Source: Flavobacterium sp.
Lineage (GTDB): Bacteria > Bacteroidota > Bacteroidia > Flavobacteriales > Flavobacteriaceae
Direction of reading: 5' to 3'
Assembly: GCF_027484205.1 (NCBI RefSeq)
Contig: NZ_JAIXUB010000001.1
Span: 65,528-129,527, forward strand
Length of the DNA stretch: 64,000 nt
Shown here: piece by piece, positions 1-64,000 of the stretch
Layout of the letters: each line of letters begins with the position of its first letter
Numbering within the stretch: the first letter of the stretch is position 1
Program-made: the position numbers and the translations under genes
Notes under the pieces: model-generated
The model's database searches: none
The model's input: only the letters and a program-made list of their open reading frames with translations
What the model was told of the DNA's origin: nothing

Positions 1-642
1 AATTTTTATCCCTACATGACTGCCAAAGAAAATTTGCAATTAGTTTGCAAAATAAAAGGGATAAACTATTCAAAAGTTCAAGAAAAACTTGAAGTTGTTG
101 GATTAATCGACAGACAAGACAGTAAGTTTAGAACCTTTTCATTAGGAATGAAACAGCGTTTAGCGATTGCATCGGCATTGTTGAATGATCCTGAAATTCT
201 AATTCTTGATGAACCAACAAATGGTCTTGACCCACAAGGAATTCATCAAATTAGAGATATTATTCGATTGATTGCCTCACAAGGAACAACAATTCTTTTA
301 GCATCGCATTTACTTGATGAAGTAGAAAAAGTATGTACTCATGTTTTAGTTTTAAGAAAAGGCGAAATTCTTTATACTGGAACTGTTGCAGGTATGTCAA
401 GCTCAAATGGAATGATTGAATTACAATCAAGTGACATAAACGCCTTGAAACTTGCTTTACAAAGTTATCCAAATATTGATGAGATAAAAGAGGAAGAAGG
501 GAAAATAATTATTACTTCAAAATCGAATATTCAACCAAACGAATTGAATAAATTTCTTGCGGAAAATAATATTTATTTAACCCATCTAGTAAAAAGAAAT
601 CATTCGCTTGAAGAGCAATTTTTACAATTAACGGGTAAATAA
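1..642 (+). CDS. ABC transporter ATP-binding protein, 5'-truncated by window edge
   Basis: Signature FSLGMKQRL and Walker B ILILDEPTNGLD; frame is open from base 1. Confidence 0.9.
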   Translation, partial: NFYPYMTAKENLQLVCKIKGINYSKVQEKLEVVGLIDRQDSKFRTFSLGMKQRLAIASALLNDPEILILDEPTNGLDPQGIHQIRDIIRLIASQGTTILLASHLLDEVEKVCTHVLVLRKGEILYTGTVAGMSSSNGMIELQSSDINALKLALQSYPNIDEIKEEEGKIIITSKSNIQPNELNKFLAENNIYLTHLVKRNHSLEEQFLQLTGK

Positions 643-683
643 TTCTAGAAAACATCTTCAAAAATCTCAAAAAACCAAACAAA

Positions 684-1520
684 ATGAAACGATTACTCTC
701 TATAGAACTACAAAAAATTTGGAAAAATAAAGCAAGTCGAGTTTTAACAATTGCTTATTTTGCTCTTCTTTCTTCATTAGCATTAATTGCATCAATCAAA
801 TTTGATATTGGACCACTACATTTTGATATTGCTGAAATGGGAATATTTAATTTTCCATACATATGGCATTTTAACAGCTATTTTGCAAGTTGGTTTAAGT
901 TGTTTCTGGCAGTAATTATTGTTTCTATGATGGCAAACGAATACAGTTACGGAACTTTAAAGCAAAACTTAATTGATGGTATGAGTAAAAAAGAATTTAT
1001 AATGTCAAAATTCTTTACCGTAATTTTATTTGCATTAACATCTACTTTGTTTGTTTTTTTAATGAGCTTAATTCTTGGATATTCTTTTTCTTCATTTAAT
1101 GAAGTAGCTATTGTTTTCTCTGAATTAGATTATTTAATAGCATTCTTTGTTGAATTATTAGGTTTCTTTACAATATGTTTATTTTTAGGAGTTTTAATCA
1201 AAAAATCTGCTTTTGCTCTTGGCTTTCTATTAGTTTGGAAAATATTTGAAGGTATTTGTTATTTAGTAATGAAATGGTTATTTTTTGATACTTGGGAGAA
1301 AGCATATGAAGCATTGGGCTATTTCCCATTACAATCAATTTCAAATTTACTTCCTGATCCATGGAGAAGGCTATCAATTCTTAAAAGTGCTGGAAACCAA
1401 GCAGGTTTTGATATGAGTTATGATTACTCAATTCATTACTCCTCAATTGCAATAGTTTTAGCATGGACAGCAATTTTTGTTTTCTTATCACATTATATTA
1501 TAAAAAAACGAGATTTGTAG
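684..1520 (+). CDS. ABC-2 type transporter permease
   Basis: Multiple hydrophobic segments, EYSYGTLKQNLIDG motif, directly follows the ATPase. Confidence 0.85.
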   Translation: MKRLLSIELQKIWKNKASRVLTIAYFALLSSLALIASIKFDIGPLHFDIAEMGIFNFPYIWHFNSYFASWFKLFLAVIIVSMMANEYSYGTLKQNLIDGMSKKEFIMSKFFTVILFALTSTLFVFLMSLILGYSFSSFNEVAIVFSELDYLIAFFVELLGFFTICLFLGVLIKKSAFALGFLLVWKIFEGICYLVMKWLFFDTWEKAYEALGYFPLQSISNLLPDPWRRLSILKSAGNQAGFDMSYDYSIHYSSIAIVLAWTAIFVFLSHYIIKKRDL

Positions 1521-1528
1521 TATCTTTG
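1521..1528 (+). promoter_or_regulatory. Bacteroidota -7 promoter element TATCTTTG
   Basis: Matches TAnnTTTG, immediately upstream of the CDS at 1537. Confidence 0.55.
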
Positions 1529-1536
1529 CAGATGCT

Positions 1537-3840
1537 ATGATGTCTTTAAAAACATATTTTTATACCATATTATTTTTTCTTTTTTGCGCTAAAACAATTG
1601 CGCAAAATATAGTTGTAGACGATACTTATACAGCACAACAACTTGTTGAGAATGTGCTTGTAAACAGTCCTTGTGCAACCGTTTCAAACTTTTCTGTATC
1701 TGGAGATACTTTCAGTACTGGTCAAAATAGTTATGGATATTTCGATTATTCTGGAACGGATTTTCCTTTTGCAAACGGAATTGTTTTAAGTACTTCAAGA
1801 GCTTCAAGAACTGCTGGACCAAATGATAATTTAATAGATGAAGGTTCGACTGCTTGGATTGGTGACAGTGATTTAGAACAAGCACTATCAATTACAGGTA
1901 CAGTAAATGCAACAGCTTTAGAATTTGATTTTACACCACTAACAAGTCAAATTAGTTTTGATTATATTTTTGCCTCAGAAGAATATCAAGGAACTGCTCC
2001 ATGTAGATATTCCGATGGTTTTGCATTTCTTTTAAAAGTTGCAGGAAGCACTGATGATTATCAAAATTTAGCGCTAATTCCAGGCACATCTACACCTGTA
2101 AAAGTAACTTCTGTTCATCCCGATATTTCGGGCGGAAGTGGTTGTAGTGCTCAAAATGAAGAATATTTTGGGAGTTATAACGGCACAATTCATCCGATAA
2201 ATTTTAATGGTCAAACAGTAGTAATGACTGCTAAAGCAGATGTAATTCCGGGAACAACATATCATATAAAACTAGTCATTGCTGACGAAGAAAATATTCG
2301 TTATGATTCGGCTATTTTTCTTGGTGGAGGAAGTTTTGATGTTGGAACTGATTTAGGCGAAGACCGATTAGAAGCTACAAATAACCCTGTTTGCGATGGC
2401 GAAAGTATCGTTTTAGATGCAACCGAAAGTGGTTTAAACACATATCAATGGTATAAAGACGGAACATCTTTATCAGGAGAAACAAATCCAACTTATACTG
2501 TAACATCTGAAGGATTTTATGAAGTTGAAGTCTCCATAAATGCTACCACTTGTGTTGCAAAAGGTGAGATTTTTATAGAATATGTAAACTTACCAATATT
2601 AAATAATCAAACTTTAATTCAATGTGATGAAGATACTGATGGAGTTACAACTTACAATTTAACTACTTTAAATTCTTTAATAACTGGAGGCGATTCACAA
2701 CTTACAAACGTTACTTTTTATGAAAGTTTAGCAAATGCTCAAGCAGGCACAAATCCTATTTCAAATCCAACTAATTATCAAAACACTTCAGTAAATCAAT
2801 TATTTGCAACTGCACAAAATCAATTTGGATGCATCGGTTTTGCCACAATTGATTTACAAATAGCATCCAACTCGCTACCAACAATAGCACCTATTTTTAC
2901 TTGTGACGTCATCGGAAATCAAGATGGAATTACTGATCTTGATTTAACTTCAATGATAGGAACATCATTATCAAGCAGTTTACCATCAGGATTGACCTTA
3001 GTTTACTATGCGACAGAAAACAATGCTATCACAAATACAAATCCATTAAATTTAACTTTCACCAATACAATTCCAAATCAGCAAACGATTTATGTAAAAA
3101 TTCTTGATGGAGTTAATTGTTATGGAATTCTACCTATAGAATTGAATGTAAATACTTTCAATCCTCCAAATTTTAATGATGAAACAATTTATTTATGTAA
3201 TGGCTCATCTCAAACACTTTCTGTTGCATCTGGATTTTCAAGTTATAATTGGTCAAATGGTGAAACAGATAATTCAATTACAGTAAATACCTCAGGAACT
3301 TATTCAGTTATAGTAACCGATATTAATGGATGTGAAAAAACGAAACGATTTGAAATTATTTTATCAAGTAGTGCAACTATAACTTCTGTAGATGTAAATG
3401 ATTTTTCAGGAAATAACAATTCCATTGAAATTATTGTTTCAGGAAATGGAGATTATGAATATTCAATTGATGGAACAATTTTTCAAGAAAGTCCATTTTT
3501 TTCAAACCTTGAACCCAATGAATATACCATTTATATAAATGATATCAATGGTTGTCCTCAAGTTACACAATCTGTCTATGTATTAGATTATCCTCACTTC
3601 TTTACTCCAAATGAAGATGGAATCAATGATATTTGGAGAATAAAAAGGATTCAATTTTTAGAAAATTCTACAATTTCAATTTTTGATAGATTTGGAAAAC
3701 TCATAACCTCTTACTCTGAAAATTATGTAGGATGGAACGGTAAACTAAATGGTTTTGATTTACCTTCGACAGACTATTGGTTTGTAATCACTTTAAATAA
3801 CGGTAGAACAATTAAAGGAAATTTTTCATTAGTGAGATAA
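1537..3840 (+). CDS. T9SS type-B sorting domain protein (choice-of-anchor L-like N-terminus, gliding-motility-associated C-terminal domain)
   Basis: Signal peptide; C-terminus FTPNEDGINDIW...FDRFGK...WNGK...STDYWF...KGNFSLVR. Confidence 0.85.
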   Translation: MMSLKTYFYTILFFLFCAKTIAQNIVVDDTYTAQQLVENVLVNSPCATVSNFSVSGDTFSTGQNSYGYFDYSGTDFPFANGIVLSTSRASRTAGPNDNLIDEGSTAWIGDSDLEQALSITGTVNATALEFDFTPLTSQISFDYIFASEEYQGTAPCRYSDGFAFLLKVAGSTDDYQNLALIPGTSTPVKVTSVHPDISGGSGCSAQNEEYFGSYNGTIHPINFNGQTVVMTAKADVIPGTTYHIKLVIADEENIRYDSAIFLGGGSFDVGTDLGEDRLEATNNPVCDGESIVLDATESGLNTYQWYKDGTSLSGETNPTYTVTSEGFYEVEVSINATTCVAKGEIFIEYVNLPILNNQTLIQCDEDTDGVTTYNLTTLNSLITGGDSQLTNVTFYESLANAQAGTNPISNPTNYQNTSVNQLFATAQNQFGCIGFATIDLQIASNSLPTIAPIFTCDVIGNQDGITDLDLTSMIGTSLSSSLPSGLTLVYYATENNAITNTNPLNLTFTNTIPNQQTIYVKILDGVNCYGILPIELNVNTFNPPNFNDETIYLCNGSSQTLSVASGFSSYNWSNGETDNSITVNTSGTYSVIVTDINGCEKTKRFEIILSSSATITSVDVNDFSGNNNSIEIIVSGNGDYEYSIDGTIFQESPFFSNLEPNEYTIYINDINGCPQVTQSVYVLDYPHFFTPNEDGINDIWRIKRIQFLENSTISIFDRFGKLITSYSENYVGWNGKLNGFDLPSTDYWFVITLNNGRTIKGNFSLVR

Positions 3841-3869
3841 AATTAAGTATTTTTTACTAATTTTATAAA

Positions 3870-6800
3870 ATGAAAAAGAAAATTTACTTATTATTTACAA
3901 TTGTCTTACTATCAATAAATTGCTACAGTCAATTTAGTAAAACGCATTATATTCCACCATTATCTGGTGCATCAAATGTTCCTGTTGAGGAACAATATCT
4001 CTATATTTCTTGTCCAAGTATTACACCGATAAACTTTGTTATAAAACAACTTGGAGGTACAAATATCAATGGAACAGTTTCAAGAGATAATCCCTATGTT
4101 TTTAATGTTGGAATTGGTTCATCTAATAATTTACATGTTGACCAAAGTGAAGTTAATACCATTCTTACAGATAAAGGTTACATTATTGAAGCCGAAGACG
4201 TTATTTATGTTACAGCTAGAGTAATTGCTGGCGACGGAAATCAAGCTGGAGAAGTTGTTTCAAAAGGATTAGCAGCATTAGGTACACAATTTAGAATTGG
4301 AGGTTTTACAAACATGATGATTCCATCAATCAACATCAATAATTATACATTTATATCAATTCTTGCTACAGAAAATAATACAGAAGTTTCCTTTAGTGAT
4401 ATTGAACTTGGAGCAGTTTTAGTAAACGATGCTGGATCAGGAAGTACTCCTGGAAATGTTTTTTTAAATGCTGGAGAAAGTTATGTTTTAGCTGTTCAAG
4501 GCCCAAATTCTGTAAACAGAGATGCTTTGATTGGAGCGCTTGTAAGTTCTGACAAACCAATTGCTGTAAATTGTGGATCATACGGAGGTACCAATGGTGA
4601 AATGCAAAATCAAGATTTAGGTTTTGACCAAATAGTATCAGCTGAAAGAACGGGAACTGAATATATTTTTATAAAAAATGATGGATTAGATAATGTTGAA
4701 AGAGTTTTATTAATTGCTCATGAAGATAATACCGATATTTTTTTAAATGGCAATACTGGAACACCAGATTACACACTACAAGCAAGTCAATATATTTTAT
4801 TAAACGGAACTCAATATGGTCCAAATGGTAATTTATATGTCAATACTTCTAAAAATATATTTGCTTATCAGAGTGTTGGTGATGGTCCTACTTCAATTCA
4901 AGCTAATCAAGAGTTGTTTTTTGTTCCACCATTAAGTTGTCAAACACCAAAAGTTATTGACAATATTCCATTGATTGAAGAAATTGGAACTAGAATTTTT
5001 ACAGGACGTGTAACCATTACAACAGAAACTGGTTCAGCACTAAATTTTGTTTTAAACGGAACGTCATACACTCTTGCAACTTTACCTGCAACTATATCTG
5101 TTGTTGGTCCTACTTCTGTTTTAGGAAATGCAAATTATGAATGTTACACAATCACAGGTTTTACTGGAAATGTTTCTGTTTATTCAACAGGTCAACTTTA
5201 TTTAGCCGCATACGGAAGTAATGGAAATGCTACTTTTGGTGGATATTATTCTGGATTTACATTTAAACCCGAAATCACTTTCCAACCTATAGATTTAACT
5301 CAAAACAATTGTATTCCAAACGTATCTTTAGAAGTTAGTACCTTAAATGGCTTTGATTTTTTCCAATGGTATTTTAATGACTCGCCAATTGCAGGAGCAA
5401 ATTCAAGTACGTACTCGCCTACTCTTCCTGGATATTATCATGTATCTGCAACAATTACTTCATGTGGAATTCCTGAACTAATTTCAGACAAAATACCCGT
5501 TAGTGATTGCCCAACAGATATGGATAATGATAATGTAAACGACAACATTGATCAAGATTTAGATAATGATGGAATTGCAAATTGTACAGAATCACTAGGA
5601 AATTCAGCGGTTAATTTATCAAATAATTCCTTTGGTTCAGTTACTGTGGGTTCATATTCAAATTTATTCTCAGGAACAATTACAACTACAGGAGATACTC
5701 CAACAGCAACACCATTTGTAGGAAATACCGATGGAAGTTTTGTTGCATCAGTTCCAAAAGGGGAAGAAAATTCTGTTACTTACCAAATGAATTTTGTCCA
5801 ACCAATTAGCTTATTATTAGATTATCCTTCAACAGCTTCCGCAGGAGATTTATTAAATTCTAATTTAAGTTTTGTTCTTTCAGTTCCTGTAAATAAAACA
5901 ATTACAGTATTAAATCCATCAAATCAATTATTAATTGACACTAACTATGATGGCATTTATGAAAGTGATGTAACCTCATTCTCATCATTTGAAATCCGAT
6001 TTAGATATGACGGAGCTTTACCACTTGCCGCTGGAGCTGGAACTTTTAAATTTTACACACACGAAGTAACTAGCTTAAAATTCAAACAAATCAATCTTGT
6101 AGATAGAGGAAGTGATCGAAAAGCTACTTTTAAATTAACAGCAACATGTGTATCTAAAGATTCGGATAACGATGGTATTCCTGATAAATTTGATTTGGAT
6201 TCAGAAAATGACTCCATTTCAGATTTCATTGAAGCACAAGGTTCTACATTATTAAGTTTATCAAACACTGACGCAAATGGCGATGGAATTGATGATATTT
6301 TTGGAACTGGATTAACTCCTGCAAATAACGATACTGACACGATACCAAATTATTTAGATTTAGACAGTGACAATGATGGAATTTTTGATATTATTGAATC
6401 TGGAAGTCCAGGAAATGCAACAAATACAAATGGAGATACTGTTGGCCCAAATTTTGGCACCAATGGCTTAGATAATACTCTTGAAACATCAGCAGATAGT
6501 GGTGTTTTAAATTATTCTGTTTTAGATATTGATACTGATGGCATTTTAAATTACATCGATTCTGATAGTGATAATGATAATTGTAATGATATCATAGAAG
6601 CAGGATATTCTGATGCAAATGGTGACGGAATTGTTGGTGACGAAAATCCAGCTACATTCAATACAGGAACAACTTTAGTTGGAACAGTTATTTCTTCAAC
6701 AGGATATGGAATCCCAAATGCAAATTACATAACTTCTGCTCGAATAATAATTAATACACAACCACAAGATGCTGTAGCTTGCGAATTACAATCAACTACA

Positions 6801-8963
6801 TTTACAATTAATACAAATCCTGTAAATAGCTATCAATGGCAACTTTCTACAGATTCAGGAACAACTTGGACAAACATTATTGATAATGCTACTTATTCAG
6901 GAAGTACTACAATTACTTTAACTGTTTCAAACGTAACACCTGCAATGGTTGGCTATAAATACAGAGTATTTTTAAATAAAAACGGAAATACTTGCGGATT
7001 ATATTCTGCGGCTGCAACATTAACAACTTACGCATTGCCAGTTATAACATCACCTGTAACATTAGTTCAATGTGATAATGATACTGATGGTGTTTCAACT
7101 TTTAATCTAACAGAAAAAAATACATTCATTTCTGCAAATTCAGCAGTAGAAACTTTTACCTATTTTACAACATTTGCTGGTGCAGATAACAATACTTCTT
7201 CTTTACAAATCACTACTCCATTTGCTTACACAACAACAAATTCAAGTGTTTATGTAAGGGTTGTAAATGCAAATGGATGTTATCGCGTTGCCCAATTAAA
7301 CTTGGTAGTATCAGCCACACAGTTACCATCAACATTCATAAGAAATTTTTACACTTGCGATGATTATATCGATGCAACAAATGATGATTATGATGGAATT
7401 TCATTGTTTGATTTTAGCAGCGTAACTACTGATATTCAAGCTATTTTACCAACTACAGCATCATATACTATAAATTATTATAGAAACGAAGCTGATGCTT
7501 TGTCAGAAACAAATGCAATTCCGAGTAGTTTGACTTCAAATTACAGAAATATTGGTTATCCTGGTATTCAAAATATTTGGGTTCGTGTAGATAGTGATGT
7601 CGACAATGCTTGTTTTGGACTTGGACCTTATGTTGTTCTAACTGTTGAAGCGTTGCCTGTTGCAAATTCAGTGAATGCAACAAATATCATTAGAACTTGT
7701 GATGATAACCATGATGGTATTTTCAATTTTGATACTTCAAATTTAGAAGCAACTATTTTAAATGGACAAACAAATGTAACTGTTACTTACTTTGACGAAT
7801 TAGGTAATCCAATTATTCCATTACCTAATCCACTTTTTGTAAATACTACTAAAACAATAACAGCTCGAGTAACTAACAACTCAACACAAGCTTCAAATGG
7901 ACCATGTTTTGATGAAGTGACAATACAATATATTGTTGACGATTTACCAGAAGCTTTTGCCATTTCAAACACATTAACAACAGTATGTGATGATGAAATT
8001 GATCCAATAGACCAAAATGGTTTATATGATTTTGATACTTCAACTTTTGAAACGACTATTCTAAATGGTCAAACAGGAATGGTGGTTAAATATTTTGATT
8101 CAAGCGGAAATCCATTACCAAGTCCTTTACCAAATCCATTTACTACTGGTACTCAAAATGTAACTGTATTGGTTGAAAACACAATAAACACAAGTTGTTC
8201 AGCTACCCTTGTAATTCCATTTATTGTTAATCCTACACCAAAAATTAGTTTAACTGATAATGAATTAGTTTGTACAAATCTTCCAACATTTCTTGTAACT
8301 GTAAACGCAGGAATTTTAGATGGAACTCCAAGTTCTTCATACAATTATCAATGGTATTTGGATGGAACACTAATTCCCGGAGCAACTTCATATAATTTAG
8401 ATGTAAACACTGGTGGAATATACACTGTTGATGTTACCAATAGTTTTGGATGTACAAAAACAAGAACAATAGATGTTTATGCTTCTGATATTGCCACAAT
8501 TCAAGATATTAATATTATTGATTTATCAGATGTTAACACTGTTGAAGTTATTGTAACTGGAACTGGAGATTATGTTTATAGCATTGATGATTCAATGTTC
8601 CAAGAATCAAACTTTTTCACTAATATTCCAATGGGTATTCATACTATATTCATCAAAGATTTATTAGGATGTGGAACGGTAATTAAGGAGATTTCTGTTC
8701 TTGGCGTTCCTCAATATTTTACTCCAAATGGTGATGGCTATAATGACACTTGGAATGTAAAAGGTGCAAATTCTGAATTTTATTCCAACTCCATAATTTA
8801 TATTTTCGATAGATTTGGAAAACTAATAAAACAAATATCACCAATTGGTCCAGGTTGGGATGGAACGTATAATGGAAACTTAGCGCCGTCAGATGATTAT
8901 TGGTACAACATTTCATTTGATGATGGAAGAAGCGCGAAAGGACATTTTAGTTTGAAACGATAA
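3870..8963 (+). CDS. Large T9SS type-B sorting domain surface protein (IgGFc-binding-like N-terminus, DxDxDG Ca-binding repeats, adhesin-like repeats)
   Basis: Signal peptide; repeated DxDNDG motifs; C-terminus FTPNGDGYNDTW...DDYWY...KGHFSLKR. Confidence 0.85.
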   Translation: MKKKIYLLFTIVLLSINCYSQFSKTHYIPPLSGASNVPVEEQYLYISCPSITPINFVIKQLGGTNINGTVSRDNPYVFNVGIGSSNNLHVDQSEVNTILTDKGYIIEAEDVIYVTARVIAGDGNQAGEVVSKGLAALGTQFRIGGFTNMMIPSININNYTFISILATENNTEVSFSDIELGAVLVNDAGSGSTPGNVFLNAGESYVLAVQGPNSVNRDALIGALVSSDKPIAVNCGSYGGTNGEMQNQDLGFDQIVSAERTGTEYIFIKNDGLDNVERVLLIAHEDNTDIFLNGNTGTPDYTLQASQYILLNGTQYGPNGNLYVNTSKNIFAYQSVGDGPTSIQANQELFFVPPLSCQTPKVIDNIPLIEEIGTRIFTGRVTITTETGSALNFVLNGTSYTLATLPATISVVGPTSVLGNANYECYTITGFTGNVSVYSTGQLYLAAYGSNGNATFGGYYSGFTFKPEITFQPIDLTQNNCIPNVSLEVSTLNGFDFFQWYFNDSPIAGANSSTYSPTLPGYYHVSATITSCGIPELISDKIPVSDCPTDMDNDNVNDNIDQDLDNDGIANCTESLGNSAVNLSNNSFGSVTVGSYSNLFSGTITTTGDTPTATPFVGNTDGSFVASVPKGEENSVTYQMNFVQPISLLLDYPSTASAGDLLNSNLSFVLSVPVNKTITVLNPSNQLLIDTNYDGIYESDVTSFSSFEIRFRYDGALPLAAGAGTFKFYTHEVTSLKFKQINLVDRGSDRKATFKLTATCVSKDSDNDGIPDKFDLDSENDSISDFIEAQGSTLLSLSNTDANGDGIDDIFGTGLTPANNDTDTIPNYLDLDSDNDGIFDIIESGSPGNATNTNGDTVGPNFGTNGLDNTLETSADSGVLNYSVLDIDTDGILNYIDSDSDNDNCNDIIEAGYSDANGDGIVGDENPATFNTGTTLVGTVISSTGYGIPNANYITSARIIINTQPQDAVACELQSTTFTINTNPVNSYQWQLSTDSGTTWTNIIDNATYSGSTTITLTVSNVTPAMVGYKYRVFLNKNGNTCGLYSAAATLTTYALPVITSPVTLVQCDNDTDGVSTFNLTEKNTFISANSAVETFTYFTTFAGADNNTSSLQITTPFAYTTTNSSVYVRVVNANGCYRVAQLNLVVSATQLPSTFIRNFYTCDDYIDATNDDYDGISLFDFSSVTTDIQAILPTTASYTINYYRNEADALSETNAIPSSLTSNYRNIGYPGIQNIWVRVDSDVDNACFGLGPYVVLTVEALPVANSVNATNIIRTCDDNHDGIFNFDTSNLEATILNGQTNVTVTYFDELGNPIIPLPNPLFVNTTKTITARVTNNSTQASNGPCFDEVTIQYIVDDLPEAFAISNTLTTVCDDEIDPIDQNGLYDFDTSTFETTILNGQTGMVVKYFDSSGNPLPSPLPNPFTTGTQNVTVLVENTINTSCSATLVIPFIVNPTPKISLTDNELVCTNLPTFLVTVNAGILDGTPSSSYNYQWYLDGTLIPGATSYNLDVNTGGIYTVDVTNSFGCTKTRTIDVYASDIATIQDINIIDLSDVNTVEVIVTGTGDYVYSIDDSMFQESNFFTNIPMGIHTIFIKDLLGCGTVIKEISVLGVPQYFTPNGDGYNDTWNVKGANSEFYSNSIIYIFDRFGKLIKQISPIGPGWDGTYNGNLAPSDDYWYNISFDDGRSAKGHFSLKR

Positions 8964-8987
8964 AAAACATTAAAAGTAAATCATAAA

Positions 8988-9015
8988 AAAACCATCAGCT
9001 TTCACTGATGGTTTT
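8988..9015. terminator. Bidirectional intrinsic terminator
   Basis: AAAACCATCAG/CTGATGGTTTT stem between convergent genes. Confidence 0.75.
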
Positions 9016-9037
9016 ACTTTATATAGATTTTGACAAA

Positions 9038-10834
9038 TTAGATTTTATTTCTTTTTCTATCATTTTCTGTTAAATAAATTTTTCTTAAACGAATAGTTTT
9101 TGGGGTTACCTCAACATACTCATCTTTTTGAATATATTCTAAAGCTTCTTCCAATGAAAAGATAATTGGTGGAATAATTCTAGCTTTCTCATCATTTCCT
9201 GATGAACGAACGTTAGATTGTTTTTTAGCTTTAGTTACATTAATACACATATCATCGCTACGAGAATTTTCACCAATAACTTGACCTTCGTAAATTTCAT
9301 CATTTGGATTAACGAAGAATTTACCACGATCTTGTAATTTATCAATAGAATAAGGAATTGCTTTTCCATTTTCCATAGAAATTAATGAACCATTATTTCT
9401 TCCTGGAATTTCACCTTTAAAAGGTTCATATCCAATGTAACGATGCGACATAATAGCTTCACCAGCAGTTGCAGTAAGTAATTGATTACGTAATCCAATA
9501 ATTCCACGTGATGGAATGTTGAATTTTACAATCATACGTTCTCCTTTTCCTTCCATTGATAACATTTCTCCTTTACGGATAGATACAAATTCAACAGCTC
9601 TACCTGATAAAGATTCTGGCAAATCGATTGTTAATTCTTCAATTGGCTCACATTTTTTACCATCAATTTCTTTGATAATAACCTGTGGTTGACCAATTTG
9701 TAATTCATATCCTTCTCTTCTCATTGTTTCAATAAGAACAGACAAGTGAAGAACTCCACGACCAAAAACCATAAATTTATCAGCAGAATCAGTTTCACCC
9801 ATTCTCATCGCTAGGTTTTTTTCTAACTCTTTGGTCAATCTTTCTCTAATATGACGAGAAGTTACAAATTTTCCTTCTTTACCAAAGAAAGGCGAATCGT
9901 TAATAGTGAACAACATACTCATTGTAGGCTCGTCAATTGCGATAGTTTGCAATGCTTCTGGATTTTCAAAATCAGCGATAGTGTCACCAATTTCAAAACC
10001 TTCAACACCAACAATTGCACAAATATCACCAGCTATAACTTCTGATACTTTTTTACGACCTAAACCTTCAAAAGTGTGTAGTTCTTTAATTCTAGATTTT
10101 ATTATTGAACCATCTCTTTTTACTAAAGAAATTGGCATACCTTCTTTTAAGACACCTCTTTCTAATCTACCAATCGCAATACGACCAGTAAATGAAGAGA
10201 AATCTAACGATGTAATTAACATTTGAGGAGTTCCTTCAGAAACTTTTGGAGCAGGAACATTTGCAACAACCATGTCAAGTAATGGTTCGATATTATCTGT
10301 TACATTTTCCCAATGATCTGACATCCAATTGTTTTTTGCAGAACCATAAACAGTTGGAAAATCCAATTGCCATTCTTCAGCACCTAATTCAAACATCAAA
10401 TCAAAAACTTTTTCATGAACTTCTTCAGGAGTACAATTTTCTTTATCCACTTTATTGATAACAACACAAGGTTTTAAACCTAAGTCAATTGCTTTTTGAA
10501 GAACAAAACGAGTTTGAGGCATTGGACCTTCAAAAGCATCAACCAAAAGGCAAACTCCATCAGCCATATTCAATACACGCTCTACTTCTCCACCAAAATC
10601 GGCGTGACCTGGAGTATCAATAATATTGATTTTTGTTCCTTTATATGAAACAGAAACGTTTTTTGAAGTAATTGTAATACCTCTTTCACGTTCCAAATCG
10701 TTGTTGTCAAGAATTAAATCACCTGTATTTTCATTATCACGAAAAAGTTGACAGTGATACATAATTTTGTCAACCAAAGTAGTCTTACCGTGGTCAACGT
10801 GAGCAATAATTGCAATGTTTCTAATAGATTCCAT
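9038..10834 (-). CDS. typA: Translational GTPase TypA/BipA
   Basis: IRNIAIIAHVDHGKTTLVD, ERERGITI, DTPGHADFGGEVER, C-terminal EYVEVTPKTIRLRK. Confidence 0.97.
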   Translation of the reverse strand: MESIRNIAIIAHVDHGKTTLVDKIMYHCQLFRDNENTGDLILDNNDLERERGITITSKNVSVSYKGTKINIIDTPGHADFGGEVERVLNMADGVCLLVDAFEGPMPQTRFVLQKAIDLGLKPCVVINKVDKENCTPEEVHEKVFDLMFELGAEEWQLDFPTVYGSAKNNWMSDHWENVTDNIEPLLDMVVANVPAPKVSEGTPQMLITSLDFSSFTGRIAIGRLERGVLKEGMPISLVKRDGSIIKSRIKELHTFEGLGRKKVSEVIAGDICAIVGVEGFEIGDTIADFENPEALQTIAIDEPTMSMLFTINDSPFFGKEGKFVTSRHIRERLTKELEKNLAMRMGETDSADKFMVFGRGVLHLSVLIETMRREGYELQIGQPQVIIKEIDGKKCEPIEELTIDLPESLSGRAVEFVSIRKGEMLSMEGKGERMIVKFNIPSRGIIGLRNQLLTATAGEAIMSHRYIGYEPFKGEIPGRNNGSLISMENGKAIPYSIDKLQDRGKFFVNPNDEIYEGQVIGENSRSDDMCINVTKAKKQSNVRSSGNDEKARIIPPIIFSLEEALEYIQKDEYVEVTPKTIRLRKIYLTENDRKRNKI

Positions 10835-10996
10835 CTGATTTTTTTAGGAGGTGCAAAGGTACACTTTATTTTGATTAAAAAAACCTTAATATAAATACTT
10901 TACCATTTAATAACTTATAACCAATAAATTAGTAAAAATTTTGATTTTTTTTCATAAAAAAAATTGTATTAGATAATAATTTTTTATTTTTGAGTA

Positions 10997-12709
10997 ATGA
11001 AAAATAAATCGAATAATATAATTCTAACTTATTTTCTGGTCTCAACTCTTTTGGTTTTTTTAAGCCAATATATTTACCTAAATTATTATGAGCCAAATCA
11101 TAATTGGAAATTAAACTCTTTAATTTTAATTTCATTCGCTTTAATTTCATCTTTACTGCTAAAGTATCTTCTTGAAAAAAACATTAAAAATTACAATTCT
11201 AACTTAAATCAACTGATTCATACAAATGACGAATTATACAAGTCAAATGAACGATTCGATATTGTTGCAAAAGCAACAAGCGATACCATATGGGATTGGA
11301 ATGTAAAAACAGGAGAATTTACATTTAACAAAGGAATTCAGGGTATCTTTGGCTACAAAAAAGAAGAAGTTGGTGATACTATAGATTGGTGGTTTAGCAA
11401 AATACATCATGAAGATAGTTTAAAAGTGTCTGTCAACGTTCATTCCTATGTTGAACAAAAAATTGAAAAATGGGATGACAATTATCGATTTCTTTGTGCA
11501 GATGGAACTTATAAATATATTTTTGATAGAGGTTTTTTAGTAACAGATTCAGAAGGAAATGTTACTAGAATTATTGGAGCAATGCAAGACATCACAAAAC
11601 TAAAAAAAGAAGAGGAACGTCTTAAACTTTTAGAAACTGTAATTACTCAAACTAAAGATGCAGTAATAATTACCGAAGCAAATGAAAATTCACGTGGAAT
11701 TCCAAGAATACTATATGTCAACCCTGCTTTTACAAGAATTACTGGATATAAATCTAAAGAAGTAATAGGTAAAACTCCAAATGTGTTTATGAATAAAAAT
11801 TCATTGAAGAATGATTTTAGAAAAGTATCACAAGCATTAAAGAAAAAAGAAGAATTTAATTTTGAATCTTTAAACATCAATAAAAACAAAGATGAATATT
11901 GGGCTAACATTACTATGATTCCAATAACAAATAAAGATGAAGAGCACTCACATTGGATATCAATTCAAAGAGATATTTCAGATGAAAAACAAAGAGAAAA
12001 AGAAAGAGAGCAATTAATTAGTGAATTAACTCAAAACAATAAAGATTTAAAACAATTCTCTTACATAACCTCTCATAATCTAAGAGCACCATTATCAAAT
12101 TTAACCGGATTATTGAATCTAATTGAAGATATTCCAATAGAAAATGACGAGTTAAAAGAAATAATCAATGGCTTTTCTAAATCAACAGCACTTTTAAATG
12201 AGACTATAAACGATTTAGTAAAAGTAATAATCATAAAAGATAGCCATTCTATTGAAAAAGAAGAAATCATTATAAAAGATGTTTTTGAAAATGTCTTTAA
12301 CCAATTAAGTTTCTTGATAAGTATTAAAAAACCTATCATCAAAATGAATTTTGAAAAAGCGGAAACTTTAACAATCAACAAATCTTATTTCGAGAGTATT
12401 CTATTAAATTTAATGACCAATTCATTAAAATACAGTGATGATAATAGAAAATTAAAAATTAGTATTTCTTCAAAAATCATAGGAGGAAATACTATAATAC
12501 ATTTCAAAGACAACGGAATCGGAATTGATTTAGTTCGAAATAAAGACAAAATTTTTGGTTTGTATCAAAGATTCCATGATTATGCAGACAGCAAAGGACT
12601 TGGACTGTATTTAGTTAAGTCACAAGTTGAATCAATGAATGGATCTATAAGTGTTGAAAGTGAAGTTGGCGTTGGTACAAGTTTCAAAATAATTTTTAAA
12701 AATATTTAA
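10997..12709 (+). CDS. PAS-domain sensor histidine kinase
   Basis: Two N-terminal TM segments, two PAS/PAC domains, H-box SHNLRAPLSNL, G-boxes DNGIG and GLGLYLV. Confidence 0.9.
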   Translation: MKNKSNNIILTYFLVSTLLVFLSQYIYLNYYEPNHNWKLNSLILISFALISSLLLKYLLEKNIKNYNSNLNQLIHTNDELYKSNERFDIVAKATSDTIWDWNVKTGEFTFNKGIQGIFGYKKEEVGDTIDWWFSKIHHEDSLKVSVNVHSYVEQKIEKWDDNYRFLCADGTYKYIFDRGFLVTDSEGNVTRIIGAMQDITKLKKEEERLKLLETVITQTKDAVIITEANENSRGIPRILYVNPAFTRITGYKSKEVIGKTPNVFMNKNSLKNDFRKVSQALKKKEEFNFESLNINKNKDEYWANITMIPITNKDEEHSHWISIQRDISDEKQREKEREQLISELTQNNKDLKQFSYITSHNLRAPLSNLTGLLNLIEDIPIENDELKEIINGFSKSTALLNETINDLVKVIIIKDSHSIEKEEIIIKDVFENVFNQLSFLISIKKPIIKMNFEKAETLTINKSYFESILLNLMTNSLKYSDDNRKLKISISSKIIGGNTIIHFKDNGIGIDLVRNKDKIFGLYQRFHDYADSKGLGLYLVKSQVESMNGSISVESEVGVGTSFKIIFKNI

Positions 12710-12711
12710 AC

Positions 12712-13113
12712 ATGTTGAGTAAAATTTTATGTGTAGATGACGACCCCATAACACTTATGTTATGCAAAAAAGTCATATCTAAAGCTGAGTTTTCAAATGA
12801 AATTGACACTGCACCCAACGGAGAAAAGGCATTACTTTACTTAGAAAACATTATCGAAGAAAAAAATGATGACACGCAATTTCCTGAATTAATTTTTTTA
12901 GATTTAAATATGCCAGTTATGAATGGCTGGGAATTTTTAGATATATTCTCTACAGATAAATACTCGAAAGTTTTTAAAAATACTAAAGTTATAGTTTTAT
13001 CTTCAACAATAGATCCAAAAGATATAGAAAAATCAAAGTCGTACCCAATGGTTATAAACTTTTTATCAAAACCAATTACTCTTGAAATATTAAAATCAAT
13101 TGAAATTAAATAA
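12712..13113 (+). CDS. Single-domain response regulator (receiver only)
   Basis: VDDD, FLDLNMPVMNGWEFL, KP; adjacent to the kinase. Confidence 0.9.
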   Translation: MLSKILCVDDDPITLMLCKKVISKAEFSNEIDTAPNGEKALLYLENIIEEKNDDTQFPELIFLDLNMPVMNGWEFLDIFSTDKYSKVFKNTKVIVLSSTIDPKDIEKSKSYPMVINFLSKPITLEILKSIEIK

Positions 13114-13144
13114 AAAAAGCTTCCAAAAATTGGAAGCTTTTTTT
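13112..13144. terminator. Bidirectional intrinsic terminator
   Basis: AAAGCTTCCAA/TTGGAAGCTTT stem with A and T tails. Confidence 0.75.
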
Positions 13145-13163
13145 ATTGATAAACTAAATCAAA

Positions 13164-13415
13164 TTACAATTTTGCAACATGCTTAGTTAATTTTGATTTT
13201 AAGTTTGATGCTTTATTATCGTGAATGATATTTTTCTTAGCTAATTTATCAATCATTGAAATAACACCTGCTAATTTTGAAGCTGCGTCAGATTTATCAG
13301 TACTTAATCTTAATGCTTTAATTGCATTACGAGTAGTTTTGTGCTGATATCTGTTTAACACTCTTTTCTTTTCGTTGCTTCTAATTCTTTTTAAAGCTGA
13401 CTTATGATTTGCCAT
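13164..13415 (-). CDS. rpsT: 30S ribosomal protein S20
   Basis: MANHKSALKRIR...IIHDNKASNLKSKL. Confidence 0.97.
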   Translation of the reverse strand: MANHKSALKRIRSNEKKRVLNRYQHKTTRNAIKALRLSTDKSDAASKLAGVISMIDKLAKKNIIHDNKASNLKSKLTKHVAKL

Positions 13416-13562
13416 TTTTTCTTAATTTAATTGTAATTATTAATAAACTTAGTTAAAAAAGAAAAACCTCCCACAATTAAAAATCACTTTGGTTTTAACT
13501 AATAAAACAAAAATCTGAGACACTAAACTCTTGTTCTATAAAACTAATTTACAACTAATTTG

Positions 13563-13634
13563 TAGCCCGTAGGGGAATCGAACCCCTCTTACCAGGATGA
13601 AAACCTGGCGTCCTAACCGATAGACGAACGGGCC
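13563..13634 (-). tRNA. tRNA-Glu(TTC)
   Basis: Reverse complement GGCCCGTTCGTCTATCGGTTAGGACGCCAGGTTTTCATCCTGGTAAGAGGGGTTCGATTCCCCTACGGGCTA forms a cloverleaf with anticodon TTC. Confidence 0.97.
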
Positions 13635-13678
13635 ATTATTTATACACCGTTATTTATTTTCAATAAAAACTGAACTTG

Positions 13679-13750
13679 TAGCCCGTAGGGGAATCGAACC
13701 CCTCTTACCAGGATGAAAACCTGGCGTCCTAACCGATAGACGAACGGGCC
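13679..13750 (-). tRNA. tRNA-Glu(TTC), identical second copy
   Basis: Same 72-nt sequence as 13563-13634. Confidence 0.97.
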
Positions 13751-13833
13751 ATTACATTATTTTGTAATGCGAGTGCAAAAATACAACTATTTTTAATTCA
13801 CGCAATAGTAGTATGCACTTTTTTTATTTTTTT

Positions 13834-15312
13834 TTAATATGCTTTTGCAAATAGCACTCTACCAGATGATTTCGCTCCAGAAAAAACACATTTTCCTTCA
13901 ACTTCTTCTCTATCTAACGGAATACATCTAATAGTTGCTTTAGTTAAATCTTTTATTTTTTCTTCTGTTTCAGGAGTTCCATCCCAATGTGCTGAAATAA
14001 AGCCGCCTTTATTTTCTAAAACTTCTTTAAACTCTTCAAAAGACTCAACCTCAGTAATATGCTCTGTTCTGTAATCAATAGCTTTTTGGAATAATTCCTT
14101 TTGAATTGTTTCTAATAAATCATTAATATACGACACAATTCCTTCCTTAGCAACTACTTCTTTACTCAATGCATCTCTTCTTGCTACTTCAAAAGTTCCG
14201 TTTTCCAAATCTTTTGGTCCAACAGCGATTCGAACTGGTACACCTTTTAATTCCCATTCTGCAAACTTGAATCCTGGTTTTTGTGTTGTTCTATCATCAA
14301 ATTTTACTGAAACTCTTATTTTTTTAAATTGAGCAACCAAATCATTTACTACTGATGTAATCTTTTCTAATTCTTCATCTGTTTTAAAAATTGGAACAAT
14401 TACTACTTGTATTGGAGCTAAATTTGGTGGTAAAACTAATCCATTGTCATCAGAATGCGTCATCACCAAAGCACCCATTAATCGTGTAGAAACTCCCCAA
14501 GAAGTTCCCCAAACATATTCTTGTTTACCTTCTTGATTAGCAAATTTTACATCAAAAGCTTTTGCAAAATTTTGTCCTAAAAAATGCGAAGTTCCTGCTT
14601 GTAGTGCTTTTCCATCTTGCATTAATGCCTCAATACAGTAAGTTTCTTCTGCTCCTGCAAAACGTTCTGTTTCCGTTTTTAATCCTTTAATTACAGGAAT
14701 TGCCATAAAATTTTCTGCAAAATCAGCATAAACATTCATCATTTTTTCTGATTCTGTAATGGCTTCTGCTTTTGTAGCATGTGCAGTATGTCCTTCTTGC
14801 CATAAAAACTCAGCTGTTCTTAAAAACAAACGTGTTCTCATTTCCCATCGAACAACATTTGCCCATTGATTAATTAAAAGTGGTAAATCTCTGTATGATT
14901 GAACCCAACCTTTATATGTTGACCAAATAATGGCTTCACTGGTAGGACGAACAATTAACTCTTCCTCAAGTTTAGCATTAGGATCAACCATTAATTTACC
15001 TGGACGAGTTTCATCATTTTTCAATCGATAATGCGTTACAATAGCACATTCCTTAGCAAAACCTTCTGCGTTTTTTTCTTCTGCTTCAAACATACTTTTG
15101 GGCACAAAAAGGGGAAAATAAGCATTACTATGACCTGTTTCCTTAAACATTCTGTCTAATTCTGCTTGCATTTTTTCCCAAATTGCATAACCATAGGGTT
15201 TGATAACCATACAACCTCTAACACCTGAGTTTTCAGCTAAATCAGCTTTTACCACAAGTTCGTTATACCATTTTGAATAGTCTTCTGCTCTTTTTGTTAA
15301 GTTCTTGCTCAT
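13834..15312 (-). CDS. proS: Prolyl-tRNA synthetase (archaeal/eukaryotic type)
   Basis: [54 protein letters not shown]-terminal FAKAY. Confidence 0.97.
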
Positions 15313-15412
15313 AATGAATAGTTTGGCATAAAAATTGTTTTGATAATTTTAACTAAATAGTTCGGCAAAACTAACTATTTTTGTATTGACCAACAATAAA
15401 AATGCTATAGAT

Positions 15413-16444
15413 ATGAAAACAAATTATTTTACTTTGAAAAATGCATCCAAATTTTCTTTATTTGGATTGGTTGCACTTATTGTAACTTCCTGTGGTTCTT
15501 ACAATAACAAATCTTATTATGATAACGATGGTATTTATGGAGAAAATCCTACACCTACAGCCAAAGTTGAAAATGATAAAACTGAGAACAATAAGTATAA
15601 AGAATATTTTAGTTCCTTAAATCAAGAAAATCAAGAAGTTTTTACAGATGTAGAAAACTATTCTTCTCAATCTAATGATAGTATAGCAAATAGAACTTAT
15701 GCAAATAACGGAACAAGTTATTCTTCATGGGGTTCAAATGCTTCAGATAATGTTACAATCAATGTTTACGACAATAGTTGGGGTTGGAATAACTGGAATT
15801 ATGGTTGGGGTTGGAATGGTTGGTACGGAAATAATTGGGGTTGGAATAATTGGGGTTGGAACAATTGGGGTTGGAATGGCTGGTATGGAAATAATTGGGG
15901 CTGGAATTCATGGTATGGTCCATCTTGGGGTTGGAATAACTGGAATTATGGTTGGGGTTGGAACGGATACTACGGAAATTATTATGGAAACAACTACGCT
16001 TATGGTGGAGGAAGAAGAAATTCAAACTACAGCTATGAAGGTTACAACAATTATTCAAACAGACAATCAATAAATAGAACAAGAAATAGTTCTACAACAT
16101 ACAGTGGCATAAGAAATACTTCAAACACTATTAGACCTATTAGAAATAATTCTATCAGAACAACTAACGAAAATAGCACTGTTAGACCAATTAGAAATAA
16201 CACTACAAGAAACGAATCTACAACAACTCCTGTAAGAACAAACACTAACAATGGTGGTGTAAGAAACAATTCTCAAAGTACACCTATAAGAAATGTTGCA
16301 CCATCTTCAGCACCAACAAGAAACAACTCTTCAACTCCTACTAGAAGTTACAATTCTTCGTCATCTGGCGGAAGTTATGGCGGTGGAAGTTACGGTGGTT
16401 CATCTGGTGGCGGCGGAAGATCATCTGGTGGCGGAAGACGTTAA
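15413..16444 (+). CDS. Low-complexity lipoprotein with Trp/Gly/Asn repeats and an Arg/Asn/Thr/Ser-rich tail
   Basis: Lipobox IVTSC; start chosen at MKTNYF; repeated WGWNNW blocks. Confidence 0.75.
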   Translation: MKTNYFTLKNASKFSLFGLVALIVTSCGSYNNKSYYDNDGIYGENPTPTAKVENDKTENNKYKEYFSSLNQENQEVFTDVENYSSQSNDSIANRTYANNGTSYSSWGSNASDNVTINVYDNSWGWNNWNYGWGWNGWYGNNWGWNNWGWNNWGWNGWYGNNWGWNSWYGPSWGWNNWNYGWGWNGYYGNYYGNNYAYGGGRRNSNYSYEGYNNYSNRQSINRTRNSSTTYSGIRNTSNTIRPIRNNSIRTTNENSTVRPIRNNTTRNESTTTPVRTNTNNGGVRNNSQSTPIRNVAPSSAPTRNNSSTPTRSYNSSSSGGSYGGGSYGGSSGGGGRSSGGGRR

Positions 16445-16548
16445 TTATTTGTTCTAAAAAAATTATATGAAATTGCCATTATTAACTAGTTTACAATGAT
16501 TAAAATAGCGATTTCATATTTTACTGCTAAAAAATAAAATTTAAAAAT

Positions 16549-18054
16549 ATGAAAAAGATATTTGGACTCTTCATGGCTTCTTTTGCCATGACGACTATAC
16601 AAGCACAAGATATTAACGACGCTATGCGTTATGCTCAAGACAACCAAACAGGAACTGCAAGATTCAGTGCTATGAGTGGTGCATTTGGTGCACTTGGTGG
16701 TGACTTTTCTTCCATAAGTGTTAATCCTGCTGGTTCATCGGTATTTGCTAACAACCAAGTTGGTGCAACTTTAGGGGTTTTCAGTACTAAAAATAATTCA
16801 AACTATTTTGGAACAAATTCTTCTGAAAATGACTCTAAATTTGATTTAAGTCAAGCTGGTGGAGTTTATATTTTTGAAAATGAAGACCATAAAAGCGATT
16901 GGAAAAAATTTGCTTTAGCTTTGAACTATGAAAACACAAAAAATTTAGATAACACTATTTATTCTGCTGGAATAAACCCTACAAATTCATTAGCAAATTA
17001 TTTTTTGAGCTACGCTAATGGTGTTCCTTTAAGTATTGCTGATGGTACAGATTACTATTTTGGCAATATGTTCTTTAACGAACAACAAGCTTATTTAGGT
17101 TATCAATCTTATATGATTAATTCTACTGATGATACTAACCCAAATAATACTGCTTATACTTCAAACGTTCCTGTAGCAAATTATTTTCAAGAAAGTTTAA
17201 TTGAATCAAGAGGTTACAACGGAAAATTATCTTTCAACGCTTCAACAGTTTATAAAGATAAATTAATGATTGGTATAAACTTAAACTCTCATTTTACAGA
17301 TTATAGACAATCATCAACTTTTTATGAAGAAAATGATTATAATAACACCACAACAACAGATGTAATCAACAGAGTTCGTTTTAATAATGAGTTGTATACT
17401 TATGGAAACGGATTTTCATTTCAAGTAGGTACAATATACAAAGCTACTAAAGAGTTTAGACTTGGTTTAGCGTATCAATCGCCTACTTGGTACCGATTGA
17501 ATGACGAGTTAACTCAAAACATTAGTTCAGTTAGAGGAAATGTAGATGGCGAATTACCGGCTCAAATTGTTGACCCACAATTAACAATGGTTTATGATGC
17601 TTATCGTCTTCAAACTCCAGGAAAATGGACCGGAAGTTTAGCTTATGTTTTTGGGAAAAGAGGTTTAATCAGTTTTGATTATACTTTGAAAGATTACAGT
17701 AACACTAAATTCCAACCAAAAACTGACTTTACAGCTACAAATAACTTAATGTCAAATGTGTTAACAGCTACTAATGAATTTAGAATTGGAGCTGAATATA
17801 AAATAGAAAAATTCAGTTTGCGTGGTGGTTATCGCTTTGAAGAAAGTCCATACAAAAACGGAAAAACTATTGGCGATTTAACTGGATATTCAACAGGAAT
17901 TGGGTACAACTTTGGTGAGTTTAAAATAGATTTAGCGTATGCTTTTTCACAACGTGATTATCAACAACGTTTTTTCTCTCAAGGTTTGACTGATGCTGCA
18001 AATGTTAAAGCAAAAAACAATAATATCAATGTAACTGTGTTATTTGAATTATAA
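16549..18054 (+). CDS. Outer-membrane beta-barrel, FadL/OmpP1-like
   Basis: Signal peptide, GTARFSAMSGAFGALGGDFS...NPAG N-terminal motif, amphipathic C-terminal strand. Confidence 0.75.
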   Translation: MKKIFGLFMASFAMTTIQAQDINDAMRYAQDNQTGTARFSAMSGAFGALGGDFSSISVNPAGSSVFANNQVGATLGVFSTKNNSNYFGTNSSENDSKFDLSQAGGVYIFENEDHKSDWKKFALALNYENTKNLDNTIYSAGINPTNSLANYFLSYANGVPLSIADGTDYYFGNMFFNEQQAYLGYQSYMINSTDDTNPNNTAYTSNVPVANYFQESLIESRGYNGKLSFNASTVYKDKLMIGINLNSHFTDYRQSSTFYEENDYNNTTTTDVINRVRFNNELYTYGNGFSFQVGTIYKATKEFRLGLAYQSPTWYRLNDELTQNISSVRGNVDGELPAQIVDPQLTMVYDAYRLQTPGKWTGSLAYVFGKRGLISFDYTLKDYSNTKFQPKTDFTATNNLMSNVLTATNEFRIGAEYKIEKFSLRGGYRFEESPYKNGKTIGDLTGYSTGIGYNFGEFKIDLAYAFSQRDYQQRFFSQGLTDAANVKAKNNNINVTVLFEL

Positions 18055-18073
18055 ATTTTTTGATTATTACTTT

Positions 18074-18103
18074 AAACCATTCGTTTTTCGGATGGTTTTT
18101 TTT
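18074..18103 (+). terminator. Intrinsic terminator
   Basis: AAACCATTCG/CGGATGGTTT stem followed by a T-run. Confidence 0.65.
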
Positions 18104-18291
18104 GTGAAAAACAATTTTATTTTAGCCCTGATTGAGCTGATATCCTCTTGCGTAACGAAAGTGAAGCAAGAGATAAAAGCGAAAGCAGGAATATGGTTTG
18201 CCAAAAAAGCCCTAAAGTTTCGCTCCTTAAATTAATTATCGTAATTTTGCACCCGATTCCGAAACTATGGAACAGACAATTAAAAAAAGGT

Positions 18292-19593
18292 ATGAGAACC
18301 AAATCGTTAAAGAAAAATAAAATCAATGTAATTACGCTTGGATGTTCTAAAAACACTTACGATAGTGAGGTTTTGATGGGACAATTGAAAGCCAGTGGCA
18401 AAGATGTTGTACACGAACAAGAAGGAAATATTGTTGTAATTAATACTTGCGGATTTATTGATAATGCAAAAGCCGAATCAGTAAATACAATTTTAGAATA
18501 TGCTGATAAAAAAGAACGCGGAATTGTCGATAAAGTTTTCGTAACCGGATGTTTATCTGAAAGATATCGTCCCGATTTAGAAAAGGAAATTCCAAATGTT
18601 GATCAATATTTTGGCACAACAGAATTACCTCTACTTTTGAAAGCTCTTGGTGCCGATTATAAACATGAATTGCTTGGAGAACGAATTACTACAACTCCAA
18701 AAAATTATGCCTATTTAAAAATTGCCGAAGGTTGTGACCGACCATGTAGTTTTTGTGCTATTCCAATTATGCGTGGAAAACACGTTTCGCAATCTATTGA
18801 AAAATTAGTTCGTGAAGCAGAAGGATTGGCAAAAAATGGTGTTAAAGAATTGATTCTTATTGCACAAGATTTAACTTACTACGGATTGGATTTGTACAAA
18901 AAACGTAATCTTGCCGAATTACTTGAAAATCTTGTAAAGGTTGAAGGAATTGAATGGATTAGATTGCATTATGCTTTCCCAACGGGTTTTCCAATGGATG
19001 TTTTAGAATTGATGAAACGCGAACCGAAAATTTGCAATTATATTGATATTCCGTTGCAACATATTTCAGATAACATTTTGAAATCTATGAAACGTGGTAC
19101 AACGAAAGAAAAAACTACTAAATTACTGAAAGATTTTCGTGAAGCTGTTCCTGGAATGACCATTAGAACGACTTTAATTGTGGGTTATCCTGGTGAAACA
19201 CAAGAAGATTTTGAAATTATGAGAGATTGGGTTCAAGAAATGAAGTTTGAACGTTTAGGATGTTTTACCTATTCTCACGAAGAAAATACTACGGCTTTTG
19301 CATTAGTTGATGATGTTCCTGAGGAAGTGAAAAAAGCTCGTGCACAAGAAATTATGGATTTACAATCGCAAATCTCATGGGATTTGAATCAAGAGAAAAT
19401 TGGCCAAACTTTTAAATGTATTATTGACAGAAAAGAAGGTCAATATTTTGTGGGTAGAACTGAATTTGATAGTCCAGATGTAGATAATGAAGTACTAATT
19501 GACGCTTCAAAATTCTATGTAAAAACAGGCGATTTTGTTATGGCAAAAATTACCGACGCAACAGAATATGATTTATATGCTGAACCGGTTTAA
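18292..19593 (+). CDS. rimO: Ribosomal protein S12 methylthiotransferase RimO
   Basis: TLGCSKN, NTCGFI, GCL, CDRPCSFC, TRAM tail GRTEFDSPDVD; start placed downstream of TAATTTTG at 18242-18249 rather than at 18148. Confidence 0.93.
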   Translation: MRTKSLKKNKINVITLGCSKNTYDSEVLMGQLKASGKDVVHEQEGNIVVINTCGFIDNAKAESVNTILEYADKKERGIVDKVFVTGCLSERYRPDLEKEIPNVDQYFGTTELPLLLKALGADYKHELLGERITTTPKNYAYLKIAEGCDRPCSFCAIPIMRGKHVSQSIEKLVREAEGLAKNGVKELILIAQDLTYYGLDLYKKRNLAELLENLVKVEGIEWIRLHYAFPTGFPMDVLELMKREPKICNYIDIPLQHISDNILKSMKRGTTKEKTTKLLKDFREAVPGMTIRTTLIVGYPGETQEDFEIMRDWVQEMKFERLGCFTYSHEENTTAFALVDDVPEEVKKARAQEIMDLQSQISWDLNQEKIGQTFKCIIDRKEGQYFVGRTEFDSPDVDNEVLIDASKFYVKTGDFVMAKITDATEYDLYAEPV

Positions 19594-19599
19594 TATTTT

Positions 19600-19649
19600 T
19601 GTCACACTGAGTATTTCGACAAAGCTCAATACAAACCAAGGTCGAAGTG
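19600..19649 (+). repeat. REP-like repeat TGTCACACTGAG...GTCGAAGTG with a nested inverted partial copy
   Basis: TGTCACACTGAG + TATTTCGACAAAGCTCAATACAAACCAAG + GTCGAAGTG; related copies at 20305, 22400, 22500, 58270, 58929. Confidence 0.7.
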
Positions 19650-19668
19650 CTTCAAAATAATAACATAA

Positions 19669-19701
19669 AAAAACTCCTAAACATTACATTTAGGAGTTTT
19701 T
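19669..19701. terminator. Bidirectional intrinsic terminator
   Basis: AAAAACTCCTAAA/TTTAGGAGTTTTT stem between convergent genes. Confidence 0.75.
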
Positions 19702-19724
19702 CGTTTTTAACCAACCTTTATTAA

Positions 19725-20138
19725 TTATGATTTTGCTACTACAGTACCTTTAAAAGTCAACACTTTTGGAGTTTCTTCAACGTTTGTTGTAACTGTAACT
19801 GTTTTTGTAAATGAGCCTAAAGCTGCTGCATTGTAAATTGCTTTTACGAATCCTGATTTTCCTGGAGCAATTGGCTCTTTAGAATAATCTGAAGTAGTAC
19901 ATCCACATGCAGGTTTTACATTAGTAATTATAACCGATTTATCACTTGTATTTTTAAATTCAAACTCAATTGTTCTTGGTGTTCCTTGTGGAATTTGACC
20001 AACTTCAATCGCTTCTGCTTTCCAAATCACTGCTGATGGTGGCGTTACTTTTTCAATTGGATTTTTGTGTGTTGGAACCACTGAAAATGACATTAATCCT
20101 AAAGTCATTGCTAATAAAGAAATTTTAATTGCTTTCAT
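19725..20138 (-). CDS. DUF1573 domain secreted protein
   Basis: Signal peptide; FEFKNT...ITNVKPACGCT...IAPGKSG...F.KTVTVTTN. Confidence 0.85.
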   Translation of the reverse strand: MKAIKISLLAMTLGLMSFSVVPTHKNPIEKVTPPSAVIWKAEAIEVGQIPQGTPRTIEFEFKNTSDKSVIITNVKPACGCTTSDYSKEPIAPGKSGFVKAIYNAAALGSFTKTVTVTTNVEETPKVLTFKGTVVAKS

Positions 20139-20188
20139 ATTTTTATGTTTTTTTAAATGTTAATCTGATTTACTGTTTTTCAACAATT

Positions 20189-20255
20189 CAAAAGTAGTAC
20201 AATACAATCTATGCCGTTGTTAAGCGATTTCAAATGTTTGTTAACGACTTGTTAA
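20189..20255 (-). promoter_or_regulatory. Promoter of the DUF1573 gene: -7 TACTTTTG plus three TTGTTAA direct repeats
   Basis: CAAAAGTA at 20189-20196 on +; TTGTTAA starts at 20217, 20238 and 20249. Confidence 0.55.
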
Positions 20256-20304
20256 GCACATAAAATGTGGTTATTTTTTAGTAATATTACGTTCTGAAAG
20301 ATGG

Positions 20305-20348
20305 CACTTCACTTTGATAAACTCAGTGCAAGCTAGCTCAGTGTAACA
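20305..20348 (-). repeat. REP-like repeat, nested form
   Basis: Reverse complement TGTTACACTGAGCTAGCTTGCACTGAGTTTATCAAAGTGAAGTG. Confidence 0.6.
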
Positions 20349-20397
20349 AAGATGGAAGATGGAAGATGGAAGAACATAGAACATAGAATATATAAAA

Positions 20398-21651
20398 TTG
20401 AAAACTAAAAACCTCAACATAATAATCGTATTAGGACTTGTAGCAACCATAGGAATATTGATTGCGCAATTGCTTTGGACAAAAGAAGCTTTTAATCTTG
20501 AGGAAAAGAAATTTTCTCAAAAGGTTCATATTGCTTTGCTTGAAGTAGTTAAAAAATTATATCAAGGAACAACAAGTGAATTGCCTTCTCACAATCCTGT
20601 AAATAAAATGGCTACCGATTATTATGTAATTAATGTAGAAAACGATTTTCAACCCGATATTCTAGAATTTTATTTGAAAGAAGAATTCGCAAAATCAAAC
20701 ATCAATACCGATTTTGAATTTGCAATGTACAATTGCCAAAGTGACGAAATGGTCTATGGAAAATACGTCGATATTTTAGACAATAAAACCTCAAAAAACA
20801 ATATTGATTTCCCTAAACATGAAAATTTAGTCTATTATTTTGCCATTCGTTTTCCCAATGAAACAAGTTATTTATTGAGTTCGTTACGCTTTTGGTTCAT
20901 TCTATCATTTGCATTGATTATCATTCTTTTAGTGTATGTTTATTCGATTTACACCATCATTCAGCAAAAAAAATATTCTGAGTTGCAACGTGATTTTATT
21001 AACAACATGACACATGAATTCAAAACGCCACTATCCTCTATCCTACTCGCTTCAAGTTTTTTAAACAAGCAAGAAGTGATTAAAAAAGATGACAAACTTG
21101 AAAAATATACTGAAATTATCATCAATCAAAGTAAGAAATTAAACAGTCATATTGAACAAATTCTGAACATCGCAAAATCAGATAGTGCTCCAATGCAAAT
21201 GGATAAAAAAGAAATTTTTATTCTTCCTATAATAAAAGATGTTATTGAAAACATGCGATTGAAACACGAAAGTTTAGAAGTAAATATCAACGCTGACAAA
21301 GATTTTTCTATTGATGCTGATGCGTTTCATTTTACCAATATCATCTACAATCTTTTAGACAATTCTATTAAATATTGCGATGGAAATCCAAAAATCAACA
21401 TCACGATTACAGAAGAAAATAAAAAATTAAAATTAGATTTTAGTGATAATGGAATTGGAGTTTCAAACAAAAATATTAACTTTATATTTGATAAATTTTA
21501 TAGAATTCCAGGAATAAAAAGTAATGAAACCAATGGATTTGGACTTGGATTATATTATGTAAAAAAGATTTGCACCCAACATAATTGGAAGATTTTTGCA
21601 ACTAACAACAAGGAAAAAGGAATCACCATTACTATAGAAATTCCAAAGTAA
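20398..21651 (+). CDS. Membrane sensor histidine kinase
   Basis: Two TM segments, NMTHEFKTPLSSI H-box, DNGIG and GFGLGLYYV. Confidence 0.9.
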   Translation: MKTKNLNIIIVLGLVATIGILIAQLLWTKEAFNLEEKKFSQKVHIALLEVVKKLYQGTTSELPSHNPVNKMATDYYVINVENDFQPDILEFYLKEEFAKSNINTDFEFAMYNCQSDEMVYGKYVDILDNKTSKNNIDFPKHENLVYYFAIRFPNETSYLLSSLRFWFILSFALIIILLVYVYSIYTIIQQKKYSELQRDFINNMTHEFKTPLSSILLASSFLNKQEVIKKDDKLEKYTEIIINQSKKLNSHIEQILNIAKSDSAPMQMDKKEIFILPIIKDVIENMRLKHESLEVNINADKDFSIDADAFHFTNIIYNLLDNSIKYCDGNPKINITITEENKKLKLDFSDNGIGVSNKNINFIFDKFYRIPGIKSNETNGFGLGLYYVKKICTQHNWKIFATNNKEKGITITIEIPK

Positions 21652-21700
21652 TAAGTAAACAATACAGCATTCATGAGATGCTTAAAAAAGGTAGTACAAA

Positions 21701-22387
21701 ATGACTAAATTTAAAATTCTTTACGCCGAAGACGATGAAACCCTTGCGTTTCTTACTAAAGACAATTTAGAAAATTACTACGATGTAACACATTGTACTG
21801 ATGGAGAAATATGTTTTGAAACGTTCAAGAAAAATGAATTTGATTTGTGTATTTTTGATATTATGATGCCTAAAATGGATGGTTTTGATCTTGCCGAAAA
21901 AGTAAGACAACACAACGCAGATATTCCTATTATCTTTCTATCGGCTAAAACCTTAAAAGAAGATCGAATCAAAGGTTTGCGTCTTGGAGCTGACGATTAT
22001 CTAGTAAAACCCTTTAGTATTGAAGAGTTATTACTTAAAATTGAAATCTTTTTAAAACGTTCGCAGAAGAAAATCACACCAACAGAAAACCCAATTTACA
22101 CTGTTGGAAAATACCAATTTGACCACAAAAACTACTTGGTTTTTACAGATACTGAAAAAGTAAGTTTAACACAACGTGAAGCCGAACTTTTAAAACTGTT
22201 TTTAGACAACAAAAACAAAGTTCTAAAAAGAGAAGAAATTCTAAAATCACTTTGGGGAAATGACGATTATTTTATGGGAAGAAGTTTAGATGTGTTCATC
22301 TCAAGATTGCGAAAAATTTTAACCAATGAAGAAGGAATTACTATTGAAAACCTTCACGGAATTGGGTTTAAATTCAACATGAAATAA
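21701..22387 (+). CDS. OmpR/PhoB-family response regulator
   Basis: Receiver DIMMPKMDG; winged helix LTQREAELL...RSLDVFISRLRK...HGIGFKF. Confidence 0.92.
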   Translation: MTKFKILYAEDDETLAFLTKDNLENYYDVTHCTDGEICFETFKKNEFDLCIFDIMMPKMDGFDLAEKVRQHNADIPIIFLSAKTLKEDRIKGLRLGADDYLVKPFSIEELLLKIEIFLKRSQKKITPTENPIYTVGKYQFDHKNYLVFTDTEKVSLTQREAELLKLFLDNKNKVLKREEILKSLWGNDDYFMGRSLDVFISRLRKILTNEEGITIENLHGIGFKFNMK

Positions 22388-22399
22388 CGTAATTAAAAG

Positions 22400-22423
22400 G
22401 TCTTCGACAAGCTCATGCTGACA
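22400..22423 (-). repeat. REP-like repeat copy
   Basis: Reverse complement TGTCAGCATGAGCTTGTCGAAGAC. Confidence 0.65.
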
Positions 22424-22499
22424 TTTTTTTTTATTATTTGAAGTTTGATTTTAAAAAATAAAAGTTGTTTTTTTTCAACAGACACAATTTATTACATAT

Positions 22500-22523
22500 T
22501 GTCACACTGAGCTTGTAGAAGTG
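22500..22523 (+). repeat. REP-like repeat copy
   Basis: TGTCACACTGAGCTTGTAGAAGTG, inverted relative to the copy at 22400. Confidence 0.7.
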
Positions 22524-22530
22524 GTTTAAA

Positions 22531-23721
22531 TTAATCCTTCAAAACTCTATTGATTTTTACGAAACTTCTAGCATAATAATCTTCTTTTGTTGACGAAATC
22601 ATTACACCTTGACTTGTTGAAGAATGAATAAACTTAATTTCATCATCAAGCACTTCAGTCACCATTCCTACGTGGCTAATGCGTCCTTTTCCGAAAGTAG
22701 CAAAAAATATTAAATCACCTTTTTGTGCTTGTGATCTTTCTACACGTTGTCCATAATTTCCCATTTCGTGCGATGTTCTTGGCAACGACATATCCAGATT
22801 TTTAAAAGTAAAAAGCATAAAACCTGAACAATCAAAACCACCAGGTGAAGTTCCGCCACGTCTGTATCTTGTACCAATATGTTCTGACGCTTTTGCAATT
22901 AACAATTCGGCTTTTGATAGATTTTCTGCTGAAAGTGGTTTGGCTAATTCAACTTCTTTTTGAACTTCCACTACTTCCGCTTTATTTTCAATTGTTTCGC
23001 CTGTACCCTTTTTTATAATTAAAAATTGGTCAATTTTCAAACCATTTGCCACACTTGGATTCAATCGAGTAATCTCTTCAATAGAAACACCCGTTTGTCT
23101 TGAAATTCCATACAAAGTTTCTTTTGGCAATACTTTATGAACTATATCTACATTAGAAACCATAGGTTCGGCAGAAGCTACATTAATCGTTTCTACAACC
23201 TTATTTTCCTCTTTAAGTACTTTTTCAGGAACCGTTGCTTCCTCCATATTAGGCAATTGCAACTTCATTCCGGTTTTTAAATTACTTGTTTTCAATTCTG
23301 GATTTAACTCACAGAGCGTTTCCATTGTTACACCATATTTTTTTGAAATGCTGTATAAAGTTTCTTTTGCTTTTACAGCATGAGTTGCTTTCGAATTACC
23401 TTGAATCTGTGCTGAAACTTCAGTATTTTTCAGATTATCATTTTTATCAGCATTTGCTTTTTTATCAGCAACCTCTTTCTTTGTAGGCTTTTCTTGTTCC
23501 TTGAATTTCTTGTTTGGAATTTTAACCTCAGCATTCAAACCTAAAACGGCTCCTTTCAACTTAGGATTCAAACCATATATTTCCGATTGAGTAACGTCGT
23601 ATTTTTTAGCAATAGAGTAAATCGATTCGCCTGATTTCACCTTATGTTTAATAACTTTTTGAGCAAAAGTTGGAACAGAAAAAAACAGAAAGAACAGTAT
23701 AAAGAGTTTGAAAAATTTCAT
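22531..23721 (-). CDS. Peptidoglycan endopeptidase with 3 LysM domains and an NlpC/P60 domain
   Basis: Three HxVxxxETLYSISKKY-type LysM repeats; GFDCSGF and ISHVG catalytic motifs; start at MKFFKL. Confidence 0.9.
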   Translation of the reverse strand: MKFFKLFILFFLFFSVPTFAQKVIKHKVKSGESIYSIAKKYDVTQSEIYGLNPKLKGAVLGLNAEVKIPNKKFKEQEKPTKKEVADKKANADKNDNLKNTEVSAQIQGNSKATHAVKAKETLYSISKKYGVTMETLCELNPELKTSNLKTGMKLQLPNMEEATVPEKVLKEENKVVETINVASAEPMVSNVDIVHKVLPKETLYGISRQTGVSIEEITRLNPSVANGLKIDQFLIIKKGTGETIENKAEVVEVQKEVELAKPLSAENLSKAELLIAKASEHIGTRYRRGGTSPGGFDCSGFMLFTFKNLDMSLPRTSHEMGNYGQRVERSQAQKGDLIFFATFGKGRISHVGMVTEVLDDEIKFIHSSTSQGVMISSTKEDYYARSFVKINRVLKD

Positions 23722-23897
23722 GAGTTGTATATAATTCACAGCACCAGAAAGTACCATTAAAAGTTTTGCAATTTACAAATAAATGTGCATTTCGTCGGTA
23801 TTTTTTAACTTAAATTTAAAAAAACAATAGTTTCATTACTACAAATACAACATAATAAAGAAATAAATGGATTTAAAAATTTGCAACATTTTTTTCG

Positions 23898-23905
23898 TAT
23901 ATTTG
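23898..23905 (+). promoter_or_regulatory. Candidate array-head (Pc-like) promoter -7 element TATATTTG
   Basis: Exact TAnnTTTG facing the cassette array; nearest upstream TTTG is only 14 nt away, shorter than the usual spacing. Confidence 0.5.
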
Positions 23906-23918
23906 AATACTACACGCT

Positions 23919-23990
23919 GTTATGTAGCGCAAATATTACCTTATTTGGGTGTATTACCGCTATAACGTAGCGACTATATAAGTTAGTGAC
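23919..23990 (+). other. Array left boundary, candidate attI-like site (imperfect hairpin followed by G|TTAGTGAC)
   Basis: GTTAGTGACAATTG (from 23982) is complementary to the first cassette's end CAACTGTCACTAAA; hairpin at 23919-23966. Confidence 0.55.
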
Positions 23991-24034
23991 AATTGTAAAA
24001 AAAACGGAACGAATTCAATAACTTAATTTAACAA

Positions 24035-24556
24035 ATGAAAGAATTTATAATAGAAAACTGGGATAAAATAGTTTCGGGAATTTTAAGTATTTATGCTACA
24101 ATTTTATCTACTTATACATTTATAAAACAAAAAGACAAACTGAAAGTTGAATTTTCTTTAGGTTATATGCATGTCAAACAGAAGAATTATATGTATAGAC
24201 TAGCATCAATTAACATAATAAATTTGTCGCAAAATCCACTAAAAATTAAAGGCGCAAAATTTCATGACATTAAAGGGAAAATAGTTGATATTTCTGGTGT
24301 TCCTGAAGAAATCACAAAAAATGTGTTGCGTTCAGAAATGGATTTTGAAAATAAAGTTTTTGTTGATGTAAATCAAGAAATGAGCAAATTTGACAAGAAA
24401 ACTCAAATAAATCCCTATGATGATAGATATTTATACTACGATTATATTTCATTGAAAAAGTATATGGACGATAACAAAGTTATCTATTTTACTGTAACTC
24501 ATAACAATGGAAAAAAGAAGATAAAAATTACTAATAAAAAGATATTTGACATGTAA
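24035..24556 (+). CDS. Cassette: hypothetical protein with an N-terminal TM anchor
   Basis: Single ORF between boundary 23982 and site 1. Confidence 0.7.
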   Translation: MKEFIIENWDKIVSGILSIYATILSTYTFIKQKDKLKVEFSLGYMHVKQKNYMYRLASINIINLSQNPLKIKGAKFHDIKGKIVDISGVPEEITKNVLRSEMDFENKVFVDVNQEMSKFDKKTQINPYDDRYLYYDYISLKKYMDDNKVIYFTVTHNNGKKKIKITNKKIFDM

Positions 24557-24564
24557 ACAACTGT

Positions 24565-24699
24565 CACTAAAAACGGTTTAAAAAAATGGTGTGGCTCGGG
24601 ATTTTTCAGAAATGGTAATTGTTGAATCAAAGTTTTATTTACATTTGTAATTGGCAGTGAATGAAGTACGCAACTTCTTGTAGCCGCAAAACGTTAGGC
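24565..24699 (+). repeat. attC-like site 1 (family A)
   Basis: R'' CACTAAA ... GCAACTTCTTGTAGCCGC AAAAC GTTAGGC; TACATTTG at 24640. Confidence 0.85.
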
Positions 24700-24721
24700 T
24701 CAACTATTACAACTAATACTT

Positions 24722-25405
24722 ATGGAAGGAAAAAAGCTAATAAGAACATTATTATCATTAAGCATATTATTCATTCTGATTACGATTGGTTTTTATTTAT
24801 ACCAATTTGGTAGTTTAAGACTTTCAGAAAATAACGAAGATTGGTCTAACTTTTCAAACTATTTTAATGGAATTTTGACACCAATATTAACCTTGTTAAA
24901 TTTACTCATGTTTGCTTACCTAAGTTTTAAATTAGTACAAATTGAGGATGATAGAAATCACTGGACATTACAAGAATTAGCAAGACCATATGCAAATTTA
25001 ATAACTGAAAACACTTCTGGAAGTGTCGAAATTACGGTTCATAATGTTGGACTTGGGCCAATGATATTAACCGATTTCAGAATTTTCAAAGATCCTGAAA
25101 AAACATACAGGAACTTTTACTATTTAATTAATGACATCGCTGATTATGAAAATATAGGTCCAGAAATTCAACCAAAAATTGATTCTTTTGAAGTCAACTC
25201 TGAAAGTGGTGCAATTGCGAAAGACAAATCGCATTGTTTATTGAAAGTTTATTTTTTAGAGGATAGTCAACAAAACATGCAATTTTTAGATTTAATACGT
25301 ATTCATTTGAATGATTATACTCTATCCATAACTTATAGTGATATGTATGGTAGAGAAATAGAATGTATGCGCGAAAAGTTAAATTTTAAACCTTGGAACA
25401 ACTAG
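24722..25405 (+). CDS. Cassette: hypothetical membrane protein (two N-terminal TMs, WSNFSNYFNG motif)
   Basis: ORF fills the interval between sites 1 and 2. Confidence 0.7.
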   Translation: MEGKKLIRTLLSLSILFILITIGFYLYQFGSLRLSENNEDWSNFSNYFNGILTPILTLLNLLMFAYLSFKLVQIEDDRNHWTLQELARPYANLITENTSGSVEITVHNVGLGPMILTDFRIFKDPEKTYRNFYYLINDIADYENIGPEIQPKIDSFEVNSESGAIAKDKSHCLLKVYFLEDSQQNMQFLDLIRIHLNDYTLSITYSDMYGREIECMREKLNFKPWNN

Positions 25406-25409
25406 CAGC

Positions 25410-25542
25410 GCCTAATAGACGTTTCTCGAAATTGCGAATTTTGTGGTAAGTTCACGTTTACGTTTCGCAAGAATTTTTATCTTTAACAGAAAATAATTCG
25501 TTCCGAAGTTCGCAACTGACGAGAAGCGGCAGAACGTTGTGC
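25410..25542 (+). repeat. attC-like site 2 (family B)
   Basis: GCCTAAT A GACGTTTCTCGAAATTGCG ... CGCAACTGACGAGAAGCGGC AGAAC GTTGTGC. Confidence 0.88.
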
Positions 25543-25581
25543 GTCATTTTAACCGAACAAAACCGTAGAAAAAAATAAACA

Positions 25582-26034
25582 ATGTGTGATTTTACCAAAG
25601 GCATTAAATTATGTAGTTGTGAAAACGAAACTATAAAATTTCGTGAACAAGAGTTCTATAAAATGTTAGAAGGCGAACTTGTTAAAATTCCCAATAAAAA
25701 GAATGAAAATGTCCCCATAATTTTTATTTGGAGATTATTCAAATTGAAATCTAAAAATAATAATTACGAAATTGGAAGGTATATGCTTCCTGTAAACGAT
25801 ATTGGAAATGGATTAGATGCTGAATGGATTGCTTTAAATTTAAATTCAGAAAATTGTTTTGATTTTGATTACACTCCTGATGAGGGTGATAATTTATTCA
25901 TTCAGACCAACGAAATTGCTTCAGCATATATTTCATTCATTTTTAGGAATGGTCAATGGAAAATTGACCATTACAGCCCTTTTTCGTGGGATATTAGACA
26001 TGTTAAAGATGGACAAATTAAGGAAACTTTATAA
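25582..26034 (+). CDS. Cassette block gene 1: hypothetical protein
   Basis: 150 aa ORF; similar to the next ORF. Confidence 0.7.
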   Translation: MCDFTKGIKLCSCENETIKFREQEFYKMLEGELVKIPNKKNENVPIIFIWRLFKLKSKNNNYEIGRYMLPVNDIGNGLDAEWIALNLNSENCFDFDYTPDEGDNLFIQTNEIASAYISFIFRNGQWKIDHYSPFSWDIRHVKDGQIKETL

Positions 26035-26043
26035 AAAGTAATA

Positions 26044-26556
26044 ATGTTTGAAATAATAGATATAAATTTCGTTGAAGCAGATATACTTGAAAAAGAAATA
26101 ATTTCTTTTCACATTCCTCATTCAAAGATGCTTAATGAAGACCACAAATATTTTAAAAAAAGAATTGTTTGGACTTTAATAGAATGGAAAGACACTGAAG
26201 ATTATCCATATAAAGAAATTGAAGAAGACGAGAAAAACGGAATTCGTTATCATGAAATACCTGAACAAATAGTAAGTGAAATTAATGGAATTACAAGTGA
26301 ATCTATTAAAGATAAAATTAACGTGAATGATTGTTTTGCTTTTAATTACAACCCAAGAGAATTCGATAAATTGATATTGAGAAGTGATTACGAGTTTCAA
26401 GAGATTAAAGCAATTAGACAGCCTTACAATAGAATATTCAAATATATTGCTCTGACTTACAAAAACGGAGTTTGGGAGATTGATGAGAAAGTGGAAAAAA
26501 GAGTTTTTAAGAAAAGTAGAACAGGAATAGTAAAAATAATGTTAGAAAATGAATAA
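26044..26556 (+). CDS. Cassette block gene 2: hypothetical protein, distant paralogue of 25582-26034
   Basis: Shared motifs W.L..K, NG......N...CF.F.Y.P.E.D.L, YI.....NG.W.ID. Confidence 0.7.
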   Translation: MFEIIDINFVEADILEKEIISFHIPHSKMLNEDHKYFKKRIVWTLIEWKDTEDYPYKEIEEDEKNGIRYHEIPEQIVSEINGITSESIKDKINVNDCFAFNYNPREFDKLILRSDYEFQEIKAIRQPYNRIFKYIALTYKNGVWEIDEKVEKRVFKKSRTGIVKIMLENE

Positions 26557-27076
26557 TGAAAAAAACAGAAAAATGAATGAAAATATAAGATATAGAATAT
26601 ATAAAACCAGTATAAATATTTTCTTTATTTCAATTTATAGTAATTCAAAAGTTTATGAAATCAAAAGTGGTAAAAGTTCAATTTTACCGGGAATAAAATA
26701 TTCAATAATAACAATTTTATTTGGATGGTGGGGATTTGGATTTCCTTGGAAAAAAATTCAAGAGTTAAAAAATTCATTAACGGCATTACATATAAATTTC
26801 TCTGGTGGAGAAGACTATACCAAGGTAATAACTGAAATGGATTACGAAGAAAAAACAGTTTGGGTTTATAACAATCTAAAACATGAACTTTTTGAAAAAA
26901 CTAATATTGAAACTATTGACATTATTATTGATTTACAAACTAATTCAAAATTGACTCTTGAAGGAAATATAATTTTTATAATTGAAAGTTTAAAAAAGTT
27001 GAACATTGTAAACTTAAGAAATTCAGATATAGAAGAAATTATTAATAAAATAAAGCAGTTTGATTATAGAAATTAA
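26549..27076 (+). CDS. Cassette block gene 3: hypothetical membrane protein
   Basis: TM segment ITILFGWWGFGFPW; overlaps the previous stop codon. Confidence 0.65.
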   Translation: MNNEKNRKMNENIRYRIYKTSINIFFISIYSNSKVYEIKSGKSSILPGIKYSIITILFGWWGFGFPWKKIQELKNSLTALHINFSGGEDYTKVITEMDYEEKTVWVYNNLKHELFEKTNIETIDIIIDLQTNSKLTLEGNIIFIIESLKKLNIVNLRNSDIEEIINKIKQFDYRN

Positions 27077-27295
27077 ATGAAAAATGAAATGAAAAAATTA
27101 AATATAATTTTAATTGTATTCTTAAGCTTAACTTCTTTAATATTTGCAGTATTAAATAACTCTAACGCATAAGATTTAAAAACAACTGAAGTAGAACTAA
27201 ATTCAGCAAGAGATTCTTTATCAATGTATCAAGGGAATTATAACAAATTGAATGTACAATATAAAATTTTGGAAAAATCACTTGAAGAAAAATAA
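27077..27295 (+). pseudogene. Small TM/coiled-coil ORF with an in-frame stop
   Basis: MKNEMKKLNIILIVFLSLTSLIFAVLNNSNA*DLKTT...LEEK*; internal TAA at 27170-27172. Confidence 0.55.
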
Positions 27296-27303
27296 AACCG
27301 AAC

Positions 27304-27437
27304 GGCTAACTGCAGTTACAAGAAATTGCTAGGCTTGATTTTTGTCAGAATTCGTTATGCAGAATCAAAGTTTTGGTTATATCTGTAATTGACAGTGAAT
27401 GAAGTACGCAACTTCTTGTAGCTGCGAAACGTTAGCA
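27304..27437 (+). repeat. attC-like site 3 (family A)
   Basis: GGCTAAC T GCAGTTACAAGAAATTGC ... GCAACTTCTTGTAGCTGC GAAAC GTTAGCA. Confidence 0.9.
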
Positions 27438-27445
27438 GATATAGC

Positions 27446-27841
27446 ATGAAAAAAGAACATCAAAACATATTAGAATTAATTCCTAAAGATAAAGGTGATT
27501 ATAAAACTGCTCAAAATCTAAAAAAACACAATATTTCGAAATTAAAATCAATTATACCAAAATTATTGGAATGGATTCAAGATATGAATTGGCCAATTTC
27601 AGTAATAGTTGCTGAATATTTAGTCGATAATTTTAGTGAAATAGAAAACGAAATATATCCAATACTAAATACTAACGATGACATTTGGAAATGGAATGTA
27701 ATAAATATTTTTAAGGATTTAATTGGAGATGAAAAAAGCATTGAATTAATAAAAAGAATAGCTGAAAATCCAACAGAAATGGAAAAACTTGAAGAATTAG
27801 ATTTACTATGCAAAGAAGTTATTGAAAAACGAAAATGGTAA
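27446..27841 (+). CDS. Cassette: DUF5071-like protein
   Basis: LIPKDKGD and LLEWIQDMNWPIS motifs, recognised from memory of the family. Confidence 0.65.
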   Translation: MKKEHQNILELIPKDKGDYKTAQNLKKHNISKLKSIIPKLLEWIQDMNWPISVIVAEYLVDNFSEIENEIYPILNTNDDIWKWNVINIFKDLIGDEKSIELIKRIAENPTEMEKLEELDLLCKEVIEKRKW

Positions 27842-27851
27842 AAACTACATC

Positions 27852-27986
27852 TGCTAACAGCAGTTACAAGAAATTGCTATGCATGGGATTTATCAGAATT
27901 GGAAATTGTTGAATCAGAGTTTTGTCTATATTTGTAATTGTCAGTGAGTGAAGTACGCAACTTCTTGTAGCGGCGAAACGTTAGCA
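27852..27986 (+). repeat. attC-like site 4 (family A)
   Basis: TGCTAAC A GCAGTTACAAGAAATTGC ... GCAACTTCTTGTAGCGGC GAAAC GTTAGCA; TATATTTG at 27927. Confidence 0.9.
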
Positions 27987-28007
27987 TCAATTTTAAATTT
28001 ACGATGT

Positions 28008-28298
28008 ATGTCATTTTTGAAAAATATATTTGGGAAAAAATCTAATGAAGAAGGTACTTTAACTCAAATTAGATTTACAAAAGATAACATTAAAAATTTC
28101 CCGAAATACGAAGCACTGTTGATTGATGGAAAAATAAAGTTTGATTCTTCTGGAAGGCTTCGTTATCTGCATGGAGCACCCGTTGGAGATATGTTATTAA
28201 TAAGAATGAATAAGGATGGTAAAGCTGTCTACAAAGAGTCTGCTAAAGAATGGTTTGATCCAGAAAGTCAAAAAGCAAAAGACTTTTTTTGGAAGTAA
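28008..28298 (+). CDS. Cassette: hypothetical protein (start MSFLKNIFGKK)
   Basis: The ORF-track start 27948 lies inside site 4; the ATG at 28008 is the plausible start. Confidence 0.65.
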   Translation: MSFLKNIFGKKSNEEGTLTQIRFTKDNIKNFPKYEALLIDGKIKFDSSGRLRYLHGAPVGDMLLIRMNKDGKAVYKESAKEWFDPESQKAKDFFWK

Positions 28299-28305
28299 AA
28301 ACTGC

Positions 28306-28444
28306 TGCTAACATTGGTTTTCATCAATGGCAAGGCTTGGGATTTATTTGTCATTGGAAAGGTTTTTAATTTAAAGTTTTGTTAATACTTGTAAAGGCTT
28401 GGGCTTGGTTCGTCACCACTTCTTGAAGCCGCGAAACTTTAGCC
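28306..28444 (+). repeat. attC-like site 5 (family A; R' core mutated to TTT)
   Basis: TGCTAAC ... CCACTTCTTGAAGCCGC GAAAC TTTAGCC. Confidence 0.8.
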
Positions 28445-28479
28445 GTCAGTTTGACAGAACGCAAAAAAATCTAAACAGA

Positions 28480-28893
28480 ATGAAAAAAATAATTAGTTTA
28501 ATATATTTTTCAATTTTAATGAATAGCTGTGCTTGGCTTGATGAAAGTGAACATCAAAAAATTATTGGACAATATGAAATTGGCTGGAACGACCTAGAAT
28601 CTAATCGAGCAATTACGAAAAAAATCGAAAATTCTGAAAGTAATTATCAAGAAATTGTTGGATGTTATGTTTTTGCAGTCGGTCATAATGAAAATTTCAT
28701 AATAGCAAAACAACACCAAAATTTTAATTCGAAAACTAATTATTACTTAATAGATATTAAAAAAAATGAAAAAGATTACTCAAAAGGTGTTTTCGGACCT
28801 TTAAACGAAACCGAATTTGAAAAAATGAAAACAAAATTTAATATTAAAAACTTAAAATTTGACTTAAAATTTGCTGATGAACCATATAATTAA
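28480..28893 (+). CDS. Cassette: lipoprotein (DUF3997-like)
   Basis: Lipobox LMNSC; VGHNENFIIAKQH and YYLIDIK motifs; start corrected out of site 5. Confidence 0.6.
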   Translation: MKKIISLIYFSILMNSCAWLDESEHQKIIGQYEIGWNDLESNRAITKKIENSESNYQEIVGCYVFAVGHNENFIIAKQHQNFNSKTNYYLIDIKKNEKDYSKGVFGPLNETEFEKMKTKFNIKNLKFDLKFADEPYN

Positions 28894-28956
28894 ATCAAAC
28901 AAAAAATCGAAAAGAAAAAATCGAAAAGAAAAACTCATAAAAGAAAAAAAACGAAC

Positions 28957-28975
28957 GGCTAACAGCAGTTTACAA
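28957..28975 (+). repeat. attC-like site 6, collapsed (R'' and start of left arm only)
   Basis: GGCTAAC AGCAGTTTACAA, then AT-rich sequence and the ATG at 28993; no loop, right arm or R'. Confidence 0.6.
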
Positions 28976-28992
28976 ACATTTTTTACATCGTT

Positions 28993-29343
28993 ATGAAAGA
29001 ACTTTATCCTGAATTAATAGACTATATTTTCCAACATTGTTGGAAATATTACTCTGAAATAGAGAAAGAAGCAATCGACCATCATATTGGAGCTGTGAAG
29101 TTTGATAAATTTGCTTTTCAAAGTCAGAAACTTGATGATGCAAAAACCAGATTTTCAACAGAAAATCCAGAAGCTTTAAAATTATTGGAGAATGGTTACT
29201 CAGAATTTATTAAAACTACAGCGACTAGAATTTTTAATGAGCACGAAAACGAATTGGAATTGAATTTTTGTCCTGGATGTGGAAAAATAGCCAGAACTCC
29301 AAAAGCCAAACAGTGTAGGTTTTGCAGAAATGATTGGCACTAA
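28993..29343 (+). CDS. Cassette: hypothetical protein with a C-terminal zinc ribbon
   Basis: CPGCGKIARTPKAKQCRFC. Confidence 0.7.
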   Translation: MKELYPELIDYIFQHCWKYYSEIEKEAIDHHIGAVKFDKFAFQSQKLDDAKTRFSTENPEALKLLENGYSEFIKTTATRIFNEHENELELNFCPGCGKIARTPKAKQCRFCRNDWH

Positions 29344-29351
29344 AAAACGGC

Positions 29352-29483
29352 AGCTAACAGCGGTTTCTCTCAATTGCGAATTTTGTAGTAAATTCACGTT
29401 TACGTTTCGCAAGAATTTTTATCTTTAACAGAAAAAAATCAGTTCCGAAGCTCACAATCTCTCCAAGCGCCGAAACGTTAGCA
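29352..29483 (+). repeat. attC-like site 7 (family B)
   Basis: AGCTAAC ... GAAAC GTTAGCA; loop shared with sites 2, 12, 13, 14. Confidence 0.87.
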
Positions 29484-29522
29484 GAAAGCGTCTCCAAAAA
29501 TCACGTAACTAAATATGAAAAG

Positions 29523-29837
29523 ATGTTTAAATTAAAAAAAATAACAATTTTACAAATTGAAAAATTTTTAACAATTATATTTTTCTTGATTTTTGTAATC
29601 TTAACAAGAAACACATTAATTGAATCTTACAATAGAATAGAAGATTTGAATACTGAAAAAACTATCAGAATTGTAAATGATAAATCTCAGAATGAAAATT
29701 TGGTTAATTTTACAAAAAAAGACAAAGCTAATTTCTCAAATCATTTGGATGTTTTAATTTTACTCATAATTGGTTTTTTTATTATGTTTTACAAGGTTCA
29801 GAAAAAAATAAATGTAGAAAAAAATAAAATTGAATAA
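29523..29837 (+). CDS. Cassette: small two-TM protein
   Basis: Two hydrophobic segments. Confidence 0.6.
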   Translation: MFKLKKITILQIEKFLTIIFFLIFVILTRNTLIESYNRIEDLNTEKTIRIVNDKSQNENLVNFTKKDKANFSNHLDVLILLIIGFFIMFYKVQKKINVEKNKIE

Positions 29838-29911
29838 TCGGTTTTTAAAAGTTAAAACTAATTGCAAAATAATTGCAAAACAAAAACAGAATTACTAAAA
29901 AAAACGGCTTC

Positions 29912-30050
29912 TACTAACAGCCATTTGCACCAATGACGAGGCATGGGATTTATCAGAAATTGGAAAGGTCTTTAATTAAAAGTTTTGGTTACATTTGTGA
30001 AGGCTTGGTCTTGGTTTATCGCCACTTCATGAAGCCGCGAAACGTTAGCG
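29912..30050 (+). repeat. attC-like site 8 (family A)
   Basis: TACTAAC ... CCACTTCATGAAGCCGC GAAAC GTTAGCG; TACATTTG at 29990. Confidence 0.87.
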
Positions 30051-30087
30051 GTAATTTTAAAAAACGCACGTGAATAAAATACGAAAC

Positions 30088-30528
30088 ATGAAATATCAAA
30101 TCAAAACCGATTATAAAAGACTTGGACTTCATGATTCTCATCTATCTGAAATCAAAATAGAAAATGATAAAATTTTTATAAATTTAGATTGGGGATTTTT
30201 AGAAAATTATTCCGAAGATAAAACTATAGAAGCAATTATATTTGATAAGGCTAAACTTAATTTAGATAATATTTACAATCAATCATTTAAAAAGTATGAT
30301 GAAATTGGTTTTGTAGATATTGAGAAACCTGATAATTTTGAATTAGATGAATGGCTTGTAATGGAAAATAAATATCAATTCAATGACAACAAACATATTT
30401 TTACATTAAGTATAACAAACTATTCTTTGTACTTACAATGGACAATAGTTTGTATAAATGCAGAATTAAATTGGGACAAGTTCATTTTACATAAGAATTG
30501 GCTAACAGGAGAACAGTCGTTGGGATAA
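30088..30528 (+). CDS. Cassette: hypothetical protein
   Basis: ATG at 30088 (GTG at 30070 possible); LHDS N-terminal motif. Confidence 0.65.
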   Translation: MKYQIKTDYKRLGLHDSHLSEIKIENDKIFINLDWGFLENYSEDKTIEAIIFDKAKLNLDNIYNQSFKKYDEIGFVDIEKPDNFELDEWLVMENKYQFNDNKHIFTLSITNYSLYLQWTIVCINAELNWDKFILHKNWLTGEQSLG

Positions 30529-30536
30529 AACACTAT

Positions 30537-30699
30537 CGCTAACACAGGTTTTATGCTATTGCTGCGCTTGGGCTTTTTTGGACGCTTGGTCTCTTATCTT
30601 TTTTCTTTTTCATCACGTTTTATTTCCAAAAGTTTTCGGTATATTTGTTATCGGCTGTGATAAAAGCAGCAACTGTCGCAAAGCGGCATTACGTTGGTG
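30537..30699 (+). repeat. attC-like site 9 (family C)
   Basis: CGCTAAC A CAGGTTTTATGCTATTGCTG ... CAGCAAC ... GTTGGTG; TATATTTG at 30640. Confidence 0.85.
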
Positions 30700-30745
30700 G
30701 CAAGACTACATCAACAGACAAAAAAATCAATAAATAAAGAAAAAA

Positions 30746-31834
30746 ATGAACTTTTTAAAAAATATATTTGGCAAAGAAAACACCAAAATAAATTCAAATA
30801 ATGACTTTTGGAATTGGTTTCTACAAAATGAAAAGACTTTTTTCAATGTTGTAAAAAACAACAATAATATACATAAAAACTTTTTTGATAAAATTTCTCC
30901 CAAATTGGCGGATTTAAGAGAAGGATATTTTTTTGTGTCTGGAATGTTTAATGACGAAACCGCTGAACTCGTTTTGACAGCAGATGGCAACGTTAAGAAT
31001 ATTAACTTTGTAGAGGAACTTGTAAATGCTGCACCAAAAATTGAAGGATGGAAAATAACTGCTCACAAAGAACCAATGGATATTGAAAATATAGAAATTA
31101 AAATGGGAAACTATATTTTTAATAGTGAAAATATTTTCTTTTACTCAAACGATTTTAAAGAATATCCAGATGAAATTGATATTTCTGTAATTCACAATGA
31201 ATTGAATGATATAAACAAAGAACAAGTTGGTAATGGTACTTATATTTTTCTAGATAATTATTTGGGGGAAATTGATTTTATTAATAACATTGATAATTTA
31301 TCAATAATAGGAAAACAAGAAAGTCAAAAAGAGCTAATTCCTATATCTAAATTAAAAGATTTTCTAAATTGGCGTAGAAAAGAATTTATTGAAAAATATG
31401 AAGGTGTTCGATATAATACAGAAGATGATGAATATTCAATAATGGAAGCCGAATTGGAAAGTGGAAATAAATTATTAGCTGTAATTAATACAACATTGTT
31501 AAATTGGGATAGAAAAGCATCACATCCTTGGATTTGTATCTTAACAATGAAGTTTGATGGAAAAGATACAAATGGAATGCCAAATGACAATGATTATAAA
31601 TTACTTAATGAAATTGAAGAAGAAATTTTACAAAACCTAATTGATAAAGATGGCTATTTGTATATCGGAAGACAGACTGCTAACAGTGAACGTGACATTT
31701 ATTTTTCTTGCAATGATTTTAGAAAACCGTCAAAAGTTTTTGATGAAATTCAAAGAAAATATCACAACAATTTTGAAATAGATTTTGAAATATTTAAAGA
31801 CAAATATTGGCAAGCATACGAAAGATTTACATAA
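30746..31834 (+). CDS. Cassette: DUF695-domain protein
   Basis: FWNWF, ELVLTADG, APKIEGW, LDNYLGE; C-terminal GMPNDND...YIGRQT...ERDIYF...DKYW. Confidence 0.7.
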   Translation: MNFLKNIFGKENTKINSNNDFWNWFLQNEKTFFNVVKNNNNIHKNFFDKISPKLADLREGYFFVSGMFNDETAELVLTADGNVKNINFVEELVNAAPKIEGWKITAHKEPMDIENIEIKMGNYIFNSENIFFYSNDFKEYPDEIDISVIHNELNDINKEQVGNGTYIFLDNYLGEIDFINNIDNLSIIGKQESQKELIPISKLKDFLNWRRKEFIEKYEGVRYNTEDDEYSIMEAELESGNKLLAVINTTLLNWDRKASHPWICILTMKFDGKDTNGMPNDNDYKLLNEIEEEILQNLIDKDGYLYIGRQTANSERDIYFSCNDFRKPSKVFDEIQRKYHNNFEIDFEIFKDKYWQAYERFT

Positions 31835-31843
31835 AAGCCCAGC

Positions 31844-31871
31844 CACCAACATGCAGTTTGGCAAACAGTTT
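31844..31871 (+). repeat. attC-like site 10, collapsed (R'' joined directly to the next cassette start)
   Basis: CACCAAC ATGCAGT TTGGCAAACAGTTT; TTGGCAAA is complementary to the next cassette's end TTTGCCAAC at 32510. Confidence 0.65.
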
Positions 31872-31905
31872 ATAAAAACTACTAAAAATAAAAAATATAT
31901 TAATT

Positions 31906-32028
31906 ATGAGTGATAAAGAAAAACCAGAAAAACCTACAAATCAATCAGAAAAACCAACTGATGGAGGTTCAACATTTATAACTTTGAATGATGAAACACC
32001 AAGCCGAAATACAACAAACAAAGACTAA
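31906..32028 (+). CDS. Cassette: 40-aa hydrophilic peptide, missed by the ORF track
   Basis: MSDKEKPEKPTNQSEKPTDGGSTFITLNDETPSRNTTNKD*, preceded by an A-rich leader. Confidence 0.4.
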   Translation: MSDKEKPEKPTNQSEKPTDGGSTFITLNDETPSRNTTNKD

Positions 32029-32484
32029 CCAAAATAGCAAAGTTTTAAAAGCTTTATTATAAGAAGTGGAAATTATAGTCAAATGTTTACCGTTTATCTC
32101 AATTGATTTTTGGTAAGTAAATAGAATATTAATTCTTGACTTTTCTTCTGTTTCTGAAGTTATTTTATCGAAGTTGTCTGGCGCAATTCCATTAAACCTT
32201 AAATCTAAAGGAGTAATGGCTTTTCTTGTATGGAATACGATGATGCCTCCGAATAATACTATTGAATAAAGTATGTAGCTTTTTAACGTATAAAACTTAC
32301 CTTCTATAATGTCAGAAACAGAATATCCGAAAACGGCTAATATTAAAGTTAATAAATAAAAAAGTCTATTTCTTGTTTCTCGTATAGAGTCATTGATGTG
32401 AATAAGCAAATCTTTTGCTTCACTTAATTGAATACTAAATAATTCGTTTTTTGTTTTCATATTTGTAAAATTAAACATTTTCAC
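31969..32484 (-). CDS. Cassette: three-TM membrane protein in reverse orientation
   Basis: Only substantial minus-strand ORF in the array; probable ATG at 32460 (MKTKNE). Confidence 0.7.
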   Translation of the reverse strand: MKMFNFTNMKTKNELFSIQLSEAKDLLIHINDSIRETRNRLFYLLTLILAVFGYSVSDIIEGKFYTLKSYILYSIVLFGGIIVFHTRKAITPLDLRFNGIAPDNFDKITSETEEKSRINILFTYQKSIEINGKHLTIISTSYNKAFKTLLFWLVFVCCISAWCFIIQSYKC

Positions 32485-32511
32485 TTAATTCAGTGGAAAA
32501 TAAAACCGATT

Positions 32512-32676
32512 TGCCAACACAGGTTTTATGCTATTGCTGCGCTTGGGCTTTTTTAAAGGTTTGGTCTCTTATCTTTTTTCTTTTTTTAAAACGTTTTTTC
32601 TTTCAAAGTTTTCGGTATATTTGCTTTGGTCTTTGACAAAAATCAGCAACAGACATAAAGCCTGGGAACGTTAGCT
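32512..32676 (+). repeat. attC-like site 11 (family C)
   Basis: TGCCAAC A CAGGTTTTATGCTATTGCTG ... CAGCAACAGACATAAAGCCTG GGAAC GTTAGCT; TATATTTG at 32616. Confidence 0.9.
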
Positions 32677-32700
32677 GCCATTTTCATAACACTCGATTTT

Positions 32701-33279
32701 ATGAGAAACTATATCTTTATTTTAACTCTAATTGTCTTATTTGGATGTTCAACTCCAAAGCAGCTTAATGATTACTATAGTGAAGATAAAAACATAAATC
32801 TTTATACTTTTGTAGGCAAGAAAATATCTGTAACAGAATTTGATCCAAACGCAGAAGAAAAAGGAGAAACTATTGTTGACAAAGTGACTGGTGAAAATCA
32901 AGTTAGAAAGTCGCACATAATGGATTTAGGATTTCGATGTAAATATTCAGTCCTGAAAAACGTCTTCAATAAATTAGAAAACGACACTATTGATTTTGTT
33001 GCTTATGATCATTACGGAAATCCCAGGTTTTCGGAATATAAAACTGTATTACTTTACATTTCAAAAAGCACAAAAGGAAATTATTATTTTCATCAAAAAT
33101 ATCAGTTCGACTACTTGGAAAAAACTTCTGATGGAAAGTTTTATGGATACACATATGACAGAAAAGAAAAAAGAAAAAGAATCACATTTAAAAACAAAAA
33201 AATTGCCAGTATAGAAGATTTATTTGTTAAGAAAAAAGAAGAAGTATTCAAATCGCTATTTAAAAAAAACGGCAACTAA
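32701..33279 (+). CDS. Cassette: lipoprotein
   Basis: Lipobox LFGC; its stop TAA lies inside R'' of site 12. Confidence 0.7.
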   Translation: MRNYIFILTLIVLFGCSTPKQLNDYYSEDKNINLYTFVGKKISVTEFDPNAEEKGETIVDKVTGENQVRKSHIMDLGFRCKYSVLKNVFNKLENDTIDFVAYDHYGNPRFSEYKTVLLYISKSTKGNYYFHQKYQFDYLEKTSDGKFYGYTYDRKEKRKRITFKNKKIASIEDLFVKKKEEVFKSLFKKNGN

Positions 33280-33405
33280 CAGCCGTTTCTCGTAATTGCG
33301 AATTTTGTAGTAAATTCACGTTTACGTTTCGCAAGAAATTTTATCTTTAACAGAAAACAATTAGTTCCGAAGTTCGCAACCTCACCAAGCGCTGGAACGT
33401 TAGCC
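33274..33405 (+). repeat. attC-like site 12 (family B)
   Basis: AACTAAC A GCCGTTTCTCGTAATTGCG ... GGAAC GTTAGCC. Confidence 0.88.
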
Positions 33406-33431
33406 ATTATTTTACCTAAACGACACGAAAA

Positions 33432-33893
33432 ATGAAAAAATCGACCAAAATTTTCTTGACAATACTTCTAACTTTAATAATTGGAATTTTTATTCATCCA
33501 CAGAAAGTAATTTATGAGGCAAATATTGAAGGAAAAGTAGTTGACGAAAACAATAAGCCTGTTATCAATGCAATAGTTTACAGAATTGAAAAAGAATATT
33601 ATACAAATGAGGAAATTGGATCTAATGAATCAAGAGATTTAAGAACAGAAAGTGTAAAAACAGATGATAGTGGAAACTTCAAGTTTTATGAAAAATCAAG
33701 AATCGATTGGTTTCATACTCCATTAGATTTACCAATTGGCTACTGTTATGCAGAATTCGAAATTGAGAAAAATGGATTTGAATTTTACAAAACAAAGTTT
33801 GGTGAATTTGAACAATACAGAATTGAAAATTGTTACGCTTGTGAAAAAGTATTATTTAAGCCAATTATTACTTTAAAAGTAAAAACTAAATAG
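33432..33893 (+). CDS. Cassette: carboxypeptidase-regulatory-like (transthyretin fold) secreted protein
   Basis: IEGKVVDENNKPVINA...KTDDSGNFKF...IEKNGF. Confidence 0.65.
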   Translation: MKKSTKIFLTILLTLIIGIFIHPQKVIYEANIEGKVVDENNKPVINAIVYRIEKEYYTNEEIGSNESRDLRTESVKTDDSGNFKFYEKSRIDWFHTPLDLPIGYCYAEFEIEKNGFEFYKTKFGEFEQYRIENCYACEKVLFKPIITLKVKTK

Positions 33894-33923
33894 AAATTTA
33901 AAACAGCACTAAAAAAAAATAAC

Positions 33924-34051
33924 GGCTAACAAGTGTTTGTAGCAATTGCGAATTTTGTGGTAAGTTCACATTTACGTTTCACAAGAATTTTTATCTTTAA
34001 CGGAAATTCGTTCCGAGGTTCTCAACTGCGTTAAGCGGCGGAACATTAGAC
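33924..34051 (+). repeat. attC-like site 13 (family B; R' core ATT)
   Basis: GGCTAAC ... GCGGC GGAAC ATTAGAC. Confidence 0.85.
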
Positions 34052-34078
34052 ACAATTTTATCGCAGAAAACTAAAAAA

Positions 34079-34729
34079 ATGAGAAATCTAATAATTACAT
34101 TTTATTTATTAATAAGTGCAATAACATATTCACAAAACGCAGAAAACAATTTTCCAAGTATTGTTGAACAGAAAACAGCTTATTTTCATAAAGACAACTT
34201 AAAACCATTTACTGGAAATCTTATATTTAAAGATGATGAAACAAATTTAATAATTAAATCAAAGATTATAAATGGTTTTGAAACTCTTTCTGAAGTATAT
34301 AATCAAAAAAATGAACTTGTTCGATTATTAGAAAATGGAATTGATGCTGAAATACAAAAAACAACAACACATAAATCTAAATTTTTACCTAAAGATAAAT
34401 TTACTGACACATTAAATATTGAGCATAAAACTGTTATTATTAGCTATATAAATAACAATAAAACCAAAGAGAAAATAAAATTTAATGGTATTGTTTCATT
34501 TAACAATACTAAACTATACTATAAAAATGGAATAATCTTTAAGATAGTAAATTTTTATGATGAAGATTTTAAAAGAATAAAAGAAAGCTATGAAATATTT
34601 TATACTGAACTTGGAAATATAGAATTTGCTGGTGAAGAGAAAATATTTAATGGAAACTACAAAAAATGGAATGAAGAAGGAAAAGTAATAGAAAGTGGAG
34701 TATACAAACAAGGGAAAAAAGTAAAATAA
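34079..34729 (+). CDS. Cassette: secreted protein with a C-terminal MORN-variant/YwqK-like repeat
   Basis: Signal peptide; FNGNYKKWNEEGKVIESGVYKQGKKV. Confidence 0.6.
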   Translation: MRNLIITFYLLISAITYSQNAENNFPSIVEQKTAYFHKDNLKPFTGNLIFKDDETNLIIKSKIINGFETLSEVYNQKNELVRLLENGIDAEIQKTTTHKSKFLPKDKFTDTLNIEHKTVIISYINNNKTKEKIKFNGIVSFNNTKLYYKNGIIFKIVNFYDEDFKRIKESYEIFYTELGNIEFAGEEKIFNGNYKKWNEEGKVIESGVYKQGKKVK

Positions 34730-34737
34730 AAAACTGC

Positions 34738-34870
34738 GTATAACAGCTGTTTGGCAAGATTGTTAATTTTGTAGTAAATTCAAGTTTACTTATCGCAAGA
34801 AATTTTATCTTTAACATAAAATAATCAGTTCCGAAGTTCGCAACTAACGAGAAGCGGCGGAACATTAGCA
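34738..34870 (+). repeat. attC-like site 14 (family B; R' core ATT)
   Basis: GTATAAC ... CGCAACTAACGAGAAGCGGC GGAAC ATTAGCA. Confidence 0.87.
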
Positions 34871-34908
34871 GTCATTCTGCGAGAAAATCTGAAAATCAAG
34901 AATTCATT

Positions 34909-35409
34909 ATGAAAGAACAAATATTACTTTTAATTTCATTCTCTATATTTTTCCTTTCTTGTAATAAAACAGAAGATAAAACTTCTGAATTTTTAAAAAA
35001 ATATGATAAAATCAGACTTATCTCTTATAACAAACACAGAGATGTTTTCAGACCAAAATATGAATTAAAAATAGAAAAAGACACCATTCAAATACCAAAC
35101 ATAAAGGTTATTGATAATATTGTCTTAGACAAATACTTTTCACAAAAAATAGCAGAAGTTTTACTTTCGACAGAAAAAGAATGTATAGTGGCTGATTGTT
35201 ACAATCCAAGACATCTAATCTTATTTTATAAACAGAATAAAATTGTTGACTTTTATGAGTTCTGTGCTGAATGTGGTGGAAGTAGACAATCAAAAAATAT
35301 TAATTTTCCAGAACTTTGCACAGAAAAAGGAGACAGAATTATTGAAGTTTTTAAAGACCTGAAATTGAAAAATGACGGCGAAGAAACTGAAAATTACAAA
35401 TATTTCTAA
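34909..35409 (+). CDS. Cassette: lipoprotein with a Cys cluster
   Basis: Lipobox FLSC; ADCYNPRHLILFY...EFCAEC. Confidence 0.7.
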   Translation: MKEQILLLISFSIFFLSCNKTEDKTSEFLKKYDKIRLISYNKHRDVFRPKYELKIEKDTIQIPNIKVIDNIVLDKYFSQKIAEVLLSTEKECIVADCYNPRHLILFYKQNKIVDFYEFCAECGGSRQSKNINFPELCTEKGDRIIEVFKDLKLKNDGEETENYKYF

Positions 35410-35419
35410 TAAGAACGAC

Positions 35420-35556
35420 TGCTAACAGCGGTTGCAAAAAATGGCGTTGCTCGGGATTGATTTGAATTGAGAAAGATTTTTAATTAAATTTTCGGTATAT
35501 TTGTGAGGGCTTGGTCTTGGCTTATCTCCACTTCTTGTAGCCGACGAACGTTTTCT
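35420..35556 (+). repeat. attC-like site 15 (family A)
   Basis: TGCTAAC ... CCACTTCTTGTAGCCG ... GAAC GTTTTCT; TATATTTG at 35496. Confidence 0.87.
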
Positions 35557-35564
35557 GCTATTTT

Positions 35565-36344
35565 ATGAAAAGTGAAGAATCAAAGGAAATTTTAACAAGT
35601 GTAGCTAAATCTCTATTTAGTACTATTCCTTATGCTGGCACTGCATTAACAGAATTAGTGTTTGATTATAATGGAAGGTTAAAACAAAACAGATTAAATA
35701 AATTTATTGAAATTCTTGCTGAAAGCTTCACAAAAAATTCTGATATAAATTTAAACAATATAAAAACAGAACATTTTAATGACTTATTTGAAGCTGTTAT
35801 AAAAAGAGTAGTTAGCACAAAATCAGAATCAAAATTGAGAAGATTTAAAGACATTTTGATTAACGAATTAATAAATCCAACCGAATCAGATACTGTTGAC
35901 ATTTATCTTGATTTAATTAACAATTTATCAGATAACGAAATTTTAATTCTAAACCATCATCGCCACTTTGACAAATCTTATATTAAAGAAATTGCCCGTC
36001 GTGATGAATTAAGGGAAGAACTCAATAAAGCTTTAGAAAACAAAAAACGTGAATCAAATATTATGGATATATCCTCATCCTCGCATAACAATGAGACAAT
36101 TAGAGCAATTGAGACAGAAATTCGTATGATAGAGGAAAAACATAATAAATTAAAAGAATTTCGTTCGCCTGCTTTTTACAATTTGGATGAGAATAAATAT
36201 TTTTTCTATATCCAAAGATTATATTCTCAAGGTTTATTAATTGACATTGGTATTGGCAGAATTGGAACAGAGCCATTTTACATTATGAGTATAACAGAAT
36301 TTGGAATTAATTTTCTAAAGTTTCTTAAAGACTTTAAAGATTAA
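35565..36344 (+). CDS. Cassette: cytoplasmic protein resembling Abi-alpha/DUF4393-like proteins, with a coiled-coil insert
   Basis: IPYAGTALTELV...NRL; YLDLINNLSDNEILIL; QRLYSQGLL...ITEFGINFL winged-helix-like tail; family call by eye only. Confidence 0.45.
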   Translation: MKSEESKEILTSVAKSLFSTIPYAGTALTELVFDYNGRLKQNRLNKFIEILAESFTKNSDINLNNIKTEHFNDLFEAVIKRVVSTKSESKLRRFKDILINELINPTESDTVDIYLDLINNLSDNEILILNHHRHFDKSYIKEIARRDELREELNKALENKKRESNIMDISSSSHNNETIRAIETEIRMIEEKHNKLKEFRSPAFYNLDENKYFFYIQRLYSQGLLIDIGIGRIGTEPFYIMSITEFGINFLKFLKDFKD

Positions 36345-36351
36345 AAAATAC

Positions 36352-36506
36352 AGATAACACAAGTTTTATGCTATTGCTTCGCTTAAGCTTTATTTAGAAA
36401 GTTTGGTGATAATTTTTTTTAATCACGCTTTCTCTCTCAATTTTTCGGTATATTTGTTAAAACAAGTCTTAAAACACAACAGACGTCAAGCCAAAAAACG
36501 TTCTGT
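36352..36506 (+). repeat. attC-like site 16 (family C)
   Basis: AGATAAC A CAAGTTTTATGCTATTGC ... AAAAC GTTCTGT; TATATTTG at 36449. Confidence 0.82.
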
Positions 36507-36527
36507 GATGTTTCAAAAAATATATCT

Positions 36528-38330
36528 ATGAAAATAAGCATCTTAATAATATCCCTTTTTATTTTTGGACAAACTTTTGGCCAAAATAAACAATTGAAAG
36601 ACAGAATTAATCAAGTAGAAAACAACTTAATTCCCTATGTGCCTGTAAAAGGTTTTAATGGTTGGAATATTATTGACAGAATGAAGTATTACAAAGTTCC
36701 AGGATTAAGTATTGCTGTAATAAAAGATTACAAAATTGACTGGGCTAAAGGATATGGATTAGCAGACACAATTCAAAAAACAAAGGTTACAACCGAAACG
36801 ATGTTTTCAGCAGGTTCAATCAGTAAATTTTTAATGGCAGTTACAGCTCTTAAATTAGTTGAAGAGGGAAAAATTGGCTTGGATAGCCCAATTAATGATT
36901 ATCTCACTTCTTGGAAAATTACCGAGAATGACTATACCAAAAAAACGCCTGTTACTCTAAGAATGTTGTTAAGCCATTCGGCAGGTACTTCTCAAACTTC
37001 CTATTTTGGTTTTACACCAACAGAACCACTACCAACGATTGTAGATGTGTTGAATGGTGCGAAAATTTCACAAACAAGAGCTGTAGTTGTAAATAGTGAA
37101 CCCAACAAAGAATTTCGATATTCTGGTGGAGGTAGTATGATTGCGCAAATGGTTTTGATGGACGTTAGCAAAAAGAGTTTTGGTAATTTAACACAACAAG
37201 TACTATTTGACAAAATTGGAATGACCAACTCAACATTTGAACAACCAGTTCCAGAAAAATTTTCTAAACAATGTTCTTGGGCTTATTCGCAAGCCTCATG
37301 GTTTAAAGGAATGCCTTATGTCTATCCACAACAAGCAGCAGCAGGTCTTTACTCAACTCCAACTGACTTGGCTAAATTTTTCATAGATGTTCAAAACTCA
37401 TTCAATGGAAAAGGCAAAGTTTTGAGTGAAGAAATGACAAAAAAAATGCTAACATCGCAAGTAAATGTTTCTGATGGTGGCTATAAAGAACAAATGGCAA
37501 TTGGACCATTTCTAATTCAACGTACAGACAACAAAGACCCAAATGGAGTTTACTTTGAATTTACTGGTGTTAATGCAGGTTTCTTGGCTTATGGAATAGC
37601 GAGTGTACAAGGAGGAAATGGAGTTATTGTAATGCTTAATTCTGGTGACAATCAAAACGGAATTGGAAAAGAAATTAGAAGAGCCGTAGCCAAAGTGTAT
37701 AATTGGACTAACTTTTTACCCGATGAAATTCAACCAATCAATCTGCCTGAAGATGAATTAAACAAAATGGCTGGACGATATAGAATGGCTACAGACGAAG
37801 TACTTTATTTAAGAAAAGAAAAAAACTATCTAGTAGAGAATATAAACAATGGAAATGAAATTTACTGCTTCCCAATCTCAAAAGATAGCATTGTATTTAC
37901 GGATTACAACATCAAGGGCTTCTTTAAAAGAAATGAAAATGGAGAAATAATCGGGCTTCAAAATATTTATCAAGAAAAGCCAATGCCAAAAATGAAAGAC
38001 AATGAATTTTCGCCAAGTGAATATTTAAATATGCAGCAATATGATGAAGCCAAAAAAGCATTTGCAGCAATGAAAATGAATGAAGGACAAATTACATACT
38101 TAGCCTATGACTTGATGAATAAAAAGCCATTAAACCCATTTGCCGTAAAAACCATTTTAGATTTAGCAACAGAGCAACATCCGAATTCTTCAATGGTTTA
38201 CAGTCGTTGGGGTGACTATTATTTAAAACTAAATGACAAACAAAATGCATTAAAGAGCTATCAAAAAGCCATAGATCTTGACCCAAACGACCAACAAACA
38301 AAAGATATTTTGGAAACCTTAAAAAAATAA
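36528..38330 (+). CDS. Cassette: secreted serine hydrolase (beta-lactamase/PBP-like family) with a C-terminal TPR
   Basis: VPGLSIAVI, SxxK = SISK, LLSHSAG, FRYSGGG, YPQQAAAGLYSTPTDLAKF; TPR YQKAIDLDPND. Confidence 0.85.
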   Translation: MKISILIISLFIFGQTFGQNKQLKDRINQVENNLIPYVPVKGFNGWNIIDRMKYYKVPGLSIAVIKDYKIDWAKGYGLADTIQKTKVTTETMFSAGSISKFLMAVTALKLVEEGKIGLDSPINDYLTSWKITENDYTKKTPVTLRMLLSHSAGTSQTSYFGFTPTEPLPTIVDVLNGAKISQTRAVVVNSEPNKEFRYSGGGSMIAQMVLMDVSKKSFGNLTQQVLFDKIGMTNSTFEQPVPEKFSKQCSWAYSQASWFKGMPYVYPQQAAAGLYSTPTDLAKFFIDVQNSFNGKGKVLSEEMTKKMLTSQVNVSDGGYKEQMAIGPFLIQRTDNKDPNGVYFEFTGVNAGFLAYGIASVQGGNGVIVMLNSGDNQNGIGKEIRRAVAKVYNWTNFLPDEIQPINLPEDELNKMAGRYRMATDEVLYLRKEKNYLVENINNGNEIYCFPISKDSIVFTDYNIKGFFKRNENGEIIGLQNIYQEKPMPKMKDNEFSPSEYLNMQQYDEAKKAFAAMKMNEGQITYLAYDLMNKKPLNPFAVKTILDLATEQHPNSSMVYSRWGDYYLKLNDKQNALKSYQKAIDLDPNDQQTKDILETLKK

Positions 38331-38442
38331 ACAACTGAATTTATAAAGAAAAGAAAAATGTCATTTAAAATGATTCGTCAATTGCATGAAAAATCAATCA
38401 TTCCTACTGATGTTTCGATACAAACTTATTAAAAGACACAAT

Positions 38443-38567
38443 CGCTAATAGTGTGCAAAACTTCATTACTTAGTTTTCGTTAAGTAGTGCGATTTGTTAC
38501 TATTTTCGTTTTGAGTTAATCCAAAATCTCTGTTGCCAAGATTTAACGAGTTTTCCGAACGAATTAT
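38443..38567 (+). repeat. attC-like site 17, heavily degenerate
   Basis: CGCTAAT...GTGCAAAACTTC versus GAGTTTTCC GAAC GAATTAT; GTT core absent. Confidence 0.35.
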
Positions 38568-38640
38568 TTTTATAACTATATAGATTTCGAAAACTTACAT
38601 AAAAAAGAAAATTTTAAATTAATAAAGTTTTTCGTTAAAA

Positions 38641-39336
38641 ATGAGAAAAATAAATTTATACTTAATAATACTTGTTTCAATTTTTCTAACAAACAAGTCG
38701 TTTTCACAATCTATAATTAATGACAAAGATGGTTTTGTAAATGTCCGAAAAGAGGCTAATAAAGACAGTCAATTAATTGATACCTTAAAAAATGGTCACA
38801 TAATATATGATTTAGAACGAGAAGGAAATTGGGTAAATATCGATTATTTTAAAAATAACGAATCTTTAAGCGGTTATATTTACAACGATAGGTTTAAACG
38901 AATCGAGAAATTTAAAGAAATTAAGAGAAAAACAATCAGTGCTAATGAGGTAGTTTTAGGCAATGATAGTATTGAAATTAGAGTAACTGAGGCAAAATTT
39001 GAACCTAAAAAACACAAATTCACTTATTCGAAGGAAAATAAAAAGGTAATTACTCTCATTGATAAAAAGCAGTATTACGGAACTGATGGCGAAGTACCAA
39101 AAACACAATATGAAGAAATTAAAATGAAGATTAAAGATAAAGTAATTATACTTCCAAAAAGTGCGACAGAAAATTTATATGAACCGAGTATAAATAAAAT
39201 TACTGTTCATTATGACGAAATTAATAAAACAATCTACATAGATTCAATTAATAGCGATGGTGCTGGCGGTTATGTTGTGGTTTGGAAAATAAAAAAAGAA
39301 AAATTTGAAGACAGATATATATTTTATGGTTTTTAA
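38641..39336 (+). CDS. Cassette: secreted bacterial SH3-domain protein
   Basis: Signal peptide; DKDGFVNVRKE...GNWVNI...GYI; NSDGAGGY.VVW. Confidence 0.7.
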   Translation: MRKINLYLIILVSIFLTNKSFSQSIINDKDGFVNVRKEANKDSQLIDTLKNGHIIYDLEREGNWVNIDYFKNNESLSGYIYNDRFKRIEKFKEIKRKTISANEVVLGNDSIEIRVTEAKFEPKKHKFTYSKENKKVITLIDKKQYYGTDGEVPKTQYEEIKMKIKDKVIILPKSATENLYEPSINKITVHYDEINKTIYIDSINSDGAGGYVVVWKIKKEKFEDRYIFYGF

Positions 39337-39348
39337 TTTAACAAAAAA

Positions 39349-39514
39349 AGCTAACCCTAACTCCAGTTTTTAATTCTGTTTATGCTTACGCTTGCCATTT
39401 TGTTATTCGCGAAAAGTACTCAGATATTTTCAATTTAATCTTTCAAATTAATTCAGTAAATTTGTTTTGCTAGTGATTGCACCAACATCAGGCGTAAGCC
39501 GAAACACGTTAGTC
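39349..39514 (+). repeat. attC-like site 18 (divergent family)
   Basis: AGCTAAC/CCCTAAC; GCTTACGCTTG/CAGGCGTAAGC inverted repeat; TAAATTTG at 39457; GTTAGTC. Confidence 0.6.
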
Positions 39515-39541
39515 GCTTTACTAAAAACTTGAATAAAAAAC

Positions 39542-40099
39542 ATGAGCGAATTACAAACAAAGTATCAAAATGCAATAAAGTTTGCTGCAAAAAAGCATGC
39601 TGATAAAAATCAATTAATCCCGGGAACAAACTTATCTTACGTAGTTCATTTAAGCAATGTTGCAATGGAAATTTTAATTGCTTCTCAAAAAACAGAAACG
39701 TTTGATACAGAATTTGCAATTCAAGTCGCTTTACTCCACGACATATTGGAAGATACAGAAACTACTTTTGATGAACTTGTAAATGAATTTGGAGAAGAAA
39801 TTGCAAAAGCAATTTTATCTTTAACAAAGAACTCTAATATTCCAAAAGAAAAAAGAATGGACGATAGTCTAAATCGTATTAAAGAATTGAAGAAAGAAGT
39901 TTGGGCAGTAAAATTGGCAGACAGAATTACAAACTTACAAGTTCCACCAGAACATTGGAGTATTGAAAAGATTACAGAATATCAAAAACAAGCTGTTCAA
40001 ATACATAATTCCTTAAAAGGCGGAAATGAGTACTTAGAAAACAGACTTAGTAAAAAAATATTAGATTACTTAAAATATTGCGTAACAACTACAGAATAA
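39542..40099 (+). CDS. Cassette: HD-domain small alarmone hydrolase-like protein (RelA/SpoT HD, Mesh1-like)
   Basis: AAKKHADKNQ...YVVHLSNVA, ALLHDILEDT, VKLADRITNL. Confidence 0.85.
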   Translation: MSELQTKYQNAIKFAAKKHADKNQLIPGTNLSYVVHLSNVAMEILIASQKTETFDTEFAIQVALLHDILEDTETTFDELVNEFGEEIAKAILSLTKNSNIPKEKRMDDSLNRIKELKKEVWAVKLADRITNLQVPPEHWSIEKITEYQKQAVQIHNSLKGGNEYLENRLSKKILDYLKYCVTTTE

Positions 40100-40153
40100 T
40101 TACTGATACGAACATCGATTTCAATAATTTACAACAAAAGATAATTTTAAAAT

Positions 40154-40735
40154 TTGAATATGAGAACCAATTCGAAAGTTAAAAAAGATGAAAAGAGCAA
40201 TTTAAAAAAACATAAAAAAATCATCAATTTATCAGTAATAACAGGATTCCTTTTTTTATTGATTTGGATTTTCTTTTTTTATCAAAAGACATTTATAGAT
40301 ATTAAAATTGTATTAGCATTACTTTTCATTCCGAGTTTAATTGTAACAATACTTTTCTATAAAAAATTTGTGCCAATAAGTTTAGAAAACACTCTCCTGA
40401 ATATTTTATCATACATACTCGTCTATTTTCTTATTACTATTCCAATTGGTAATTTTGTAGTAATTTTATTTTTTTCGATAAACACTTTTCTAGCTTCTGA
40501 TCATATTGAAAAAGTAAACTTGAAAATCGAAAATGTGAATGTCACAAAAATCCGAAAACGAACACTTAACAAAAATAACTACTATTCCCATTTTGATGTT
40601 ACCTATAATGGCGTTTTAAAAAGATTTAAAACGGGAGATACACCAATTGATGAACTTGAAAACAAAACTGTAGAGTTCAAGTTAGCCAAAGGTTTTTTTG
40701 GATATTATATAATTAAAGGACGCAAAATTCAATAA
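40154..40735 (+). CDS. Cassette block: three-TM membrane protein
   Basis: Hydrophobic segments; C-terminal KGFFGYYII. Confidence 0.65.
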   Translation: MNMRTNSKVKKDEKSNLKKHKKIINLSVITGFLFLLIWIFFFYQKTFIDIKIVLALLFIPSLIVTILFYKKFVPISLENTLLNILSYILVYFLITIPIGNFVVILFFSINTFLASDHIEKVNLKIENVNVTKIRKRTLNKNNYYSHFDVTYNGVLKRFKTGDTPIDELENKTVEFKLAKGFFGYYIIKGRKIQ

Positions 40736-40737
40736 TA

Positions 40738-41424
40738 ATGATACTACTTACAGAAAAACAAGCCAATGATTTAATCACGTTTGTAGAAGATAAATTAACT
40801 ACAAAATCGTGCAATCACAAATTAACTTTTGCAATGCAATGGGCAAAAAAAAATAAAATTGACTTAGAAGATTTTGAAGATTTGATGTTGGAACAAGGTT
40901 GCGGTTGTGATTGCGAAGTGGTTTTGAACTTACCAAATGAAGGCGATTTAGAGTTGGAAGAAGAAAAAGAAAAAAACGATGATAACATAAACCCATTCAA
41001 AATCCCAGCTATTTTTGTTGAAGACTTATCGAAATTGTACGACAAAGCACTTTTTACAAGTGATGATTTAGATTATAATATCCACACAAGTCCAAATGAA
41101 ATTTTAATTCCAGCACCATACGGATATAAACCTAAAAAAAAAATGCCCAGAAGCGACTGGTTTTTCATTAGTTCAATAAGTGAAATGCCTAATGGTTTAG
41201 GTTTTGTAAAGCAAATTGAACCCATTTCAGCAATTGAATTTTCAAAAAAAATAAGAAACTCAAATATTGAATGTTTAAAAGACTTTTCGCCAAGAGCGGC
41301 ATCTTATTATTTTTCAAGAATCGAATTGCAACAAATTGGTAATGGAATGTGGTGCCATTTTTTAGAAAGAACAGGAATTGGAGGATTTAGTGTAGATTTA
41401 AAAATTAACAAAGCAGTAAGATGA
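40738..41424 (+). CDS. Cassette block: DUF2695-domain protein
   Basis: CNHKLTFAMQW...LEQGCGCDCEVVLN. Confidence 0.7.
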   Translation: MILLTEKQANDLITFVEDKLTTKSCNHKLTFAMQWAKKNKIDLEDFEDLMLEQGCGCDCEVVLNLPNEGDLELEEEKEKNDDNINPFKIPAIFVEDLSKLYDKALFTSDDLDYNIHTSPNEILIPAPYGYKPKKKMPRSDWFFISSISEMPNGLGFVKQIEPISAIEFSKKIRNSNIECLKDFSPRAASYYFSRIELQQIGNGMWCHFLERTGIGGFSVDLKINKAVR

Positions 41425-41434
41425 TAAAAACTTA

Positions 41435-41566
41435 CACTAAAAGCGGTTTGATAAAATGGCAAATTTTATGGTAAATACAAGTTTATATTTTACAAGAAAT
41501 TTTATCTTTATCAGAAAATAATTAGTTCCGAGGTTTTCAATCTTGTTAAACGCCAGAACATTACTA
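41435..41566 (+). repeat. attC-like site 19 (family B; cores AAA/ATT)
   Basis: CACTAAA ... family-B loop ... AGAAC ATTACTA. Confidence 0.78.
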
Positions 41567-41660
41567 GCAATTGACTAGCAGGATGGAGAATTCAATAACT
41601 TAATGCAGAAAAGATATTTTTTATCTTTATTGAATTGTGGAAAAAAACAAAATTTAAAAT

Positions 41661-42152
41661 ATGTTAATACCAATTATTTTCTTTTCAACTTTTTTTATAT
41701 TAATATTATTTTTTATAAACTCAATAAATAAAAACAGAGAAAATCAATATAAATTCTTAATTGAAAGTTTAAAAACTGAGACAGAACTTTATATTGAGCA
41801 GACCAAAATCGCAACTATGACAATGGGGCGAAATAATCGAGATTTTTTATTTAATCGTTGCGATTTATATTTGACTAAAAACGCTATGATAATTTTAGGT
41901 TTTACTAAAAATAGTTTTCTAAAACAACTCTCTTTACCAATTATTTTAACAACAGAACTTAGCGAACTTTCAAATAGGTTTCCATTTGCATATGTAAAAA
42001 AAGTAAATAAGATAAGCTTTGAGAATAATATTGTGAAGATTAATTTTGGAGAAAAAGGAATTACTAAAACAGAAGTTACACTGAAATTTAACTCACTGAG
42101 CGAAATTGAAAAAACAAAAATTAAAGAATTAGTTGAAAAAAACTGCTGGTAA
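41661..42152 (+). CDS. Cassette: hypothetical protein with an N-terminal TM
   Basis: Its stop TAA lies inside R'' of site 20. Confidence 0.7.
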   Translation: MLIPIIFFSTFFILILFFINSINKNRENQYKFLIESLKTETELYIEQTKIATMTMGRNNRDFLFNRCDLYLTKNAMIILGFTKNSFLKQLSLPIILTTELSELSNRFPFAYVKKVNKISFENNIVKINFGEKGITKTEVTLKFNSLSEIEKTKIKELVEKNCW

Positions 42153-42277
42153 CAACAGTTTGGTAAAATGGAGAATTTTGTGGTAAATACAAGTTTATAT
42201 TTTACAAGAAATTTTATCTTTATCGAAAATAATTAGTCCCGAGGTTTGTAACCTTGTTTAGTACCATAACGTTAGCA
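42147..42277 (+). repeat. attC-like site 20 (family B)
   Basis: TGGTAAC ... ATAAC GTTAGCA. Confidence 0.8.
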
Positions 42278-42284
42278 AACATTT

Positions 42285-43124
42285 ATGAAAAACAGTATCT
42301 TTTTCTTCATATGTTCATTATTCTCACAATTTGCACATTGCCAGGAAATGAGCATGGAGGATGAATTATATGTATTTCACTCTCCTTCAACTGGTAAAGT
42401 TGGCTATATGAATAATCATGATGAAATTATTATTCCTGCACAATATTCATCAGCTAGCTCTAAATTTAATATGTATGTTGTAACTCTTGGTAAAATAAAT
42501 TCAGGAGAAGAAAAATATGCTCTTTATGATAGTCGTGGTAATTTCATTTTAGGATTTGAAAATAATTATGAATTTATTAGTTTGTCAGATTATGAGGAAA
42601 GTCTTATTCAAGTTCAGAAAAATGGCAAATATGGTTACGTAAATAAAGAAAATGAGATTAAAATTCCAATCATATATGACGAGGTATTACAATTAGGGAA
42701 TGGATTGATAACGGCTCACAAGAATGGCAAATATGGTTTTATTGATTTTTCAGGCAATATAATTATTGAATTTCAATATGAGGATGTATTCATCTTTGGA
42801 GAGATACAAAGTGACAATCACAAATACTGCCAAATTTCAATAAATGGAAAGTATGGGTTTATTAACGAAAATGGACAAAATGTAATTCCATGTATCTATG
42901 ATTCAGTAACTCAATTTCACAAAGATATTTCAGAAGTAACTATTAATGAAAAACATGGAGTTATAAATACAAGTGGAGAGATTTTAATCCCAATATTGTA
43001 CGACCATTTAAAAGAAGATTACGAAACAAGTCAATTTGTAGCAACTATCAATTCAAAACCAAAGTATGAATTTATATACGACAGAACAGGGATTTTTATA
43101 AAGAGAAGAAAAGTTTCTAACTAA
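42285..43124 (+). CDS. Cassette: secreted WG-repeat protein
   Basis: Repeated KNGKYG(Y/F)I..G..IIP..YD units. Confidence 0.85.
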   Translation: MKNSIFFFICSLFSQFAHCQEMSMEDELYVFHSPSTGKVGYMNNHDEIIIPAQYSSASSKFNMYVVTLGKINSGEEKYALYDSRGNFILGFENNYEFISLSDYEESLIQVQKNGKYGYVNKENEIKIPIIYDEVLQLGNGLITAHKNGKYGFIDFSGNIIIEFQYEDVFIFGEIQSDNHKYCQISINGKYGFINENGQNVIPCIYDSVTQFHKDISEVTINEKHGVINTSGEILIPILYDHLKEDYETSQFVATINSKPKYEFIYDRTGIFIKRRKVSN

Positions 43125-43132
43125 AAAACTTT

Positions 43133-43265
43133 TACCAACAGCAGTTTCTCTCAATTGAGAATTTTGTAATAAATTCACGTTTACGTTTCGTAAGAAATTT
43201 TATCTTTGATATAAAATAATTGGTTCTAAGATATGCAACTGAAAAGAAGTGACGGAACGTTAGCA
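43133..43265 (+). repeat. attC-like site 21 (family B)
   Basis: TACCAAC ... TATCTTTG at 43201 ... GGAAC GTTAGCA. Confidence 0.85.
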
Positions 43266-43290
43266 TAATTTTTTTATATCAACAACATAG

Positions 43291-44007
43291 ATGAATATTA
43301 TTAGAGAGATAAAACATTTTTTTCAAAGACGAAAAGCACTTAATGAAATTTATGATGATCTTAATAACTTAGATGAAGTTCATTTAGACAAAAGAATAGA
43401 AATTTTCAATGAAATTGTAACTCCAAAGTTAGCAGAAATAGGGTTAGTCAATTGGAATGGTAAATACATTTGGTTTAGTAATTTTAACGAAGAGGGAATT
43501 AAACACGTAGTGGAATATAATGTGTTTAAGTATTTTGGTGGATCTTTTTCGTATGGAAACTGTTATAACTTCATACCAACTATTTCTGGACGTAAATTAA
43601 TTTATCACAAGACCGACAAGTCAACTAAAATCATTTATTACAAAAAGTCTGAAGGTTGGCAAAAAAGTGATGATGAACATTCTCCTATAAACATAGATAA
43701 GGTAAGTACTGTAAACGAAGAAAAATTTCGTAAAAGTTTAAATGAAGTTTTAGATAGAAATATTTCAAAATTTCAAAAATGGTTTCAACAGAATGAATCT
43801 ATCGAACAAAATATTCAAAATTTAATAAAAGATATTGAACAAGAAAAAAAAGAATTTATTCGTAGAATTATATCCTTTGATTACATTCTATGCTTTTTGT
43901 ACACTCGGAAAGGTGATGTCGATGCCGCCAAAAAACATTTTAATCAACACATAAAAAGAAATTTAAGTAGTCCAACAGAAATAGAACTTTTAAAAGAGAA
44001 AATATAA
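43291..44007 (+). CDS. Cassette: hypothetical cytoplasmic protein
   Basis: 238 aa ORF between sites 21 and 22. Confidence 0.7.
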   Translation: MNIIREIKHFFQRRKALNEIYDDLNNLDEVHLDKRIEIFNEIVTPKLAEIGLVNWNGKYIWFSNFNEEGIKHVVEYNVFKYFGGSFSYGNCYNFIPTISGRKLIYHKTDKSTKIIYYKKSEGWQKSDDEHSPINIDKVSTVNEEKFRKSLNEVLDRNISKFQKWFQQNESIEQNIQNLIKDIEQEKKEFIRRIISFDYILCFLYTRKGDVDAAKKHFNQHIKRNLSSPTEIELLKEKI

Positions 44008-44021
44008 ATTATGCAAGCTTC

Positions 44022-44158
44022 TGCTTACAACACCTTCAAGAAATGTCCATACAAGGGATTTATCAGAAATTGGAAAGTTTTAATTTAAAGTTTTAGTTAT
44101 ATTTGTAAGGGCTTGGTTTTGGTTCATATCCACTTCTGGTAGCGGCAAAACGTTAGCA
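44022..44158 (+). repeat. attC-like site 22 (family A; R'' core TAC)
   Basis: TGCTTAC ... TATATTTG at 44098 ... CCACTTCTGGTAGCGGC AAAAC GTTAGCA. Confidence 0.82.
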
Positions 44159-44168
44159 ACTTTTTAAA

Positions 44169-45350
44169 ATGATAACAAAAAGAAAATTACTATTTACTTT
44201 ACTTTTAACGTTTGCAACATTCTATGCAAATGCACAACAAGTAATTTTTGGAACTAATAATTTTATTGAATATCAAGTAGGAACACTTCCGTTAGTTATT
44301 TCAGTTCCTCATGGCGGTAACTTAAATCCAAGCGCTATACCAAATAGAACTTGTAACAACCCTGTTTATGCAACAGACGAATTTACCATTGAAACTGCGT
44401 TAGAAATCAAAAACAAACTTTTTGAATTAACAGGTTGCTATCCTCATTTAATTATTTCTCACTTGAATCGTAGTAAACTTGACCCTAATCGTAATTTAGC
44501 AGACGGTGCATGTGGTAACTCTGAAGCAGAAACAGCGTGGAATGAATTTCATGGTTTTATAACTAATGCACGAAACACGACAAATCTACAAAATGACTAT
44601 AAAACTTTTTTCGTGGATTTACATGGTCATGGCAATCCAATTCAAAGAATTGAATTAGGATATTTACTTTACGATTCTGAACTAGGATTATCTGACAGTA
44701 CCTTGAATACAGAACAATATTTAAACTACAGTTCTATTAAAAATCTAGTTCTAAACAATGTAAACAATTATACACATGCGGAACTTTTGAGAGGACCTTA
44801 TTCTTTAGGTACATTTTTAGCAAATAATAATTTCCCATCAGTTCCTAGTCAAAGCATTCCGTTTCCTGGAACAACTTCAAATTATTTTAGTGGTGGATAT
44901 ATTACTGCAAATCATACTTGTTATAACATTGGAGCTCCAATAAATGGACTTCAAATGGAATTAAATTACAACAATATTAGAAACACAGCAGCAAATAGGA
45001 CGGCATTTGCTCTTGCATTTACTCAAAGTATGGTATCCTATTTTAGTACACATTTTAATGTCTCACTGATTGGTTGTAGCACACTTTCAACTATTAATAA
45101 TGAATTAGAAAAAAAAATAATTATATACCCAAATCCGTTAGTTAGAGGAGATAGTATTCATTTTAATTTCTCAGAAGATATTGAATATGAATACCAAATT
45201 TTAAATACATTAGGGCAGATAGTAGTTGCTGGACAGTTGAAGCACAATCAGTCTATAGATTCAAGTAAATTATCTCCAGGCGTTTTTTTAATAAAACTAT
45301 CCAATAAAAACAATAATGATATAAATGTGCTTAAAATTATTGTTCAATAA
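44169..45350 (+). CDS. Cassette: N-formylglutamate amidohydrolase-like enzyme with a T9SS type-A C-terminal domain
   Basis: PLVISVPHGG, SKLDPNR, VDLHGHG, GGYIT, LQMEL; CTD IYPNP...ILNTLGQ...LSPGVFLIKL. Confidence 0.75.
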   Translation: MITKRKLLFTLLLTFATFYANAQQVIFGTNNFIEYQVGTLPLVISVPHGGNLNPSAIPNRTCNNPVYATDEFTIETALEIKNKLFELTGCYPHLIISHLNRSKLDPNRNLADGACGNSEAETAWNEFHGFITNARNTTNLQNDYKTFFVDLHGHGNPIQRIELGYLLYDSELGLSDSTLNTEQYLNYSSIKNLVLNNVNNYTHAELLRGPYSLGTFLANNNFPSVPSQSIPFPGTTSNYFSGGYITANHTCYNIGAPINGLQMELNYNNIRNTAANRTAFALAFTQSMVSYFSTHFNVSLIGCSTLSTINNELEKKIIIYPNPLVRGDSIHFNFSEDIEYEYQILNTLGQIVVAGQLKHNQSIDSSKLSPGVFLIKLSNKNNNDINVLKIIVQ

Positions 45351-45357
45351 AAACAAC

Positions 45358-45518
45358 TGCCAATACTGGTTTTATTGACTATTACAAAGCTTGCACTTGC
45401 TGTTTTGTTTTAATGGAATAATCTGGTTGATACATTTATATCTTTCAAAGAAAATTCGTGGGTTTGTTTTGATCAGTCATTGCAGCAGCAACTGGTGAAA
45501 AGCAATAGAACGTTGACA
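45358..45518 (+). repeat. attC-like site 23 (family C-like), right end of the array
   Basis: TGCCAAT ... GCAGCAAC ... AGAAC GTTGACA; no further cassette follows. Confidence 0.72.
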
Positions 45519-45562
45519 GAAAAACCTGAATTACCAAAAAAAGGTCAAGTGTAAAACCTCAC

Positions 45563-45597
45563 AAAAAAACCCGTTTTGCATTACAAAACGGGTTTTT
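45563..45597. terminator. Bidirectional intrinsic terminator closing the array and the carboxylase operon
   Basis: AAAAACCCGTTTTG/CAAAACGGGTTTTT. Confidence 0.8.
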
Positions 45598-45618
45598 CAT
45601 TTCATGAAAAAAAGATAA

Positions 45619-47160
45619 TTACAACGGAATATTTCCGTGTTTGCGTTTTGGTGTATCAACCACTTTATTTTCGAGCATACTGAACGCTTTTAGTAGTTTT
45701 CTACGTGTATCTTTTGGTAAAATAACCTCATCAATAAAACCACGTTGCGCTGCTGTATATGGATTTGCAAACAACTCCGCATATTCTGCTTCTTTTTCTG
45801 CTAATTTTTCTGTTGGATTTTGGGCTTCACTAATTTCTTTTTTGAAGATAATTTCAGATGCACCTTTTGCTCCCATCACAGCAATTTCGGCACATGGCCA
45901 TGCAAAATTCATATCGGCACCAATGTGTTTCGAATTCATTACATCATACGCGCCACCATAAGCTTTACGAGTAATCACTGTAACTCTTGGAACTGTGGCT
46001 TCACTGAAAGCATATAATAATTTTGCGCCATGAACGATAATTCCGTTCCATTCTTGATCCGTTCCAGGTAAGAATCCAGGAACATCTTCTAAAACCAACA
46101 ATGGAATATTGAAACAATCGCAAAAACGAACAAATCGCGCACCCTTAATTGAAGATTTCACATCCAAACATCCTGCTAAAAACTTAGGATTATTAGCTAC
46201 AATTCCGATGCTTCTTCCTCCTAATCTTGCAAAACCTACAATAATATTTTCGGCAAAATCCTTATGAATTTCGAAAAACGAATCCTCATCAATAATGTTG
46301 TCAATAACATCGTGCATGTCGTAAGGTTTGTTCGCATTATCTGGAATAATAGTATCCAGTTTCTCCCGAACTTCATCGTTAGTTACATAGGGCAACTTAG
46401 GTGTTGTTTCTCTGTTATTTTGAGGCAAATAGCTCAATAATTTTTTAATATCTTCAAGACATTCAATTCCGTTAGGCGAAGTGATATGTGCCACACCAGA
46501 TTTAGTAGAATGTGTACTCGCTCCACCTAATTCTTCCGAAGTAACTTCTTCGTTTGTAACCGTTTTCACCACATTTGGTCCAGTAACAAACATATAACTA
46601 TTTCCTTCAACCATCATCGTAAAATCGGTCATAGCAGGCGAATAAACAGCGCCACCAGCACATGGTCCCATAATGGCAGAAATCTGTGGAATTACACCAC
46701 TAGATTGTACATTTCTATAAAAAATATCAGCATAACCACCAAGCGAACGAACACCTTCCTGAATTCTAGCTCCACCAGAATCGTTTAACCCAATCATTGG
46801 CGCACCACTTTTTAGAGCCATGTCCATTACTTTACATATTTTTTCAGCATGAGTTTCAGATAATGAACCTCCAAAAACGGTGAAATCTTGTGCAAAAACA
46901 TATACAATTCTTCCGTTAATTGTTCCATAACCTGTCACAACACCATCGCCATAAACAATTTCTTTTTCCATACCAAAATCGGTAGTTCGGTGTGTTACCA
47001 ACATTCCGATTTCTTCAAAAGAACCTTCGTCCATAAGATATTCCACACGTTCACGAGCCGTTAATTTCTTTTTGGCATGATGCGACGCAATTCTTTTTTC
47101 ACCTCCACCTAATTTGGCTAAAGCTATTTTATCGTTTAATATTTTAATTTTATCTTCCAT
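45619..47160 (-). CDS. pccB: Acyl-CoA (propionyl-CoA) carboxylase carboxyltransferase subunit
   Basis: [39 protein letters not shown]. Confidence 0.88.
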
Positions 47161-47174
47161 TTATTTTTATTTTT

Positions 47175-47317
47175 AACCACATAGAAACATAGATTCATAG
47201 TTTCATTTTGTGTTGAGACGCTTCGCTTTATATAGCTATCATAGTTCCTATGAAAATCGAAGATTTTTCTATTTTATCTTTAAAAAAATCTAAAATTATC
47301 TATGATTCTATGTGGTT
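47175..47317. repeat. MITE/REP-like element with 18-bp terminal inverted repeats
   Basis: AACCACATAGAAACATAG (47175) / CTATGATTCTATGTGGTT (47300), 1 mismatch, 8-nt internal period. Confidence 0.65.
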
Positions 47318-47348
47318 TAAATTATTTTATTGTATTAATGTAAAATCG

Positions 47349-48806
47349 CTAATTGCTAATTATTGGTAATCTTAAAACTTGTTTGTCAGCAATATACTGT
47401 TTCAAGGCAATCATGGCTGCAATTTCAGCTTCGATGTCTAAATTAGCTTTTAGTTTTTCAGGACTATAATACGCTTTTACGAAACCTGTATCAAAATCAC
47501 CTGAGCGAAAAGCTTCATGTTCCATTACAAATTTTCCGAAAGGTAATGTAGTAGCAACACCTTCTACATGATAATTATCAATGGCTTTAATCATCAACTC
47601 GATGGATTCCTCACGAGTTTTTCCATAAGTAACCAATTTAGAAAGCATCGGATCATAATAAATTGGGACATCCATTCCTTCTTCAATTCCGTTATCTACA
47701 CGAATTCCTTCACCTTCTGGTAATTTATAAGTACTTAAATTTCCGACATTTGGTAAGAAATCATTCATTGGATCTTCGGCATAAACACGAAGTTCCATAG
47801 CATGACCTTGAATTACTAAATCTTCTTGTTTGATATCTAAAGCTTCACCACGAGCGACTTTAATTTGCAATTCAACTAAATCTAATCCTGAAACCATTTC
47901 AGTAACTGGATGTTCCACTTGCAAACGTGTATTCATTTCGAGGAAATAAAAATTATGTTTATCGTCTAATAAAAACTCAACGGTTCCTGCGCCAAGATAA
48001 TCGCAAGCACGAGCTACTTTTACAGCTGCTTCACCCATTTTTTTTCGCATTTCAGGAGTTAAAATAGACGATGGTGCTTCTTCCACTACTTTTTGATGAC
48101 GTCGTTGAATACTACATTCTCTTTCAAAAACATACAATACATTTCCGTGACTGTCAGCCATAATTTGGATTTCAATATGACGTGGTTTGGTTACATATTT
48201 TTCAATAAAAACCGAACCATCACCAAAAGCATTGGTAGCCTCAGAAATAGCGCGTTCCATTTGGGATTCAAAATCTTCTTCTTTTTCAACAACACGCATT
48301 CCTTTTCCTCCGCCACCAGCTGAAGCTTTAATCAAAATTGGAAATCCAATTTGAGTAGCAACTTTTTTTGCATCTTCAATATCAGATATTGCATCTTCTG
48401 TACCAGGAACCATTGGAATATCATAAGCTTTTACAGCATCTTTTGCAGCTAATTTACTTCCCATCATTTCAATAGCTTTGGATTTTGGCCCAATGAAAAT
48501 GATGTTATTCTTTTCACATTCTTCTGCGAAAGCGGAATTTTCACTTAAAAATCCGTAGCCTGGATGTACTGCATCAACACCAAGTTCTTTACAAACTTCA
48601 ATGATTTTATCACCACGTAAATAAGATTGGCTTGAAGCCGCTTCACCAATGCAAACTGCTTCGTCAGCATATTTTACATGAAGTGCATTTCTATCAGCAG
48701 TTGAAAATACGGCTACCGTTTTAATACCCATTTTCTTTGCTGTTTTCATTACCCTAATCGCAATTTCTCCACGATTGGCAACTAATATTTTGGTTATTTT
48801 TTTCAT
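47349..48806 (-). CDS. accC: Biotin carboxylase subunit
   Basis: ILVANRGEIA, HPGYGFLSEN, ASAGGGGKGMR, ERECSIQRRHQK, EMNTRLQVEHPVTE. Confidence 0.92.
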   Translation of the reverse strand: MKKITKILVANRGEIAIRVMKTAKKMGIKTVAVFSTADRNALHVKYADEAVCIGEAASSQSYLRGDKIIEVCKELGVDAVHPGYGFLSENSAFAEECEKNNIIFIGPKSKAIEMMGSKLAAKDAVKAYDIPMVPGTEDAISDIEDAKKVATQIGFPILIKASAGGGGKGMRVVEKEEDFESQMERAISEATNAFGDGSVFIEKYVTKPRHIEIQIMADSHGNVLYVFERECSIQRRHQKVVEEAPSSILTPEMRKKMGEAAVKVARACDYLGAGTVEFLLDDKHNFYFLEMNTRLQVEHPVTEMVSGLDLVELQIKVARGEALDIKQEDLVIQGHAMELRVYAEDPMNDFLPNVGNLSTYKLPEGEGIRVDNGIEEGMDVPIYYDPMLSKLVTYGKTREESIELMIKAIDNYHVEGVATTLPFGKFVMEHEAFRSGDFDTGFVKAYYSPEKLKANLDIEAEIAAMIALKQYIADKQVLRLPIISN

Positions 48807-48820
48807 ATATAAATTTTAAT

Positions 48821-48908
48821 TTGCCGTTAAGACATTAAGTCGCTAAGTTTTTTTTAAATAGTATGAATAAAAAAAAAAATCCTTTGTGGCTTTGCGCCTT
48901 TGTGGCAA
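48821..48908. repeat. Degenerate 27-bp inverted repeat with an 8-nt period
   Basis: TTGCCGTTAAGACATTAAGTCGCTAAG versus reverse complement TTGCCACAAAGGCGCAAAGCCACAAAG. Confidence 0.5.
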
Positions 48909-48921
48909 AATTTGTGTCTTT

Positions 48922-49407
48922 TTATTCGAATTCAATTAACAATTGTCCTTTATCTACAGCGTTCCCTTTTTCAACAGCAATAGATTTAATCACTCCATCA
49001 CGAGGTGAAAGGAAACTGTTTTCCATTTTCATGGCTTCTAAGATTAATAAAGGATCGTTTTCTTTAACGGTTTGCCCAACTTCTACGCTAATTTCAAGAA
49101 TTAAGCCAGGCATTGGCGCTTTAATAGCATTGATAACTTTAGTTCTACCACGTTCAATTCCCATACTTTTAATAAGAATATCTAAAGCGTCTTCAATAGC
49201 TACTTCATAAGTGTTATTGTTTACCTTGATGGTGTATTTTTTAGCTAAAAAATCGGCAGAAACGATTTCTGCTTTGTAAGGAATGTGATTTTTTAAAATA
49301 TGGAATTTATTATTTTCCACACTAACAGCATCAAGATTTTTTAGATCACTTTCCGATAAATCATAGGCATTGGAATGATTTACAGACAGTTTATAAGTAT
49401 TACTCAT
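48922..49407 (-). CDS. Biotin carboxyl carrier protein
   Basis: IKAPMPG, LEAMKMEN biotinylation motif. Confidence 0.92.
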   Translation of the reverse strand: MSNTYKLSVNHSNAYDLSESDLKNLDAVSVENNKFHILKNHIPYKAEIVSADFLAKKYTIKVNNNTYEVAIEDALDILIKSMGIERGRTKVINAIKAPMPGLILEISVEVGQTVKENDPLLILEAMKMENSFLSPRDGVIKSIAVEKGNAVDKGQLLIEFE

Positions 49408-49616
49408 ATTGATTAATTTTTGTTGGTAGTAAAATTAGCAAAAGAAAACGTTTTCGTGACTGATAATTATCACAAATTTGGAAATTTAGTATAGTTGAAA
49501 ATATCAAAATAAATTAAACATTTGGAATAATAAGTGAAAAACACTGAATGATAGTTGCAATAATCTATGCTAAAAACTTACCTTATATTTGTAGTAATTA
49601 GTTAAAGAAAAATATT

Positions 49617-51533
49617 TTGAAAAATACATTTAACATAGTGATTCTCTTTTTGGTAGTTTTTTATTGCCAAATTGGTTTTTCGCAAAAAAGTGAAATTGAT
49701 AGTTTAAAAAGAGTTTTGAGTGTTTCAAAAGCAGATACATCAAAAGTAAATCTATACAATCATTTAGCGGATAAATTCAAAGAATTAAATCCAGACTCAA
49801 CTGCTTTTTATGCTAATAAAGCAAAACTACTATCCTCAAAAACAGCTTATGGTTTTGGCTTAGCAAGTTCTTACATCAATAAAGGGAATTCAAACATCAT
49901 TTTAGGAAATTATAAAAATGCTAAAAGTGATTTCAAGAAGGCGCAAATTGAATTTGAAAAATTATTAAACAGTGATTCCAATAATAAAAAATATAAAAAT
50001 GGTTTAGCAAGAGCTTATGCAAGTGAAGGTGTAGTTTTTTCAGAGGAAAGTAATTATTATATGGCTTTAGAACTATATCAAAAAGCTTTAAAATTATACC
50101 AAGAAATTGGACAAAAAAACAACATCTCAAAAGCTTACAATAATATTGGAATTGTATATAAATCGAAGCAAAACAATACCAAAGCTTTAGAATATTTTAA
50201 AAAAGCACTTACTATTCAAGAGGAAATTGGAGAGCAAACTGTTCCTGTGACTTTAACTAATATTGGTGTTATTTATTTTGAAAACGGTAATCTTTCGGAA
50301 GCTATAAAATACTACACCAAAGCTGAAAAAAGTTTTAAATTAGTTGAAAATAATCGCGGTTTAGCATTGTTAAACAACTATTTAGGTGATTATCATAGAA
50401 AACTTAACGATGAATCAAAAGCAATTTCACATTATACATCAGCTTTGAATTTATATGAAGCGATGCAAAATAAATTTGGCGCTTCACTTGCTTTATACAA
50501 TTTAGGACAACTTTATTTTGAAAATAAAAAATACAGTGAAGCGATGCCATTCGCAACAAAATCTTTGAATTATGCGAAAGAAATTGGAGTTCTTGACCAA
50601 ACATTTCATTCAGAGAAACTGTTAAGTGACTTGTATGCAGCACAAAACAATCCATCACAATCCTTATTTCATTATAAAAACTATATTATTGCTCGAGATA
50701 GTATTACCAATCAAGAGAACGACAAAAAATTTGTTCAAGCCGAAATGGATTTTGAGTATCAAAAAAGAGAAGCACTTTTGTCTGAAAAAAACAAACGCCA
50801 AAATTTAATTCTGCTTTTTTCTATCATTGGTACACTACTTTTACTTGGTTTGATTTTAGTGATGTACAACAGAAGACAAATTAAAAGACGATTAACATTA
50901 CAAAAAGAAGTGGCAGAATATGAGCAAAAAGCATTGCATTTACAGATGAATCCTCATTTTGTTTTTAACTGTTTGGGATCAATTTCAAGTTTTATTGTTC
51001 AAAACGGAACCGACTCAGCACTAAAATATTTATCTAAATTTTCTAAACTAATGCGATTGACTTTAGAATACTCAAAAGGCGCATTGATTCCTATTGATAA
51101 AGAAGTTGAAAGTTTACAAAATTATTTAGAATTAGAGCAATTGCGTTTTCATAACAAATTTGAATTCTCAATAAAATCATCTGATAAAGTGGAATTTAAT
51201 ATGGGAATACCACCATTATTGATTCAGCCCTTTGTAGAAAATGCTATCTTGCATGGCGTTGTTCCAAAGGAAGGAAATGGTAAAATAGAAGTTCATTTTG
51301 ATGTTGAAAACAACCAACTCGTTTGTAAGATTAAAGATGATGGCATTGGCGTTTCAAAATCGAAAGAAATAAAGGAAAAATCGGTAACCGCACATCAATC
51401 AATGGCGTTAGAAATAACAAAAAAACGATTGGAAATTATGGAAGCAACCATTTCTAAATCGGCACAAATTGAAATTATTGAAAACAACGGAACGATTGTA
51501 ACATTGAGATTACCAATACAATACATAAAATAG
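49617..51533 (+). CDS. TPR-containing LytS-type sensor histidine kinase
   Basis: TPR repeats, TM segment, LHLQMNPHFVFNCL, QPFVENAILHG, DDGIG. Confidence 0.9.
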   Translation: MKNTFNIVILFLVVFYCQIGFSQKSEIDSLKRVLSVSKADTSKVNLYNHLADKFKELNPDSTAFYANKAKLLSSKTAYGFGLASSYINKGNSNIILGNYKNAKSDFKKAQIEFEKLLNSDSNNKKYKNGLARAYASEGVVFSEESNYYMALELYQKALKLYQEIGQKNNISKAYNNIGIVYKSKQNNTKALEYFKKALTIQEEIGEQTVPVTLTNIGVIYFENGNLSEAIKYYTKAEKSFKLVENNRGLALLNNYLGDYHRKLNDESKAISHYTSALNLYEAMQNKFGASLALYNLGQLYFENKKYSEAMPFATKSLNYAKEIGVLDQTFHSEKLLSDLYAAQNNPSQSLFHYKNYIIARDSITNQENDKKFVQAEMDFEYQKREALLSEKNKRQNLILLFSIIGTLLLLGLILVMYNRRQIKRRLTLQKEVAEYEQKALHLQMNPHFVFNCLGSISSFIVQNGTDSALKYLSKFSKLMRLTLEYSKGALIPIDKEVESLQNYLELEQLRFHNKFEFSIKSSDKVEFNMGIPPLLIQPFVENAILHGVVPKEGNGKIEVHFDVENNQLVCKIKDDGIGVSKSKEIKEKSVTAHQSMALEITKKRLEIMEATISKSAQIEIIENNGTIVTLRLPIQYIK

Positions 51534-51564
51534 TTAGCAGACTAATCACTTTTCACTAAAAAAC

Positions 51565-52317
51565 ATGATTACAGCAGTATTAATAGACGACGACAAACAT
51601 TTACGTGAAGGTTTAAAAGCACTTTTACAACGCTATACCAATGAAATAAACATTATTGGTGAAGCAGAAAGTGTAAAATCGGGTGTGGAAACATTAGAGC
51701 GTTTACAACCTCAAGTGATTTTTCTTGATATTCATTTATCTGACGGAACAGGTTTTGATATTTTAGAACAACTGAAAGGTAAAACAAAAGCACATATTGT
51801 ATTTATTACTGCTCACGAACAATACGCCTTAAAAGCATTCAAGTTTAGTGCTTTAGATTTTATTTTGAAACCTGTTGATCCTGAGGAATTACAAAATACA
51901 ATTTCAAAAATAAAAGAGGTTGTTGGAAAAAGCAACTCGTTTGAACATATTGATTTGTTGTTGGAAAACATTCGTAAGAAAGTTGATAATTTTAAAAGAA
52001 TAGCACTTTCTACAAGCGATGGCATTCATTTATTTGAAGTTTCTGATATTATTCGCTGTGAGGCAAAAGGAAATTATACAGAGTTTTTTATTAAAAATCA
52101 CAAACCAGTTTTAATTTCAAGAACATTGAAAGAATTTGAAGAAATGCTTACTGAACAAGGATTTGAAAGAATTCATCAATCGCATTTAATTAATTTATCT
52201 TATTTAAAATCGTACATAAAAAGTGATGGCGGTTATGTAATCATGGCTGATAATAGCAATATTCCATTAGCGCAAAGTAAGAGAGAACGATTGCAGGAAA
52301 TGATAAAAAATTTGTAA
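51565..52317 (+). CDS. LytTR-family response regulator
   Basis: Receiver FLDIHL; LytTR FERIHQSHLINL. Confidence 0.92.
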   Translation: MITAVLIDDDKHLREGLKALLQRYTNEINIIGEAESVKSGVETLERLQPQVIFLDIHLSDGTGFDILEQLKGKTKAHIVFITAHEQYALKAFKFSALDFILKPVDPEELQNTISKIKEVVGKSNSFEHIDLLLENIRKKVDNFKRIALSTSDGIHLFEVSDIIRCEAKGNYTEFFIKNHKPVLISRTLKEFEEMLTEQGFERIHQSHLINLSYLKSYIKSDGGYVIMADNSNIPLAQSKRERLQEMIKNL

Positions 52318-52372
52318 TAAAGTCCTTCAAACTCCCAAAGCTTTGGGACAAGATGACAAAAAATATAAAAAT

Positions 52373-55300
52373 ATGAAGACACATACTATAAAATCACGAA
52401 CTATGAGAACGCTACTAATTATTTTGCTATTTGTATCGGGTTTTGCATTTGCGCAACCATCAATTAACAATCCTACATCATTACAAGTTTGTGATGATGG
52501 TAATGATGGATTTGAAAATTTTAATTTATTTTCAAAAAATGCAGAAGTTTTAGGATCATTAAACGCATCAAATCATACCGTAAGTTATCATGAAACATTA
52601 GTTGATGCAGAAAATAATCTTAATGCATTACCATCAGTATATAGTAATATCGTAAACAATCAAATAATTTATGTCCGTGTAATAGAAAATAGTAGTCCAA
52701 CATTATATTCAACTACAACATTAACTTTAGAAGCTGTTTCTTATCCTTTAATAATTCCAATGTCAAATGTTACCGTTTGCGAAAGTTATACTTTACCTGC
52801 TTTACCATTTGGTCAAAATTATTATACACAAACTTTTGGCACAGGAACATTATTAGCAGCAGGATCACAAATAACTACAACACAAACGATTTATATTTTT
52901 GCGCAAACACTAACGATACCACCATGTACAAGTGAATCTAGTTTTACAGTAACAGTAAATTCTATTCCAACATATTCTACACCACCAAATTTAGTTCAAA
53001 ATAGTACAACAGGAACTGCTGTGTTTGATTTGGCTACTCAAAATTCTTTAATAACTACTGACGCTGATTATTCAATTTTTTATTTCGAAACTTTATTAGA
53101 TACTGAAAACACAATAAATGCAATAAATCCACTATTGTATGAAAATATTTCAAACCCGCAAACAATTTATGCAAGAGTTCAGGACAACGCAACGGGTTGT
53201 TATTCTATTACTAATTTTAATTTGATTGTAAATACAAATCCTTTTCCAATAAATAATCCAACACCATTATATGCATGTGATTCAGGATATAATAGTGGTT
53301 TTGGTTTGTTTTATTTAGTAGATGTAGGTGAAATTTTAGGTAGTTTAAATCCTAGTTTATATTCAGTTACTTATCATGAAACTTTAGCAAATTCTCAAAC
53401 TGGTGCAAATCCATTATCAACATTAGGATACGCAAATATCTATCCATTTTTTCAAACTATTTATGTTAGAGTAACTGAAAATGCTAATCCAACAAATTTT
53501 GCTACTACAACTTTAGATTTAATTGTTAATCCATCACCGATTTTAAATTCTGTACCAAATTTAACACAAGTTGATAATGACGGATATGCCTCATTTGATT
53601 TAACTACACATAACAGTTTATTAATTGCTCCTGCTAGCATTACAGATTATGGTTTTTTGTATTACCCAACAATAACTGATGCCGCTAACGGTACAAATCA
53701 AATACTTGATTTTTTTAATTATACAAATAGTACAAATCCGCAAAATATTATTGTAAAGGTTACAAATAACGTAACTGGATGTTATCAATTTAGTGGTTTT
53801 GACTTAGTAGTTCAAGCAAGTGATTTTCCAATAAATACACCTACAACACTTTCCACTTGTGGAAATGCTTCAGGATTTAGCAATTTTAATTTACATTCAA
53901 AAGACACTGAAATATTAGGTAGTTTAAATCCTAGTAATTACACAGTAACTTATTATGCAAATTCTAATGATGCCTTCAATGAGCAAAATGCACTAGCATC
54001 ACCATTTACAAATACTACAGCAAGTTATCAAACAATTTTTGTAAGAGTTGACGAAAATTCAACAGCAAGTTTTTCAACAACAACTTTACAATTATATTCA
54101 GTTCCACCGCCTTTTATTGCTACAACAGTTCCAAATTTAACTGTTACAGAAAATCCTTTTGATGGCGTTGCTACTTTTAATTTGACCACACAAAATAATT
54201 ACATCACGACAATACCAACACAAATTATTAATTTCTTCACCACTCAAACTGATGCAGAAAATCAAACTAATGCCATTTCAAATCCTAGTTCATTTACAGG
54301 AAATCACTTGCAAACCATTTGGTTTAGTCTAACAGAACCTTCAACAGGATGTTTTACCATTGAAAGTTTCACTCTAAATGTATTTGATTCATCTATAGTA
54401 GTTTATATTCCTGATAATAATTTTAAAACGAAACTTTTATCAGCAAATCCAAGCAATACAGTTGCAAAAAATTTAGCAGGAAACTACTCTATTGTTGATA
54501 CAAATTCTAATGGAGAAATTGAGTTTTCTGAAGCACTAAATATAAGTTACTTAGATGTAAATCAAAGCAATATTGCAGACATGACAGGATTAGAAGCTTT
54601 TACAAATTTAACTTATTTAGATTGTAGATTAAATCTTGTACTATCAAATTTAAATGTTTCAAGTTTAACAAATTTAACTTATTTGAATGCTTACTATGCA
54701 GGTTTGTTCACAATAACTCTAACTCCTAGTATTGTAAATTTAGATATAAGTGCTAATAATTTAACAGGAAACTTAGATCTAACATCGTTTACTAATCTAC
54801 AAACATTTAAAAGTGGTCCATATAATGGTTTAACCTCTCTAAACCTTTCTGGATTAACAAATCTTACCACAGTCGATTGTAGTAATAACAGTTTAACATC
54901 TTTAAACGTAGATGGTTGCACACAATTACAAAGTCTTAATTGTGTTTCAAATCAAATAGCTACTTTCAATGGTTCAGGACTTGTATCATTATTAAATTTT
55001 GATTGTACTTTAAACCAAATCCTTTCATTAGATGTTTCAACATCAGCTAATTTACAAACTTTAAGCTGTGGATCAAATTTATTATCAACTCTAAATTTAG
55101 GTACAAATTATTATCTATCGTATCTTGATTGTAACAACAATAATCTTTCATCATTAAATGTAGATAATTGTCCAAACCTACAAACATTATATCTTTATAC
55201 AAATCCTATTTCAAGCATAAATTTATTAAACAATATCATTTTACAAAATCTTTATGCTAGTTCTACAAATTTAACTTCAATAGATTTATCAAATAATAGT

Positions 55301-56878
55301 TTTTTAAATTACATCGATGTTTCATCAAATCCACAATTGACTTATTTGTCATTAAAAAATGGAGGAATTGAAGAAGGAATTTCTATATTTTCAAATCCTA
55401 ATCTTCAATTTGTGTGTGCCGATGATAATGAAATTGAATCCATTCAACAACAATTAAACATTGCTCTTTTAGAAAATGTTACTGTCAATTCCTATTGTTC
55501 ATTTACACCTGGAGGCGATTTCAATACTTTAACCGGAACAGCAACTTTTGATGTAAACAATAATGGTTGCGATGCTTCTGATATTCCTTTTGATTTATTA
55601 AGTTTAAATGTAAGTTTAAATGGTATTTCAACAAATTCATCTGTGATTACTAACAATTCTGGAGTTTATAGTTTATATACCAATGTAGTAGGTGAATACC
55701 AATTAACTCCAAATTTTGAAAACCCAACATTTTACAATGTTTCGCCTGTTGTTCAACTGTTTCCTGTAATTGATAATTCAACTGCTACTCAAAACTTTTG
55801 CATCACTGCAAATGGTGCTCATCCTGATTTAGAAATTATAATTGCACCTATAACTCCTGCGCGTCCTGGTTTTGATGCATTATACCAAATTGTTTATAAA
55901 AACAAAGGAAATCAAACACTTTCAGGAAGTTATACATTTAATTATGATGATGTAAAATTAGATTATATTTCAGCAACAGTTATCCCAAATACTTTTGCTA
56001 CAGGTATTTTAACTTGGAATTATACTAACTTAATGCCTTTTGAAAATAGAACTGTCTATGTGACTTTAAATGTGAATTCACCTGTAGAAATTCCTGCAGT
56101 AAACATTGGTGATATTTTTACGTTTTCATCAACAATAAATCCAATAACAGGTGATGAAACTCCAAGTGATAATACGTTTACTTATGCGCAAACAGTCGTT
56201 GGTTCTTACGATCCAAATGACATTACTTGTACTGAAGGACAAACTGTTGCACCATCAGAAATAGGTGAATATCTTCATTACATTGTTAATTTTGAAAACA
56301 CCGGAAATTATTATGCCGAAAATGTAGTGGTAAAAATTGAAATCGATGCAACTAAATATGATGTAAGTTCGTTGCAATTACTAAATACATCAAGCGAAAG
56401 CAAAAGTAAAATCACAAATAATGTAGTTGAATTTATTTTTGAAGGAATAAATTTAGCAGCAGCAAGCGGAAATCCACCTGTTGGCGGACATGGAAATGTA
56501 CTTTTCAAAATCAAGTCCAAAAACAATTTAGTTACTGGAGATATGGTTCAAAAAGCAGCTAAAATTTATTTTGATTACAATGCACCAATTGAAACCAATC
56601 TTTCACAAACAACTTATCAATCGTTGAATAATCCAATATTTGAGTTTGACGAAAGTGTAAAAGTGTATCCTAATCCAACCCAATCAATAATCAATATCAA
56701 CAGCAATTTCAATATTCAATCAATAGAATTATATGACGTTCAAGGTAGAATTTTAGAAAAAAGTTTTGAGGATAACACCGCTACAACTCTAGACATATCT
56801 GAAAGACAAAACGGAATTTATTTTGTAAAAATAAATTCTGACAAAGGAAGTAAAATTGAAAAAGTAATTAAAAATTAG
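52373..56878 (+). CDS. T9SS type-A sorted surface protein: repeated beta domains, leucine-rich repeats, DUF7619-like C-terminal domain
   Basis: Three INxPTxL..C/NL modules, LRR LxxLDCSNNSLTSLNV, GSYDPND...VNFENTG...IYFDYNAPI, CTD VYPNP; start could be 52403. Confidence 0.85.
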   Translation: MKTHTIKSRTMRTLLIILLFVSGFAFAQPSINNPTSLQVCDDGNDGFENFNLFSKNAEVLGSLNASNHTVSYHETLVDAENNLNALPSVYSNIVNNQIIYVRVIENSSPTLYSTTTLTLEAVSYPLIIPMSNVTVCESYTLPALPFGQNYYTQTFGTGTLLAAGSQITTTQTIYIFAQTLTIPPCTSESSFTVTVNSIPTYSTPPNLVQNSTTGTAVFDLATQNSLITTDADYSIFYFETLLDTENTINAINPLLYENISNPQTIYARVQDNATGCYSITNFNLIVNTNPFPINNPTPLYACDSGYNSGFGLFYLVDVGEILGSLNPSLYSVTYHETLANSQTGANPLSTLGYANIYPFFQTIYVRVTENANPTNFATTTLDLIVNPSPILNSVPNLTQVDNDGYASFDLTTHNSLLIAPASITDYGFLYYPTITDAANGTNQILDFFNYTNSTNPQNIIVKVTNNVTGCYQFSGFDLVVQASDFPINTPTTLSTCGNASGFSNFNLHSKDTEILGSLNPSNYTVTYYANSNDAFNEQNALASPFTNTTASYQTIFVRVDENSTASFSTTTLQLYSVPPPFIATTVPNLTVTENPFDGVATFNLTTQNNYITTIPTQIINFFTTQTDAENQTNAISNPSSFTGNHLQTIWFSLTEPSTGCFTIESFTLNVFDSSIVVYIPDNNFKTKLLSANPSNTVAKNLAGNYSIVDTNSNGEIEFSEALNISYLDVNQSNIADMTGLEAFTNLTYLDCRLNLVLSNLNVSSLTNLTYLNAYYAGLFTITLTPSIVNLDISANNLTGNLDLTSFTNLQTFKSGPYNGLTSLNLSGLTNLTTVDCSNNSLTSLNVDGCTQLQSLNCVSNQIATFNGSGLVSLLNFDCTLNQILSLDVSTSANLQTLSCGSNLLSTLNLGTNYYLSYLDCNNNNLSSLNVDNCPNLQTLYLYTNPISSINLLNNIILQNLYASSTNLTSIDLSNNSFLNYIDVSSNPQLTYLSLKNGGIEEGISIFSNPNLQFVCADDNEIESIQQQLNIALLENVTVNSYCSFTPGGDFNTLTGTATFDVNNNGCDASDIPFDLLSLNVSLNGISTNSSVITNNSGVYSLYTNVVGEYQLTPNFENPTFYNVSPVVQLFPVIDNSTATQNFCITANGAHPDLEIIIAPITPARPGFDALYQIVYKNKGNQTLSGSYTFNYDDVKLDYISATVIPNTFATGILTWNYTNLMPFENRTVYVTLNVNSPVEIPAVNIGDIFTFSSTINPITGDETPSDNTFTYAQTVVGSYDPNDITCTEGQTVAPSEIGEYLHYIVNFENTGNYYAENVVVKIEIDATKYDVSSLQLLNTSSESKSKITNNVVEFIFEGINLAAASGNPPVGGHGNVLFKIKSKNNLVTGDMVQKAAKIYFDYNAPIETNLSQTTYQSLNNPIFEFDESVKVYPNPTQSIININSNFNIQSIELYDVQGRILEKSFEDNTATTLDISERQNGIYFVKINSDKGSKIEKVIKN

Positions 56879-56906
56879 TAATTGAAAATAGGTTAAGTTA
56901 ATGAAG

Positions 56907-56939
56907 AAGCGTGAATCAGAAATGGTTTGCGCTTTTTTT
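56907..56939. terminator. Probable terminator between convergent genes
   Basis: AAGCGTGAATCA/TGGTTTGCGCTT stem with G-U pairs and a T-run. Confidence 0.55.
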
Positions 56940-59127
56940 ATAAAACCAAAAGTCCAAAATCTCTCAAAGTAGCTAAAGGTTTAGAATACCAAAACAATTC
57001 GAAATTTTCAAAATGAGTTTCAAAATCCAATTTTAATTGTGAAAATGTAAATTTTGAATCCTTGTAAACCGATACTTTTTCTAATGTAGTAACCAACCAA
57101 TCTGCCTTATCTTTTTCTAGTGAAATATCGAAAGTTTCGGTTTTATCATGAAACGTCAATTTTGTCATTTCCCTAGAACTTCCTTTTTTAGATTTGGTAA
57201 AAGTTTCTGAAGTTGGCTTTCCTCCTATCCAAACAATTTTTGCTGAAGGTTTAGTATTGAAATCGGTTTCTTTTTCAAGGCAAGAAACAATGTAATCAGA
57301 AGAAATTTTAGTAGTTGGAATTTTAAAATCAAACCAATCTTGTAAGTCATAATCGAAACAAATTCCGTGCATATAATTAAACAATGACTTCTTTAATCCG
57401 AAACTAAATTTATCGTGATTGATTCCGGTTTTGTCTTTGAAATTAATGTCATTATTAGCAAAAGTAATTGTGTTTTGTTCAGGAATTACACCAAATTCCT
57501 CTGGAAACATTCCAACTGGAGAATGTGCCGTCATAGCAAATTGATGCCAAAAACCAGATTGTAAAACTCCTAGTTCAAAAAGTTGGCGCACCATTTCTAA
57601 ACTATCAATCGTTTCTTGAACCGTTTGCGTTGGATAACCATACATCAAATAAGCATGAACCATGATACCGCTTTCAGTGAAATTTCTTGTTACTTGCGCT
57701 ACTTGTTCTACAGTTACACCTTTTTTAATTAATTCTAAAAGTCTATCGGAAGCAACTTCAAGACCGCCAGAAACGGCAATACAACCAGATGCTTTGAGTA
57801 AAACACACAAATCAGAAGTAAAACTTTTTTCAAAACGAATATTGGTCCACCAAGAAACTACTAACTTTCTTTTGATAATTTCTAACGCAACTTCTCGCAT
57901 CAATGCTGGTGGCGCTGCTTCATCTACAAAATGGAATCCGTTTTCACCAGTTTGAGCCATTAATTCCTCCATTCTATCGACTAGAATTTTGGCTGCAATG
58001 GGTTCGTATAACTTGATATAATCTAAAGAAATATCACAAAACGTGCATTTTCCCCAATAACATCCGTGCGCCATGGTAAGTTTATTCCATCGACCATCAC
58101 TCCAAAAACTGTGCATTGGATTGGCAATTTCAATAACCGAAATATAATTTTGAAGTTGCAAATCCGAGTAATCTGGAGTTCCAACATCGCTTTGTTTATA
58201 ATCTTGATGTGTAGAATTATTGATATAAGTTACTTCGTTATTTTGTAATTTAAAGGTTCGCTTTAAAATGACTTCGACAAGCTCAGTATGACAAATGTGG
58301 TTAAATAGTAATTCAATAGGAAGTTCGCCATCATCTAAAGTTATGAAATCGAAAAACTCGAATACACGTTTGTCTTTTAGTTCGCGAAGTTCGGTATTTG
58401 GAAAACCGCCACCCATTGCGATTTTAATATTTGGAAAATGAGTTTTGATGAATTGTGCACAACGAAAAGCACTATATAAATTCCCTGGAAATGGTACCGA
58501 AAAACAAACTAATTTTGGTTGAACTTTATCTACTCTATCATTTAGAATTTTAAGTGTAATCTTATCGATATAAGTTGGTTCATTTTGCAAATTAGAATAC
58601 AATTCATCAAATGAATTAGCACTTCTACCTAAACGTTCCGCATAGCGACTAAAACCAAAATTTTCGTCAACACATTCTACTATAAAATCTGATAAATCTT
58701 CAAGATATAAAGTCGCTAGATGCTTGGCCTTATCTTGCATTCCCATCGTTCCAAAAGCCCATTCCATATCGTCTAATTGTGAAAATCGTGAAGCTTCTGG
58801 AAGGAAATTTCCACTACAAATTTGACGTGCTAATGAAGGATTTTTTCCTTGAAGAAAAGCAATTACAGCATCGATGGTTTTTATGTAATCATCTTTTAAG
58901 GAATAAATTCGCTTTGAGTTGGAATATGCACTTAGACTGCGCTCAGTGTGACAAAAAATGTTGGTTAAACCTTTTTTAGAAAACAGTTCTAAAATCACTT
59001 CAATCCCTAAATCCATTTGGAATGCAGAAATCCCTTTAGTGTTTAGAAAACCTTTTATATAAGCCGTCGCTGGATATGGTGTATTCAGTTGGGTAAACGG
59101 TGGAGTTATAAGAAGGAGATCTTTCAA
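56938..59127 (-). CDS. B12-binding radical SAM protein
   Basis: TPPFTQLNTPYPA, HGCYWGKCTFC, FHFVDEAAPP, SGGLEVAS. Confidence 0.9.
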   Translation of the reverse strand: MKDLLLITPPFTQLNTPYPATAYIKGFLNTKGISAFQMDLGIEVILELFSKKGLTNIFCHTERSLSAYSNSKRIYSLKDDYIKTIDAVIAFLQGKNPSLARQICSGNFLPEASRFSQLDDMEWAFGTMGMQDKAKHLATLYLEDLSDFIVECVDENFGFSRYAERLGRSANSFDELYSNLQNEPTYIDKITLKILNDRVDKVQPKLVCFSVPFPGNLYSAFRCAQFIKTHFPNIKIAMGGGFPNTELRELKDKRVFEFFDFITLDDGELPIELLFNHICHTELVEVILKRTFKLQNNEVTYINNSTHQDYKQSDVGTPDYSDLQLQNYISVIEIANPMHSFWSDGRWNKLTMAHGCYWGKCTFCDISLDYIKLYEPIAAKILVDRMEELMAQTGENGFHFVDEAAPPALMREVALEIIKRKLVVSWWTNIRFEKSFTSDLCVLLKASGCIAVSGGLEVASDRLLELIKKGVTVEQVAQVTRNFTESGIMVHAYLMYGYPTQTVQETIDSLEMVRQLFELGVLQSGFWHQFAMTAHSPVGMFPEEFGVIPEQNTITFANNDINFKDKTGINHDKFSFGLKKSLFNYMHGICFDYDLQDWFDFKIPTTKISSDYIVSCLEKETDFNTKPSAKIVWIGGKPTSETFTKSKKGSSREMTKLTFHDKTETFDISLEKDKADWLVTTLEKVSVYKDSKFTFSQLKLDFETHFENFELFWYSKPLATLRDFGLLVL
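58270..58293 (-). repeat. REP-like repeat in frame inside the radical SAM CDS (CHTELVEV)
   Basis: TGTCATACTGAGCTTGTCGAAGTC. Confidence 0.7.
58929..58953 (-). repeat. REP-like repeat in frame inside the radical SAM CDS (CHTERSLS)
   Basis: TGTCACACTGAGCGCAGTCTAAGTG. Confidence 0.65.
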
Positions 59128-59242
59128 TTGGAAATAGTTTTTGCAAAAGTAAAATTAATAATTAAGGTTTTAACTATTATTTGTGAATTTGAAAATGTAT
59201 TTTCAATTTGAATTTTAAGTATTTTTACAAAAAATTTCAAAC

Positions 59243-60841
59243 ATGCCAAGCGATTGTATAACCTACCAAAATTCAGGATATTTCACTAAACTAATGATGG
59301 ATTATTTAGATGAAAAGTCAGAACTGAAGACGTTTTACAATCATTTTCCAACGATTGAAAATTTTAAAACACAAATTGAAGAGAAAAATTTCAATTTTAA
59401 TGACAACAACAATTTTAAAAGAGAAATTTTAGCCTCAGAATTAGAAAAACAATATTTAAATTTTGAAGTTTCAAAAACAACTTTAAACAATATTAAACTT
59501 TTAAACAACACAAACACTTTCACAATTACAACAGGTCATCAACTAAATTTATTTACCGGACCATTGTATTTTTTATATAAAATTGTTTCCACAATCAACC
59601 TTTGTAAACAATTAAAAAAGGAGTTTCCTGAAAATAATTTTGTACCCATTTACTGGATGGCAACTGAAGATCACGATTTTGAAGAGATTAATTACTTTAA
59701 TTATAAAGAAAAAGTTTTTAGATGGAATCGCGAGAGTTTTGGTCCTGTAGGACGATTATCTACAGAAGGTTTAGACAAAGTTTTTGATTTATTTTCTAAA
59801 GAAATAGGAACTTCAAACAATGCTAAATTTTTAAAAAATCTCTTCGAAAATGCCTATTTAAAACATTCTAATTTAGCCGATGCTACCCGATTTTTGGCTA
59901 ACGAATTATTTCAAAATGAAGGCTTGGTAATTATTGATGGTGATTCCATTGAATTGAAAAAACTTTTTATTCCTTTTGTAAAAAAAGAGCTTTTAGAACA
60001 AACCTCATTCAAAAAAGTTACAGAAATCAATGAGCTTCTGAAAGACTATTTCATCCAAGTAAATCCGCGTGAAATTAATTTATTTTACATTAAAGATAAT
60101 TTACGTGAACGAATTATTTTTGAAGACGGAATATACAAAGTGAACAACACAACCATTCAATTTTCTGAAAGTGAAATTCTATCGGAATTAGAAAATCATC
60201 CTGAAAAGTTTAGTCCAAATGTAATTTTGCGACCTTTATACCAAGAAGTAATTTTGCCCAATTTATGCTACATTGGTGGCGGTGGCGAATTAGCCTATTG
60301 GTTAGAATTAAAATCTAATTTTGAGGAAAATAATGTTACTTTTCCAATGCTGTTGCTACGAAATTCGGTTGTTTTAACAACACAAAAACAAACTGAAAAA
60401 GCAGATAAATTAGAACTATTCTGGAGTGATTTATTTTCAAAGCAAAGAGATTTAGTAGATGTAAAAACTAAAGAATTCTCGCAATTCACAATAGATTTTT
60501 CAGAACAAAAAGAACATCTAAAGAAGCAATTTGAAAAACTATACACCATTGCAAATCAAACCGATAAATCCTTTATTGGAGCTGTAAAATCTCAAGAAAT
60601 TAAACAAATAAAAGGTTTAGAGAATCTTGAAAAACGACTTTTAAAAGCTGAAAAAAGAATTCATTCAGAAAAACTTGACCGAATAGTTTCGCTACAAAAT
60701 GAATTATTCCCGAATCAAAGTTTACAAGAGCGAAAAGCAAATTTTAGTGAATTTTATTTAGAATTTGGAAATACATTAATTGAAGAATTGTTAACAGAAC
60801 TGAATCCGCTTTCACAAGAATTCAAAATCATCACTTTATAA
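59243..60841 (+). CDS. bshC: Bacillithiol biosynthesis cysteine-adding enzyme BshC
   Basis: TTGHQLNLFTGPLY, YWMATEDHDFEE, SPNVILRP, GGGGELAYW, LQERK. Confidence 0.93.
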   Translation: MPSDCITYQNSGYFTKLMMDYLDEKSELKTFYNHFPTIENFKTQIEEKNFNFNDNNNFKREILASELEKQYLNFEVSKTTLNNIKLLNNTNTFTITTGHQLNLFTGPLYFLYKIVSTINLCKQLKKEFPENNFVPIYWMATEDHDFEEINYFNYKEKVFRWNRESFGPVGRLSTEGLDKVFDLFSKEIGTSNNAKFLKNLFENAYLKHSNLADATRFLANELFQNEGLVIIDGDSIELKKLFIPFVKKELLEQTSFKKVTEINELLKDYFIQVNPREINLFYIKDNLRERIIFEDGIYKVNNTTIQFSESEILSELENHPEKFSPNVILRPLYQEVILPNLCYIGGGGELAYWLELKSNFEENNVTFPMLLLRNSVVLTTQKQTEKADKLELFWSDLFSKQRDLVDVKTKEFSQFTIDFSEQKEHLKKQFEKLYTIANQTDKSFIGAVKSQEIKQIKGLENLEKRLLKAEKRIHSEKLDRIVSLQNELFPNQSLQERKANFSEFYLEFGNTLIEELLTELNPLSQEFKIITL

Positions 60842-60922
60842 ACGATATTTTCTTGTAATTCTTCAAAAAAACACTACTTTTGCACCCGAATTGAAATAAA
60901 AAACAAATAAATTAAAATAAAA

Positions 60923-61342
60923 ATGGCTACAAATAGAACATTTACAATGATTAAGCCAGATGCTGTTGAAAACGGACACATCGGTGGAATTTTAAACATG
61001 ATTACAGAAGGTGGTTTCAAAATTGTTTCTTTAAAATTAACACAATTAACTGTTGCTGATGCTCAAGCATTTTACGCTGTTCACGCTGCAAGACCATTTT
61101 TTGGTGAGTTAGTTGAATTCATGACAAGAGGTCCAATCGTTGCTGCAATTTTAGAAAAAGAAAATGCTGTTGAAGATTTCAGAACTTTAATTGGCGCTAC
61201 AAATCCAGCTGATGCTGCAGAAGGAACTATCCGTAAAAAATATGCTACTTCAATTGGAGAAAATGCAGTTCACGGTTCTGATTCGGATGAAAATGCAGCT
61301 ATCGAAGGTGCTTTTCATTTTTCTGGAAGAGAGCAGTTCTAA
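60923..61342 (+). CDS. ndk: Nucleoside diphosphate kinase
   Basis: [23 protein letters not shown]. Confidence 0.97.
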
Positions 61343-61384
61343 TATTAAATTTTAGATATTTGATATCCAATATTTATTAAAAAT

Positions 61385-61417
61385 AAAAATCCCGTTTCTT
61401 AATTGAAACGGGATTTT
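61385..61417. terminator. Bidirectional intrinsic terminator
   Basis: AAAATCCCGTTTC/GAAACGGGATTTT. Confidence 0.8.
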
Positions 61418-61419
61418 AT

Positions 61420-61716
61420 TTATCTTAAAACTAAATCTTTTACAATTTCTTTTCGAAGTTCTTCGTTTAGCATTGCAATTATTTTCTGTTTGCCGTAACT
61501 TAATTCTTCTCTTAAAACAGCCGAAGTTAATTTGACATACAAAGTACTTCCTTTCAAAATTACTTCTTGTGTATAACTATTCACACCATTTCCCATAAGT
61601 GATTTCCAAGCTTGCTCAACATCAATTTTATCCATACCAACTTCGAGTTTATTAGCTTGAATAAACTGTTGTAAAACCTCTGAAATAGAACTTTCGTTAC
61701 TTAATCTTTTTGCCAT
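61420..61716 (-). CDS. DUF721 (DciA-like) protein
   Basis: W..LMG..V..YT......G.LYV.L.SAVLREEL. Confidence 0.75.
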   Translation of the reverse strand: MAKRLSNESSISEVLQQFIQANKLEVGMDKIDVEQAWKSLMGNGVNSYTQEVILKGSTLYVKLTSAVLREELSYGKQKIIAMLNEELRKEIVKDLVLR

Positions 61717-61724
61717 TTAAAAAA

Positions 61725-62162
61725 TTACTTTAAAGAAAATGGTTGGTACCTTTTATAATTGTATTCTAATTCATCTTCATTTTTAAGAACTAAAACAGAA
61801 TCTTGAATTTCGATTATTTTTTCTTTCCATTTACCATAACTTGTAGTATAATTTAGAAAATAACTTCCATTTTCGTTGGAAACAGAAATCGTTTCTTTCG
61901 AGTCATTAGTTCTGTATGTTCCATCAAGTTGTGGCATGACTTTTTTTCGAAAACCATTCCAAATTTTGTCAGACTTAGCTTGTGAAAGTTGAAAATAATC
62001 TATTGTTTCATTGATTTTATAATCTTTCTTCTCACCATCTTTTAAAATTACTTTTTCAATTTCCCAATATCCATTTATTTTATTGATATCATTCTCTTTA
62101 ATCTCTTGTTTACAAGACACTAAAAGTATTCCCAAAACGAGAAACAGGTATGTTTTTTTCAT
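61725..62162 (-). CDS. Lipocalin-like lipoprotein
   Basis: Lipobox LVSC; INGYWEIEKV. Confidence 0.65.
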   Translation of the reverse strand: MKKTYLFLVLGILLVSCKQEIKENDINKINGYWEIEKVILKDGEKKDYKINETIDYFQLSQAKSDKIWNGFRKKVMPQLDGTYRTNDSKETISVSNENGSYFLNYTTSYGKWKEKIIEIQDSVLVLKNEDELEYNYKRYQPFSLK

Positions 62163-62266
62163 AATTAAAATAAAACCTAAAATTACAATTAATTTCAAAG
62201 AATAAAAAAGTATTTTTGATTAAACCTTTTTATTTTTTTTAAGTCTTAATTGAAATTCTACCAATT

Positions 62267-63625
62267 ATGAAAAAATATTTTACTTCACTGTTAGTTGTAA
62301 TTTCAGTTTTAGTATCTTGCTCTAAAGATGATTCTGATACAAATGCAACTTTAGCTACGGTTACTACAAATCCAATTACATCATTTACAACAATTTCTGC
62401 TGTTTGTTCAGGAACTGTTTCAAATGATGGTGATTCAAATATAACCGCTAGAGGAATTTGCTGGAATACAAGTACAAATCCAACAATTGCAAATTCAAAA
62501 ACTATTGACGGAACTGGAACTGGAACATTTACATCAAATCTATCTGATTTAATTCCAAATACAACTTATTATATTCGAGCTTACGCAACAAATTCTGTTG
62601 GAACTGCTTATGGAAATGAATTGAGTTTTACGACAGAAGAGGCAATGTATTTTCCACCAAACGACGGAAGTACAACTTGGGAGACAAAAACAATTGAAAG
62701 TTTAGGTTGGAATCAAACTGCAGTTCAACCTTTATTAGACTACTTAGAATTAAAACATTCTAAATCATTTATTGTTTTAGTAAACGGAAGAATTGTTTTA
62801 GAAAATTATTTCAACGGACATTCAGCTACAACGCCATGGTATTGGGCAAGTGCTGGGAAAACATTAACTTCAACTGTAACCGGAATAGCTCAAGATCAAG
62901 GACTCTTAAACATCAATAATAAAGTCTCTGACTATTTAGGAACAGGTTGGACAAGTGCACCAATTTTAAAGGAAAATTTAATCACTTGCAAAAATTTACT
63001 TTCAATGAATTCTGGATTAAATGATGAATTGGGCGATGATGTTTCGCCTGCAAACCTTCAATATGTTGCAGATGCAGGAACGCGTTGGGCATATCATAAT
63101 GTATATGTAAAACTTCAAGATGCTGTGGCACAAGCAAGTGGTCAAACTTGGACAAACTATTTCAATACAAATTTGAGAGATAAAATTGGAATGACTGGTG
63201 GAAGTTGGATACAATCTGATGGTTTGAGTGTTTACTGGAGTACTTCAAGAAACATGGCTCGATTTGGATTGATGGCATTAAACGAAGGAAAATGGAATGG
63301 AACTACTATTGTAAGTAAAAACTTCATGAATCAAGCGTCAAATACATCACAAACTATTAATCAAGCATATGGTTATTTATGGTGGTTGAATGGAAAATCT
63401 AGTTATCATTTACCGCAAACACAATTTCAATTTTCTGGAACTTTGATTCCAAGCGCACCAAGTGATATGTATTGTGCATTAGGCAAAAATGATCAAAAGA
63501 TTTACGTAATACCAAGCAAAAAAATGGTTATAATAAGAATGGGAGAAGTTGCTGACGGAGTAAATTTTGCCTTATCGGATTTTGATGAAACGCTTTGGAG
63601 TAAAATTAGTGATTTATATGAATAA
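62267..63625 (+). CDS. Lipoprotein serine hydrolase (beta-lactamase class C-like) with an N-terminal FnIII-like domain
   Basis: Lipobox LVSC; YYIRAYATNSVGTAYG; SAGK; YGYLWWLN. Confidence 0.8.
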   Translation: MKKYFTSLLVVISVLVSCSKDDSDTNATLATVTTNPITSFTTISAVCSGTVSNDGDSNITARGICWNTSTNPTIANSKTIDGTGTGTFTSNLSDLIPNTTYYIRAYATNSVGTAYGNELSFTTEEAMYFPPNDGSTTWETKTIESLGWNQTAVQPLLDYLELKHSKSFIVLVNGRIVLENYFNGHSATTPWYWASAGKTLTSTVTGIAQDQGLLNINNKVSDYLGTGWTSAPILKENLITCKNLLSMNSGLNDELGDDVSPANLQYVADAGTRWAYHNVYVKLQDAVAQASGQTWTNYFNTNLRDKIGMTGGSWIQSDGLSVYWSTSRNMARFGLMALNEGKWNGTTIVSKNFMNQASNTSQTINQAYGYLWWLNGKSSYHLPQTQFQFSGTLIPSAPSDMYCALGKNDQKIYVIPSKKMVIIRMGEVADGVNFALSDFDETLWSKISDLYE

Positions 63626-63626
63626 T

Positions 63627-63815
63627 TTACTTCGCTCTTGAATTTAAAAATTTATTAATCGTAAAAAGTAATAATCCAAAAGTAATGAGTTGAAAAGCCA
63701 TTGCTAAATCAGGTAACTTACTTTCAATTAACTTCGCCAAAAGTCCTAAACAAACACAAATGATTAATAGGATTTTTGGCGAAACTGTTTTAAAAAATAC
63801 AATAACCTTATTCAT
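63627..63815 (-). CDS. Small two-TM hypothetical protein
   Basis: 62 aa hydrophobic ORF directly downstream of ftsY. Confidence 0.5.
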   Translation of the reverse strand: MNKVIVFFKTVSPKILLIICVCLGLLAKLIESKLPDLAMAFQLITFGLLLFTINKFLNSRAK

Positions 63816-63819
63816 AATT

Positions 63820-64000
63820 CTATTTAAAAAAACTATCTACAAATTCGTATTTATTAAACACCTGTAAATCTTCAATTCCTTCACCTACACCAATATATTT
63901 GACAGGTATTTGAAATTGATCAGAAATTCCAATAACAACGCCTCCTTTTGCAGTTCCATCTAATTTTGTTACAGCCAAACAAGAAACTTCTGTTGCAGCA
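63820..64000 (-). CDS. ftsY: Signal recognition particle receptor FtsY, 3' end
   Basis: Manual translation ...VTKLDGTAKGGVVIGISDQFQIPVKYIGVGEGIEDLQVFNKYEFVDSFFK*. Confidence 0.95.
   Translation of the reverse strand, partial: AATEVSCLAVTKLDGTAKGGVVIGISDQFQIPVKYIGVGEGIEDLQVFNKYEFVDSFFK

Follow-up and report, generated by a model that had tools for sequence, protein, structure and literature searches.

Cassette-borne repeats in Bacteroidota as candidate attC analogues with a cleavage-adjacent bulge

The ~132-nt repeats that close the gene cassettes of a Flavobacterium sp. array are, as judged from comparative sequence analysis, probably attC analogues, i.e. cassette-borne recombination sites, of an integron-like platform widespread in Bacteroidota. 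The array lies in a stretch of 64 kb, here called the window, and a genome scan found the same site type at at least 119 loci, nearly all of them in Bacteroidota, where about 4 would be expected by chance; a covariance model gave 318 matches in 676 kb. Consensus and covariation were derived from 286 distinct sites of the window and 119 other loci. None of the att sites in window positions 23000-45000 matches any of the 4227 Rfam families at E<=1. We regard the system as a real variation on the integron principle, apparently undescribed, and infer how it works.

Covariation shows selection for pairing between the two arms of every site. Mutual information on a sequence-only alignment pairs columns 9-121 to 27-103, which are Watson-Crick in 79-100%; at a single position as many as four pair types occur, with the arms about 100 nt apart. 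Paired cells amount to 89.8% versus 26-37% across all slid registers, and 581 double-sided changes compare with 173 in shuffles, so that the hairpin originally predicted holds up in the covariation check proposed for it. The canonical attC register, with the partners slid by +3, pairs only 29.8% and is not supported. The R box consensus is GCTAAC ... GTTAGC, after which column 8, A in 99% of the 286 distinct sites, faces a five-base bulge at columns 122-126 (R-R-A-A-C, with C126 in 100%), as anticipated from one nucleotide after the R'' AAC versus five before GTT. The recurrent A/C mismatch and the T/G pair likewise reappear in the larger set, as pair 22/108 (A.C in 92%, A22 invariant) and pair 13/117 (T.G in 84%), and the 3' arm is one base longer, also as noted at first, in 23% of sites. 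While the 5' arm (R''-L'') measures 14 nt in 98% of sites, R'-L' measures 18 or 19 nt, which places the surplus bases on the R'-L' arm, beside the crossover; the arm-length count finds no extra bases on the L'' arm in the site alignment. Arm lengths and register thus agree with the non-canonical geometry originally proposed. The clean 1x5 loop holds for the family consensus and not for every window site, about five of which have near-intact stems (s02, s03, s04, s09, s13), and s03, put forward as the best example, turned out to be atypical.

Folding of both strands, a check suggested from the outset, gives -18.6 kcal/mol for the bottom-strand arms versus -15.6 for the top, and the bottom strand is the stabler one in 303 of 342 sites; at locus L082 the values are -26.1 (z -4.2) and -21.0, respectively. 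The corresponding top-strand positions would give the 1x5 loop and two A.C mismatches, hence a fold weaker by ~3 kcal/mol. Many sites also contain a promoter-like TAnnTTTG box on the sense strand, present in 120/342 sites versus 3/342 on the other strand.

The window array was initially confined to 27304-34870, but actually extends from 23982 to 44158 (Table 1). Its 19 att sites are 128-165 nt long and accompany about 27 ORFs, all except one on the + strand and the majority without Pfam match; the matches are a beta-lactamase-fold+TPR protein, DUF695, SH3_3, HD_4, DUF2695 and WG repeats. One cassette codes for a beta-lactamase-fold protein, and restriction-modification and toxin-antitoxin cassettes are present in related loci. 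AACGTTAG occurs 11 times in the window versus 1.3 expected by chance, and TAAC-N4-GTT-N85-115-AGC-N4-RAAC-NTT 8 times, always on the + strand, versus 0.01. The arm patterns described at the start recur in the window sites, with left arms of the form N3-G-TT(T)-N6-7-A-TTGC and right arms of the form GCAAC-N7/8-AGC-N3-RRAAC-GTT. Complementarity links GTTAGTGAC, within the attI-like start, with GTCACTAAA, the R'' of s01; it likewise links the R'' flank of the truncated remnant at 28957 with the R' flank of s05, and the R'' of the one at 31844 with the R' flank of s08.

Table 1. Coordinates of the cassette array and neighbouring features in the window
Feature	Position	Strand	Remarks
LysM/NlpC-P60 gene	22531-23757	-	upstream of attI-like start; no integrase gene upstream there
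attI-like start of array	23898..23990	+	predicted; layout as at other loci
TATATTTG box	23898	+	within attI-like start
two direct repeats (..GTAGCG-N-A(A/T)ATAT..)	~23917-23935 and 23960-23979	+	within attI-like start
ACTATATAA/GTTAGTGAC junction	crossover G at 23982	+	after direct repeats of attI-like start
whole cassette array	23982..44158	+	19 att sites, 2 remnants, attI-like start; one co-oriented array
s01	24565..24699	+	family A-like 3' arm; degenerate R'' CACTAAA; model R1 101 bits; 13/18 pairs
s02	25410..25542	+	family B; near-intact stem, 16/18 pairs; 3' arm +1 base; 115 bits
s03	27304..27437	+	family A; stem intact; T in place of A after AAC (atypical)
s04	27852..27986	+	family A; 119 bits; 16/18 pairs
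s05	28306..28444	+	family D; R' = TTTAGCC
truncated att remnant	28957..28990	+	only R'' GGCTAAC and 5' arm start; fused to next ORF
s06	29352..29483	+	family B; arms poorly complementary, 9/18 pairs
s07	29912..30050	+	family D; covariance-model match
s08	30537..30699	+	family C; central part long
truncated att remnant	31844..31875	+	R'' CACCAAC and 5' arm start
s09	32512..32676	+	family C; 17/18 pairs
s10	33274..33405	+	family B; chimeric: 5' arm pairs with s12 3' arm (arms inspected)
s11	33924..34051	+	family B; R' = ATTAGAC
s12	34737..34870	+	family B; chimeric counterpart of s10
s13	35420..35556	+	family D-like; 15/18 pairs
s14	36351..36506	+	family C-like; 71 bits
s15	39354..39514	+	divergent; 51 bits
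s16	41435..41566	+	family B-like; R'' and R' degenerate; 102 bits
s17	42147..42277	+	family B-like; 98 bits
s18	43133..43265	+	family B; 101 bits
s19	44024..44158	+	family D-like; final site of array; 96 bits

The window sites are partly decayed, with a mean of 13.25/18 stem pairs versus 15.9/18 in sites elsewhere, and gene and protein comparison found no tyrosine recombinase gene in the 64-kb window. The locus is an orphan copy, made of an attI-like site and 19 such sites without a recombinase gene, and its activity is doubtful because the recombinase is absent from the window and the sites are partly degenerate. It resembles a CALIN (Cury et al., 2016; PMC4889954) in being an array of partly decayed att sites without a nearby recombinase gene, at least two attC sites with the integrase absent within a few kb being enough for that class; its 19 sites, though, are of the Bacteroidota type and not the canonical attC by whose model CALINs are defined, and it retains an attI-like site.

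Comparison between loci shows that each cassette is a mobile unit of its own and that, as in integrons, the crossover falls inside AACGTTA. A cassette common to loci L025 and L055 is 99.3% identical behind unrelated upstream sites, and the identity begins in RAAC/GTTAGC and stops at the end of GAACGTTA. Across 214 neighbouring site pairs, the flanks of R''(n+1) and R'(n) are complementary at 5.42/8 positions, versus 2.88/8 within one site and 2.75 in random pairs. The crossover is placed on these two observations; as AACGTT is palindromic, the exact cut position and strand are not resolvable from the sequence. Cassette rearrangement was not seen among the metagenome contigs compared.

The divergent tyrosine recombinase that had been postulated is absent from the window but lies just upstream of the array and co-oriented with it at 11 of 11 evaluable loci, 8 of which were found through att sites and 3 independently by protein homology. 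Both IntI and archaeal XerA resemble it; its top Foldseek matches are 2a3v (VchIntIA) and XerA, and its best NCBIfam and sequence matches are of Xer type (NF040815). The IntI profile TIGR02249 is matched in two stretches with the profile middle skipped, at 214 bits and thus under the 265-bit cut-off. Against the VchIntIA chain 2a3v, residues 80-250 align with IntI 9-179 and residues 271-347 with IntI 242-318, so that 20 residues stand between the blocks where IntI has 62, and a MAFFT alignment with IntI1 has its gap at the same place. The IntI-specific insertion of ~42 residues is hence absent, and none of the recombinases adjacent to the 11 arrays has one; the protein carries an extra N-terminal beta-sheet domain. 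At most of the 11 loci a putative attI-like site, ..ATATAAAC-nA-GTTAGC with direct repeats, follows 36-203 nt past the recombinase stop codon. This layout is seen at L082, L062, L026, L122, L110, L126 and others with species-specific direct repeats; at L124 the first GTTAGC comes after a short att-like match.

A complete platform would accordingly be composed of three parts: the gene of an IntI/archaeal XerA-related tyrosine recombinase with the N-terminal beta-sheet domain and without the IntI-specific insertion; an attI-like site of two direct repeats and then ..ATATAAAC-nA-G/TTAGC, some tens of bases past that gene; and co-oriented cassettes, each TTAGC.. - ORF(s) - ~132-nt att site ending in ..RRAAC-G. 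The att site would act once a single strand, more likely the bottom one, has folded. In that strand an R box of 7-8 bp (GCTAAC/GTTAGC plus a T.G wobble) is predicted; immediately 3' of the cleaved AAC it would be followed by four bulged bases, 5'-TTYY-3', with nothing opposite them, and then by four base pairs, one conserved A.C mismatch and a long helix with G.T wobbles. This bulge-and-mismatch pattern at fixed distances, read by a recombinase without the domain for extrahelical bases, may direct the choice of strand and orientation in place of the extrahelical bases and symmetric unpaired spacer of classical attC. The full joint reading, which we hold to be somewhat more probable than its negation, is an undescribed Bacteroidota class of integrons, either a sister lineage of IntI that has never had the domain for binding extrahelical bases or one from which this domain has been lost, in which the strand is picked via the cleavage-adjacent bulge and the fixed A.C/G.T pattern, the N-terminal arm-type domain acts on the attI repeats, and att-site promoters serve many cassettes.

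It is unlikely that these are ordinary attC sites whose geometry is a lineage flavour within the normal range, moved by a canonical IntI with its gene at another place in the genome. The R''/R' consensus RYYYAAC/GTTRRRY and the G/TT-type boundaries are indeed classical, the small co-oriented ORFs and stabler bottom strand are so too, and classical integrons are reported, in general terms, for Bacteroidota; but the unequal arm lengths are fixed, with their surplus on R'-L' and nothing extra on L'', the canonical register is unpaired, an insertion-bearing IntI is found at 0/11 arrays with an adjacent recombinase, and IntegronFinder surveys list for Bacteroidetes only In0 and one Salinibacter integron, yet the arrays are common in the phylum.

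In principle the arms could also pair in RNA or as a cruciform. A recombinase acting on duplex sites like Xer on dif, the arms reflecting cruciform extrusion or another constraint, seems as improbable as ordinary attC. Although the best sequence matches of the enzyme are Xer-type recombinases working on duplex DNA, and the AACGTT palindrome and the attI-like site resemble duplex core sites, a duplex site would give conservation instead of covariation between variable positions 100 nt apart with four pair types, the conserved non-Watson-Crick juxtapositions matter only in a self-folded strand, and by inspection the site consensus holds no 11-6-11 dif-like arrangement. We regard as more improbable still that the hairpins act mainly at the RNA level (3'-UTR stabilisers, terminators, promoter carriers) or are REP/MITE-like repeats only incidentally linked to a recombinase. 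Such roles would suit a site behind nearly every ORF, the G.U-compatible wobble of the top strand and the sense-strand enrichment of the TAnnTTTG box, but the would-be RNA strand is the weaker fold and without Rfam match, recombination has left its signatures in the cassette boundary within AACGTTA and in the complementarity of R''(n+1) to R'(n), and the recombinase adjoins the arrays at 11/11 loci, with a putative attI-like site at most of these.

Recombination sites of an integron-like platform, the reading preferred here, share with classical integrons (class 1, Vibrio cholerae chromosomal) a recombinase next to an array of mostly small co-oriented ORFs and a putative attI-like site, cassettes that end in an imperfect hairpin with R'' RYYYAAC and R' GTTRRRY (here GCTAAC ... 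GTTAGC), a crossover in G/TT that assigns the R' of each site to the following cassette, a bottom strand that folds better and a site length uniform within the lineage. In classical attC the bottom strand exposes the extrahelical bases G16 and T23/24 on the L'' arm (PMC5027507), and in VchIntIA such bases are contacted by the IntI-specific insertion. This additional domain around patch III was reportedly described by Messier and Roy in 2001, and IntegronFinder uses it as a criterion. The Bacteroidota recombinase differs by lacking the ~42-residue insertion, by its extra N-terminal domain and by its co-orientation with the cassettes; the sites differ by lacking L''-arm extrahelical bases and the symmetric spacer, unpaired and 5-6 nt per arm in the canonical reference (PMC5027507), and by having the crossover-adjacent 1x5 loop (on the bottom strand a four-base bulge), the conserved A.C and T.G juxtapositions, the AACGTT palindrome and, in many of them, the sense-strand TAnnTTTG box. 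Xer recombinases (archaeal XerA 4a8e, 5hxy; XerC/D at dif; pdif modules) are simple tyrosine recombinases without the IntI insertion; they act on short duplex dif to resolve dimers and are not known to be tied to cassette arrays or ~132-nt hairpins. The dif core is a duplex of ~28 bp, with two 11-bp arms flanking a 6-8 bp spacer. Integrons with an 'inverted' integrase, in Treponema and others, generally have the additional domain of IntI along with attC sites of canonical form, and the Bacteroidota enzyme is without that domain. The 'inverted' type is treated in PMC4889954.

The near-absence of Bacteroidota integrons from standard surveys is probably explained by sites and integrase both lacking the classical hallmarks, and from the statements of the published surveys the sites are probably missed by standard integron tools. 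Both the definition of integrons and the search for them rely on the additional domain of IntI and on the canonical attC model. If our reading is true, a phylum-wide integron logic would exist without either hallmark, current surveys would find too few cassette platforms in a phylum that is major among both environmental and host-associated bacteria, and the arrays would constitute a large pool of mobile genes. The system would also provide a natural contrast for which features of a folded att site strand choice really needs, and would bear on the origin of integrons from Xer-like recombinases.

The att sites in the window belong to an integron-like array of 20 kb, in which intergenic elements of 128-165 nt, starting with ..CTAAC and ending with ..AACGTTAGC, lie between ORFs encoded nearly all on the plus strand. 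The original prediction, which had placed the sites at 27304-34870, therefore recognized real sites but took in only the middle part of the array, which comprises 19 full sites (s01-s19, numbered along the plus strand) and two truncated remnants. The remnants, which retain R'' and the first 5'-arm bases only and run directly into the following ORF, have the appearance of deletions in which two cassettes became joined. Within the window, AACGTTAG occurs in 11 copies against 1.3 expected and a composite pattern covering both site ends eight times against 0.01 expected, every time on the plus strand. The window is AT-rich (G+C content ~30%), and its housekeeping genes, encoding prolyl-tRNA synthetase, BshC, acyl-CoA carboxylase subunits and a Por-secretion-tail protein, point to a Flavobacteriia-like chromosome.

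The site type extends far beyond this stretch. Scanning one genome per species for the exact pattern recovered at least 119 loci with the site, against ~4 expected by chance, in Flavobacterium, Chryseobacterium, Pedobacter, Chitinophagaceae, Saprospiraceae, Cytophagales, Paludibacter and others. Among the matches listed, only a 795-nt contig of Pseudidiomarina fusca (L016) and a 1765-nt contig of a gammaproteobacterial MAG (L027) fall outside the Bacteroidota; as both contigs are tiny, transfer is less likely here than contamination or mis-binning. With a covariance model derived from the window sites, 318 matches were obtained in 676 kb, and with nhmmer 375 matches, 286 of them with distinct arms, at a modal length of 130-132 nt; no Rfam family matches the att sites. 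Contigs of four freshwater-metagenome runs aligned to the array displayed no informative rearrangement; these contigs break at att sites, and such arrays should thus be fragmented in short-read assemblies.

Coordinates of features in the window and in other loci carrying the same att site type (L-numbers); carets mark the cassette boundary
Feature	Sequence	Positions	Strand	Remark
att-site array	window	23,982-44,158		
attI-like site	window	23,898-23,990		..GTAGCG..ATAT twice, then ACTATATAA^GTTAGTGAC
Truncated remnants	window	28957-28990, 31844-31875		
ORF, 171 aa	window	31969-32484	-	sole minus-strand ORF inside the array, between remnant and s09
Site s10	window	33274-33405		
Putative circle	window	33406-34736		one att site, two cassettes
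Site s12	window	34737-34870		
Cassette ORF, 600 aa	window	36528-38330		beta-lactamase/transpeptidase fold (PF00144, 5.6e-48), C-terminal TPR
1 kb 3' of the 600-aa cassette ORF	window	38331-39353		no att site
TAnnTTTG inside att sites	window	24640, 27927, 29990, 30640, 32616, 35496, 36449, 39457, 44098	sense	~60 nt before cassette boundary
TAnnTTTG upstream of attI-like site	window	23898		
Metagenome contig breaks	window	25464-25480, 29401, 29954, 30550, 32525-32545, 33308-33323, 41483-41498, 42195-42210		
Second IntI-like tyrosine recombinase type	L099	4283-5212		..LYGCGLRCMEV..DLDFD.., convergent with att sites
Second IntI-like tyrosine recombinase type	L114	4720-5553		as in L099
Recombinase-adjacent cassettes	L125	11197-17996		cassettes here and in L124 include an Eco57I-type restriction-modification protein (1415 aa) and a ParD/ParE pair
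Recombinase-adjacent cassettes	L124	13534-14529		see L125

The architecture of the site was derived from mutual information on a sequence-only HMM alignment, in which the best downstream partner column was sought for each 5'-arm column and one single pairing register emerged. Columns 9-121, 10-120, 11-119 and 12-118 are 79-92% Watson-Crick with four pair types, columns 14-116 through 18-112 are paired in 88-100%, and 20-110, 21-109 and 23-107 through 27-103 are paired as well, while pair 19/111 has G-C in 43% of sites and A.C in 35%. In a model-fitted alignment, 89.8% of cells are paired against 26-37% for each slid register, and double-sided changes number 581 against 173 in shuffles, so that covariation, the lack of which was to count against the original prediction, is present. 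The features that prediction had read from a few sites recur throughout the phylum, namely the AACGTT core, the 1x5 loop with A at column 8 (99%) opposite R-R-A-A-C at columns 122-126 (C126 100%), the T.G pair at stem position 5 (13/117, 84%) and the A.C mismatch at ATTGC/GCAAC (22/108, 92%, with A22 invariant). AAC and A22 are 14 nt apart in 98% of sites. Between C108 and GTT the spacing is 18 nt in 75% of sites and 19 nt in another 23%, the longer spacing corresponding to the optional extra base in the 3' arm.

The mismatches have a polarity. A/C at column 8/126 on the top strand, the cassette sense strand, becomes T.G on the bottom strand, likewise at 22/108 and often at 19/111, while the T.G of pair 13/117 becomes A.C; the bottom strand thus forms a nearly unbroken helix that carries a four-base TTYY bulge and a single A.C mismatch, and the top strand folds with the 1x5 loop and two A.C mismatches. 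Folded at full length, the window sites give noisy minimum-free-energy structures owing to the AT-rich centre, and arm-only folds and covariation were used in their place. With DNA parameters, the arms fold at -18.6 kcal/mol on the bottom and -15.6 kcal/mol on the top strand, the bottom strand being stabler in 303 of 342 sites, and the integrase-proximal site of locus L082 (bottom -26.1, z -4.2; top -21.0, z -2.8) adopts exactly the predicted bulge/mismatch structure. Site s03, the example chosen originally, is exceptional because T replaces A at its column 8. In the wider set, the Bacteroidetes-type -7 promoter box TAnnTTTG occurs in 120/342 top strands, 3/342 bottom strands and 25/342 shuffled sequences; the att site may thus provide the following cassette with a promoter.

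Where one cassette ends and the next begins can be read from the flanks. Bases past GTTAGC of one site complement the bases before GCTAAC of the following site and not those of the same site (e.g. s03 GTTAGCAG and s04 CTGCTAAC; s06 GTTAGCAGAAAGCG and s07 CGGCTTCTACTAAC), with 5.42/8 complementary positions for 214 neighbouring site pairs in all DNA collected versus 2.88/8 within sites and 2.75/8 for random pairs, which is the signature of circularising cassettes cut in R', as in integrons. This reading is borne out by a natural experiment, a 597-bp cassette with 99.3% identity between Flavobacterium celericrescens (L025) and F. aquaticum (L055). The identity starts within RAAC^GTTAGC of two upstream sites that are unrelated to each other, covers the ORF together with the complete att site belonging to it and ends at GAACGTTA^; a cassette is therefore TTAGC.., ORF and att ..G, with the crossover within AACGTTA. 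A crossover at R'', with the att site upstream of its own ORF, was rejected on account of this shared cassette and of the lone GTTAGTGAC with which the array opens. Sites s10 and s12 are chimeras of one another: each 5' arm pairs with the 3' arm of the other site, perfectly so in the case of the s10 5' arm. This is expected if a circle had inserted into another att site through a crossover in the conserved centre and not at G^TT. As a general rule, mid-site crossover was rejected, since s09 and most sites elsewhere are self-complementary.

In the window, the ORF beside the array start, where the integrase is expected, encodes a LysM/NlpC-P60 hydrolase, ten other large ORFs encode no recombinase, and tblastn with Bacteroidota recombinases revealed no remnant. 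Elsewhere, eight att-bearing loci yielded full-length tyrosine recombinases to a tblastn probe, each encoded upstream of the att sites in the orientation of the array. Conversely, close homologues on long contigs from a protein search gave four loci, one cut at the contig end; att sites co-oriented with the recombinase lie downstream in each of the remaining three (3/3), which brings recombinase-array linkage to 11/11. In most loci, species-specific direct repeats lie 36-203 nt past the recombinase stop codon, the second of which leads into ..ATATAAAC-nA-^GTTAGC, the start of the first cassette. The window has the same layout, with a GTTAGTGAC complementary to s01 R'', and thus its array opens at a putative attI whose integrase gene is gone. 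The greater degeneracy of the window sites, with a mean of 13.25/18 stem pairs versus 15.9/18 elsewhere, fits relaxed selection. One array of the L125/L124 set contains an IS110-family transposase.

The recombinase family, with at least 8000 members at E<=1e-30, matches NF040815 ('site-specific tyrosine recombinase/integron integrase', XerA type) best in NCBIfam, while the integron integrase profile TIGR02249 is matched in two stretches without its middle at a score under the cut-off. Among solved structures, archaeal XerA gives the best sequence matches, and the top structural matches of an AlphaFold model (pLDDT 77.6) are 2a3v and XerA. Catalytic residues are present by inspection, and in the model the first ~60 residues fold into a small domain, a beta-sheet plus a helix, that matches nothing in Pfam. 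Aligned to VchIntIA (2a3v), residues 80-250 correspond to IntI 9-179 and 271-347 to IntI 242-318, thus leaving 20 residues in the protein versus 62 in IntI; the same gap appears against IntI1, the sequence of which served as a tblastn probe only, all conclusions on the recombinase resting on NCBIfam, PDB and Foldseek. The segment missing here is the IntI-defining domain. It reportedly holds the extrahelical bases in the VchIntIA structure (MacDonald et al. 2006, Messier and Roy 2001), and its absence matches the missing extrahelical bases of the sites.

Could these be normal attC sites on which a canonical IntI acts? Classical attC sites share the direction of the strand asymmetry, the bottom strand being the more stable fold. 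Compared with their reference geometry (Nivina et al.), however, the R''-L'' arm has zero surplus bases and the R'-L' arm four or five, directly beside the crossover, and with partners slid by +3, the canonical spacer register, pairing drops to 29.8%; the standard attC geometry, a fit to which would have counted against the original prediction, does not describe them. Recombination of the duplex, or an RNA-level or REP-like role, might be proposed instead, but none of these rivals explains covariation, arm geometry, cassette boundaries and recombinase linkage together. For an integron-like system, the folded bottom strand would be the substrate, the R box (GCTAAC/GTTAGC) would supply the cleavage site, and the adjacent bulge and the fixed A.C/G.T positions would carry the strand and orientation information which in classical integrons comes from extrahelical bases and the spacer. 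The N-terminal domain is a candidate for attI-repeat binding, given a weak structural resemblance to full-length lambda integrase.

Bacteroidota are not known to be covered by the taxon-specific attC models of Ghaly et al. 2021. For Bacteroidetes, the IntegronFinder 2.0 survey reports In0 elements alone, joined later by a single complete integron in Salinibacter (PMC9024848), the 2016 IntegronFinder paper does not mention the phylum (PMC4889954), and the archaeal-integron paper names Bacteroidota only in a list of phyla with integrons detected. No description of the system was found in the openly accessible full-text literature. At the level of sequence comparison, discrete cassettes with the crossover in AACGTTA and arms selected to pair are demonstrated, and the arrays are shown to be linked to a specific recombinase family and to an attI-like site; the system is apparently an undescribed integron-like variant, whose sites are told apart from attC by comparison with the published geometry.
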